This document shows, one piece after another, positions 1 to 32,000 of a stretch of DNA of 32,000 bases (positions are counted from its first letter, which is position 1; each line of letters begins with the position of its first letter). The notes beneath the pieces are model-generated. The model was not told the DNA's origin and searched no databases. It saw nothing but the letters and a program-made list of their open reading frames with translations. The stretch is taken from NCBI RefSeq assembly GCF_000260965.1, contig NC_017856.1, forward strand, positions 2,550,001 through 2,582,000, in the 5' to 3' direction. Both the position numbers and the translations under genes were made by a program. Source of the DNA: Methylophaga frappieri (GTDB taxonomy: Bacteria; Pseudomonadota; Gammaproteobacteria; Nitrosococcales; Methylophagaceae).

Positions 1-1
1 G

Positions 2-970
2 TCAAATCCGACTTTGATGATGAGTTACTGTGTCACGGGCTTACTGTTTGCCTTAACTTTTTTGAAAACCAGAAAAATGCTGCCGAGATTGCACTGGATG
101 GTAAGCGGCTTTTGTGTGCTGATGGTGGTGGGCTTCGTCGGTGCTTTTTATGCTGACTGGATTCAGGTGGCATTGGTGCTGGCTTTTATTTTTATATTGC
201 TATTTGCTTGTTTGATGATCGTGCTTGGTGTGCTGGCTATCAAAGCCGGTAATCCATCAGGCCGTTTCTTTTTGTTGGCATCGATCGTTTCCATGCTGAC
301 GGCGGCCGTATCGTCATTGTCGGTCTGGGGCTGGATACCTTATTCGTTCTGGACCTTCCGTGCGGTTGAGGCTGGGACAATGGTCGAGGCGGTGTTATTG
401 GCGCTGGCTCTCGCAGATCACTTTCGACGGGTCGAAAAACACAAAACCCGAGCCGAGGGCTTGGCGCGAACGGATCCGTTAACGGGTATTTACAACCGAC
501 GCGCATTTTATGATCAGGTCAGATCGCTATGGTTAGCCGGTATGACTGAGGGAAAGCCGATGTCTTTGTTGTTGATAGATCTAGACAATTTTAAGCAAGT
601 GAATGATAACTATGGACATCAGGTGGGCGATGAGGTTTTGGCAAAAACAGCCAAAGTCGTTGAGGCTTCGTTACGCAACGAGGATGTGCTGGCACGATGG
701 GGTGGTGAGGAATTTATTGTTTTTATGCCGAACACGAGCTTATCTGATGCCCTTCGGGTTGCTGAACGTATTCGATTTCAGATTTCGGCACTGGCCGCAC
801 AGTTTGATACAACGCAAAAGATGCAACTGAGTGCCAGCCTAGGGGTCGTTGATAATCGATCTGCCGCTGATTCACTTGAATCGCTTATCAAAGCCGCAGA
901 CCAATGTTTATACCATGCAAAAAATGGTGGCCGTAATTGCGTTATCTCAGCCAGTCTTAGTGCAGTCTAA
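2..970 (+). CDS. Diguanylate cyclase: 7TMR-DISM-type membrane domain + GGDEF domain, 5'-truncated by the window edge
   Basis: The frame is open from nt 2 and the first ATG is at 14. About five TM helices end in LALALADHFRR, which is typical of the 7TMR-DISM 7TM module, so the N-terminus probably lies outside the window. GGEEF active site at 701-715. RNED I-site (RxxD) at 674-685, five residues upstream of GGEEF as in PleD. Confidence 0.85.
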   Translation, partial: SNPTLMMSYCVTGLLFALTFLKTRKMLPRLHWMVSGFCVLMVVGFVGAFYADWIQVALVLAFIFILLFACLMIVLGVLAIKAGNPSGRFFLLASIVSMLTAAVSSLSVWGWIPYSFWTFRAVEAGTMVEAVLLALALADHFRRVEKHKTRAEGLARTDPLTGIYNRRAFYDQVRSLWLAGMTEGKPMSLLLIDLDNFKQVNDNYGHQVGDEVLAKTAKVVEASLRNEDVLARWGGEEFIVFMPNTSLSDALRVAERIRFQISALAAQFDTTQKMQLSASLGVVDNRSAADSLESLIKAADQCLYHAKNGGRNCVISASLSAV

Positions 971-1004
971 ATCGGTTAATCAATGCGCTTTTGTTAATAT
1001 TCGC

Positions 1005-2408
1005 TCAATATTTATTATAAAGGCTTTCATAAAACGATTTTTCAAAGACCCGAATAGGCTTACGGGCGATATTCCGATTTTGGCTTTGAGGATGATAGTT
1101 ACTGATGATCTGAACAAAGGTGAGCGATTTACCGGACTTGGTTTTAATACGTCCAGCCAGATTGTAGACGCCGTGAAGCGACCCGGTTTTGGCCGTGACC
1201 TTGCCTTTTAACGGTGCATTGACGAGACTGGGACGCCATTGCAGTGTCCCGGAGACGCCGGATACCGGTAAGGTGTCGATCATGCCGGCTTCTGGATGTT
1301 GAAAAATATAATTAACGACGCGCATCATTTGTCGCGGCGTCATCTTGTTATTTCTGGATAAACCAGAACCATCCATAATCTCTGCTGTACCGATATCGAC
1401 GTTATGTTCGTTAAGAATAGCTTTGATAGCAGCGGCACCGTTTTCAAAACTGCCTGCCGTACTGAAATAACGTGCACCAATGGTTTTCAGCAGATTATCG
1501 GCAATAAGGTTGTCCGATTTTTTCACCATTTCGTCAATCAGCTTGGCCAGTGGCGCAGACTGGTGGCGGAGGATAATGTCACCCCGCAGTTGATCATTTC
1601 GGATCAGTTTACCATGCAGGGTAATGCCGACCCGGGCTAATTCTTCTCGCAAAATCGCGGTCATGACTTTTTCCGGATTTTGAACGGATAGATGGAAATT
1701 GACGGGTAAACGATGCACGCCGACACAGCCGCCAACTTGATAATGGTTGTTGTTATCGGCAGTTAATTTCAGTTCGCAGTCGATATTATCGGTATTGAGA
1801 CCTTCCCGTAGGTGAATACGGTTTGTGTCAATTGTGACGCGATCAGAGGCACTGACTTTTACCGCGGTTACTGGTGCTTCGCTGGTTGCCTCAAGTTTGC
1901 CGTAAACGCAGTTGCCATTCAGAGTAAAAGCGCTGGACGGGGCACTATAGCAGATGCCCATAATATCCCAAGGCAAACCAATAGCGCGTTCGAATGGTTC
2001 AAAAATACCCCCATTGAGAATCAGGTTACCGTGAATTTCAGGGTGTTGTGTTTTCAGCTTCTCTACCAAAACCCGCAAATCTGTGTGCGTAAAACTGGGA
2101 TCGCCACCAAGACGAACAATAATATCTTTGCCTCGGGATTCGATTGTAGTATCAAATCGAAAGTCATCTTTCAGATACAGTTTCCCGGCCAAGGCGGTTA
2201 CCAGCTTTTGCAAACTGGCCGGTTGTTGAAACTGATCGGCGCGTTCTGCGTATATTTCATTGCCATTAGTGGTATCCACTACCATGAGTGCCACATCAGC
2301 GTTGGGTGGCGTCGGGATATCAGCAAGATCAGGGTGAGAAAAAAGTGCATTGGCTGTGACTGGCAGCAGGCATCCCAACATCAGGATAAAGGCAGCATAA
2401 CGTGACAT
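1005..2408 (-). CDS. dacB: D-alanyl-D-alanine carboxypeptidase/endopeptidase, PBP4 family
   Basis: 467 aa with an N-terminal signal peptide. The penicillin-binding motifs occur in PBP4 order and spacing: SxxK (PASLQKL, about aa 65), SxN (KKSDNL, about aa 308), KTG (AKTGSL, about aa 416). Confidence 0.88.
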   Translation of the reverse strand: MSRYAAFILMLGCLLPVTANALFSHPDLADIPTPPNADVALMVVDTTNGNEIYAERADQFQQPASLQKLVTALAGKLYLKDDFRFDTTIESRGKDIIVRLGGDPSFTHTDLRVLVEKLKTQHPEIHGNLILNGGIFEPFERAIGLPWDIMGICYSAPSSAFTLNGNCVYGKLEATSEAPVTAVKVSASDRVTIDTNRIHLREGLNTDNIDCELKLTADNNNHYQVGGCVGVHRLPVNFHLSVQNPEKVMTAILREELARVGITLHGKLIRNDQLRGDIILRHQSAPLAKLIDEMVKKSDNLIADNLLKTIGARYFSTAGSFENGAAAIKAILNEHNVDIGTAEIMDGSGLSRNNKMTPRQMMRVVNYIFQHPEAGMIDTLPVSGVSGTLQWRPSLVNAPLKGKVTAKTGSLHGVYNLAGRIKTKSGKSLTFVQIISNYHPQSQNRNIARKPIRVFEKSFYESLYNKY

Positions 2409-2518
2409 AAAAACCTGTGAAAATAATTAAGCAAGCGAATGACCGCACAGCCTAGCACGAAATTTGACAAGAGATTTAAAATCTCCTTTCAGCAAGCTGA
2501 ATTAGGTTGAGATATAGT

Positions 2519-3088
2519 ATGGAAATAACATCAAGTTTTATTGCTATCTTATTAACTATATTAGGTTTTACTCCGTACATAGCCATGATTTTTAGGCGAA
2601 AAATTCGGCCGCGGATAATTTCTTGGTGTGTTTGGACGCTAGTCACAACGGGGGTTTTTATCGGGCAAATGCTGGATGGCGCGGGGGTTGGCAGTTGGCC
2701 CATTGGGTTATCGGCATTATTCAGTTGCTGTGTTGCCATATTAGCGGTGAGATGCGGGGACAATAGCGGTGTTGATTTTCACGACTGGCTTGTGTTCATG
2801 TGGGCATTATTGGCCTTTCCACTTTGGTGGCTTGTAGGGGACCCAGTCGTTGCCGTGGTTATCTTAACTTTGGTGGATGTGTCCGGGTTTATCCCGACAA
2901 TCCGTCAAATCCGGGATCAGCCAGACAGCGAGTCAGCGTGGTTTTTTACCTTGTTCGCTATTCGGAATGGCTTGGTTTTATTGGCACTTGAGCATTATTC
3001 TTTAACGACAGCATTGTTCCCTGCCGTGATTGGCATCGCCTGCCTGATTGTGGTGGGGTGCCTGTTGTATTTTCGTGGCAGATATTAA
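2519..3088 (+). CDS. Small polytopic (about 7 TM) membrane protein, possible PQ-loop/SWEET-like 3+1+3 fold
   Basis: The track ORF starts at TTG 2507; the first ATG is at 2519. It is hydrophobic throughout. Two similarly placed motifs follow TM1 and TM5: GFTPYIAMIFRRK and GFIPTIRQIRDQ. Confidence 0.6.
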   Translation: MEITSSFIAILLTILGFTPYIAMIFRRKIRPRIISWCVWTLVTTGVFIGQMLDGAGVGSWPIGLSALFSCCVAILAVRCGDNSGVDFHDWLVFMWALLAFPLWWLVGDPVVAVVILTLVDVSGFIPTIRQIRDQPDSESAWFFTLFAIRNGLVLLALEHYSLTTALFPAVIGIACLIVVGCLLYFRGRY

Positions 3089-3119
3089 GTGAATAAAACG
3101 ACCATATTTTGCTAACCGT

Positions 3120-3143
3120 GACTTAAGTCGTTAATATTAAGTC
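3120..3143. promoter_or_regulatory. Candidate operator upstream of the metal-efflux operon (adjacent palindromes)
   Basis: GACTTAAGTC (3120-3129) is a perfect 10-bp palindrome. TTAATATTAA (3131-3140) is a second one. TTAAGTC recurs with 14-bp spacing. The site lies 20-40 bp upstream of ATG 3163. No regulator gene is visible nearby. Confidence 0.3.
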
Positions 3144-3162
3144 AAATTCAATAGGGCTACTC

Positions 3163-3486
3163 ATGTCTCGACCATTGAGCTATTTGCAGGCAATGTTACT
3201 GATAATCTGCATGGTGTTTACCAGCGGTGTCAGTGCGTATTTGCATGTTGGTGAGCATCTGCATGGTCAAGAGACGGGGTTGGCTCATCACCATTCTGCC
3301 GAGGCGCATGAGCAGCATCAACAAGATGTTGATCATGAACATCATTTTCATCTCCATATGGTAGGTGACTTGCACAGCCAGCCTGTTATTTCGCACACGG
3401 CACGTAAGCTAACAGCGTTGCCGCCAACGCAACCGTTATTTCCGTCTTTAGCGGCAGCACCACCAATTCCACCACCCAACGCATAA
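3163..3486 (+). CDS. Small secreted histidine-rich protein (CzcI-like position; putative periplasmic metal-binding or regulatory protein)
   Basis: 107 aa with an N-terminal signal-like hydrophobic segment. It has 15 His residues, 14 of them within about 45 residues (HVGEHLHG...AHHHSAEAHEQHQQDVDHEHHFHLH). The tail is Pro-rich. It sits directly upstream of czcCBA-like genes. Confidence 0.65.
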   Translation: MSRPLSYLQAMLLIICMVFTSGVSAYLHVGEHLHGQETGLAHHHSAEAHEQHQQDVDHEHHFHLHMVGDLHSQPVISHTARKLTALPPTQPLFPSLAAAPPIPPPNA

Positions 3487-3554
3487 CGCCAAAAACTGTT
3501 AATTCAACTGTTTTTTGCTGAGCCATTAGGGCATCAGCATGATGGAGAAGTGAT

Positions 3555-4841
3555 ATGCGTGTGCCAATCAGTGGGATATTTCCCCGTATAGGGCTGTTTA
3601 CGTTATTTGTCATTGGCAATCTGATGATGATTAATTCGGTAAACGCCAACCAGCTAACTACGGCAATGGCCGTCGAACGAACTTTGTTACATAGCCCGGT
3701 GTTGCAACATTATCCTTATCAGCAGCAAGTTATTGCTGCTGATATGCAGCAAGCGGGCTTGAGTCCTAACCCAAAGTTGCAGGGCAGTTTGGAAAATATT
3801 CTGGGAACAGGAGAAACCAGCGCCTTTAAAAATGCCGAAATAACCTTATCAATCAGTCAGTTAATTGAAATGGGTGCAAAGCGGCAACAACGAGTCAATG
3901 TTGCCAATGCCAGGCAGCCATCATTAACTCAGCAGTATGAAATGCAGCGGCTTGATGTGGTAGCGCAAACGTTGCGTCAATACTATCAAGCACTGCGTTT
4001 GGATGCCTTATTGCAATGGAATCAACGGCGTATTGATTACCAGCAAGAGGCGCTGACGGTGATCAAACGCCGGGCAGAGGCGGGTGCGGTTGGCAACGCG
4101 GATGTTTTACAAATGCAACTGCGGCTTACCCGTGCTGAAAACCAACAAAAGCAATTTGCAAATCAACGCCGACTAGCACATCAAAAACTGGCGGCAAACT
4201 GGGCTGATGAGCCGGATTTTAACAGTCTGGCAGGCAACTTGATGGCAGTGCCTGTGATACCGGACAAAGCCCTCCTGATGCAAGCGATCTCCAATACACC
4301 GGCATATCTCCAAGTGGCCGCTAGCGCTCGATTGCGTGAAGCCCAGATTGCGCTGGCAGACGCCGAGTCGATCGCTGATCTTACGGTAAGTGCCGGTTTT
4401 CGCCGTTTTGAAGGCACAAATGACCATGCGCTGGTTTTTGGGTTTTCCATGCCATTGCAGCTGCAGAATCGTAACCAAGGCAATATCGCTCGTGCCAATG
4501 CGCTGTATCAACAGGAATTACAGACCATGACGCTGACCACGACGCAAATCAGTCTGGCGCTAGCAGAGATACACCTTGCCATGCAAAACAATCAGTTATT
4601 GACGCAGAGCTTAACTGAGGCGGTTCGCCCAGTCAGTAAAGCCTTGTTAGACAGTGTTGCCAAAGGCTATGAGCTCGGTCAATACAGTGTTTTGCAATGG
4701 GTTGATGCGCAGCATGAGTTGTTTGCTGTTGAGCGTGAATTAATAGAAACACGCGTCGCTATGCATTTACAACTGCTCGAATTGGAGCGGCTGACAGGAA
4801 ACGCATTGCATGCTGACTCTGACCAGTTCATTCAGGAGTAA
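3555..4841 (+). CDS. czcC: Outer membrane efflux protein, TolC/OEP family (CzcC-like)
   Basis: 428 aa. GGAGAAG RBS before the ATG and a signal peptide. Long helical-repeat composition typical of OEP family proteins. The stop at 4839-4841 abuts the adaptor gene. Confidence 0.8.
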   Translation: MRVPISGIFPRIGLFTLFVIGNLMMINSVNANQLTTAMAVERTLLHSPVLQHYPYQQQVIAADMQQAGLSPNPKLQGSLENILGTGETSAFKNAEITLSISQLIEMGAKRQQRVNVANARQPSLTQQYEMQRLDVVAQTLRQYYQALRLDALLQWNQRRIDYQQEALTVIKRRAEAGAVGNADVLQMQLRLTRAENQQKQFANQRRLAHQKLAANWADEPDFNSLAGNLMAVPVIPDKALLMQAISNTPAYLQVAASARLREAQIALADAESIADLTVSAGFRRFEGTNDHALVFGFSMPLQLQNRNQGNIARANALYQQELQTMTLTTTQISLALAEIHLAMQNNQLLTQSLTEAVRPVSKALLDSVAKGYELGQYSVLQWVDAQHELFAVERELIETRVAMHLQLLELERLTGNALHADSDQFIQE

Positions 4842-4845
4842 ACCG

Positions 4846-6063
4846 ATGAAAATGTTGCTCTTTATATTTCTGTTGTTATCGGGCCAGTTTGTGGCCGCGG
4901 CAGAAGATCATGACCATCACGATCATAAAGAAACAGAGTCAGAGGAAGGCCCGCATCAGGGTCACTTACTGCGCTCAGAAGAACTCACCCTGGAAATGAC
5001 GATTTATGAACACGGTGTGGCGCCGGAAATGCGAGTTTATGCCTATCATGATGGACAGCCGGTTAACCCTGAAGACGTAACCTTGTCAGTGATCTTGAAT
5101 CGATTGGGTGGCGAACAAGAGATTATTGATTTTACTCCCGAGCAGGATTACTTGTTGGGGGGTGTGGTCATCACGGAGCCACATTCCTATGAAGTCGAGG
5201 TCTCAGCCACTTTTGACGGTGAAGACTTTCACTGGCACTACGATAATTTTGAGGGTCGGGTCGTATTAACACCCAGACTTATTGCCGCCTCAGGTATTCG
5301 CACTGAGATTGCTGAGCCGCAAGTATTGGCAATCACCAATTCGCTTTACGGCGTAATTGCCCCTGCAGAAGATAGACAATACCGGATATTTGCGCCTTAC
5401 CCGGGCATTGTTGAAACCGTTTACGTTAACACTGGCGATAACGTTAAAAAAGGACAAAAACTGGTCACAGTCCGAAATCAGCAAACCCTGAAAAGCTACG
5501 ATATTAACAGCCCGGCATCAGGGCAGATCACGAAACGTAATGTGCAAATCGGCGATCACTCGGCGATGGCAAATATGATGGAAATAAGTGACTTAAGCCA
5601 GGTTTGGGTAGATATGTCAATGTTTCCCAAGGACATTGAACAATTACGTACCGGTATGTCTGTTGTCGTAAAAGATTTACATGGTCATGAACAAGCACTT
5701 GGCAAGATTAATTATATTGCACCGGTAATGACTGGCGGTCATATCGCCAGTGCCCGGGCTGTTATCGATAATAAGACCGGATATTGGCGGCCGGGCATGC
5801 ATGTCAATGCTGAGGTGATGGTTGAAGAAAAACCGGTTGCCTTAGCAGTTAAAAAAAGTGCGATTCAACAGTTTCGAGACAAGCCAGTGGTTTTTATCCG
5901 TGTCGGTGACACCTTCGAGGTGCGTATGGTTGAAATGGGCCGTCGGGATGAGACCTATGTGGAAATTACGAGCGGGTTAACCCCGCAATCAACCTATGTG
6001 ACAGACAACAGTTATCTGCTCCGTGCAGAGGTACTCAAAGCGGGTGCGACGCACGCACACTAA
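4846..6063 (+). CDS. czcB: RND efflux periplasmic adaptor (CzcB-like) with a His-rich N-terminus
   Basis: Start placed at ATG 4846 (AGGAG at 4834-4838) rather than the track start at 4810. The signal/anchor MKMLLFIFLLLSGQFVAA is followed by EDHDHHDHKETESEEGPHQGH. The rest has membrane-fusion-protein (barrel-sandwich/beta-barrel) character. Confidence 0.8.
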   Translation: MKMLLFIFLLLSGQFVAAAEDHDHHDHKETESEEGPHQGHLLRSEELTLEMTIYEHGVAPEMRVYAYHDGQPVNPEDVTLSVILNRLGGEQEIIDFTPEQDYLLGGVVITEPHSYEVEVSATFDGEDFHWHYDNFEGRVVLTPRLIAASGIRTEIAEPQVLAITNSLYGVIAPAEDRQYRIFAPYPGIVETVYVNTGDNVKKGQKLVTVRNQQTLKSYDINSPASGQITKRNVQIGDHSAMANMMEISDLSQVWVDMSMFPKDIEQLRTGMSVVVKDLHGHEQALGKINYIAPVMTGGHIASARAVIDNKTGYWRPGMHVNAEVMVEEKPVALAVKKSAIQQFRDKPVVFIRVGDTFEVRMVEMGRRDETYVEITSGLTPQSTYVTDNSYLLRAEVLKAGATHAH

Positions 6064-6072
6064 GGACAGATA

Positions 6073-9000
6073 ATGGTTAATTTAATTGTAAAGTTTGCCA
6101 TTCAGCAACGCTGGTTGGTGTTATTGATGACCCTGTTTATCGGTGGTTTAGGGGGTTATAACATGCTTCAACTTCCGGTCGATGCGGTACCGGATATCAC
6201 CAATAACCAAGTACAAATCAATACGGAGTTGCCGGGTTTTTCACCACTAGAAGCTGAGCAACGTGTGACGTATTTGGTCGAAAATGCCATGGCTGGCTTA
6301 CCAAATCTCGACTATACCCGCTCCATATCTCGCTATGGCTTGTCTCAAGTCACGGTTGTGTTTGATGAATCAGTCGATATTTATCTGGGACGCCAACAAA
6401 TCAGTGAGCGCCTGCAAGCAATTCGGGGCGACTTGCCGGTTGGGGCTGAGCCACAAATGGGGCCAGTAGCCAGTGGTCTGGGTGAAATATTTACCTATGC
6501 TGTGCGGGCTAAGACAGGCGCACTGCGTGCCGATGGGCAGTCCTATACCCCCGAAGATTTGCGGACAATACAAGACTGGATTATCCGACCACAGTTGGTC
6601 AAAGTACCCGGTGTCACTGAAATAAACAGTGTTGGCGGTTATGAGCGTATTTATCAAGTTGCCCCAAAGCCGGATCACCTCTTGGCATATAAGATCAGCA
6701 TGGCGGAATTATCGGCTGCGCTGCAGAACAACAACCAAAATGTCGGAGCAGGCTATATTGAACGCTATGGCGAGCAGTGGTTAGTTCGCTCTCCCGGTCA
6801 ATTACAGTCCTTAGCCGATATACGAAATGTGGTCATTCGTAAGCTTGACGACACGCCGGTAAGGGTAAGCGATGTCGCGGATGTGTCTTTAGGCAAACAA
6901 CTGCGTACCGGCGCGGCAACACTGGATGGGCAAGAAACGGTTCTGGGCACTGCGATGATGCTGCTGGGAGAAAATAGCCGGATAGTGGCCCGTGCCGTAG
7001 CGGAGAAACTGGTTCAAGTAAATCAAAGCTTGCCGGAAGGTATCGTTGCTGAAGCTGTTTATGATAGGACGACACTCGTTGATAAAACCATCCAGACGGT
7101 TCAAAAAAACCTGCTTGAAGGTGCCTTACTGGTTATCGTCGTGTTGTTCTTATTACTTGGTAATATCCGCGCTGCCTTGATAACCGCACTGGTTATTCCG
7201 CTCAGCATGTTATTTGCTGTGACCGGCATGGTCAGTAATAAAATTTCCGGTAACTTGATGAGTCTGGGCGCGATTGATTTTGGGCTGATCGTTGATGGCG
7301 CCGTGATTGTGGTCGAAAATGCCTTGTCACGCCTTAGTCTGGCGCAACAGCGCTTTGGGCGATTATTAACCTTATCAGAACGATTACAAACCGTCTCGGA
7401 GAGTACGCGGGAGGTCTTTAATCCAGCCGTGTTCGGTATGTTAATCATCATGCTGGTTTACCTGCCTTTGTTTGCCTTGTCAGGCGTGGAAGGCAAAATG
7501 TTCCAGCCAATGGCTTTTACCGTCATCGCGGCGCTGACTGGCGCGTTGATTTTTGCCGTGACTTTCGTGCCGGCCGCCATTGCGGTGTTTGTGACGGGGA
7601 GGGTATCTGAAAAAGAAAATTTCCTGATGCGATTTGCCCGACGCATTTATCAGCCTTTTTTAACGATCGCCTTGAAATTACCCTTTGTTGTTACGGTTAC
7701 AGCGTTAATATTTGTTATTTTCGTCAGTAGCTTAATTCCCCGCTTGGGCAGTGAGTTTTTGCCGCAGTTAGATGAAGGTGATGTTGCTTTACATGCATTA
7801 AGGATCACTGGAACCGGGCTTGAGCAATCGGTAAAAATGCAAAAGCAGTTGGACAGGGTGATTCGTGACTTTGATGAAGTGGAACGGGTATTTTCGAAAA
7901 TTGGCACACCTGATATTGCCACGGATCCGATGCCACCGAGTGTTGCTGATACCTTTGTCATTGTAAAACCGCAATCTGAGTGGCCGGATCCGCAGCAAAG
8001 CAAAGCCACGTTTTTATCCAAACTACGGGAAGCGGTTGAAGCAGTACCGGGCAATAAATATGAGTTTACCCAGCCAATTGAGATGCGTTTTAACGAACTC
8101 ATCGCCGGTGTTCGGGCTGACGTTGCCATTCGAATATATGGTGATGACCTGGATATTTTGGCCGAGCTTGGTGAACAAACAAGTTCGGTTATTCAGCTAA
8201 TTGAGGGCGCCCGAGATGTTCGGATGGAACAGGTCACCGGATTGTCCATGTTGTCAATTAACCCGCAACGCGATCACCTGGCATTACTGGGGTTAAACAT
8301 TTCGGCCTTACAGGATGCTTTGCAAATGGCGATGGGCGGGCAGGAACTCGGGCTGATTTATGAAGGCGATAAACGCTTTAAATTAGTGATGCGGTTTGAT
8401 GAAACGAAACGTCAAAATGTGGCTTACCTGGAAAAATTACCGGTTGCATTGCCGGAAAACGGCGACCCGGATCTATCCTACGTGCCATTGGGCGAAGTTG
8501 CCGATATCGAAGAAGTCAGCGCGCCAAGCCAAATCAACCGGGAAAGTGGCAAACGTAATGTCATCGTTAGTGCCAATGTCAGCGATGATCGGGATTTGGG
8601 GTCATTTATCGCTGAAGTTCAGCAAAAACTGCCCGATCAGGTTAACTATCCTGCCGGTTATTGGGTGGAGTATGGTGGCTCGTTTGAACAGCTGCAATCT
8701 GCACAAAAACGCTTATTGATTGTGGTACCGGTCACGTTGTTCGTCATTCTGGTTTTACTGTTTATGGCATTCAAATCCTTGCGTGATACCTTGCTTGTTT
8801 TCACTGGCGTTCCGTTGGCGTTGACCGGCGGGGTGCTGGCATTGTTCTGGCGGGAAATGCCCTTATCGGTTTCGGCAGCCGTTGGTTTTATTGCGCTTTC
8901 GGGCATCGCGGTATTGAACGGTATTGTTATGCTGATTTTTATTCGACAGTTGTGGGCACAGGGAAAGTCACTCCGAACAGCGGTGTTTGAAGGGGCAATG

Positions 9001-9210
9001 CAACGACTAAGACCTGTATTGATGACGGCATTAGTCGCAAGTCTTGGTTTCTTGCCAATGGCCTTGAATACGGGAACCGGTGCGGAAGTACAGCGGCCAC
9101 TGGCCACCGTCGTTGTGGGCGGCATTCTGTCCTCAACGATATTAACGTTGCTGGTATTGCCGGCTTTATATTTTCTGATGCATCGGTTTAGCAAGCAACA
9201 CGCCCATTAA
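6073..9210 (+). CDS. czcA: Heavy-metal efflux RND pump, CzcA family (HME-RND, divalent-cation type)
   Basis: 1045 aa with a 12-TM RND layout. The TM4 motif DFGLIVDGAVIVVEN at aa 402-416 (nt 7276-7320) fits the HME signature DFGx3DGAx3VEN. D402/D408/E415 sit at the CzcA proton-relay positions. Confidence 0.92.
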   Translation: MVNLIVKFAIQQRWLVLLMTLFIGGLGGYNMLQLPVDAVPDITNNQVQINTELPGFSPLEAEQRVTYLVENAMAGLPNLDYTRSISRYGLSQVTVVFDESVDIYLGRQQISERLQAIRGDLPVGAEPQMGPVASGLGEIFTYAVRAKTGALRADGQSYTPEDLRTIQDWIIRPQLVKVPGVTEINSVGGYERIYQVAPKPDHLLAYKISMAELSAALQNNNQNVGAGYIERYGEQWLVRSPGQLQSLADIRNVVIRKLDDTPVRVSDVADVSLGKQLRTGAATLDGQETVLGTAMMLLGENSRIVARAVAEKLVQVNQSLPEGIVAEAVYDRTTLVDKTIQTVQKNLLEGALLVIVVLFLLLGNIRAALITALVIPLSMLFAVTGMVSNKISGNLMSLGAIDFGLIVDGAVIVVENALSRLSLAQQRFGRLLTLSERLQTVSESTREVFNPAVFGMLIIMLVYLPLFALSGVEGKMFQPMAFTVIAALTGALIFAVTFVPAAIAVFVTGRVSEKENFLMRFARRIYQPFLTIALKLPFVVTVTALIFVIFVSSLIPRLGSEFLPQLDEGDVALHALRITGTGLEQSVKMQKQLDRVIRDFDEVERVFSKIGTPDIATDPMPPSVADTFVIVKPQSEWPDPQQSKATFLSKLREAVEAVPGNKYEFTQPIEMRFNELIAGVRADVAIRIYGDDLDILAELGEQTSSVIQLIEGARDVRMEQVTGLSMLSINPQRDHLALLGLNISALQDALQMAMGGQELGLIYEGDKRFKLVMRFDETKRQNVAYLEKLPVALPENGDPDLSYVPLGEVADIEEVSAPSQINRESGKRNVIVSANVSDDRDLGSFIAEVQQKLPDQVNYPAGYWVEYGGSFEQLQSAQKRLLIVVPVTLFVILVLLFMAFKSLRDTLLVFTGVPLALTGGVLALFWREMPLSVSAAVGFIALSGIAVLNGIVMLIFIRQLWAQGKSLRTAVFEGAMQRLRPVLMTALVASLGFLPMALNTGTGAEVQRPLATVVVGGILSSTILTLLVLPALYFLMHRFSKQHAH

Positions 9211-9225
9211 TTTAGCAGGCTCGTT

Positions 9226-9795
9226 ATGAATCTCATTTCGTTATTTTTTATTGGTTTTGCCATGTCAACCGATGCCTTTGCCGCTGCCATTGGCAAAGGT
9301 ATCGCCATGCGATCACCCACTTGGCTGACTGCTATCAAAACGGGGTTGATCTTTGGGGTGATTGAATCCATCACGCCGGTCATCGGTTGGTTGTTAGGTC
9401 AGTCAGCAATAGGGTTGGTACAGGAGTGGGACCACTGGGTCGCGTTATTTATTCTCAGCTTGCTGGGTTGCCACATGATTTATAACGGCTTACAGAATGA
9501 GCCGGTAGCAGCCACTAACACAGAAAAGACCGGCTTTTGGGGATTGGCATTAACCGGTTTGGCAACCAGTATTGATGCGATGGCGGTTGGGGTTGGCCTG
9601 GCATTTCTGCAAGTGAATATCTTCCTGGTGGCGTTGATTATTGGCTGTTGTACTTTTGTGATGGTCACCGCGGGTGTGTTACTTGGGCAGGTGCTGGGAC
9701 AGAAAGTCGGTCAAAAAGCCGAAATCATTGGTGGGCTGGTGCTTATTGCTATTGGCATCTTGATCGTGATTGAGCATACACGACAGGCGATCTGA
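9226..9795 (+). CDS. mntP: Manganese efflux pump MntP (DUF204 family)
   Basis: 189 aa, 6 TM. The duplicated motifs AMSTDAFAAAIGKG and ATSIDAMAVGVGLA are characteristic of MntP. It lies 15 nt after the czcA stop. Confidence 0.85.
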   Translation: MNLISLFFIGFAMSTDAFAAAIGKGIAMRSPTWLTAIKTGLIFGVIESITPVIGWLLGQSAIGLVQEWDHWVALFILSLLGCHMIYNGLQNEPVAATNTEKTGFWGLALTGLATSIDAMAVGVGLAFLQVNIFLVALIIGCCTFVMVTAGVLLGQVLGQKVGQKAEIIGGLVLIAIGILIVIEHTRQAI

Positions 9796-9875
9796 GCGAG
9801 GGATGAAAAAGTGCCGCCGCACTTGCTGATTTAAGACTAAAATAGTGCTTTTATTATCACAAGAGAGAATGATTC

Positions 9876-10427
9876 ATGTCAGAACCAGTCTGGTTTAGAA
9901 CAGGGGAAGCCACGGTATTTGCCAGCGATGATCAAGGTACAGATGCCATGCCGGAAATTCTAATCGGCAGTGCCCGTGGCCCTGCAGGGCAGGCATTTGC
10001 AAATTTAATGGGTCAGACGGAAGGGCATACCCGAATGTTTGCTATCCGGGCGACGAATCAACAAGTGAAACCGGCTACGCTGATGGTGCCAAAAGTGACC
10101 ATCAAGTCGGGCAGTTACGTCGCGTTATTCGGTGGGCCGGTACAATCGGCGATTGCTGATGCAGTGTTGGATAGCGTGATAGAGGGTGTGATTCCAAAAG
10201 AGCATGCAGAAGAGTTGTGCATCATTGCCATGATTTGGATTGCCCCGGAAGCAGCGGCGAATCCAGATGTTGATCGTAAAGATCTGTATCGGACTAACTA
10301 CGAAGCCATGAAATTAGCAATCAAACGGGCAATGGCGGATAGCTCATCTATTGATGAGTTAATTGCCAATCGGCATCGTGTGCATCATGAAATGTATGAT
10401 CCGGAAACTGGCGAATCCTTGTGGTAG
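9876..10427 (+). CDS. Formaldehyde-activating enzyme (Fae) family homologue
   Basis: 183 aa. The N-terminal two thirds resemble Fae as I remember it: GEA.V......EILIG...GPAGQAF.N......GHT...A......KPATLM.PKVTI. It also has ...GPVQ.A.A.AV.D.V.EG.IP and ...YEA.KLAI.RA. This is recognition from memory, not a search. Confidence 0.6.
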   Translation: MSEPVWFRTGEATVFASDDQGTDAMPEILIGSARGPAGQAFANLMGQTEGHTRMFAIRATNQQVKPATLMVPKVTIKSGSYVALFGGPVQSAIADAVLDSVIEGVIPKEHAEELCIIAMIWIAPEAAANPDVDRKDLYRTNYEAMKLAIKRAMADSSSIDELIANRHRVHHEMYDPETGESLW

Positions 10428-10447
10428 TAGACTGAAATAAAGGAAAA

Positions 10448-10490
10448 GGCGTCCAGAGGGTTTGTTCTGGACGTCTAATACTCTTTATTG
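10448..10490 (+). terminator. Candidate rho-independent terminator after the Fae-like gene
   Basis: Stem CGTCCAGA (10450-10457) pairs with TCTGGACG (10466-10473) around an 8-nt loop. The stem is extendable by GG/TC. A T-rich tail follows (TCTAATACTCTTTATT). Confidence 0.5.
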
Positions 10491-10537
10491 TCCGTAGAAA
10501 GACAAAACGCGCAAATGCATAGATTAGTTTAAGGCTG

Positions 10538-11455
10538 ATGATGGACTGGTTTATTTCCTCTCTCGACAAGTTTATCGGCATTATCCATGCCCCGATTCTG
10601 GGTGAAGACTCCATCACCTTGTCCAGCGTGTTTGGTTTTATGCTCATTGTCATCGTTGCCTGGTGGCTGTCGGCCAGTATTGAGCGATTGATGCAAAGGA
10701 TGACCTTAGGGCGAACCTATCGTCACATTGATGATGCGACTTTTTATCTAATTAGCCGCTTATTACGCTATATCATCTGGATCATGGCCACCTTGATTGG
10801 CCTGTCTTATATTGGTTTCAATCTAACCGGCCTGGCTTTTGTCGGCGGCGCTATCGGTGTCGGTATTGGCTTTGGTTTGCAGAGTATTGTCAGCAATTTT
10901 ATTTCCGGCATTGTGCTCATTCTTGAAAAAAGCCTGAAACTCGGTGACTTCATTGAAATGTCATCCGGCACCAATGGCATTGTCAAAGAGATTGGCTTGC
11001 GTTATACCCGAGTGACGACGCGAGACAACATCGATATTCTGGTGCCAAATTCCGAGTTTATTAATGGCCAGGTGACCAACTGGAGTTTTAGTGAAAAGCT
11101 GCGTCGCATTCATGTGCCGTTTGGGGTTGCTTATGGTGCCAATAAGGAACAGGTCAAAGAGGCTGTGCTATTGGCAGCAAATGAAGTTGCAGGCGCTATT
11201 GTTGATGACCCATCCCGTCCGGCTGAAGTCTGGTTGACCGAGTTTGGAGACAGCAGTTTGAACTTTGAACTGGTTATCTGGGTGGGTAACGAACTGATGA
11301 GTCGTCCGGCACGAACCCGGGCACTTTTTTTATGGGAAATTGAAACCCAGCTTCGCAACTATGAAATTGAAATTCCTTTCCCGCAACGGGACTTGCATAT
11401 TCGTTCCGGTGAATTGCACGTTGCGATGAAAAAAGCAGAGCACGATAGCAGATAA
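10538..11455 (+). CDS. Mechanosensitive ion channel, MscS family
   Basis: 305 aa. Three N-terminal TM helices are followed by the MscS core pattern (FISGIVLILEKSLKLGDFIE...G.VKEIGLRYTRVTTRDN..ILVPNSEFI.GQVTNWS). Confidence 0.85.
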   Translation: MMDWFISSLDKFIGIIHAPILGEDSITLSSVFGFMLIVIVAWWLSASIERLMQRMTLGRTYRHIDDATFYLISRLLRYIIWIMATLIGLSYIGFNLTGLAFVGGAIGVGIGFGLQSIVSNFISGIVLILEKSLKLGDFIEMSSGTNGIVKEIGLRYTRVTTRDNIDILVPNSEFINGQVTNWSFSEKLRRIHVPFGVAYGANKEQVKEAVLLAANEVAGAIVDDPSRPAEVWLTEFGDSSLNFELVIWVGNELMSRPARTRALFLWEIETQLRNYEIEIPFPQRDLHIRSGELHVAMKKAEHDSR

Positions 11456-11461
11456 CAAGAT

Positions 11462-12841
11462 TTAATCTGTTTTTTCTGGGAAATCGACGTGGAACAATTT
11501 CTCAACCGCCTGCACATCTTTTCGATTTGCGGTAAAAATAACAAGATGATCACCGCTGTCAATACGATCTTGCGGCGCGGGAAACAGGATGTCGTCGTCG
11601 CGAAGGATTGCCGCCACTGTTGAGGATTCTGGTAAAGGAATTTCGCTGATCTGTCTGCCGACGACACGGGATGTTTTTTTGTCACCATGGGCAATAATTT
11701 CCATCGCCTCTGCTGCCCCCTGACGCAGGGAATGTACCATCACCACATCACCTTTTCGGATGTGTGTCAGCAAGGAGCCGATAGTAATTTGCGCCGGTGA
11801 GATAGCAATATCAATTTTCGTCTCACGGATCAGATCGACGTGACTGGCTTTGCTGATAATCGAAAAAACCTTTCTAGCCTTCATACGCTTTGCCAGCATG
11901 GCCGATAAGATATTGGCCTCATCATCGTTAGTGACGGCGCAAAACACATCGGACTCTTCAATATGTTCGTTTTTGAGCAGCTCCGCATCTCCGGTGTCCC
12001 CCTGCAGCACGGTACAGTCGGGCAAGTCTTTAGCTAATTGTGAAGCTTGTTCTGGATTTTGCTCGATCACTTTGACAGAAAGATTGTTTTGCAGCTTTTC
12101 AGCAAGTTGTCGTCCAATGTTACCACCGCCACCAATGATAATTTGCTGATAAGGCTGGTAATCTGGGCGGAAGACTTTGATAGCAGGGGTGATATCTTCA
12201 CGCTTGGCCAGAAAAAAAATCTCGTCATTTGACAGCAGCATACTGTTACCTGCATCGGGCAGCAGCTTATCACTTCGGAAAATGGCGGCGACACGTAAAC
12301 TCACCTCGGGCAAAATGCTCAGCAAATGTTTAACCGGCTTGCCTGACATCTCACTTTTATCGTCAACACGAACGGCAACGAGTTGTGCCATACCATCAAA
12401 AAAAGCCAGTGATTCGGTCACTTCTGGCTGTGAAATCAAATCAAATAAATAATCCGTGACCAGCTTTTCAGGGCTAATAATGACATCAATGGAAAAAATA
12501 CCGTTCTCACCGCCAAGTCGCGTTTGAAGGTAGGGGGTAGATCGAATTCGGGCGATTCTTTTTTTGGTCTGAAACAGAGTTTTGGCTACCTGACAGGCGA
12601 TCATATTGACTTCATCATTCTGGGTCACGGCAACTAACAGATCTGCACCGCGCAGGCCGGCACGTTCGAGGGTTTCAGGATAAGCTGCGTGGCCGGTAAC
12701 GGTGCGGATGTCCAGTCTGTCCTGCAGGTGTTCAAGCAAACTGGTATTGGTATCAACGACGGTAATATCGTTGCCTTCGGATGCCAGTTTTTCAGCAGTA
12801 TTACTACCAACCTGACCCGCACCCAGAATGACAATTTTCAT
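11462..12841 (-). CDS. trkA: Trk potassium uptake system NAD-binding subunit TrkA
   Basis: 459 aa. Collinear similarity to E. coli TrkA: MKI.ILGAGQVG at the N-terminus, a second Rossmann GGGNIG, and VTNDDEANI.SAMLAKRM. The tandem RCK architecture and length match. Confidence 0.93.
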   Translation of the reverse strand: MKIVILGAGQVGSNTAEKLASEGNDITVVDTNTSLLEHLQDRLDIRTVTGHAAYPETLERAGLRGADLLVAVTQNDEVNMIACQVAKTLFQTKKRIARIRSTPYLQTRLGGENGIFSIDVIISPEKLVTDYLFDLISQPEVTESLAFFDGMAQLVAVRVDDKSEMSGKPVKHLLSILPEVSLRVAAIFRSDKLLPDAGNSMLLSNDEIFFLAKREDITPAIKVFRPDYQPYQQIIIGGGGNIGRQLAEKLQNNLSVKVIEQNPEQASQLAKDLPDCTVLQGDTGDAELLKNEHIEESDVFCAVTNDDEANILSAMLAKRMKARKVFSIISKASHVDLIRETKIDIAISPAQITIGSLLTHIRKGDVVMVHSLRQGAAEAMEIIAHGDKKTSRVVGRQISEIPLPESSTVAAILRDDDILFPAPQDRIDSGDHLVIFTANRKDVQAVEKLFHVDFPEKTD

Positions 12842-13060
12842 ACAGAGACCTCGTGTAATTGCGCCAGTCCGTTATTAACGTTGCTTGCCTTATAAACGCT
12901 GTTTTTTATGATGATGAGTTGCTTCATTATACCTTTCAGAGTCAGTGGTTGCGCCTGAAATTCGCAGGCTGATAACAAGAAAACCGGGCCAGTTACTTTG
13001 AATGTCATCTTATTCACCGCTATGCTCTGTATCAAGGTCACAGATTATTCAGGAGGGTAA

Positions 13061-13546
13061 ATGGCTAACCACCAGCTGGAAACGAGTATTGTCGTTCTGG
13101 CAAGACAGCGTTTAAAAGCGTTAAAAGTGGCGCTGGCCGGGCGCGAGGCTGATTTAAATCAGGTTCAGAATGTTTTTCACCAATTGACCGGCCTGACCAG
13201 TCTGCGCTTTGTTGAAAACCACGGCCTCAGTGATGCAACCGTTGATGAGCTGATTTTGCTTGATAACCTCGCTATTTTAAATGTGCAGTATGCCCACCCG
13301 GAAGCCATCGAAAAATTTTCTACGGAGTCACAGGAACTATCACGGTACCTCGATATGCCAGCGAAAGCGTTACTGGATTTGATTTTTAAAGAAGGCGCCC
13401 GATTCAGTAATCCGGAAGCGGTCTCCGTTGCCTTGCACCGAGGCCTGATTTCTGATTTGCATCATGAAAGCGCCGCCTATGCTCGCCTGGCAGAGCAGGA
13501 GCAACGTCGTAAATTGCGGCTAGCAAAAGAGGGCGATAAACAATAA
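13061..13546 (+). CDS. Hypothetical protein (no family recognised)
   Basis: 161-aa ORF with a strong AGGAGG RBS 5 nt upstream. Soluble, helical-looking composition with a basic C-terminal tail. Confidence 0.6.
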   Translation: MANHQLETSIVVLARQRLKALKVALAGREADLNQVQNVFHQLTGLTSLRFVENHGLSDATVDELILLDNLAILNVQYAHPEAIEKFSTESQELSRYLDMPAKALLDLIFKEGARFSNPEAVSVALHRGLISDLHHESAAYARLAEQEQRRKLRLAKEGDKQ

Positions 13547-13566
13547 GGCTCCTGAGAACCGCCGCT

Positions 13567-14295
13567 TTAATTCAATTTGCTTTCCAGAAAACGCAGTAAT
13601 CGCGCCCAGGATTCCGCATCTGCTTTGGCATTATATTTGTCATTGCCAGGTTTGCTAAAGGAATGTCCGGCGCCGCCATAAGCAATCATCTCGTGATCTA
13701 CCTTGTCGCGCTCCATTGCGATGCCCAATGCCGCAAAATCGGCCATGGAAATTTTGGCATCTGCTGCACCATGCTGGACTAGTATCTCGCTTTTAACTTG
13801 TTTGTAATCTTGATCAGCAGGTGTGCCCAAGCCGCCATGGATGGCAACAAAACCCTGCATATCTAATCCGGACCTTGCCATTTCCAATGCTGCTGTACCG
13901 CCGAAACAATAACCGATCAAGACGGCATTTTCGGTATTTGCACCAAGCATTTTGGCTTTCTCAATGCCCCCCTCAATAAGTGTTCGCATTCGTTGCCGAT
14001 CACGATACAGTTTGGCAGTTTGGGCTTGCCGATCGGGAATGGCCTCAGGTCGAATACCCGCCCCATATAAATCGGGCACGAAGACAGCATAGCCAAGCTG
14101 ATAAAGCTTTTCGGCACGCCATTTTTCGTAGTCTGTTACGCCATCCCAATCATGCAGCAGAATCACTAGCGGTGCATTGGCATCTGGTGATAAATAATAG
14201 CTTTCAAAAGCCTCATCATTGATGCGATGGCTTATAGATTCAGCTGCCACGTTCAGGCTCAGCAGCATGAAAAAAACGGCAAAGATAGATTTCAT
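13567..14295 (-). CDS. Dienelactone hydrolase family protein, secreted
   Basis: Start moved to the ATG at 14295 (GGAGAA RBS; signal peptide MKSIFAVFFMLLSLNVAA). GYCFGG nucleophile-elbow motif with Cys, and a C-terminal GAGHSF His motif typical of DLH-fold enzymes. Confidence 0.8.
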   Translation of the reverse strand: MKSIFAVFFMLLSLNVAAESISHRINDEAFESYYLSPDANAPLVILLHDWDGVTDYEKWRAEKLYQLGYAVFVPDLYGAGIRPEAIPDRQAQTAKLYRDRQRMRTLIEGGIEKAKMLGANTENAVLIGYCFGGTAALEMARSGLDMQGFVAIHGGLGTPADQDYKQVKSEILVQHGAADAKISMADFAALGIAMERDKVDHEMIAYGGAGHSFSKPGNDKYNAKADAESWARLLRFLESKLN

Positions 14296-14373
14296 GTTCA
14301 GTTCTCCGGTAATGCTAAACTGAGGGTAACGAAAACCAACCATTAGGCGGCATCAAGGTCATGGCGAGATGGC

Positions 14374-14589
14374 TTAGGGTTTACGAAAGCGCACATCAAC
14401 ATGCAAAGAACCAGCAGGCGCATCTCGCTTTAACTGCCAACCTTGTTTCAGCAGGTAATCTAACGCATCTTCATAGCGGTCAAACTGTTCTTCTACTTTA
14501 CGATATTCGCCATTATCATCTACAGAAACGGTGTAAGTTGATGATGCTTTGCCGGTTTCTTGTTCAATGGTCGCTTGCGGTTTTTTCAT
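14374..14589 (-). CDS. Small hypothetical protein (71 aa)
   Basis: Internal ATG at 14589 preceded by GAGGA. Acidic, soluble composition. No family recognised. Divergent from the operon to its right. Confidence 0.45.
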   Translation of the reverse strand: MKKPQATIEQETGKASSTYTVSVDDNGEYRKVEEQFDRYEDALDYLLKQGWQLKRDAPAGSLHVDVRFRKP

Positions 14590-14759
14590 GCTGTCCTCGC
14601 GATGTGAATCGATCGGTATAGTGGAAATTAAGGCAACAAATTGTTCCACTGTCATAATGAACTAGCATAGTGTGGTGATGAAAAAAACTAAATACTTCTA
14701 TTCGCTGACTAAAACTTAGAATATGCAAAACTTTGTTTTCGGTATCGGATAAACAGGCG

Positions 14760-15377
14760 ATGACAGATTGGCAGAACAACAATTCTAATTGGGCTGGCTT
14801 GGCTTCCTTGGCATCGCTGCTTGTGATGCTGCTGGCGCCGGTAGTGTCGGCTTCACCGACTGATAGTGACGCTGATGATCGTGACCAATGCGGCGAGGCC
14901 AGGATTCATTATATTGATGATCCCGGCTTGAGTCGTGCAGAGCGCCTTGCACGCATGGAACAGGCATTTTTTGACTCGGTTAATCGCTTTGAAACTTGTG
15001 AATTAACGAGCACATCAGATAATCAAGGAAATAGTGCGCAACAGGGTGAGTCTGGACAAAACGGACCAGGAAGTGCAGGCCAATCTGGCGCAGCCAGCCA
15101 AGAGATGCAAGGCACCGAAGCGGCCAGTGAGGGGGAATTGCCTGTACCCGGAGATGGCCAGAGCCCATCAGACCAACCCGAGTCATCGACTGATTCACCG
15201 CCACTGACAGCAGGCAGTGATAACGGTGCGGTGCCTGAAGACATTCCATCCGCCAATAATGATGATGCCATTGCCGCGCAAATTCGTCGTGCCGCAGAGC
15301 TGGAGACTGACCCAGAGATTCGGCAAAAGCTCTGGAACGAATATCGAAAATATAAGGGGTTAGATGTTGTTGAATAA
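14760..15377 (+). CDS. Secreted acidic low-complexity protein with a conserved-looking C-terminal helix (operon gene 1)
   Basis: ATG 14760 gives the signal peptide ...LASLLVMLLAPVVSA/SP. Two Cys residues lie in the N-terminal part. A central S/G/Q/E/P-rich disordered stretch follows. The C-terminus is DDAIAAQIRRAAELETDPEIRQKLWNEYRKYKG. The track start at 14733 is a TTG. Confidence 0.6.
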   Translation: MTDWQNNNSNWAGLASLASLLVMLLAPVVSASPTDSDADDRDQCGEARIHYIDDPGLSRAERLARMEQAFFDSVNRFETCELTSTSDNQGNSAQQGESGQNGPGSAGQSGAASQEMQGTEAASEGELPVPGDGQSPSDQPESSTDSPPLTAGSDNGAVPEDIPSANNDDAIAAQIRRAAELETDPEIRQKLWNEYRKYKGLDVVE

Positions 15378-16608
15378 AGCTTGGGCCAATTTGCCCTATA
15401 AATTAGGTGTTTACCTGCTGATTTCGCTGCATATTTTAACGGGCTGCGCTGGAAGCGCCGGGCGGTCTGGTACAGTAGAAACGGGGCCGCAACCCGCGTC
15501 AAGCTACGATAAAGTAGATGAAAATCGCTATCTGGGTGTTAAACCTGAAGTAATTATCCCGGTATTTTCACCCGGTTTATCTGATTCAGAGGCGAATTAT
15601 GAGGAGGCGGGAATATGGCCGGAACTGAGACGTGCTGAAGCCAATCGCTTTGCTTTTCAATTAAAACAAGCGTTAGATAATCGCGATCATTTTAGTGCGG
15701 TCAGGGTGACGCCAAATAGTTCTGCGTCAGGAGATTTGTATTTATTGGGTGACATTATTGAATCAAATGGCCAGCGCGTTGCTTTTCGACTGACGGCAGT
15801 CGATGCCAGTAACCGGCAGTGGCTGTCTGAGACCTTTGAACATGAGGTGCATGAGGGGTTTTACAAAAATCCACGAAATACCGGACAAGATCCTTATCAG
15901 CCGGTGTTCGATGCAGCCGCGGAAGCCGTGATTGAAGCCCTGCTAAAACAAAAACAAAGCTATTTAACACAACTCAAATCCGTCTCAGAGATGCGTTTTG
16001 CAAATAGCTTTAGTGACGCTGCTTTTGGTGAATATCTGGATACCAGTGGCCGCTATATTGATTTGCAGGGTTTGCCAAGTGATGCTGATCCGATGTTTGA
16101 GCGAGTTAAATCAATACGTGTTCGCGAACAACTGTTTATTGATAATTTGCAGTCTCACTATCAGCAGTTCTCAACCAAAATGGACAGTAGTTATCTGGCC
16201 TGGCAACAGGCAAGCGCGACAGAACTGGCCTTGCAAAAAGAAGCTAAAAGAAAAAGTGTCTGGAAAATGCTGGGCGGTGTGGCATTAGTGGCGGCAGCGG
16301 TGGCAGCAGCGGTAAGCGGCAGCTCAGTGGATCAGAATATTGGCCGGGATGTCGCGGTAATTGCAGGGGGAGTGGGCGGTGCGCTATTGATTTCAAGCGG
16401 TTTCAAATCCCGTGAAGAAGCCAAATTTCACCAAGACGCATTAAATGAGCTTGGCGAATCCATCAATCTGGAAATGGCACCTCAGGTGATCACCTATGAA
16501 GAGGAATCTGTCGAACTGAGCGGAGATATTGAACAACAATTTCAACAATGGCGTGCTTTTCTGAATCGGATGTATCAGTTGGAAGCAACGCCAGATATTC
16601 AGCTATAG
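15364..16608 (+). CDS. Lipoprotein with a C-terminal glycine-zipper segment (operon gene 2)
   Basis: Lipobox LTGC with Ala at +2. AAGGGG RBS. Overlaps the upstream gene by 14 nt. The Gly/Ala-zipper hydrophobic pair GGVALVAAAVAAAVSGSS...VAVIAGGVGGALLISSGF lies at about nt 16270-16400. Confidence 0.7.
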   Translation: MLLNKAWANLPYKLGVYLLISLHILTGCAGSAGRSGTVETGPQPASSYDKVDENRYLGVKPEVIIPVFSPGLSDSEANYEEAGIWPELRRAEANRFAFQLKQALDNRDHFSAVRVTPNSSASGDLYLLGDIIESNGQRVAFRLTAVDASNRQWLSETFEHEVHEGFYKNPRNTGQDPYQPVFDAAAEAVIEALLKQKQSYLTQLKSVSEMRFANSFSDAAFGEYLDTSGRYIDLQGLPSDADPMFERVKSIRVREQLFIDNLQSHYQQFSTKMDSSYLAWQQASATELALQKEAKRKSVWKMLGGVALVAAAVAAAVSGSSVDQNIGRDVAVIAGGVGGALLISSGFKSREEAKFHQDALNELGESINLEMAPQVITYEEESVELSGDIEQQFQQWRAFLNRMYQLEATPDIQL

Positions 16609-16620
16609 GCGGGCAGCACG

Positions 16621-18039
16621 ATGCACGACAAACTCGCTGCTGCGCGTCAGCAAAGACGCCGCCGATTACTGCAAACGGTCAGTATGATGCTGATACTGAG
16701 CATGGCCGGTATTGGCGCTATTTACTGGGCTGCACAACCTGACCCATCGACGCCGGCTGTATCTACGCAGCCGGACAATCTGACACCATCGCAAAACGCG
16801 CTGGCAAATGAGCAGGCACGCGCTGCTTATCTTGATGCTTACGCACAATTTGACTCGACTCTCAAGCCGCAGCTGAGCAACACGGATATAAAAGCCTGGC
16901 GACCAGATCTGGCCACGCAGCTGAGTGAATTGGAGTCACAGGCTGTCACACATTTTGCCGCCGGTGATTACCTGCAAGCACAGACCGGTCTCAGCCAGTT
17001 AGTCACCCTGGCAGAACAGACCATTGCTGAGGTGGAGACCGCATTTTCAACATCCATGATCACAGCGCAGAACGCCTTTGACAATAATGACTATCCGGTT
17101 GCCAAGCAGTCGATAAATACCGCTATGCTGTTGAATACATCAGATAAAGCCGCTCAAGACTTGGCTGAACGCATTGAACAGATACCCAAAATCACGGATT
17201 TGATTCGACAAATCAATGCGGCGCAGTCTCAACAAAATAAACAATTGGAACGCAGTCTCATTTCACAGCTACTTCAATTAACGCCAGAGCGCACGGTTTA
17301 TCAGCAACGTGCGGCTGAACTTGAGACGCTAATTAAAACGGATCAGTTTAATGAACAAATCCGTCGTGCTTATCGTGCGCTTGAAGATGGACAAGTTGAC
17401 ACGGCGCAGTCAGCCTTAAAGGCAGCGAAACAGATTTATCCTGCCCGTGAGGAGGTCAAAAACGTACAGCAGGCGATTCAGCAATATCAACAAAAGCAAC
17501 AGATAAGCACCTTGCAAAAGCAGATTGCAACGGCCCGGCGTACCGATGACTGGCAAGCCGTGTTAACGCATTTGCAGGCGTTAGAAACGCTTGTGCCGCA
17601 GGCGGCAAGTCATGCCGCAGAGATGGCAAAAGCGAGGCAAATAGTCAGCCTTGATAAAGCGTTCACCACGGCCTTGGCGGCCCCTTTTTCATTATCGGCA
17701 GAAACTGCCGCCAATCAGATGCGTTCTGCAATTACCAATGCGAAACAATATCGTGCTGACAGTGTCAGCCTTGCACAAAAAACCGATAAGGTTGCTGATT
17801 TGCTGACGGCGTTAAACCAGCCGGTCGCTGTGACGATTAACTCGGATAAGCAGACTTTTGTCAGTGTTCGCGGCGTTGGTAAAGTTGGGGAGGTCATCAG
17901 TAAAACCATTCAACTGAAACCCGGCCAGTACACGTTGGAAGGCAAAAGAGTCGGCTACAAATCTAAGTTAAAAACTATTGATGTGCCCTTGGATCATACC
18001 CCGGTTTCGCTTACCTTGATCTGTGATGAAGCCATTTAA
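16621..18039 (+). CDS. Bitopic membrane protein: basic N-tail + TM + long helical-repeat (TPR-like) periplasmic region + C-terminal PEGA-like beta domain (operon gene 3)
   Basis: The N-terminus AAARQQRRRRLLQTVSMMLILSMAGIGAIYW is followed by about 380 aa that are A/Q/L-rich and helical. The C-terminus VAVTINSDKQTFVSVRGVGKVG...GQYTLEGKRVGYKSK resembles a PEGA fold. Confidence 0.65.
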   Translation: MHDKLAAARQQRRRRLLQTVSMMLILSMAGIGAIYWAAQPDPSTPAVSTQPDNLTPSQNALANEQARAAYLDAYAQFDSTLKPQLSNTDIKAWRPDLATQLSELESQAVTHFAAGDYLQAQTGLSQLVTLAEQTIAEVETAFSTSMITAQNAFDNNDYPVAKQSINTAMLLNTSDKAAQDLAERIEQIPKITDLIRQINAAQSQQNKQLERSLISQLLQLTPERTVYQQRAAELETLIKTDQFNEQIRRAYRALEDGQVDTAQSALKAAKQIYPAREEVKNVQQAIQQYQQKQQISTLQKQIATARRTDDWQAVLTHLQALETLVPQAASHAAEMAKARQIVSLDKAFTTALAAPFSLSAETAANQMRSAITNAKQYRADSVSLAQKTDKVADLLTALNQPVAVTINSDKQTFVSVRGVGKVGEVISKTIQLKPGQYTLEGKRVGYKSKLKTIDVPLDHTPVSLTLICDEAI

Positions 18040-20032
18040 ACACGCGCTTGAAGCTGCGCAAAAAAGACACCGGCGTCGGTTAGTCTGGATGCTGGTGGCG
18101 TTACTGACGACCTCCGTGGTTATCGTAACCATACTAGGGATTTCCCGTGGCACCCGTATTGTCGTTCTCCCCGAAGCGGCTTTGCCAGCAAAGATAAGCA
18201 TGACGGAAGGTGTAGGCATGGTGTTGTTTAATTCGGTTTATGCGCTAACGGACTCGCCCCGGATACGCGTCAGCGCCCTGCAATATCAGACATATGAACA
18301 TCAATTATTGCCTGAACAGCAAGGCAAACGACTTCATATCACTTTAGAACCAAAGCCGGCTGAAGTACGTTTTAGCACCGATCCAGAGGAAAGCCTGACA
18401 CGCTGGTACCTTAATAATGAATTTATTTCTGAGTCGGATACGCTGCAACAAAGCTTGTTACCCGGCGAATATGATTTAAAAATCGATCATCCTTACTACG
18501 AACAGATCAACAAAGCAGTTTCGTTGACAGCAGGGCAACATCGGCATGAGATCGTCGTATTGACGCCCATCACTGGCCAATTGCAGATTACCTCTACGCC
18601 GCCCGGTGCGGTGATTCATGTCGATAATCAAGTGATCGGTGAATCGCCTTTGACGCACCCCATTTCAGGTGGTGTTTACCAGATAACTCTCTCCAAATCG
18701 GGTTTTGATACGGTCACCGAAACGCTGGAAGTAACGCGCAATCATAAACAGGTATCGCGGGTATATCAGCTACCGGCTGCACAAACCACGGTGTCCCTGT
18801 CTTTGTCGCCTGGCGGTGGCAGCTTGACTGTAGATGACATTGTGCAGCCGGCGGCAAAAACCATTCAATTGGCCGCGGGACAAGCTCACCGGGTTGTGTA
18901 TCAAAAAGCAGGCTATGTCACACAACAGCAAATTGTGACGCCACCGTTAGGTCAACCGTTAGCCTTGAATTTTGATTTGCAGGAAGCCCGAGGTCAGGTG
19001 CAAATCATGGCGACGCCCCAAGCGGCAGTATCCATTGACGGCAAACGCGTCGGGGAGACGCCACTGACATTAACACTGCAAACTGTGCCACAGCAGCTCA
19101 GTTTTCAACACCCAGGTTATCGCACAATCACACAAACCGTGACGCCGAGTCGTGATGTGACACGTCAGGTATCGGTTACGCTGATTCCAGAAGCGCAGGC
19201 CCAGCTTGCTGAATCGCCAAAACGTTATCAGCATCCTGCTGGGGGAGAGATGTTGTTGTTTCAGCCGAATACGGTATTCACGCTTGGTGCGGCACGAGAC
19301 AGTCAAGGCCAGCGTGCCAATGAGTTTTTACATAAGGTGCATCTGAATAGGCCATTTTACGCCGGTGTAACGGAAGTCAGTATTGGCGAATATCAACAGT
19401 TTGATACCAGCAAAACCGGTAACAAAGCGGAACCGATAACGGCAATCAGCTGGCTGGATGCCGCACGGTTTTGTAATTGGCTCAGCGAACAGCAAGGGCT
19501 GCCACCCGTTTACCAATTTTCAAACCAAAAACTCATCGCAATTGACATAACAGCAAATGGCTACCGATTATTGACTGAAGCAGAGTGGGAGTGGCTGGCC
19601 AGATCAGCAAAGCGCCCGCAGCCAACCCGGTTTGCTTGGGGTGATAGCACCACGCTGCCAAAACACGCTGCGAATATTGCCGATGAGCAGGCCAAGACAG
19701 CAGTCGCTATGTACGTACCGCAATATGATGATGGTTATGCCGGCGTTGCACCAATCGGTCGTTTCTCTAAAGAGATCAGTGGATTACAAGATCAAGCTGG
19801 CAATGTCAGTGAATGGACGCATGATGTTTATCGTTTGACCCCGCCTGATTCAGAAACCATTTTTCCACAACAACTGGATAAGCGCTTACTGGCGGAACGT
19901 GTGGTAAAAGGAGCAAACTGGCAGTCAGGATCGCTGACAACCTTACGTGCAGCGTATCGAGAAGGCCTAAGCCAGCCGCGAAAGACAGTCGGCTTTCGTG
20001 TTGGTCGCTATCTGAATAAGGGAGAGCAATAA
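18026..20032 (+). CDS. Bitopic membrane protein with about 4 PEGA domains and a C-terminal FGE-sulfatase (SUMF1-like) domain lacking the catalytic cysteines (operon gene 4)
   Basis: ATG at 18026 (GTG at 18023), overlapping the upstream gene. N-terminus EAAQKRHRRRLVWMLVALLTTSVVIV. PEGA motifs include ITSTPPGAVIHVDNQVIGESPL (about 18590) and IMATPQAAVSIDGKRVGETPL (about 19005). FGE-domain motifs: VSIGEYQQF, ISWLDAARFCNWLS, YRLLTEAEWEWLAR, GNVSEWTHD, RVVKGANW, GFRVGR. Confidence 0.8.
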   Translation: MKPFKHALEAAQKRHRRRLVWMLVALLTTSVVIVTILGISRGTRIVVLPEAALPAKISMTEGVGMVLFNSVYALTDSPRIRVSALQYQTYEHQLLPEQQGKRLHITLEPKPAEVRFSTDPEESLTRWYLNNEFISESDTLQQSLLPGEYDLKIDHPYYEQINKAVSLTAGQHRHEIVVLTPITGQLQITSTPPGAVIHVDNQVIGESPLTHPISGGVYQITLSKSGFDTVTETLEVTRNHKQVSRVYQLPAAQTTVSLSLSPGGGSLTVDDIVQPAAKTIQLAAGQAHRVVYQKAGYVTQQQIVTPPLGQPLALNFDLQEARGQVQIMATPQAAVSIDGKRVGETPLTLTLQTVPQQLSFQHPGYRTITQTVTPSRDVTRQVSVTLIPEAQAQLAESPKRYQHPAGGEMLLFQPNTVFTLGAARDSQGQRANEFLHKVHLNRPFYAGVTEVSIGEYQQFDTSKTGNKAEPITAISWLDAARFCNWLSEQQGLPPVYQFSNQKLIAIDITANGYRLLTEAEWEWLARSAKRPQPTRFAWGDSTTLPKHAANIADEQAKTAVAMYVPQYDDGYAGVAPIGRFSKEISGLQDQAGNVSEWTHDVYRLTPPDSETIFPQQLDKRLLAERVVKGANWQSGSLTTLRAAYREGLSQPRKTVGFRVGRYLNKGEQ

Positions 20033-20172
20033 TGCAACGCTTCAAAAAGCCAATACGCGCTGGTGTCTCGGCGCTGATCCTTTTTTTTGTCGGCGTGTTG
20101 TTGCACAGCGCCTATGCCGATAAGCCGGTGATAAGTCTGAACTCGCCGGTTTCCTTTCCGGTGGATATCTAA
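20032..20172 (+). CDS. Unannotated 46-aa micro-ORF encoding a signal peptide plus a 17-aa mature peptide (operon gene 5)
   Basis: My own translation is MQRFKKPIRAGVSALILFFVGVLLHSAYA/DKPVISLNSPVSFPVDI. Its ATG shares one nt with the upstream TAA (20030-20032). Its TAA (20170-20172) abuts the ATG at 20173. It is below the 60-aa cut-off of the supplied track. Confidence 0.5.
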   Translation: MQRFKKPIRAGVSALILFFVGVLLHSAYADKPVISLNSPVSFPVDI

Positions 20173-20934
20173 ATGAATGAGATGTTGAAGAGTTTTGCGG
20201 CACTGGTGGTGGCCATTGTGATAGTGCATATGGTTTATTTGGGCTATATCCGACCGGAGGCCGCGCAATATATTGCTATCGGTCTCGAGCAGCAACAGTC
20301 ATTACCGCGGAATTTTGTCGTCATTGTTAAAGGTTACGAACAGGAAATTTGTTTTATTCTGATGCTGTGGGGCTGTTACTTGATAGCCAGTGCCTATCGC
20401 CGCATTCTGAAAACGCAATATCTTTATAGCGTAGATCTGATTGAAACGACGGAGTCCAACGATAGTGCATTGGATGTGAATCAGATCATTGACCGGCTGG
20501 ATACCGAAATTCCCAAAGAGGGATTGGCTTCACCATTGGTTCAGACCTTGCGGGCGGCACTATGGCGATATAGTGCGACGAATAATGTGCAAAACTTATC
20601 GGATGCTATCGAGAGTAATCTGGAAGCGCTTGCGGTGCGTCAGGATACGGAAAACACCATGATTCGCTATTTAATTTGGGCGATTCCGTCCATCGGCTTT
20701 ATCGGGACAGTCCGAGGGATTGGTCAAGCGTTGTCTCAGGCTGATGAAGCACTGGCCGGTAATATTGCCGGCATGGTTGATAGCCTTGGTCTGGCATTTA
20801 ACTCGACGCTGGTGGCGCTGTTAATCAGCATTTTTCTGATGTTTTTGTTTCACCAACTGCAACGTCTGCAAGATGGTCAAATAGTCGAAACGCAGCATTA
20901 TTGCGATAAATATTTGTTAAGACGCATTCGCTGA
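20173..20934 (+). CDS. MotA/TolQ/ExbB-family proton-channel (stator) protein (operon gene 6)
   Basis: 253 aa with a 2 TM + about 85-aa loop + 2 TM layout. IWAIPSIGFIGTVRGIGQAL and LGLAFNSTLVALLISIFLMF match the conserved TolQ/ExbB TM pair (aPllGllGTV.Gi...). Confidence 0.85.
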   Translation: MNEMLKSFAALVVAIVIVHMVYLGYIRPEAAQYIAIGLEQQQSLPRNFVVIVKGYEQEICFILMLWGCYLIASAYRRILKTQYLYSVDLIETTESNDSALDVNQIIDRLDTEIPKEGLASPLVQTLRAALWRYSATNNVQNLSDAIESNLEALAVRQDTENTMIRYLIWAIPSIGFIGTVRGIGQALSQADEALAGNIAGMVDSLGLAFNSTLVALLISIFLMFLFHQLQRLQDGQIVETQHYCDKYLLRRIR

Positions 20935-20940
20935 TTGGTC

Positions 20941-21999
20941 ATGCTGCGACGTAAACGCACTGAAGGATTTAATCTGGCGTTTCTGGATATCATGGCCTGT
21001 GGCCTTGGCGCGGTGATTCTGGTGTTTATGTTAGTCAAACAAAATCTGGAATCGGCAGCTTCCGAAGTAGACCGCTTGCAAGCGGATATTGCTAGGCTTG
21101 AACAAACACAGCAGGAGGCGAATCAGACGTTGCGTCAAATCCGAGACGATTTCAGCCAACAAAAACAAGATCTTGAACAACAATCCTCAGCGCTGGCTGA
21201 CAGACAGGCAGCGCTGAGCGCTCAGCGCAGTGCCATCAGCGACGCGGAGCAAGCACTGGCTAAACTGAAGTCGCGCATTACCGAAATTGAAATACCCGAG
21301 CAACAGGATTTAGTGTCATCAGATAACCTCAACGAAGAAAACTATCTGATGGGCCTTCAAGTGACGGGCAATAAAATCGGGATTCTGGTCGATATGAGCG
21401 CGTCCATGACCAATGAAAAGTTGATCGATATTATCCAGACCAAAAGTCGCACTAATCAGGACAAACAAAGCGCTGCCAAGTGGATACGTACTAAAAATAC
21501 GGTGCGCTGGCTGCTGGCCAGACTGCCAGCAAACAGTGACATTGTCGTTGTGGCTTTTAGTGAGCAGGCACAGGTATTGGGCGGCCAGTCAATGCAACCG
21601 GCGAACGAGACAACTGTCGGTCAAATCCTGCAATCTTTAGACAAGGTGATTCCAGAGGGCGGCACCAACCTGCAAAAAGGCCTGAATACAATCAATGATT
21701 TTTCGCCAGATCATTTGTATGTAATTACAGATGGATTGCCCACACTGGGCGAATCTTCTTATCGCAGTTTAAATCCGTTTGCCCAGTGCCGGTCGCTGAC
21801 AGGTAATGCCCAGACTATTTCTGGTCCGTGTCGGGTCAAACTTTTTCAACAAACCGTGCGAGAGAGTGGACAACGCAGTAACGAAGTTAATGTCGTGCTG
21901 TTACCCTTGGAAGGGGATCCGGATGCCGTCAATCAATATTGGGGTTGGGCTGCGGCAACAGGGGGCCTGTTAATCAGTCCCGCGGAAAACTGGCCATGA
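20941..21999 (+). CDS. ExbD/TolR-like Asp-containing TM anchor + coiled coil + vWA domain with complete MIDAS (operon gene 7)
   Basis: ATG at 20941 (the track used TTG 20935). N-terminus MLRRKRTEGFNLAFLDIMACGLGAVILVFMLVK, with D16 at 20986-20988. An about 85-aa heptad-like Q/A/L/E-rich segment follows. vWA motifs: DMSAS (21391-21405), GGTNL, ITDG. Confidence 0.8.
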   Translation: MLRRKRTEGFNLAFLDIMACGLGAVILVFMLVKQNLESAASEVDRLQADIARLEQTQQEANQTLRQIRDDFSQQKQDLEQQSSALADRQAALSAQRSAISDAEQALAKLKSRITEIEIPEQQDLVSSDNLNEENYLMGLQVTGNKIGILVDMSASMTNEKLIDIIQTKSRTNQDKQSAAKWIRTKNTVRWLLARLPANSDIVVVAFSEQAQVLGGQSMQPANETTVGQILQSLDKVIPEGGTNLQKGLNTINDFSPDHLYVITDGLPTLGESSYRSLNPFAQCRSLTGNAQTISGPCRVKLFQQTVRESGQRSNEVNVVLLPLEGDPDAVNQYWGWAAATGGLLISPAENWP

Positions 22000-22949
22000 A
22001 ATCGCGTAAAAAAACACTGGATATTTTCAGTTTATCGTTTCTGGATATCATTTCCTGCGGCTTTGGTGCTGTGGTGATGTTAATCCTGATAGCCAAACCG
22101 GATACCGCAATCTCCCAGGCGGGACAGAGCAATATCAGCGAGATGTTGGCAACCTTGGTAGGCCTTAAAAACACGGTCACCATAACGCAACAGCAAATTG
22201 AATCTGAACTTGCCAGTTTAGAGGCATTATCGGTTGAGCAGGCCGCCGCGCGTCAGGCACAAGCTGATCTGCAAAAACAACAGCAACAACTTGCTGCGGC
22301 TGATGCGGCATTAACTGACAATATAAGTGGCCTCAGTCTGGTCGAGTCACGTTTGCGCCAGGCGGCGTTGACAACACCACGTCAAAACACGCCGGAAGTG
22401 CGTTCAGAAGCCGTGGGTGGGATTCCGGTCGATAGTGACTATGTCGTTTTTATTATTGATACCTCTGGCAGTATGCAACGCATCTGGTCTCGGGTATCAC
22501 GAGAAGTCGTCAATGTGTTGAATATTCATCCGGAAGTGAAAGGCTTTCAGATTCTGAACGACTTGGGAACGTCTATGATCTCCGGTTATGACGGCAAATG
22601 GATGTCAGACACGCCCGCAACGCGAAACAACGTGATTCGCATGTTTGACAAGTGGTCAGTGGTTTCCAACAGCAGCCCGGTCGAGGGGATCGAGACCGCA
22701 TTACGAAAATATGCTAAACCCAACATTACGACCTCTATTTACGTTTTCGGTGATGACTATACCGGTGGCTCATTTGATAATGTGATTGCGCGAATTACCC
22801 AACAAAACCGGGTTCTTAGCAATGGGCAACGGTTGGCCCGCATTCATGGTGTTGGTTTTCTGTCGATGAGCAGTACCGAACGATACGGTATTTTGATGCG
22901 GGAGCTAACCAAGCAAAATGGTGGCACCTATTTGGCGCTGCCGCCTTAA
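21996..22949 (+). CDS. Paralogous ExbD/TolR-like TM anchor + coiled coil + vWA domain with variant MIDAS (operon gene 8)
   Basis: Start at ATG 21996, within an ATGA overlap with the upstream stop. N-terminus MKSRKKTLDIFSLSFLDIISCGFGAVVMLILIAK, with D17 at 22044-22046. Coiled coil. DTSGS at 22458-22472. The Thr loop reads NSSPVEG instead of GGT. FGDD replaces TDG. Confidence 0.8.
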   Translation: MKSRKKTLDIFSLSFLDIISCGFGAVVMLILIAKPDTAISQAGQSNISEMLATLVGLKNTVTITQQQIESELASLEALSVEQAAARQAQADLQKQQQQLAAADAALTDNISGLSLVESRLRQAALTTPRQNTPEVRSEAVGGIPVDSDYVVFIIDTSGSMQRIWSRVSREVVNVLNIHPEVKGFQILNDLGTSMISGYDGKWMSDTPATRNNVIRMFDKWSVVSNSSPVEGIETALRKYAKPNITTSIYVFGDDYTGGSFDNVIARITQQNRVLSNGQRLARIHGVGFLSMSSTERYGILMRELTKQNGGTYLALPP

Positions 22950-23042
22950 AATAGTATCTCGGCAGCGATGGTGCAGGCAGCTAAACAGGAATTATAACAT
23001 TCTTGTTTGGCGCGAATCTTGTTGTTGGCAGCGATATAAATC

Positions 23043-23058
23043 TGTGAAATTATTCACA
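23043..23058. promoter_or_regulatory. Candidate CRP/Vfr-type binding site
   Basis: TGTGA-AATTAT-TCACA has both consensus half-sites (TGTGA-N6-TCACA) perfect. It lies in the 285-bp intergenic region, about 180 bp upstream of ATG 23235. Confidence 0.4.
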
Positions 23059-23234
23059 AGATAGTGGCTTATCAGTCGTTGTATTCGGCCATTATCAGGC
23101 GTCATTAACCACGGGAAATGACGATCGCTAAATCTTTGCTGAGCAGACTATTTATTAGGGGATTAACAACAGACAACAGTCATGAAACGGTTTATTGAAT
23201 GATTTAATAATTTCGTAACGATTAGGGGTTACAA

Positions 23235-24047
23235 ATGAATGCCGTTAAAAAATCTATCGCCGTGATTTCGGTATTTACCATGCTCATGTTGACACATTCA
23301 GCGCTGGCATTAGAGCGTGATGATGCTGACATTATTGGCTTGAAGTTAGGCATGACTGTTGAGCAAGTCAAAAAGACAATTGCTGATTATGATAAGGACT
23401 TTGTGCTTCAGCCACCTATGCAGCGGGTTTATCAATACCGGGTCGCCAATAAAACTATCAAAACCGAACCATTTATCAGCTCTCTTTATGCGGTTGCCAA
23501 AGACAAGCAAAAAGGCAATGTTCAGATTTATTTTTCAATGCCGCCATCAGAACCTAGAGTGGTGGCAATTTCGCGTTCCCACAACAACTTTGTCCCGCCG
23601 ATTACCCGTGAAAATTATAGCAACGCGCTAGTAGATAAATATGGGCAGCCGGTTGCTACACAAAACGATAAACAGGTGAATTCGGAAAGACAAATGCATT
23701 GGTTACAATGGCATATAGGGGATAAGCCACAGTGTTTACCTTACTTTTCAGGCGGCAGGCAAGTACAGGGGCCATTCGGCACTATTGGCATGAGTAGCAT
23801 TGAAAAAGGGGAGGTGACGCAAGTCATTATGTCCCAAAAAACGGATGTGAATAACCTGGATTTAGACAACTGTGCTTCCGTGTTGACCTATCAGCTCGCT
23901 TACGACCCAGTCAATGCGGCGACCGGTATTTTAGTTGATGTGAGCGGCATCATAAAAAGCGAGCGTGAAGTAAATCAATGGATTGATTCTCTAGCGAAAC
24001 AAGAAGAAGACAAGATCAACAGCTCAACGGCCAAGCCCAAGCTGTAA
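23235..24047 (+). CDS. Secreted hypothetical protein
   Basis: 270 aa. AGGGG RBS. Signal peptide MNAVKKSIAVISVFTMLMLTHSALA/LE. No family recognised. Confidence 0.65.
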   Translation: MNAVKKSIAVISVFTMLMLTHSALALERDDADIIGLKLGMTVEQVKKTIADYDKDFVLQPPMQRVYQYRVANKTIKTEPFISSLYAVAKDKQKGNVQIYFSMPPSEPRVVAISRSHNNFVPPITRENYSNALVDKYGQPVATQNDKQVNSERQMHWLQWHIGDKPQCLPYFSGGRQVQGPFGTIGMSSIEKGEVTQVIMSQKTDVNNLDLDNCASVLTYQLAYDPVNAATGILVDVSGIIKSEREVNQWIDSLAKQEEDKINSSTAKPKL

Positions 24048-24276
24048 TTTGGTAGAAATTCAATGACTTATTTGGTTGTGGTGTTGAGTGGTTTTTGCGT
24101 TTTCTCAGCGTTATTGAATACATAAAAATCAGGTTTTGTGATCTAATAAAAAGATGATAAGACCAAGGTGTTAGCCAGTTTGATATTTGATAGAAGTTAA
24201 TGGATTATTACTGTCTGTCTCATTAAGTATTGTGCTACATTGAGATATCACTGCATGGAGCAAACAGAGTACTGGT

Positions 24277-26484
24277 ATGGATACTGGTCTAAACACACTT
24301 GTCGCGATCGCGCGTTTTCATCAGCTGCCCGCAGAACCTGAACAGCTCGCTCACCAATATGGTGTGCCCGGCGAGGTATTTACTGACACCCAAATTCTGC
24401 AAGCCGCAAAAGCGTTAACCCTCAGAGCAAAAAAACTCAAACCGGTTACCAACGACATTGGCAATGGCATGCTGCCCGCGATTGCCAAGGCAAAAGATGG
24501 CAGTTATTTCATCCTTGCCCGTATTGCGAATAATGAAGAAGCTGAGCAGGCGAAAAAGTCAGGCGTACTGATTCAAGATCTTCGTGATGAAGCACCAAAA
24601 AGTCTGACCCTGGATGAGTTTACCGAAATCTGGTCTGGCGAACTGATTGCATTGACACGACGACAAGGCATCGGTGAAAGCCTGCAGCAAACGTTCGACA
24701 TCTCCTGGTTTATTCCTTCTCTTATCAAATATCGTAAACTCTTCTCCGAAGTCCTCGTCGCCTCTTTCTTCCTCCAGCTCTTTGCTCTAGTCACCCCGCT
24801 GTTTTTCCAGGTCGTTATGGACAAGGTTCTGGTACACCGTGGTTTTACCACGCTGGATGTGCTGGCGGTTGGATTCTTCGTTGTCGTTGTCTTTGAGGCG
24901 CTGCTTGGCGGTATTCGCAATTATGTGTTCAGTCATACCACCAACCGGGTCGATGTTGAGTTAGGCTCACGCCTTTATACCCATCTGATGGCACTGCCGC
25001 TGTCTTATTTTGAATCAAGACAGGTAGGGCAGAATGTGGCTAGGGTTAGAGAACTGGATACTATCCGTAACTTTATTACCGGTACCGCACTGACATTGGT
25101 GATTGACCTGTTCTTTGTTTTCGTTTTCCTTGCGGTCATGTGGTACTACAGTCCGACATTGACCTGGATTGTACTGGCAACCATACCGTTCTATGTCATT
25201 CTCTCAATCTTTATCACGCCGATTTTAAGAAAACGGCTTGATGATAAGTTCAAGCACGGCGCTGAAAACACCGCCTTTCTCACAGAGTCTATAACAGGAA
25301 TTGGCACGGTAAAATCCCTGGCGGTCGAACCCCAGATGAAACGCAAACTGGAAGACCACCTTTCCAACTATGTGCATGCCTCGTTTAAAAGCCAGAACCT
25401 CAATAATGTGGCTAACCAGATAGCTGGGTTAGTCAACAAACTCATGACGCTAGGCATTATCTGGTGGGGAGCGCATCTTGTAATTGATAACCAGCTCACA
25501 GTGGGGCAACTTGTGGCCTTTAATATGCTTGCCGGCAGAGTGAGTGGCCCCATCCTCAAGCTGGTTCAACTCTGGCAAGATTTCCAGCAGGCAGGTATCT
25601 CCATCAAACGGCTGGGCGATATACTTAATACGCCGAGAGAGCCAGGTTTTAACCCCAACCGTTCACGCCTGCCATCTTTGCAAGGCGCCTTCTCGATGGA
25701 GCATGTCCGGTTTCGCTACCGCCCGGATGGCCCGGTTATTCTTGATGACTTAAACCTACAAGTCAGGCCGGGGGAAGTGATTGGCCTTGTTGGCCGAAGC
25801 GGCAGTGGCAAAAGCACTATCACTAAATTAATACAGCGGCTCTATATTCCAGAGTCCGGCAAGGTCTTGATTGATGGTGTTGACCTGTCAGTGGTTGATA
25901 CTGTCTGGCTTCGTAAACAAATTGGTGTCGTGCTACAAGAGAACTTCCTGTTCAATCGCAGCATTCGTGAGAATATTGCCTTAAGCGACCCATCCATTTC
26001 GATGGAACGTGTGATTGCGGCCTCAAAAATGGCCGGTGCTCATGAGTTCATTGTTGACTTGCCTGAAGGCTACGATAATTTGGTCGGCGAACAAGGCAGT
26101 AATTTATCGGGCGGTCAGCGCCAACGATTGGCCATCGCTCGCGCCTTAATCAATAATCCTCGTATCCTCATTTTTGATGAGGCGACCAGTGCGCTTGATT
26201 ATGAGTCAGAGCGACTGATACAAGACAATATGGCGAAGATTTGTCAGGGCAGGACCGTGTTTATCATTGCTCATCGACTGACTGCGGTGCGTCAGTGCAA
26301 TCGAATTATCGTGACGGAGAAAGGGCGTATCGTCGAGCAAGGCAATCATGAAGAGCTGATTGCCAAAAATGGCTACTACGCCAAACTACACAGTTATCAA
26401 AACCACACTCCGAATCTGCACCCTGTAACTCACAACGCTGCTCAAGCGACACCTGAGGGAAGTTTGGAAGGTGCACGACCATGA
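24277..26484 (+). CDS. hlyB: Type I secretion ABC transporter, HlyB family, with a degenerate N-terminal C39-like domain
   Basis: 735 aa, collinear with E. coli HlyB: FDISWFIPSLIKYRKLF, LQLFALVTPLFFQVVMDKVLVHRGF, VARVRELDTIRNF, IAFNMLAG-type motifs. Walker A GRSGSGKST at 25792-25818, LSGGQRQR, ILIFDEATSALD. The position of the C39 catalytic Cys reads DTGL (HlyB has DYGL). Confidence 0.93.
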   Translation: MDTGLNTLVAIARFHQLPAEPEQLAHQYGVPGEVFTDTQILQAAKALTLRAKKLKPVTNDIGNGMLPAIAKAKDGSYFILARIANNEEAEQAKKSGVLIQDLRDEAPKSLTLDEFTEIWSGELIALTRRQGIGESLQQTFDISWFIPSLIKYRKLFSEVLVASFFLQLFALVTPLFFQVVMDKVLVHRGFTTLDVLAVGFFVVVVFEALLGGIRNYVFSHTTNRVDVELGSRLYTHLMALPLSYFESRQVGQNVARVRELDTIRNFITGTALTLVIDLFFVFVFLAVMWYYSPTLTWIVLATIPFYVILSIFITPILRKRLDDKFKHGAENTAFLTESITGIGTVKSLAVEPQMKRKLEDHLSNYVHASFKSQNLNNVANQIAGLVNKLMTLGIIWWGAHLVIDNQLTVGQLVAFNMLAGRVSGPILKLVQLWQDFQQAGISIKRLGDILNTPREPGFNPNRSRLPSLQGAFSMEHVRFRYRPDGPVILDDLNLQVRPGEVIGLVGRSGSGKSTITKLIQRLYIPESGKVLIDGVDLSVVDTVWLRKQIGVVLQENFLFNRSIRENIALSDPSISMERVIAASKMAGAHEFIVDLPEGYDNLVGEQGSNLSGGQRQRLAIARALINNPRILIFDEATSALDYESERLIQDNMAKICQGRTVFIIAHRLTAVRQCNRIIVTEKGRIVEQGNHEELIAKNGYYAKLHSYQNHTPNLHPVTHNAAQATPEGSLEGARP

Positions 26485-27881
26485 GGCCGTTTACCGTTTT
26501 CTGGGATGCCTGGAAAAATCGCCACACAATGGGGCAGGGCAGTAAAACACGCGAGCTTGCCGCCTTTTTACCGGCTGCACTGGAGATACAGGAAGCGCCA
26601 CCCAATCCCCTTGCCAAATGGCTAGGCCGCAGCTTGATTATTTTATTCCTGATAGGAGTTGTCTGGGCTTGTGTCGGCGAAGTTAATATCGTCGCTAGTG
26701 CCGAAGGCAAGATTATTCCCAGCGCTAGAGTCAAACAAATCCAGCCACTGGAAAAGGCTGTGGTCAAAACCATTCTGGTCAGCGAAGGCGAAGAAGTTAG
26801 AAAAGGTCAGCCCTTGGTCGAGTTGGACAGCACGCTCACTTCAGCAGACGAAAAAAGGCTCACTTCTGAGCGCCACAGTATTCAGATGCAACTGGCGGTG
26901 AAACAAGCGCTGCTGACAGCGTTAAGCGCTAACAAAACTGTCCCCGCTGAACAAGTCAAACTGACCTTCTCGAAGAATAACGCTGAGCATGATACCAGCC
27001 TTTATCAGCAATTACTCTGGCAGCACTGGCAGGATTATCAAAGTCAGCAGCAGACCCTGCAAAATACCTTGAATAAAACCCGGTTTGAGCAGGCGGCCAG
27101 TAAAGAAATTATTAAAAAACTTCAGCAAACACTGCCCATCGTTACCAAGCGGGCTGAGGACTTGCAAAGCCTGCATCAGCAAAGCTTTGTGACTGAAACA
27201 GAGTACCTGGATCTGGAACAACAGCGCATCGAACAAACACAAGATCTGGCAGCGGAAAAGCATCGGCTACAGCAACTTGTTGCGGCCGAATCTGAAGTCA
27301 AGCATCAACTGCAAACACTCGCAGCTCAAACCAAGGCCAGAACATTACAAGAAATCACCGAATACCAACGTCAAATCGCCTCACTGGATGAGGAGCTCAC
27401 CAAAGCGCAGGATTTAAATGCCAAACAAATCCTCTACGCGCCGGTATCAGGGCAAGTGCAGGAGCTTGCCATCAACACAGTGGGTGGTGTGGTAACCGAA
27501 GCCCAGCAGCTGATGCTGATTGTGCCTAATGCAGAGCAACTGGAAGTGGAAGTGTTTCTGGAGAACAAAGACATTGGTTTTATTGAAGAAGGCATGCCGG
27601 CAGAAATCAAAGTCCATACTTTCTCTTTCACTAAATACGGTGTGATTGATGCCAAAGTTACCACCGTCTCCGATGATGCCACCGTCGATGAAAAACAGGG
27701 CTTGATTTACCGAATGCAGTTACTGATGAGTAAAAACGCAATCATGGTTGATAGTCGTGAAGTGAAGTTAATGCCTGGTATGGCTGTGACAGCTGAGATG
27801 AAAACTGGGACTAGGCGGATTATTGAGTTCTTTTTGGCGCCATTGTTAAGACACGGTAATGAGAGCTTGAGGGAGCGGTGA
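26481..27881 (+). CDS. hlyD: Type I secretion membrane fusion protein, HlyD family
   Basis: 466 aa. ATGA overlap with hlyB. N-terminal cytoplasmic tail + TM (LIILFLIGVVWACVG). Long coiled-coil hairpin. C-terminal beta-barrel ending RRIIEFFLAPLL, as in HlyD. Confidence 0.9.
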   Translation: MRPFTVFWDAWKNRHTMGQGSKTRELAAFLPAALEIQEAPPNPLAKWLGRSLIILFLIGVVWACVGEVNIVASAEGKIIPSARVKQIQPLEKAVVKTILVSEGEEVRKGQPLVELDSTLTSADEKRLTSERHSIQMQLAVKQALLTALSANKTVPAEQVKLTFSKNNAEHDTSLYQQLLWQHWQDYQSQQQTLQNTLNKTRFEQAASKEIIKKLQQTLPIVTKRAEDLQSLHQQSFVTETEYLDLEQQRIEQTQDLAAEKHRLQQLVAAESEVKHQLQTLAAQTKARTLQEITEYQRQIASLDEELTKAQDLNAKQILYAPVSGQVQELAINTVGGVVTEAQQLMLIVPNAEQLEVEVFLENKDIGFIEEGMPAEIKVHTFSFTKYGVIDAKVTTVSDDATVDEKQGLIYRMQLLMSKNAIMVDSREVKLMPGMAVTAEMKTGTRRIIEFFLAPLLRHGNESLRER

Positions 27882-28051
27882 TTACAGATGAATATACAAC
27901 CTACAAGAACCAAAAACACACCCGTCGTCAAGGCGCATTATTGTCTTCAATTTGGCGATTTTTTGCTGCCATATTTGCAGCTTAAAGAAATAATCAAGTT
28001 TTTCTCTCAAATCTTCCTATTCAGAAATTTGAAGCAGTGCGATAACTCAAT

Positions 28052-28074
28052 ACTTATCCAGAAAATGGATAAGT
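28052..28074 (+). promoter_or_regulatory. Perfect 9-bp hairpin in the hlyD-to-downstream-gene spacer
   Basis: ACTTATCCA-gaaaa-TGGATAAGT. No U-tract follows, so it is not a classical terminator. It could be a protein-binding palindrome or an RNA processing/stability element. Confidence 0.3.
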
Positions 28075-28105
28075 CAGCCTTATCTCTGAAAACAGGTATC
28101 TGAAC

Positions 28106-28723
28106 ATGCCATTACTTGTAGTCATTCTATTTCTAATTTTCTATATCTGGCTATCTAAAAAAGTAGTTCGGCGTGCCGTTAGTCAGTCCAAGAAACTTGG
28201 TGGTAATCATAAGCTTGCCGGCTGGATGGCTGGTATTCTTATGTACTCATTGATTCTTTGGGATTTTATTCCGACACATTTTATGCAGCAATATCACTGC
28301 GCTACAGATGCCGGCTTTACGGTTTATAAATCGATAGATCAGTGGAAACAGGAAAATCCGGGGGTAGCCGAAACTCTGACACCTATCGATAAACCTGATT
28401 GGATAAAAAACGATAATCTGACGCGAGTTCAGCTCAATCAGCGGTTTGCGTGGGAATTTGAAGACAGCATCCACCTTTTTAAAATTCACGAACGTGAACA
28501 ACGTATTGTCGATATAAAAACAGGCGAAGTACTGGCACGCAATGTCGATTTTAATACTGGGGTAGGCAATCCATATGTTTCTGCTGACTCCATCAGAGAT
28601 TACAAGTGGTGGATTAAGGTTGATTCATGCCCAAGATTTGGGAGCAAATCCAAATGGTTAGTGAATAATGATTCATTTATAGATTTTTATATGAAGTCTA
28701 AACATATCAAAGGAGTGAGATGA
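28106..28723 (+). CDS. Membrane-anchored hypothetical protein, translationally coupled to the RTX lipase gene
   Basis: 205 aa. Two N-terminal hydrophobic helices (LLVVILFLIFYIWL; WMAGILMYSLILWDFI) precede a soluble domain. AT-rich codon usage. Its stop TGA (28721-28723) is embedded in the ATGATG start of the next ORF. Confidence 0.6.
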   Translation: MPLLVVILFLIFYIWLSKKVVRRAVSQSKKLGGNHKLAGWMAGILMYSLILWDFIPTHFMQQYHCATDAGFTVYKSIDQWKQENPGVAETLTPIDKPDWIKNDNLTRVQLNQRFAWEFEDSIHLFKIHEREQRIVDIKTGEVLARNVDFNTGVGNPYVSADSIRDYKWWIKVDSCPRFGSKSKWLVNNDSFIDFYMKSKHIKGVR

Positions 28724-31700
28724 TGACGGCCAACAACTTATTTCAACAGGCTTTACTAGCAGAAGCGGCTTACGCGGATTTTTGGAATCATGCTACTGAG
28801 CAATTGATTACAGATTCAAGTCTTATAGCGGCTGCTCTAACATTTGAAGGGTTTTCGCAAACCCAAGCCGAAGAATTCGTTGATGAATGGACGGTACGGG
28901 CTCACCAACCAAATACATTTTCTGGACTCTCTGTTACGGTCTTCGAGAATCTAAATGGTGACAAGGTATTAGCAGTTCGGGGAACCGATGACCCTTTTGA
29001 TGTCATTACGGATCTCGGTATTCTCGAAGGGGTGACACCCGAGCAGACTACTCAGTATCAAGAGCTAAAAGACCTTGTTGATGGTTGGCTTGATGACGGT
29101 ACGCTTGATTCAGGCTTCACGGTTAGTGGCCATTCTTTAGGAGGCTTTCTCGCAGGTGGTTTATTAGTTGATTATCCAGATGATATTAGTCATGCATACA
29201 TTTACAACGCTCCAGGGGTAGGTGGGCTACTCGCAGAATTTGGAATACTCACTGGCCATTTGGACCCGAGTATTGATTTAAGTCTTATATCGAATGTAGT
29301 TGCAGCTTATGGGGTAGATGGTACGGCAGACTGGGGGATAAGTTGGGGGGAACAAATACCCATAAATATTGAAGGAGAAGACACGCAAATTTGGGGGAAT
29401 CACGAGGTCAAAAGACTTACAGATGCCCTTGCTCTATATAGTTTATTCGAAACCCTCTCACCATCAATAGATAATAAATTCATAGCGGCTCTTTTACCAA
29501 CAGGTTCAAATAACGGTGAATGGGATTTGGACGGACTGCTTAATTCTCTTGGTGTTCTTCTTGGTATCGGTCAGGAAAGCATTCTTAGTGATAGGGAAGC
29601 CTATTATCAGCGGTTTATAGAAATATCTGGTGGTATTTTTGTTGATCCAGACGCGGAAATCCCTGTATTAAAGTCAGAGTATGAAAACCTCCAGTTTGTA
29701 AACATTTTTAGTCTTGTAGACTCAGCCAATTTAGATAATGCCGATGGCTTTGCATATCGATATGCATTACAGCAATTAACACCATTTGCAATTACAGGTA
29801 ATGAGGATCTATACGAACAACACAATCTAAGTGGCGAGTTAAACGCTGATAACTTTACCGAGAGTTATTTAGAAGATCGGAAATTGATGCTTAATGCCAT
29901 TCTTCAGCGTAATACACTCAATAGTACCAACCCCGACAAAATAGATGGTGAGGCAATTCGTTTCGATGATGCAAAAATTGGGGAGGTCTTTGCTGGTGCG
30001 TATAGTTCTGGTCAAGGTGGATCAAACCCCCTTAATGGATCTGATGTAACCAACATTATCTTTGGTGATGAAAACAATAACAATGGAAGCAATACTTTAC
30101 TTGGCAATCAACAGAATGACCGGATTTATGGTTTGTCAGGAAATGATGTTTTAGATGGTGGCGCCGGTGATGATTATCTTGAAGGTGGAACGGGTGTTGA
30201 TACCTATATATATGACCAAAATGATGGTTTTGACACGATTTTCGATAAAGATGGGCTTGGCGTAATAAATTGGAAAGGCACTGTTCTTGACGGTAGCTAC
30301 GATTTTGCAAATAACAACACATTCATAGATGAAACTCTTGGTGTTACTTATCAATTTGAGCCAGATCTTAATGGTCGGGGCACTTTGTACATTATTGATA
30401 ATAACAGTCCGGGAAATGGCGGGATAAAAGTAATTGATTTCGTATCTGGTAATTTGGGGATCGTAATAGATACAGGTGAAATTACTGAGGAAACAGGTGG
30501 AATTTTAAACACTGGAACAGCCAGCAATGATGTTTTATATCCTGATGGATATGACCAAGGTTTCCCTCATGGATATGATCTTCAAGCAGATATAGCCGAT
30601 CAAATATTTGGAATAGATGGTAACGATTTTATCGTTAGCGGTGGTGGTAATGACATAGTCTATGGCGGAGATGGTAACGACTGGATTTATGCTGGAATCG
30701 GAAACGATACTCTCTATGGTGAAGCAGGAGATGATTATATTTTCACCATGTCAGGTGATAACAAAGCCTATGGCGGAGATGGTAATGACATAATAATTAG
30801 TAACCATGCGGTGAAGTTTAATATTGACAATCTGCCTCTTCAACATGATGAGTGGTCAAGGTTATTTCATACATTCAGAGGTGCTTACGCAGGGATAACG
30901 ACCACAGAGACTGGCCAGTTAAATATATTATTGAAGTGGACTGGTGCTGAATCTGGATTTATCGATGGCGATTATGAATACATTCCTGATCCGGCAGGTT
31001 ACGACCTTGGCAATGTTGATATAAACGGTGATTCATACACTCTTTCTGCTACGTTTTCTTCATCTATAGATGAAGGGAAAAATGTCTTTTCTGGCGGTGC
31101 TGGGGATGACATTCTGATTGGAAATGATGGTGCTGATATTTTAACTGGTGGTATAGGAAGTGACAAATTAGCAGGGAATGGGGGAAATGACGCTCTCTTC
31201 GGTGAGGCTGATGATGACCTTTTAAAAGGTGCAGCTGGGGAAGACTTTTTGGATGGTGGAAGTGGGAATGATGAACTGTTCGGTGAACAAGGCAATGATA
31301 GAGTCTATGGTGGGGATGGAGATGATTTTATCTGGGGCGATAGTGACTATCTAGATGAAAATCTTCATGGCGATGATTACTTAGATGGTGGCGAAGGTAA
31401 CGATCAGCTTGTAGGCGGGGCAGGTGATGACACTCTTGTAGGCGGCGCAGGAGAGGACACTCTGTTTGGACAGCAGGGTGCAGATATCTTACATGGTGAT
31501 GCAGGTAAGGATGTGCTGGATGGTGGCGCTGGAGATGACATACTTCGTGGTGGCAGTGATGAGGATGACCTGTGGGGTGGTGATGGTAACGACAGACTTT
31601 ATGGTGGCTCGGGAGCTGACTATCTAGAAGGTGAGGCAGGTGACGATCTTCTTGAGGGCGGAGCTGGGAATGACACGTTTTGGGGAGGAGATGGGGCTGA

Positions 31701-32000
31701 CACCTTTGTGTTTGGTAATGGTGATGGAACCGACATCATCCGTGATACGGATGATGAAGATATCATTCAATTTAAAGCAGGTATTTCATTAGATTCCATC
31801 ACTTCAACACAACAAAGCTCCACGAGTCAGTTTTTATTAATTGAGTATGGTGATGGAAATTCTCTTAGAGTCAAAAATGGTATAGAAAATCTAATTTCTG
31901 CATTTAAATTTAGTGATGGTACCAGCTTTGACTCAAACTCATTTTTAAAACAAACACTCAAAGAAGAAGTCATCACGACACTCAGTGAAGCAGCTATAAG
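28720..32000 (+). CDS. Large RTX protein with an N-terminal alpha/beta-hydrolase (class-3-lipase-like) domain; 3'-truncated by the window end
   Basis: It is not in the supplied track because no stop occurs. I translated the frame by hand from ATG 28720/28723 (AAAGGAG RBS) to nt 32000 without meeting a stop. Motifs: AVRGTDDPFD, GHSLGG (29128-29145, Ser at 29134-29136), YNAPGVGG. Three blocks of GGxGxDxUx nonapeptides follow. The post-RTX segment is GDGTDIIRD...IIQF...FKFSDGT. Confidence 0.88.
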   Translation, partial: MMTANNLFQQALLAEAAYADFWNHATEQLITDSSLIAAALTFEGFSQTQAEEFVDEWTVRAHQPNTFSGLSVTVFENLNGDKVLAVRGTDDPFDVITDLGILEGVTPEQTTQYQELKDLVDGWLDDGTLDSGFTVSGHSLGGFLAGGLLVDYPDDISHAYIYNAPGVGGLLAEFGILTGHLDPSIDLSLISNVVAAYGVDGTADWGISWGEQIPINIEGEDTQIWGNHEVKRLTDALALYSLFETLSPSIDNKFIAALLPTGSNNGEWDLDGLLNSLGVLLGIGQESILSDREAYYQRFIEISGGIFVDPDAEIPVLKSEYENLQFVNIFSLVDSANLDNADGFAYRYALQQLTPFAITGNEDLYEQHNLSGELNADNFTESYLEDRKLMLNAILQRNTLNSTNPDKIDGEAIRFDDAKIGEVFAGAYSSGQGGSNPLNGSDVTNIIFGDENNNNGSNTLLGNQQNDRIYGLSGNDVLDGGAGDDYLEGGTGVDTYIYDQNDGFDTIFDKDGLGVINWKGTVLDGSYDFANNNTFIDETLGVTYQFEPDLNGRGTLYIIDNNSPGNGGIKVIDFVSGNLGIVIDTGEITEETGGILNTGTASNDVLYPDGYDQGFPHGYDLQADIADQIFGIDGNDFIVSGGGNDIVYGGDGNDWIYAGIGNDTLYGEAGDDYIFTMSGDNKAYGGDGNDIIISNHAVKFNIDNLPLQHDEWSRLFHTFRGAYAGITTTETGQLNILLKWTGAESGFIDGDYEYIPDPAGYDLGNVDINGDSYTLSATFSSSIDEGKNVFSGGAGDDILIGNDGADILTGGIGSDKLAGNGGNDALFGEADDDLLKGAAGEDFLDGGSGNDELFGEQGNDRVYGGDGDDFIWGDSDYLDENLHGDDYLDGGEGNDQLVGGAGDDTLVGGAGEDTLFGQQGADILHGDAGKDVLDGGAGDDILRGGSDEDDLWGGDGNDRLYGGSGADYLEGEAGDDLLEGGAGNDTFWGGDGADTFVFGNGDGTDIIRDTDDEDIIQFKAGISLDSITSTQQSSTSQFLLIEYGDGNSLRVKNGIENLISAFKFSDGTSFDSNSFLKQTLKEEVITTLSEAAI
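30133..30798 (+). repeat. RTX nonapeptide repeat blocks 1 and 2 (calcium-binding GGxGxD repeats)
   Basis: LSGNDVLDGGAGDDYLEGGTGVDTYIY (30133-30213) and GIDGNDFIVSGGGNDIVYGGDGNDWIYAGIGNDTLYGEAGDDYIF..YGGDGNDIII (30610-30798), separated by non-repeat sequence. Confidence 0.85.
31090..31710 (+). repeat. RTX nonapeptide repeat block 3 (about 20 tandem GGxGxDxUx units in two runs)
   Basis: SGGAGDDILIGNDGADILTGGIGSDKLAGNGGNDALFGEADDDLLKGAAGEDFLDGGSGNDELFGEQGNDRVYGGDGDDFIWG, then DGGEGNDQLVGGAGDDTLVGGAGEDTLFGQQGADILHGDAGKDVLDGGAGDDILRGG...GGAGNDTFWGGDGADTFVF. Confidence 0.9.

Follow-up and report, generated by a model that had tools for sequence, protein, structure and literature searches.

An eight-gene envelope module with a MotA/ExbB-type channel and two membrane-anchored vWA proteins at its core in Methylophaga frappieri

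Pairs of "TPH-vWA" proteins, encoded by genes adjoining tolQ-like genes without tolR or exbD, were recently put forward as putative motors of the 5:2 type (PMC12204202; Mol Biol Evol 2025). The AF3 model of that study combines a TolQ-like pentamer with a heterologous TPH-vWA pair, the Asp lying inside the Thr ring. Its authors propose that tensile force is applied at the outer membrane by the TPH-vWA proteins, and they present the motors as a putative force transducer to which no function is assigned (Fig. 4c–d therein, with Idiomarina loihiensis as the seed). The DNA analysed here (the window) is a 32,000-nt stretch of Methylophaga frappieri, in which eight plus-strand genes, g1 to g8, occupy positions 14760–22949. 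Genes g6–g8 have the makings of such a motor: a tolQ/exbB-like gene without tolR or exbD adjoins a heterologous pair of TM-tethered vWA genes, in both partners a conserved Asp sits in a TolR/ExbD-like helix, and the pore Thr of the channel is conserved. Like the published motors, the g1–g8 family is found mostly in Proteobacteria; unlike in that account, its members extend to Desulfobacterota, Myxococcota, Zetaproteobacteria and Binatia.

The trio g6–g8 has already been described and is not new, its likeness to the I. loihiensis seed cluster being one of architecture as described. An earlier note on this DNA had held that the cluster matches no named system; as stated, the claim is not supported, the motor core being already described. 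PEGA and FGE-sulfatase have no occurrences in PMC12204202, whose section on vWA transducers discusses the three motor genes only and mentions no lipoprotein, acidic protein or micro-peptide.

Layout and recurrence of the block

The eight genes are arranged like an operon. Gene g1 (14760–15377; alternative TTG start at 14733) overlaps g2 (15364–16608; annotated Q7C_2574) by 14 nt, and g3 (16621–18039) follows after a 12-nt gap. Gene g4 (18026–20032; alternative GTG start at 18023) overlaps g3 and shares nt 20032 with g5 (20032–20172) in a TAATG junction. Gene g6 (20173–20934) abuts g5, g7 (20941–21999) begins after a 6-nt gap, and g8 (21996–22949) overlaps g7 at an ATGA. Junctions and domains match the earlier note exactly: the coordinates agree at all seven junctions, and Pfam, hhalign, Foldseek and alignments bear out the helical-repeat, lipoprotein, PEGAx4 plus FGE-sulfatase, MotA_ExbB and vWA assignments.

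That note had also proposed looking for co-occurrence across genomes. Order and spacing, including the 46-codon micro-ORF g5, are kept in all 58 loci, a count restricted to loci fully covering both ends of the block. Seven or more major lineages are represented among these loci (Gamma-, Beta-, Alpha- and Zetaproteobacteria, Desulfobacterota, Myxococcota and Binatia). The flanks, made up of housekeeping genes, are not conserved. The recurrence of the whole block is far beyond chance, and the data support a single co-conserved envelope module centred on a MotA/ExbB-type channel. As the earlier note had reported, flagellar parts were not matched by any of the eight products; nor were OmpA/MotB, ExbD/TolR, TonB, TolA/B/Pal, MoxR/DUF58 or ZorB–D (Pfam, NCBIfam, PADLOC).

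The channel and its two vWA partners

Gene g6 encodes a 253-aa protein of the MotA/ExbB/TolQ family (MotA_ExbB, PF01618, 7e-13; 48.9 bits against a Pfam cut-off of 22.9), with 56–84% identity across phyla and a short cytoplasmic domain. Invariant T179 (nt 20707–20709, within IGFIGTVRG) and T212 (nt 20806–20808, within AFNSTLVAL) are shown by alignment to be the two pore-lining Thr of the channel family, retained here. Solved ExbB, TolQ and MotA chains gave no significant sequence match to g6, which is presumed to form a pentamer.

The 352-aa product of g7 is trans-pore-helix vWA protein 1 (VWA_2, 8.9e-9; Pfam). Its TM helix, FNLAFLDIMACGLGAVILVFML, bears invariant Asp16 (nt 20986–20988) and is followed by a coiled-coil stalk at about residues 36–120 and a vWA head with a complete MIDAS, D151xS153xS155 (nt 21391–21405), T242 and D264, all invariant in the alignment, as is the pair Cys283/Cys297. 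The 317-aa product of g8, trans-pore-helix vWA protein 2, is a paralogue of g7 (BLASTP 1e-8), the relationship extending over TM helix, stalk region and DxSxS motif (hhalign 99%). Its TM helix, FSLSFLDIISCGFGAVVMLILI, bears invariant Asp17 (nt 22044–22046), a single long helix extends over residues 41–123, and the divergent vWA head carries D155xS157xS159 (nt 22458–22472) and GDDY. Alone, g8 lies below Pfam detection (VWA_2 E = 0.49), yet VWA_2 finds weak matches in 20 of 21 orthologues; its predicted model matches vWA/integrin-I domains only, for example ANTXR2 (Foldseek), with the qualification that the alignment behind the model was seeded with g7 paralogues and leans towards the vWA fold. 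In both N-terminal helices the Asp sits in an ExbD/TolR-like "FLDI" context, and the stalk helices are of matched length (about 85 residues each). These features support the view that g7 and g8 each supply the lone Asp-bearing helix that the dimer partner of a 5:2 motor should have.

A motor with two different partners of this kind has a counterpart in the Myxococcus Agl–Glt machinery, where TolQ-like AglR works with two different TolR-like proteins, AglQ and AglS, on a 5:1:1 logic, and where the force-bearing adhesin (CglB) uses a vWA domain. CglB, however, is a separate outer-membrane lipoprotein unfused to the motor B subunits, and Glt has many other parts, including outer-membrane barrels, that are absent from g1–g8. 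Like g1–g8, Bat (aerotolerance)/MoxR-vWA operons combine two membrane-anchored vWA proteins with a TPR protein, and the resemblance to BatA/BatB/BatC, together with metal binding by vWA MIDAS sites, would suit a static Bat-like vWA/TPR scaffold or a metal- or ligand-binding complex with g6 as a mere channel or assembly platform. Yet g1–g8 lack the MoxR AAA+ ATPase and DUF58 (Pfam, NCBIfam), and BatA/B have neither an Asp-bearing ExbD-like helix nor a linked MotA-family gene. An invariant helix Asp and pore Thr are hallmarks of ion-coupled 5:2 motors; here the Asp of both helices and the g6 pore Thr are invariant across phyla, for which a static scaffold gives no reason, and we hold that explanation to be very improbable.

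Zorya ZorAB is a 5:2 motor of the MotA family that serves no flagellum and whose output module is unusual, traits predicted for g6–g8 as well. The earlier note had listed a Zorya-like anti-phage sensor among the possible functions, in which the periplasmic parts would sense envelope perturbation by phages and the MotA-like channel would signal. Weak matches of g6 to ZorA models (PADLOC ZorA2, 9.4e-5; NCBIfam ZorA_2/ZorA_4, about 0.02) point that way, but the PADLOC match spans only profile positions 43–126 of 505, and no other PADLOC match is meaningful. Output in Zorya depends on a long cytoplasmic ZorA tail and ZorC/D effectors, with ZorB binding peptidoglycan, whereas in g1–g8 the additional bulk lies wholly in the periplasm, a minimal channel subunit lacks a long cytoplasmic tail, and neither a ZorB peptidoglycan-binding domain nor a ZorC/D/E-like or other cytoplasmic effector is present. 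The flanks are not those of a defence locus, no copy was found among the plasmids and phages searched, and g6–g8 keep 46–56% identity between the most distant lineages sampled, unlike fast-evolving defence genes. With a short g6, no effector and non-defence flanks, a defence role is unsupported, and we rate it as extremely improbable.

The companion genes and the systems they recall

Gene g2 encodes a predicted outer-membrane lipoprotein of 414 aa, with the lipobox LTGC, invariant Cys28 (nt 15445–15447) and Ala at +2. An alpha/beta domain (about residues 55–195) is followed by a roughly 60-residue helix, a Gly-zipper (298–347) and a small C-terminal alpha/beta domain. In Foldseek its AF2 model (pLDDT 69.8) matches the Vibrio LPHT ring (8z5n, 1.7e-4), FlgT, LptE, the TolB N-domain, PelC and PqiC, and JGI names some orthologues "outer membrane lipoprotein SlyB".

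The ExbBD–TonB and TolQR–TolA–TolB–Pal systems share with g1–g8 the channel family PF01618, a partner-helix Asp in an LDV/LDI context and an outer-membrane action coupled to proton-motive force, the last being proposed for g1–g8; a separate ExbD or TolR is missing here because g7 and g8 take that place. One could picture a linear transducer or tether of this type, in which g6–g7–g8 pulls or tethers g2 and so stabilises the outer membrane, perhaps where cells divide or when they are stressed, with g1, g3, g4 and g5 as periplasmic adaptors and no ring or rotary output. The g2 N-domain, which resembles LptE and the TolB N-domain fold, is consistent with it, as are the tensile force proposed at the outer membrane for TPH-vWA proteins (PMC12204202) and the lack of an outer-membrane channel in the module (Pfam, NCBIfam). 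Nevertheless, the module has no TonB/TolA-type third subunit (SHLS motif) or C-terminal domain, TonB-dependent transporter, TolB beta-propeller, Pal or OmpA-like peptidoglycan anchor (Pfam, NCBIfam), and neither Tol nor Ton has an equivalent of its large PEGA x4, PorK-like g4 or of its conserved secreted peptide. Genes g1–g8 were found in only 397 of 185,579 species genomes and therefore serve an accessory, not a core, envelope function. On balance we consider the tether unlikely.

The products of g3 and g4 are periplasmic proteins anchored in the inner membrane. That of g3 has an N-in TM anchor, TPR-like helical repeats (4.8e-6 in a profile comparison with consensus TPR) and, at the C-terminus, a strongly conserved beta domain (SD..T.V.VRGVGKVG....K.IQLKPG.YTFEG.R.GFKSKL), whose likeness to PEGA is doubtful at an hhalign probability of 22%. 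That of g4 combines four PEGA repeats (Pfam 1.4e-29; aa 112–392, nt 18356–19198), mutually homologous at hhalign probabilities of 90–98%, with an FGE-sulfatase-fold domain (1e-29; aa 419–660, nt 19277–20002). Among solved structures, its nearest relatives in sequence are PorK chains (9myj_B/9mzu_A, about 3e-8), followed by FGE and PvdO. The fold is classed from sequence as PorK-like and, with a single Cys (484) and without the catalytic Cys pair of FGE, as non-catalytic.

The two small products are secreted or periplasmic. The g1 protein (205 aa, pI 4.07) is acidic, with a predicted signal peptide, invariant Cys 44 and 80 in the alignment, a Gly/Ser/acidic low-complexity linker and the conserved C-terminal motif PEDIP.A.NDD..AAQIR.AAE.E.DP....LWNEYRKYKGL; it matched no Pfam or NCBIfam family and is found in all complete loci. 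The micro-gene g5 (46 aa) has a variable signal-peptide-like N-terminus ending A-x-A (AYA/DK here) and a near-invariant C-terminal tail, ISLNSPVSFPVDI (nt 20131–20169; family consensus ISLNSPxSFPVDI), and its mature form is predicted to be a roughly 17-residue periplasmic peptide. An ORF with this tail occupies the g4–g6 interval in 73 of 73 loci scanned, from several phyla (loci L004–L083, two further loci being left out by a gap filter), and in L001 and L002 the equivalent has been called as a 50-aa gene. Signal peptides or TM anchors, and the invariant Cys pairs in g1 and g7, support a periplasmic location.

The type IX secretion (T9SS)/gliding apparatus has a similar plan, with a pentameric inner-membrane channel around a dimer reaching towards the outer membrane (GldL5–GldM2) and an FGE-sulfatase-fold partner with an outer-membrane lipoprotein (PorK/GldK–PorN/GldN). 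By analogy, the g1–g8 layout mirrors GldL5–GldM2 acting on a GldK/GldN ring, but with other protein families. The earlier note had drawn the same parallel, which is real at the level of architecture because PorK chains are the closest solved relatives of g4. The differences are that g6 is a true MotA_ExbB protein and not GldL, g7 and g8 join a coiled coil to a vWA head and are not GldM, and g4 is TM-anchored in the inner membrane with four PEGA repeats. T9SS belongs to Bacteroidota, so the host phyla differ as well. The motor might then energise export or surface display of g1 and/or g5, both of which have signal peptides, strict co-conservation and near-invariant C-terminal motifs, and the closeness of g4 to the PorK chains of the T9SS ring and its GldK match of 9e-18 (NCBIfam) accord with this. 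However, that match scores 64.8 bits, far under the family cut-off of 350, and GldN or other PorL/M/N homologues, SprA-like or other outer-membrane translocons and the T9SS C-terminal sorting (cargo) domain were not detected in g1–g8 (Pfam, NCBIfam). Export is, in our judgement, quite improbable.

A proposed motor and its reach

The module is most likely an ion-powered inner-membrane motor with two adhesion-type vWA heads directed towards outer-membrane partners. Its best explanation is probably a self-contained, envelope-spanning machine driven by ion-motive force through a 5:1:1 stator-type motor, as sequence features and analogy suggest; the AF3 model of PMC12204202, obtained independently for the same architecture, speaks for it too. 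Five g6 subunits would surround a g7/g8 heterodimer, and ion flow through the Asp/Thr site would turn or pull the coiled-coil stalk, whose vWA heads would lie about 15–17 nm into the periplasm. There, their metal sites may bind an acidic ligand and hand force to the products of g1–g5. The lipoprotein g2, with the fold of ring- or plug-forming lipoproteins (FlgT, LptE, PelC, TolB N-domain) and a membrane-inserting Gly-zipper, would be one receiver; the inner-membrane-anchored PEGA/PorK-like g4, the TPR protein g3, the acidic g1 and the peptide g5 are other candidates. The machine might move or remodel a component of the outer membrane or surface, or stabilise the envelope in the manner of Tol; secretion or gliding would have no visible exit route because Pfam and NCBIfam searches detected no outer-membrane beta-barrel and no recognisable substrate in the module. 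The M. frappieri locus is a member of a recently predicted motor class, to whose published trio it adds five companion genes absent from PMC12204202, and the full module merits experiments.

Conservation of the eight-gene module

The module consists of eight plus-strand ORFs: g1 (14760–15377), g2 (15364–16608; annotated as Q7C_2574), g3 (16621–18039), g4 (18026–20032), the 46-codon g5 (20032–20172), g6 (20173–20934), g7 (20941–21999) and g8 (21996–22949), which shares an ATGA overlap with g7. All eight ORFs and their junctions were re-found at exactly the coordinates reported in the earlier note. Promoter and terminator scans of the window gave background-level signal only, and Rfam and tRNA scans returned no matches, so the operon boundaries are drawn from gene spacing and synteny only.

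Of 185,579 species genomes surveyed with a g7 profile, 397 contain relatives, and the 80 best loci were compared by tblastn with the window proteins. Members of this set are found, among others, in Methylophaga, Thiotrichaceae and Methylomonas, in Nitrosomonadaceae, in Magnetovibrio blakemorei, Sneathiella and Rhodospirillales, in Mariprofundus, in Desulforhopalus, Desulfocapsaceae and Desulfobacula, and in one Myxococcota and one Binatia genome. The eight genes had been expected to co-occur across genomes, and the gene-neighbourhood check bears this out: the order and spacing g1-g2-g3-g4-(g5)-g6-g7-g8 are kept in every locus with enough flanking sequence. Over loci L004–L083, near-full-length tblastn matches show identities of 56–84% for g6, 46–69% for g7, 46–77% for g8 and 43–76% for g2, while those of g4 (36–52%), g1 (30–58%) and g3 (25–49%) are lower. 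In the 58 loci covering both module ends, no flanking gene is conserved beyond close relatives, GAF/GGDEF-like genes (below) excepted; the unit thus comprises these eight genes and no others. By exhaustive profile search, the g7 family numbers 283 clusters (50% identity) at E ≤ 1e-30 and 653 at E ≤ 1e-10. Distant relatives keep the helix motif SFLD[IV]M[SA]CG[FL]GA, and the public names of the clusters, which come from metagenome-assembled genomes, are only "VWA domain-containing" or "hypothetical". No tblastn match to g7 was found on plasmids or phages.

The neighbours of the module in the window are unrelated housekeeping and transport genes: an RND efflux system, MntP, Fae, MscS, TrkA and a dienelactone hydrolase upstream, and a 270-aa protein of no assigned function followed by a C39-ABC/HlyD exporter downstream. 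The RND system (3555–9210; OEP, HlyD_D23/CzcB and AcrB family) is of the CzcCBA/CusCBA type and lies about 5.5 kb upstream. In a Crenotrichaceae metagenome-assembled genome (L001/L002, 1–3540), a similar system lies about 1 kb upstream, divergent from the module and separated from it by one 95-aa gene. In the 58-locus survey, none of the flank clusters conserved within 3.5 kb belongs to an efflux-type family, and the proximity may be coincidental. Just upstream of g1, a divergent minus-strand ORF (14374–14655) encodes a 93-aa acidic protein with no Pfam family. In the closely related Methylophaga loci L006–L008, homologues (52–57% identity) are found at this position; those of L024 (39%) and L027 (52%) are about 6.5 kb away on the downstream side of the module, and most other loci are without one. 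The downstream 270-aa ORF (23235–24047) has a hydrophobic N-terminal segment and no Pfam family, and is not conserved downstream of the module in other loci. It is followed by the C39-peptidase ABC transporter and HlyD-family protein (24277–27881), which resemble a type I secretion system, and by an ORF of more than 1,099 aa (about 28700–32000) that runs past the window end. This last ORF carries a lipase-type motif (GHSLGG) in its N-terminal part, sits where GC is low (0.39–0.44) and GC skew strong (up to 0.33), and probably encodes a large secreted substrate. Neither the exporter genes nor this ORF are conserved beside the module elsewhere.

Genes resembling GAF/GGDEF diguanylate cyclases, as judged only from the N-terminal sequence of one example, occur within 3.5 kb of the module on either side in 15 of the 58 loci (e.g., L006 663–1778, minus strand). 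The window itself carries a 7TMR-DISM/GGDEF gene at 14–970, far from the module. As this gene family is very common, such proximity is probably due to chance; a c-di-GMP link is conceivable.

A putative motor core of one channel and two vWA proteins

The g6 product is a MotA_ExbB protein (PF01618; 7e-13, 48.9 bits against a cut-off of 22.9). Its invariant T179 and T212 lie in the two C-terminal transmembrane (TM) helices, at the positions expected from T148 and T181 of ExbB; ExbB and TolQ carry their pore-lining threonines at the corresponding sites. No PDB chain was matched by g6 in either sequence or profile searches, which leaves no residue-level map onto ExbB/TolQ structures. The g7 product carries a VWA_2 domain (Pfam, 8.9e-9), along with an invariant Cys pair that fits a periplasmic location. 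Although g8 alone has no significant Pfam match, it is a paralogue of g7 through its TM helix, stalk and DxSxS motif (BLASTP 1e-8; hhalign 99%), and 20 of 21 g8 orthologues show weak VWA_2 matches. An AlphaFold2 model of g8, built on an alignment of g7 paralogues, has a head with pLDDT 70–86 that matches only vWA and integrin I domains. Both heads keep the DxSxS motif and the downstream metal-site residues. In the TM helices, Asp16 of g7 is nearly invariant and Asp17 of g8 invariant, each in an FLDI context that resembles the LDV context of Asp25 in ExbD and Asp23 in TolR. The helix leading from membrane to head is about 85 residues long and nearly equal in the two proteins, as expected for a heterodimeric coiled-coil stalk. 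Matches of g7 to LmuB/JetC (PADLOC) and SMC (NCBIfam) were dismissed as reflecting coiled-coil composition.

The ExbD/TolR, MotB and OmpA families have no match among the eight products at E ≤ 0.1 (Pfam, NCBIfam). Among Tol-Pal and TonB parts, none of TolR/ExbD, the SHLS helix and C-terminal domain of TolA/TonB, the TolB propeller or Pal was detected, and the MoxR AAA+ ATPase and DUF58 genes of Bat-type vWA operons are absent from the module and its window flanks. The absences of MotB/OmpA, TonB, TolA/TolB/Pal, ZorC/ZorD and MoxR/DUF58 listed in the earlier note held in the Pfam, NCBIfam and PADLOC searches. That note had also raised a Zorya-like role in phage defence. The 253-aa g6 matches ZorA only weakly, at 13.5–13.7 bits, far below the NCBIfam cut-offs of 100–500, and in PADLOC at 19.6 bits on profile positions 43–126 of 505. 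Neither the long C-terminal tail of ZorA, nor the peptidoglycan-binding domain of ZorB, nor ZorC, ZorD or other effectors were found, and Pfam and PADLOC place no OmpA-like domain or effector in the module. The module falls outside the Tol, Ton, Bat and Zorya systems, whose defining parts it lacks. Because a cytoplasmic effector and a long ZorA tail are missing, the genomic context is not one of defence and conservation is high, a defence role is unlikely.

A closer counterpart is the class of trans-pore-helix vWA (TPH-vWA) proteins described in 2025 (PMC12204202, Mol Biol Evol 2025). Genes of this class mostly form heterologous pairs, and the trans-pore helix of their products is TolR/ExbD-like and bears the conserved Asp. 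AF3 models place these proteins within a Thr-ringed, TolQ-like pentamer, in which they were proposed to turn and exert force at the outer membrane, no function being assigned to them (PMC12204202). At the present locus, the tolQ/exbB-like g6 has no syntenic tolR, exbD or motB; g7 and g8 are TM-tethered vWA proteins encoded side by side as a heterologous pair; and the trans-pore helix of each is TolR/ExbD-like, with a conserved Asp and neither His nor an SHLS motif. As every sequence-testable feature of the published description is present, the g6–g8 core can be filed under the TPH-vWA class, a placement made by match to that description. The mechanistic idea of the earlier note, an ion-driven motor with vWA heads, is largely sound; its claim of complete novelty was overstated, the motor core having already been predicted (PMC12204202). 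Full-text literature searches found no published combination of a MotA/ExbB/TolQ channel and vWA proteins with PEGA or FGE-sulfatase domains; the sole relevant paper was PMC12204202, whose text mentions neither PEGA nor FGE-sulfatase and whose section on vWA transducers mentions no lipoprotein, acidic protein or small peptide. What remains new here is the fixed eight-gene module, with its PorK-like and ring-type lipoprotein partners and its invariant micro-peptide.

Putative partner proteins and the micro-ORF g5

The g4 product combines PEGA (1.4e-29) and FGE-sulfatase (1e-29) domains in Pfam, the former as four mutually homologous repeats (hhalign 90–98%). By sequence, its FGE-fold domain is nearest to PorK chains of known structure, from the ring of the type IX secretion system (~3e-8), followed by FGE and PvdO. 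Its single Cys (484) lies outside the C-terminal active-site segment, and the stretch corresponding to that segment, in which FGE has its catalytic cysteines, reads KGANWQSGSLTTLRAAYR. With only one Cys and no catalytic Cys pair, g4 is, judging from its sequence, a non-enzymatic FGE fold like PorK/GldK; peptide binding by this fold is possible.

The parallel drawn earlier with the type IX secretion and gliding apparatus stands in part. The layout is analogous, and g4 is nearest to PorK. Against the GldK model (TIGR03525), however, g4 scores 64.8 bits, far below the cut-off of 350 and over the FGE domain only, and no NCBIfam match to GldL, GldM or GldN was found on any of the eight products. 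On these profile scores the module is not a member of the PorK/L/M/N (GldK/L/M/N) system.

The g3 product is predicted to be membrane-anchored with its N-terminus inside. Its repeats are TPR-like (4.8e-6 against the TPR consensus), and its C-terminal beta domain, which is strongly conserved, reaches an hhalign probability of 22% at best against the PEGA repeat. The lipoprotein g2 has an invariant Cys28, Ala at +2 and a Gly-zipper. The N-terminal alpha/beta domain of its model is similar to LptE, PelC, PqiC, FlgT, the Vibrio LPHT ring and the N-domain of TolB, this last fold-level resemblance being the only link to Tol; most of these lookalikes are lipoproteins of the periplasm or outer membrane, several of them ring- or plug-forming. 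Orthologues of g2 are inconsistently annotated (P0356, P0358, P0334, P0339) as "microcompartment protein CcmK/EutM", "outer membrane lipoprotein SlyB" or "hypothetical". The SlyB name reflects the Gly-zipper, and the fold search does not back the CcmK/EutM name. In the secreted, acidic g1, two Cys are invariant, the linker is of low complexity and a C-terminal motif is conserved.

Most unexpected in the module is g5, which is a real gene: an ORF lies between g4 and g6 in all 73 loci scanned among L004–L083, and a 50-aa gene is called there in L001/L002. Its N-terminus is variable and signal-peptide-like, ending in A-x-A, and its tail ISLNSP[VTA]SFPVDI (20131–20169), directly followed by the stop codon, is near-invariant from Gammaproteobacteria to Binatia. 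If signal peptidase cuts at A-x-A, the product would be a periplasmic peptide of about 17 residues. This peptide could act as a plug or a regulator, add a strand to a partner domain, or bind a vWA metal site by its terminal Asp or carboxylate. The S-F-P-V-D stretch loosely resembles the FGE substrate motif C/S-x-P-x-R, while g4 lacks the catalytic cysteines; modification of the S-x-P-x-D of the peptide by a catalytic g4 was rejected because the Cys pair is missing.

A putative envelope motor and its candidate load

The best-supported reading is that the module encodes an ion-driven 5:1:1 motor, in which a g6 pentamer would enclose one g7 and one g8, and in which the vWA-tipped g7/g8 stalk would engage an assembly of g1–g5 in the periplasm and at the outer membrane. 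Such a layout would be analogous to that of GldL5-GldM2 acting on the GldK/N ring. A bolder proposal, to be held tentatively and judged somewhat improbable as a whole, is that the eight genes encode a complete, never characterised machine, a proteobacterial counterpart, driven by the proton-motive force (PMF), of the type IX secretion and gliding core. A MotA-family pentamer would turn a heterodimeric coiled-coil shaft whose two metal-dependent vWA "grippers" work against a PorK-like and ring-lipoprotein assembly near the outer membrane, and the conserved secreted 17-mer (ISLNSPxSFPVDI) would either bind the vWA metal site as a ligand or be a small but essential subunit. The cellular function of such a machine would be distinct from flagellar rotation, Ton uptake, Tol stabilisation, gliding, type IX secretion and Zorya defence.

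Ion-driven 5:2 motors (MotAB, ExbBD, TolQR, GldLM and ZorAB) are a small set, each with a very different output, and those in which the two subunits are vWA adhesion domains are so far computer-predicted only. At these loci the motor is never alone and is always part of a fixed eight-gene module reaching from the inner to the outer membrane, with motor proteins sharing 46–84% identity across distant phyla, relatives in some 400 species genomes and a g7 family of at least 283 clusters at 50% identity. The products of g1–g5, namely the acidic protein, the ring-type lipoprotein, the TPR protein, the PorK-like PEGA protein and the 17-mer, are candidates for the load of this motor. What vWA-headed motors pull or turn is thereby now open to experiment in cultivable hosts such as Methylophaga and Magnetovibrio.

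Follow-up and report, generated by a model that had tools for sequence, protein, structure and literature searches.

Ion-driven motors of the 5:2 type, such as MotAB, ExbBD, TolQR, GldLM and ZorAB, represent one engine that serves different outputs. More recently, pairs of “TPH-vWA” proteins encoded beside tolQ-like genes have been predicted computationally by the same Asp/Thr logic, with Idiomarina loihiensis as the seed (Mol Biol Evol 2025, msaf138, PMC12204202, section 8, Fig. 4c-d), and in the AF3 complexes presented there the Asp is placed inside the Thr ring. According to that section, the TPH-vWA proteins are vWA proteins tethered by a transmembrane (TM) segment, whose trans-pore helix resembles that of TolR/ExbD and carries a conserved Asp; they are encoded by heterologous gene pairs directly beside a tolQ-like gene, without tolR, exbD or motB, the pentamer subunit carries a conserved Thr, and the systems are spread over Proteobacteria. 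Compared by this published description, the locus at 14733-22949 of the window (the whole 32-kb stretch of DNA that was analysed) agrees with TPH-vWA, having the Asp helix, the vWA fold, the adjacent tolQ-like gene, the pair and the Thr.

The original prediction read this gene pair as a possible axle of a stator and held that such an architecture had not been described. The latter has to be withdrawn, since the vWA-headed axle design was already predicted, independently, in 2025 (PMC12204202, section 8, Fig. 4c-d). The axle reading itself gains indirect support from a neighbouring PF01618 gene, aligned Thr residues, the lack of a rival axle gene, the pairing and the Asp. What distinguishes the present locus, as far as the text of that paper goes, is the presence of coiled-coil stalks, MIDAS conservation and PEGA/FGE partners, of which it makes no mention, and the cassette of seven genes described here was not found in the vWA sections of that paper. 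A literature search also found no publication on the seven-gene cassette. The cassette with its vWA pair is a real system, and a new example of the recently predicted design.

The cassette occupies 14733-22949 on the forward (+) strand, as do all features given below, and ends with a MotA/TolQ/ExbB-family gene followed by the two vWA genes, here called vWA1 and vWA2. The four upstream genes encode proteins with export signals (a signal peptide, signal-anchors and a lipobox). Gene 1 (14733..15377, start codon provisional) encodes an acidic, secreted protein of 214 aa. Besides the signal peptide it has two Cys that are conserved as a pair (C53/C89) and a disordered linker of G, S and acidic residues, and at its C-terminus the motif PEDIP..ND..AQIR..LWNEYRKYKGL is invariant; it has no Pfam match. 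Gene 2 (15364..16608) encodes a lipoprotein of 414 aa, with the lipobox LTGC (Cys28), Ala at +2 and two C-terminal hydrophobic segments resembling glycine zippers (residues 302-346). It has a weak match to the YiaD glycine-zipper family in NCBIfam (E 0.005), and its family profile matched nothing in the PDB. Gene 3 (16621..18039, 472 aa) carries an N-terminal signal-anchor and TPR-like helical repeats, for which the family profile finds weak TPR matches in the PDB (E 2e-4). The beta domain at its C-terminus is conserved and on visual inspection resembles PEGA. Gene 4 (18023..20032, 669 aa) has an N-terminal signal-anchor followed by PEGA repeats (Pfam E 1.4e-29) and a domain of the FGE-sulfatase fold (1e-29). 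The top NCBIfam match of its product is GldK/PorK (9e-18, at 64.8 bits against a cut-off of 350), and C484 is the lone Cys of the whole protein.

The order of the seven genes is conserved in Gamma-, Beta-, Alpha- and Zetaproteobacteria, Desulfobacterota and Binatia. Among 80 species-level loci it is intact in each one with sufficient flanking sequence, and it is also present in a relative at 31% identity. Cultivable carriers include Methylophaga, Aestuariispira insulae, Denitrobaculum and Magnetovibrio blakemorei. The neighbourhood is otherwise not conserved, and the cassette turns up in unrelated phyla and genomic settings. A functional connection of the cassette with the T1SS/RTX genes downstream, or with a gene encoding 270 aa, was rejected because their presence beside it is not conserved. 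Scans for promoters and terminators found no more of them than in shuffled sequence.

The MotA/TolQ/ExbB-family protein (20173..20934, 253 aa), which is proposed to form the pentamer of the motor, is a member of Pfam PF01618, MotA_ExbB (E 7e-13, 48.9 bits against a cut-off of 22.9), and its gene stops 6 nt before the vWA1 start. Four hydrophobic segments seen in its hydropathy suggest a MotA-like four-segment layout. Three residues are invariant in the alignment, P172 (20686-20688), T179 (20707-20709) and T212 (20806-20808), with each Thr conserved in 72/72. Aligned with E. coli TolQ by hhalign, these correspond to P138, T145 and T178, respectively, in what is a weak alignment (E 3.5e-4, 37% probability). 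Sequence and profile searches of PDB sequences matched no solved 5:2 motor. One distant vWA pair adjoins a gene for an FHA-domain protein and is without a MotA-like neighbour, on contigs of just 2-3.5 kb.

The MotA-like protein also has weak matches to ZorA (PADLOC E 9.4e-5, NCBIfam 0.02), from which the cassette might be taken for a Zorya-like anti-phage defence system with a sensor made of the MotA-like protein and an axle. These matches span only the shared MotA_ExbB core, however, and the protein ends in a tail of 27 residues rather than the long tail of ZorA. The cassette has neither a ZorB-type peptidoglycan-binding domain nor a ZorC/D-like effector, and all its other products face the periplasm. 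Identity of vWA2 across phyla is 46-77%, which is higher than would generally be expected of defence genes. Given ZorA matches that are weak and confined to the core, the defence reading was rejected as highly improbable.

vWA1 and vWA2 follow a common plan: a basic N-terminal tail, one TM helix, a heptad-like helix of about 80 residues and a vWA head. Their TM helices, described as near-identical in the original prediction, have the motif F-L-D-I-x-x-C-G-x-G-A in common, and the likeness of the two proteins is beyond chance by BLASTP (E 1e-8) and by hhalign (98.9% probability, E 1.5e-17); the family HMMs match each other at E 1e-15 to 1e-18. The hhalign alignment is confined to the TM helix, the stalk and the first beta-strand, which carries DxSxS, and downstream of that strand the paralogy is visible in the fold only. 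The two genes always occur together, in 80/80 species-level loci and in 3 distant loci. The ATG of vWA2 (21996) overlaps the stop codon of vWA1 by 4 nt (ATGA), an overlap kept in 59/63 loci. The presence of exactly two paralogues joined by a conserved ATGA overlap fits production at 1:1.

vWA1 (20941..21999, 352 aa) consists of the basic tail, an Asp-bearing TM helix, a coiled-coil stalk, a flexible linker and a vWA head with a complete MIDAS. The mechanical open reading frame opens at TTG 20935, and ATG 20941 is the likely start. The TM helix (20968..21036, residues 10-32, FNLAFLDIMACGLGAVILVFMLV) carries D16 at 20986-20988, and the stalk (21040..21279, residues 34-113) runs on from it in the AF2 model, where residues 21-113 form a single helix. 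The heptads, which had been proposed from inspection of the sequence, hold up in a coiled-coil check: hydrophobic residues make up 78% of a/d positions against 19% elsewhere, and this periodicity was matched by 0/20000 shuffles. The vWA domain (21373..21960, residues 145-340) is modelled at a pLDDT of about 90, matches Pfam VWA_2 (E 8.8e-9) and resembles solved vWA structures in Foldseek (E ~1e-8); searches of PDB sequences with vWA1 yielded nothing of use. Its MIDAS (DxSxS/T/D) comprises D151 (21391-21393), S153 (21397-21399), S155 (21403-21405), T242 (21664-21666) and D264 (21730-21732), all five of which are invariant or almost so in the orthologue alignments, and the site is complete, as had been proposed. 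A Cys pair in the same domain, C283 (21787-21789) and C297 (21829-21831), is co-conserved.

BatB and a Bacteroides aerotolerance vWA protein are among the structures matched by the vWA1 model in Foldseek (3ibs, 4jdu). Like BatA/BatB, the vWA proteins appear to be membrane-anchored, with a periplasmic vWA domain and a MIDAS, and they could be scaffolds or adhesion modules of this kind, with a regulatory or structural link to the MotA-like protein and with the TM Asp serving packing or oligomerisation. Polar residues in TM helices often promote helix association, which counts in favour of such a role. Bat operons carry genes for a MoxR ATPase and a DUF58 protein, though, and neither a MoxR AAA+ ATPase nor a DUF58 gene is in the cassette, for which reason identity with a Bat operon was rejected. 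The vWA pair also differs from BatA/BatB in its single Asp-bearing helix and its MotA-like neighbour, and the joint conservation of both Asp residues, two pore Thr and the absence of a further axle gene speaks against a Bat-like role, which we judge to be unlikely.

vWA2 (21996..22949, 317 aa) has the plan of vWA1 with the addition of a break containing Pro and Gly between the TM helix and the stalk. The helix (22026..22094, residues 11-33, FSLSFLDIISCGFGAVVMLILIA) has its Asp, D17, at 22044-22046, and both Asp codons, like the other coordinates of the original prediction, were correct on re-reading. The stalk (22125..22364, residues 44-123) is a single helix in the AF2 model (pLDDT 57-75), with heptads weaker than those of vWA1: a/d positions are 68% hydrophobic against 34% elsewhere, a periodicity matched by 518/20000 shuffles. 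No Pfam match was found for vWA2, and the vWA fold of its head (22437..22940, residues 148-315) was seen only by Foldseek of the model against vWA structures (E 3e-7).

The MIDAS of vWA2 had been called a variant that keeps DxSxS but reads NSSPVEG and FGDD at the other positions. The first half of this stands: D155 (22458-22460), S157 (22464-22466) and S159 (22470-22472), the residues of DxSxS, are invariant among the species-level orthologues. The second half needs revision, since in the structural register, which was assigned visually on the secondary structure of the models, S227 of NSSPVEG (22674-22676) falls on the MIDAS Thr position and D253 of FGDD (22752-22754) on the MIDAS Asp position. 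Because these two residues fill the Thr and Asp places and are conserved (S227 in 78/81 and D253 in 81/81 species-level orthologues), the site is, judging from the models, a conservative Thr-to-Ser variant of the MIDAS and not a decayed one.

The original prediction had made its case depend on conservation of the TM Asp. This residue is present as D16 in 63/63 vWA1 and as D17 in 81/81 vWA2 orthologues at species level, and 131/132 distant representatives have it. Its position, some six residues into the helix that follows the basic tail, is like that of D23 of TolR, D25 of ExbD and D32 of MotB, and its context, [FL]-[LI]-D-[VI]-[ML], can be compared with PLLDVLL in TolR and PFIDVML in ExbD. 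The proposed resemblance to TolR/ExbD is thus borne out for the motif and the position of the Asp, but not by profile comparison. Alignment of the vWA families with E. coli TolR and ExbD by hhalign gave nothing, and the 50-residue N-termini have zero Pfam matches even at E 10, including to ExbD/TolR (PF02472). Because of these null results homology of the helices to ExbD/TolR cannot be claimed; from sequence the likeness is at the level of the motif, and homology is not statistically demonstrable. A profile of the 41-residue TM-helix region returned only fragments of at most 72 aa in a large protein search, and confidence in the TM regions of the AF2 models of vWA1 and vWA2 is low (pLDDT 30-50).

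No ExbD, TolR, MotB or OmpA family, including MotB_plug, is matched by any of the seven cassette proteins in Pfam or NCBIfam, and no ExbD/TolR/MotB gene is conserved in the flanks of the cassette at orthologous loci. Neither vWA protein has an OmpA-like peptidoglycan-binding domain, the C-terminal domain being the vWA. An axle might still be supplied from another locus, as the survey covered the 32-kb window and TolR/ExbD genes elsewhere in the genome are possible. The vWA proteins would then be peripheral force transducers outside the MotA-like pentamer, like TolA or TonB, and the true axle would be this distant TolR or ExbD. A TolA-like mode of this kind is described for a separate vWA family in the published account (PMC12204202); as presented there, that family adjoins tolQ together with two tolR-like genes, of which there are none at this locus. 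Moreover, the vWA helices have no His and no SHLS-type motif and instead carry the invariant Asp. The cassette also travels as a self-contained unit through unrelated contexts and phyla, making reliance on a host-specific TolR unlikely, and overall this explanation appears very unlikely.

The presence of an Asp in both helices, two Thr in the MotA-like protein and the missing axle gene, all conserved together, is hard to explain without coupling. We favour, as the probable explanation, an inner-membrane motor of the 5:2 type, driven by protons, whose two axle subunits are vWA1 and vWA2 in place of ExbD/TolR/MotB. For these two proteins and the MotA-like protein we infer the 5:2 stoichiometry, insertion into the pore, proton coupling, the heterodimer and the ligands of the heads, as follows. 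The outer ring would be a pentamer of the upstream MotA/ExbB-family protein, with the N-terminal helix of each vWA protein entering its pore, where D16 and D17 would face a ring of the conserved Thr residues (T179, T212). Alternating protonation of the two Asp would make ring and axle turn against one another, as happens in MotAB, ExbBD and TolQR. The axle, without a peptidoglycan-binding or TonB/TolA-contacting domain, would be prolonged by a coiled coil of the heterodimer some 80 residues long, which at about 1.5 A per helical residue would have an estimated length of about 12 nm. Beyond this, flexible linkers would lead to the two MIDAS-bearing, metal-dependent vWA heads in the periplasm. 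A periplasmic location of the heads fits the positive-inside tails, the export signals of the four proteins encoded upstream and the Cys pair that is co-conserved in vWA1. The heads may grip acidic residues on partner proteins, the likeliest being the secreted acidic protein, the glycine-zipper lipoprotein, the TPR protein and the PEGA/FGE-fold protein of the cassette, and force or rotation derived from the proton motive force (PMF) could thereby reach a complex in the outer envelope.

Taken further, the whole cassette might be a self-contained, horizontally spread, PMF-driven machine that spans the envelope and constitutes a new functional class. In it, the MotA-like pentamer would turn the heterodimeric coiled-coil axle, and the MIDAS heads would mechanically engage an outer complex made of the GldK-like FGE-fold/PEGA protein, the TPR protein, the glycine-zipper outer-membrane lipoprotein and the secreted acidic protein. 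This extension is doubtful and is offered tentatively; if true, the machine might serve secretion, surface remodelling or outer-membrane maintenance. With two metal-dependent adhesion heads held on a stalk about 12 nm long, such an axle would add another type of output to those of the 5:2 motors, and four candidate partners would come with it as a defined set, in a seven-gene order common to at least six major lineages. Being compact, with every part encoded at one locus, the system is open to direct structural and genetic study, and could reveal how rotation or pulling is transferred to a target that is neither TonB nor peptidoglycan.

Among the characterised motors, ExbB-ExbD and TolQ-TolR of E. 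coli are alike in having a MotA_ExbB-family partner with two pore Thr and an axle helix with a basic tail, an Asp about six residues in and a similar Asp context. The vWA pair differs in lacking the ExbD/TolR periplasmic domain, in place of which it has the coiled coil and vWA head; there is no TonB or TolA partner at the cassette, and the MotA-like subunit apparently has four hydrophobic segments, not three. In this last respect it is closer to MotA-MotB, with which it shares the probable four-TM layout, the conserved Pro and Thr of TM3, and a single-pass partner bearing an Asp. In contrast to MotB, a homodimer, the proposed vWA axle is a heterodimer of paralogues and has no OmpA-like peptidoglycan-binding domain, and no flagellar genes belong to the conserved cassette. 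The similarity to GldL-GldM/PorL-PorM with GldK/PorK is one of idea only. The cassette proteins have no sequence relation to GldL/GldM, the FGE-fold protein of the cassette has an inner-membrane anchor and PEGA repeats, and the lineages carrying the cassette are, to our knowledge, without a T9SS. The idea common to both is a dimeric axle with a long periplasmic shaft that reaches towards an outer-membrane-associated complex including a protein of the FGE-sulfatase fold and, if the machine tentatively outlined above exists, it would be in principle the proteobacterial counterpart of GldLM-GldK.

The products of 20941-21999 (vWA1, 352 aa) and 21996-22949 (vWA2, 317 aa), both on the + strand, each carry a basic N-terminal tail (MLRRKRTEG and MKSRKKTLD, respectively) followed by a transmembrane (TM) helix with the common motif F-L-D-I-(M/I)-x-C-G-(L/F)-G-A-V. 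Both are 100% identical to NCBI proteins. Direct reading of the DNA confirms the coordinates originally proposed: vWA1 starts at ATG 20941 and has its D16 codon at 20986-20988, and vWA2 starts at ATG 21996, within an ATGA overlapping the vWA1 stop, and has its D17 codon at 22044-22046. BLASTP aligns the two proteins with an E value of 1e-8, confined to the tail and TM helix region, their family HMMs match each other at 1e-15 to 1e-18, and the hhalign match between the families (98.9% probability, E 1.5e-17) spans the helix, the stalk and the first beta-strand with DxSxS, and ends there. Because these matches cover the N-terminal part and then stop, vWA1 and vWA2 are, by sequence comparison, paralogues whose heads have diverged past recognition. 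AF2 models have a single long helix (residues 21-113 in vWA1, 44-123 in vWA2), then a disordered linker and an alpha/beta domain. With Foldseek, the heads match solved vWA domains (E about 1e-8 for vWA1, 3e-7 for vWA2), among them 4fx5, ITIH1, CMG2/ANTXR2, Cav alpha2delta, BatB and integrin I domains; vWA2 has no match in Pfam. The original observation of paired proteins with near-identical Asp-bearing TM helices, a stalk and a vWA head is confirmed. In the vWA1 stalk, heptad a/d positions are 78% hydrophobic versus 19% elsewhere, which none of 20000 shuffles reach; the heptads of vWA2 are weaker (518 of 20000 shuffles reach the observed value). Residues 34-43 of vWA2 (22095-22124) are a Pro/Gly-containing non-helical break between TM helix and stalk, with a nearly invariant G43, unlike in vWA1, where the helix is predicted to continue from the membrane into the stalk. 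Such an inherent asymmetry between the two could be relevant to an axle built as a heterodimer.

With one genome scanned per species, vWA2 relatives turned up in at least 550 species. The best 80 include Methylophaga, Thiotrichaceae, Nitrosomonadaceae, Rhodospirillales, Magnetovibrio, Aestuariispira and Denitrobaculum, as well as Mariprofundus and other Zetaproteobacteria, Desulforhopalus, Desulfobacula and Binatia. The TM Asp is kept in all species-level orthologues (D16 of vWA1 in 63/63, D17 of vWA2 in 81/81). The MIDAS of vWA1, predicted to be complete, is conserved throughout (D151, S153, S155 and D264 each in 63/63 orthologues, T242 in 62/63). In vWA2, D155, S157, S159 and D253 are each found in 81/81 orthologues and S227 in 78/81. 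Since S227 and D253 occupy the MIDAS Thr and Asp positions, in a register taken from the secondary structure of the models, the modelled vWA2 site is a conservative Thr-to-Ser variant and not a decayed one; it does differ from vWA1, as had been proposed, but its MIDAS Asp is present. When 1.84 billion cluster representatives were searched exhaustively with vWA1, 194 matched at E <= 1e-30 and 395 at E <= 1e-10. Among the best 150, with identity down to 29%, 131 of the 132 sequences that have an N-terminus carry the TM Asp, and the remaining one is a broken fragment. In this set C20, G21 and G23 hardly vary, and the MIDAS residues are retained in at least 144 of about 146, the Thr position being Thr in 136 and Ser in 10. 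C283 and C297 of vWA1 are co-present or co-absent (88 and 87 of the best 150), a pattern compatible with a periplasmic disulfide.

The vWA genes and the MotA-like gene (20173-20934, 253 aa), which ends 6 nt upstream of vWA1, are the last three of a cassette of seven tightly spaced genes, all on the + strand. The first four, by ORF layout, are 14733-15377 (214 aa), 15364-16608 (414 aa), 16621-18039 (472 aa) and 18023-20032 (669 aa). When window proteins were searched by phmmer against all ORFs of 80 loci, the same seven genes, nearly unchanged in order and size, were found in every locus with enough flank. This order occurs in Gamma-, Beta-, Alpha- and Zetaproteobacteria, Desulfobacterota and Binatia (loci L004-L080, L084 and L087); L084, a relative at 31% identity, retains the cassette, and in L087 genes 3 and 4 are fused (6230-8932) into one 900-aa protein (TPR + PEGA/FGE). 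Neither the 270-aa gene downstream nor any flanking family is conserved at these loci. As order and sizes are conserved while flanking genes are not, the comparison points to a self-contained, horizontally mobile unit. The ATGA overlap is retained in 59/63 loci, suggesting coupled, equimolar translation of vWA1 and vWA2.

Distant cassettes have an extra small gene (L084 8853-9137, L087 8920-9150; 94 or 76 aa) between the PEGA/FGE-coding gene and the MotA-like gene, at the position of a gap of just 140 nt in the window. This gap, between the PEGA/FGE and MotA-like genes, contains a terminator-like hairpin with a T-rich tail (20057-20074); such hairpins are no more numerous across the region than in shuffled sequence. 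P0495, a distant vWA1/vWA2 pair on short metagenome contigs (L086 10-888, L085 3-389), is directly preceded by a gene for a cytoplasmic FHA-domain protein that gives no match to the family HMM of the MotA-like protein; the context may be a variant one, or the contig may end before the MotA-like gene. Further along the window are a type I secretion pair (24277-27881; an ABC exporter with a C39 peptidase domain and an HlyD protein) and, 3' of it, a very large ORF (about 28720-32000, running past the window end) in which RTX repeats match at least 13 times and which accounts for the strong GC skew there. These genes are not conserved together with the cassette.

Each of genes 1-4 encodes an export signal (signal peptide, signal-anchor or lipobox). 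The gene 1 product is secreted and acidic. It has a conserved Cys pair, a disordered Gly/Ser/acidic linker whose length varies and, at the C-terminus, the invariant motif PEDIP..ND..AQIR..LWNEYRKYKGL, and is a possible MIDAS ligand. Gene 2 encodes a lipoprotein (lipobox LTGC) with two glycine-zipper-like hydrophobic C-terminal segments (residues 302-346) and a weak match to a YiaD glycine-zipper lipoprotein model; it belongs to no Pfam family and has no PDB relative. The gene 3 product is anchored and TPR-like. That of gene 4 is anchored, with PEGA and an FGE-sulfatase fold; its best NCBIfam match, GldK/PorK (T9SS ring lipoprotein), is far below cut-off at E 9e-18. FGE catalysis requires a Cys pair, and since there is a single Cys in its 669 residues, it is probably not a working formylglycine-generating enzyme.

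The MotA-like protein matches Pfam MotA_ExbB (E 7e-13), and hydropathy suggests four membrane segments in a MotA-like layout. PSIGFIGT179VRGIG and AFNST212LVAL are invariant across 72 orthologues, and hhalign to E. coli TolQ, a weak match (E 3.5e-4), places P172, T179 and T212 opposite P138, T145 and T178, of which T145 and T178 are the pore-lining Thr. With this observed architecture, conservation and synteny, we consider it fairly likely, and the most economical reading, that vWA1 and vWA2 are the two-helix axle of a MotA-like proton motor with periplasmic MIDAS heads; the original stator-axle interpretation is largely upheld, by indirect evidence. In the stoichiometry, pore insertion and proton coupling that we infer, the MotA-like protein would form a pentameric ring, vWA1 and vWA2 would jointly supply the axle, and D16 and D17 would be protonated and deprotonated opposite the Thr ring. 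A heterodimeric coiled coil of about 80 residues (an estimated 12 nm at 1.5 A per residue), with flexible linkers after the stalk, would carry the two heads into the periplasm. As to ligands and physiological role, the heads would contact partner proteins, for which the cassette's own products are the most plausible candidates. Among the cassette proteins, no match to ExbD, TolR, MotB or OmpA was found. Less probably, the vWA pair could instead bind the periphery of the ring as TolA does, with an axle supplied in trans, act as a Bat-like passive scaffold, or belong to a Zorya-like defence system; each of these three readings conflicts with at least one tested feature.

The architecture of this putative two-helix axle had been thought undescribed, a claim that fails because a full-text search turned up one paper describing it, a 2025 computational prediction (PMC12204202, Mol Biol Evol, msaf138). 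According to the text of that paper, TM-tethered vWA homologues, mainly of Proteobacteria and Verrucomicrobia, closely co-occur with tolQ homologues without a tolR or exbD gene, mostly as heterologous pairs, and carry a TolR/ExbD-like trans-pore helix whose conserved Asp is placed inside the Thr ring by AF3 models. All checkable defining features of the family, which the paper seeded on Idiomarina, are present in vWA1, vWA2 and the MotA-like protein; the comparison covers these described features. Figures aside, we found no mention in the paper's text of coiled coils, PEGA or FGE proteins, nor a description of MIDAS conservation or the seven-gene cassette; these may add to what has been published. 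The system invites structural and genetic study. The predicted resemblance to TolR and ExbD does not extend to homology detectable by profile methods, but it holds at the motif level: anchored on the Asp, the helices of vWA1 (AFL-D16-IMACGL) and vWA2 (SFL-D17-IISCGF) are alike to those of the E. coli K-12 axles TolR (PLL-D23-VLLVLL), ExbD (PFI-D25-VMLVLL) and MotB (AYA-D32-FMTAMM).
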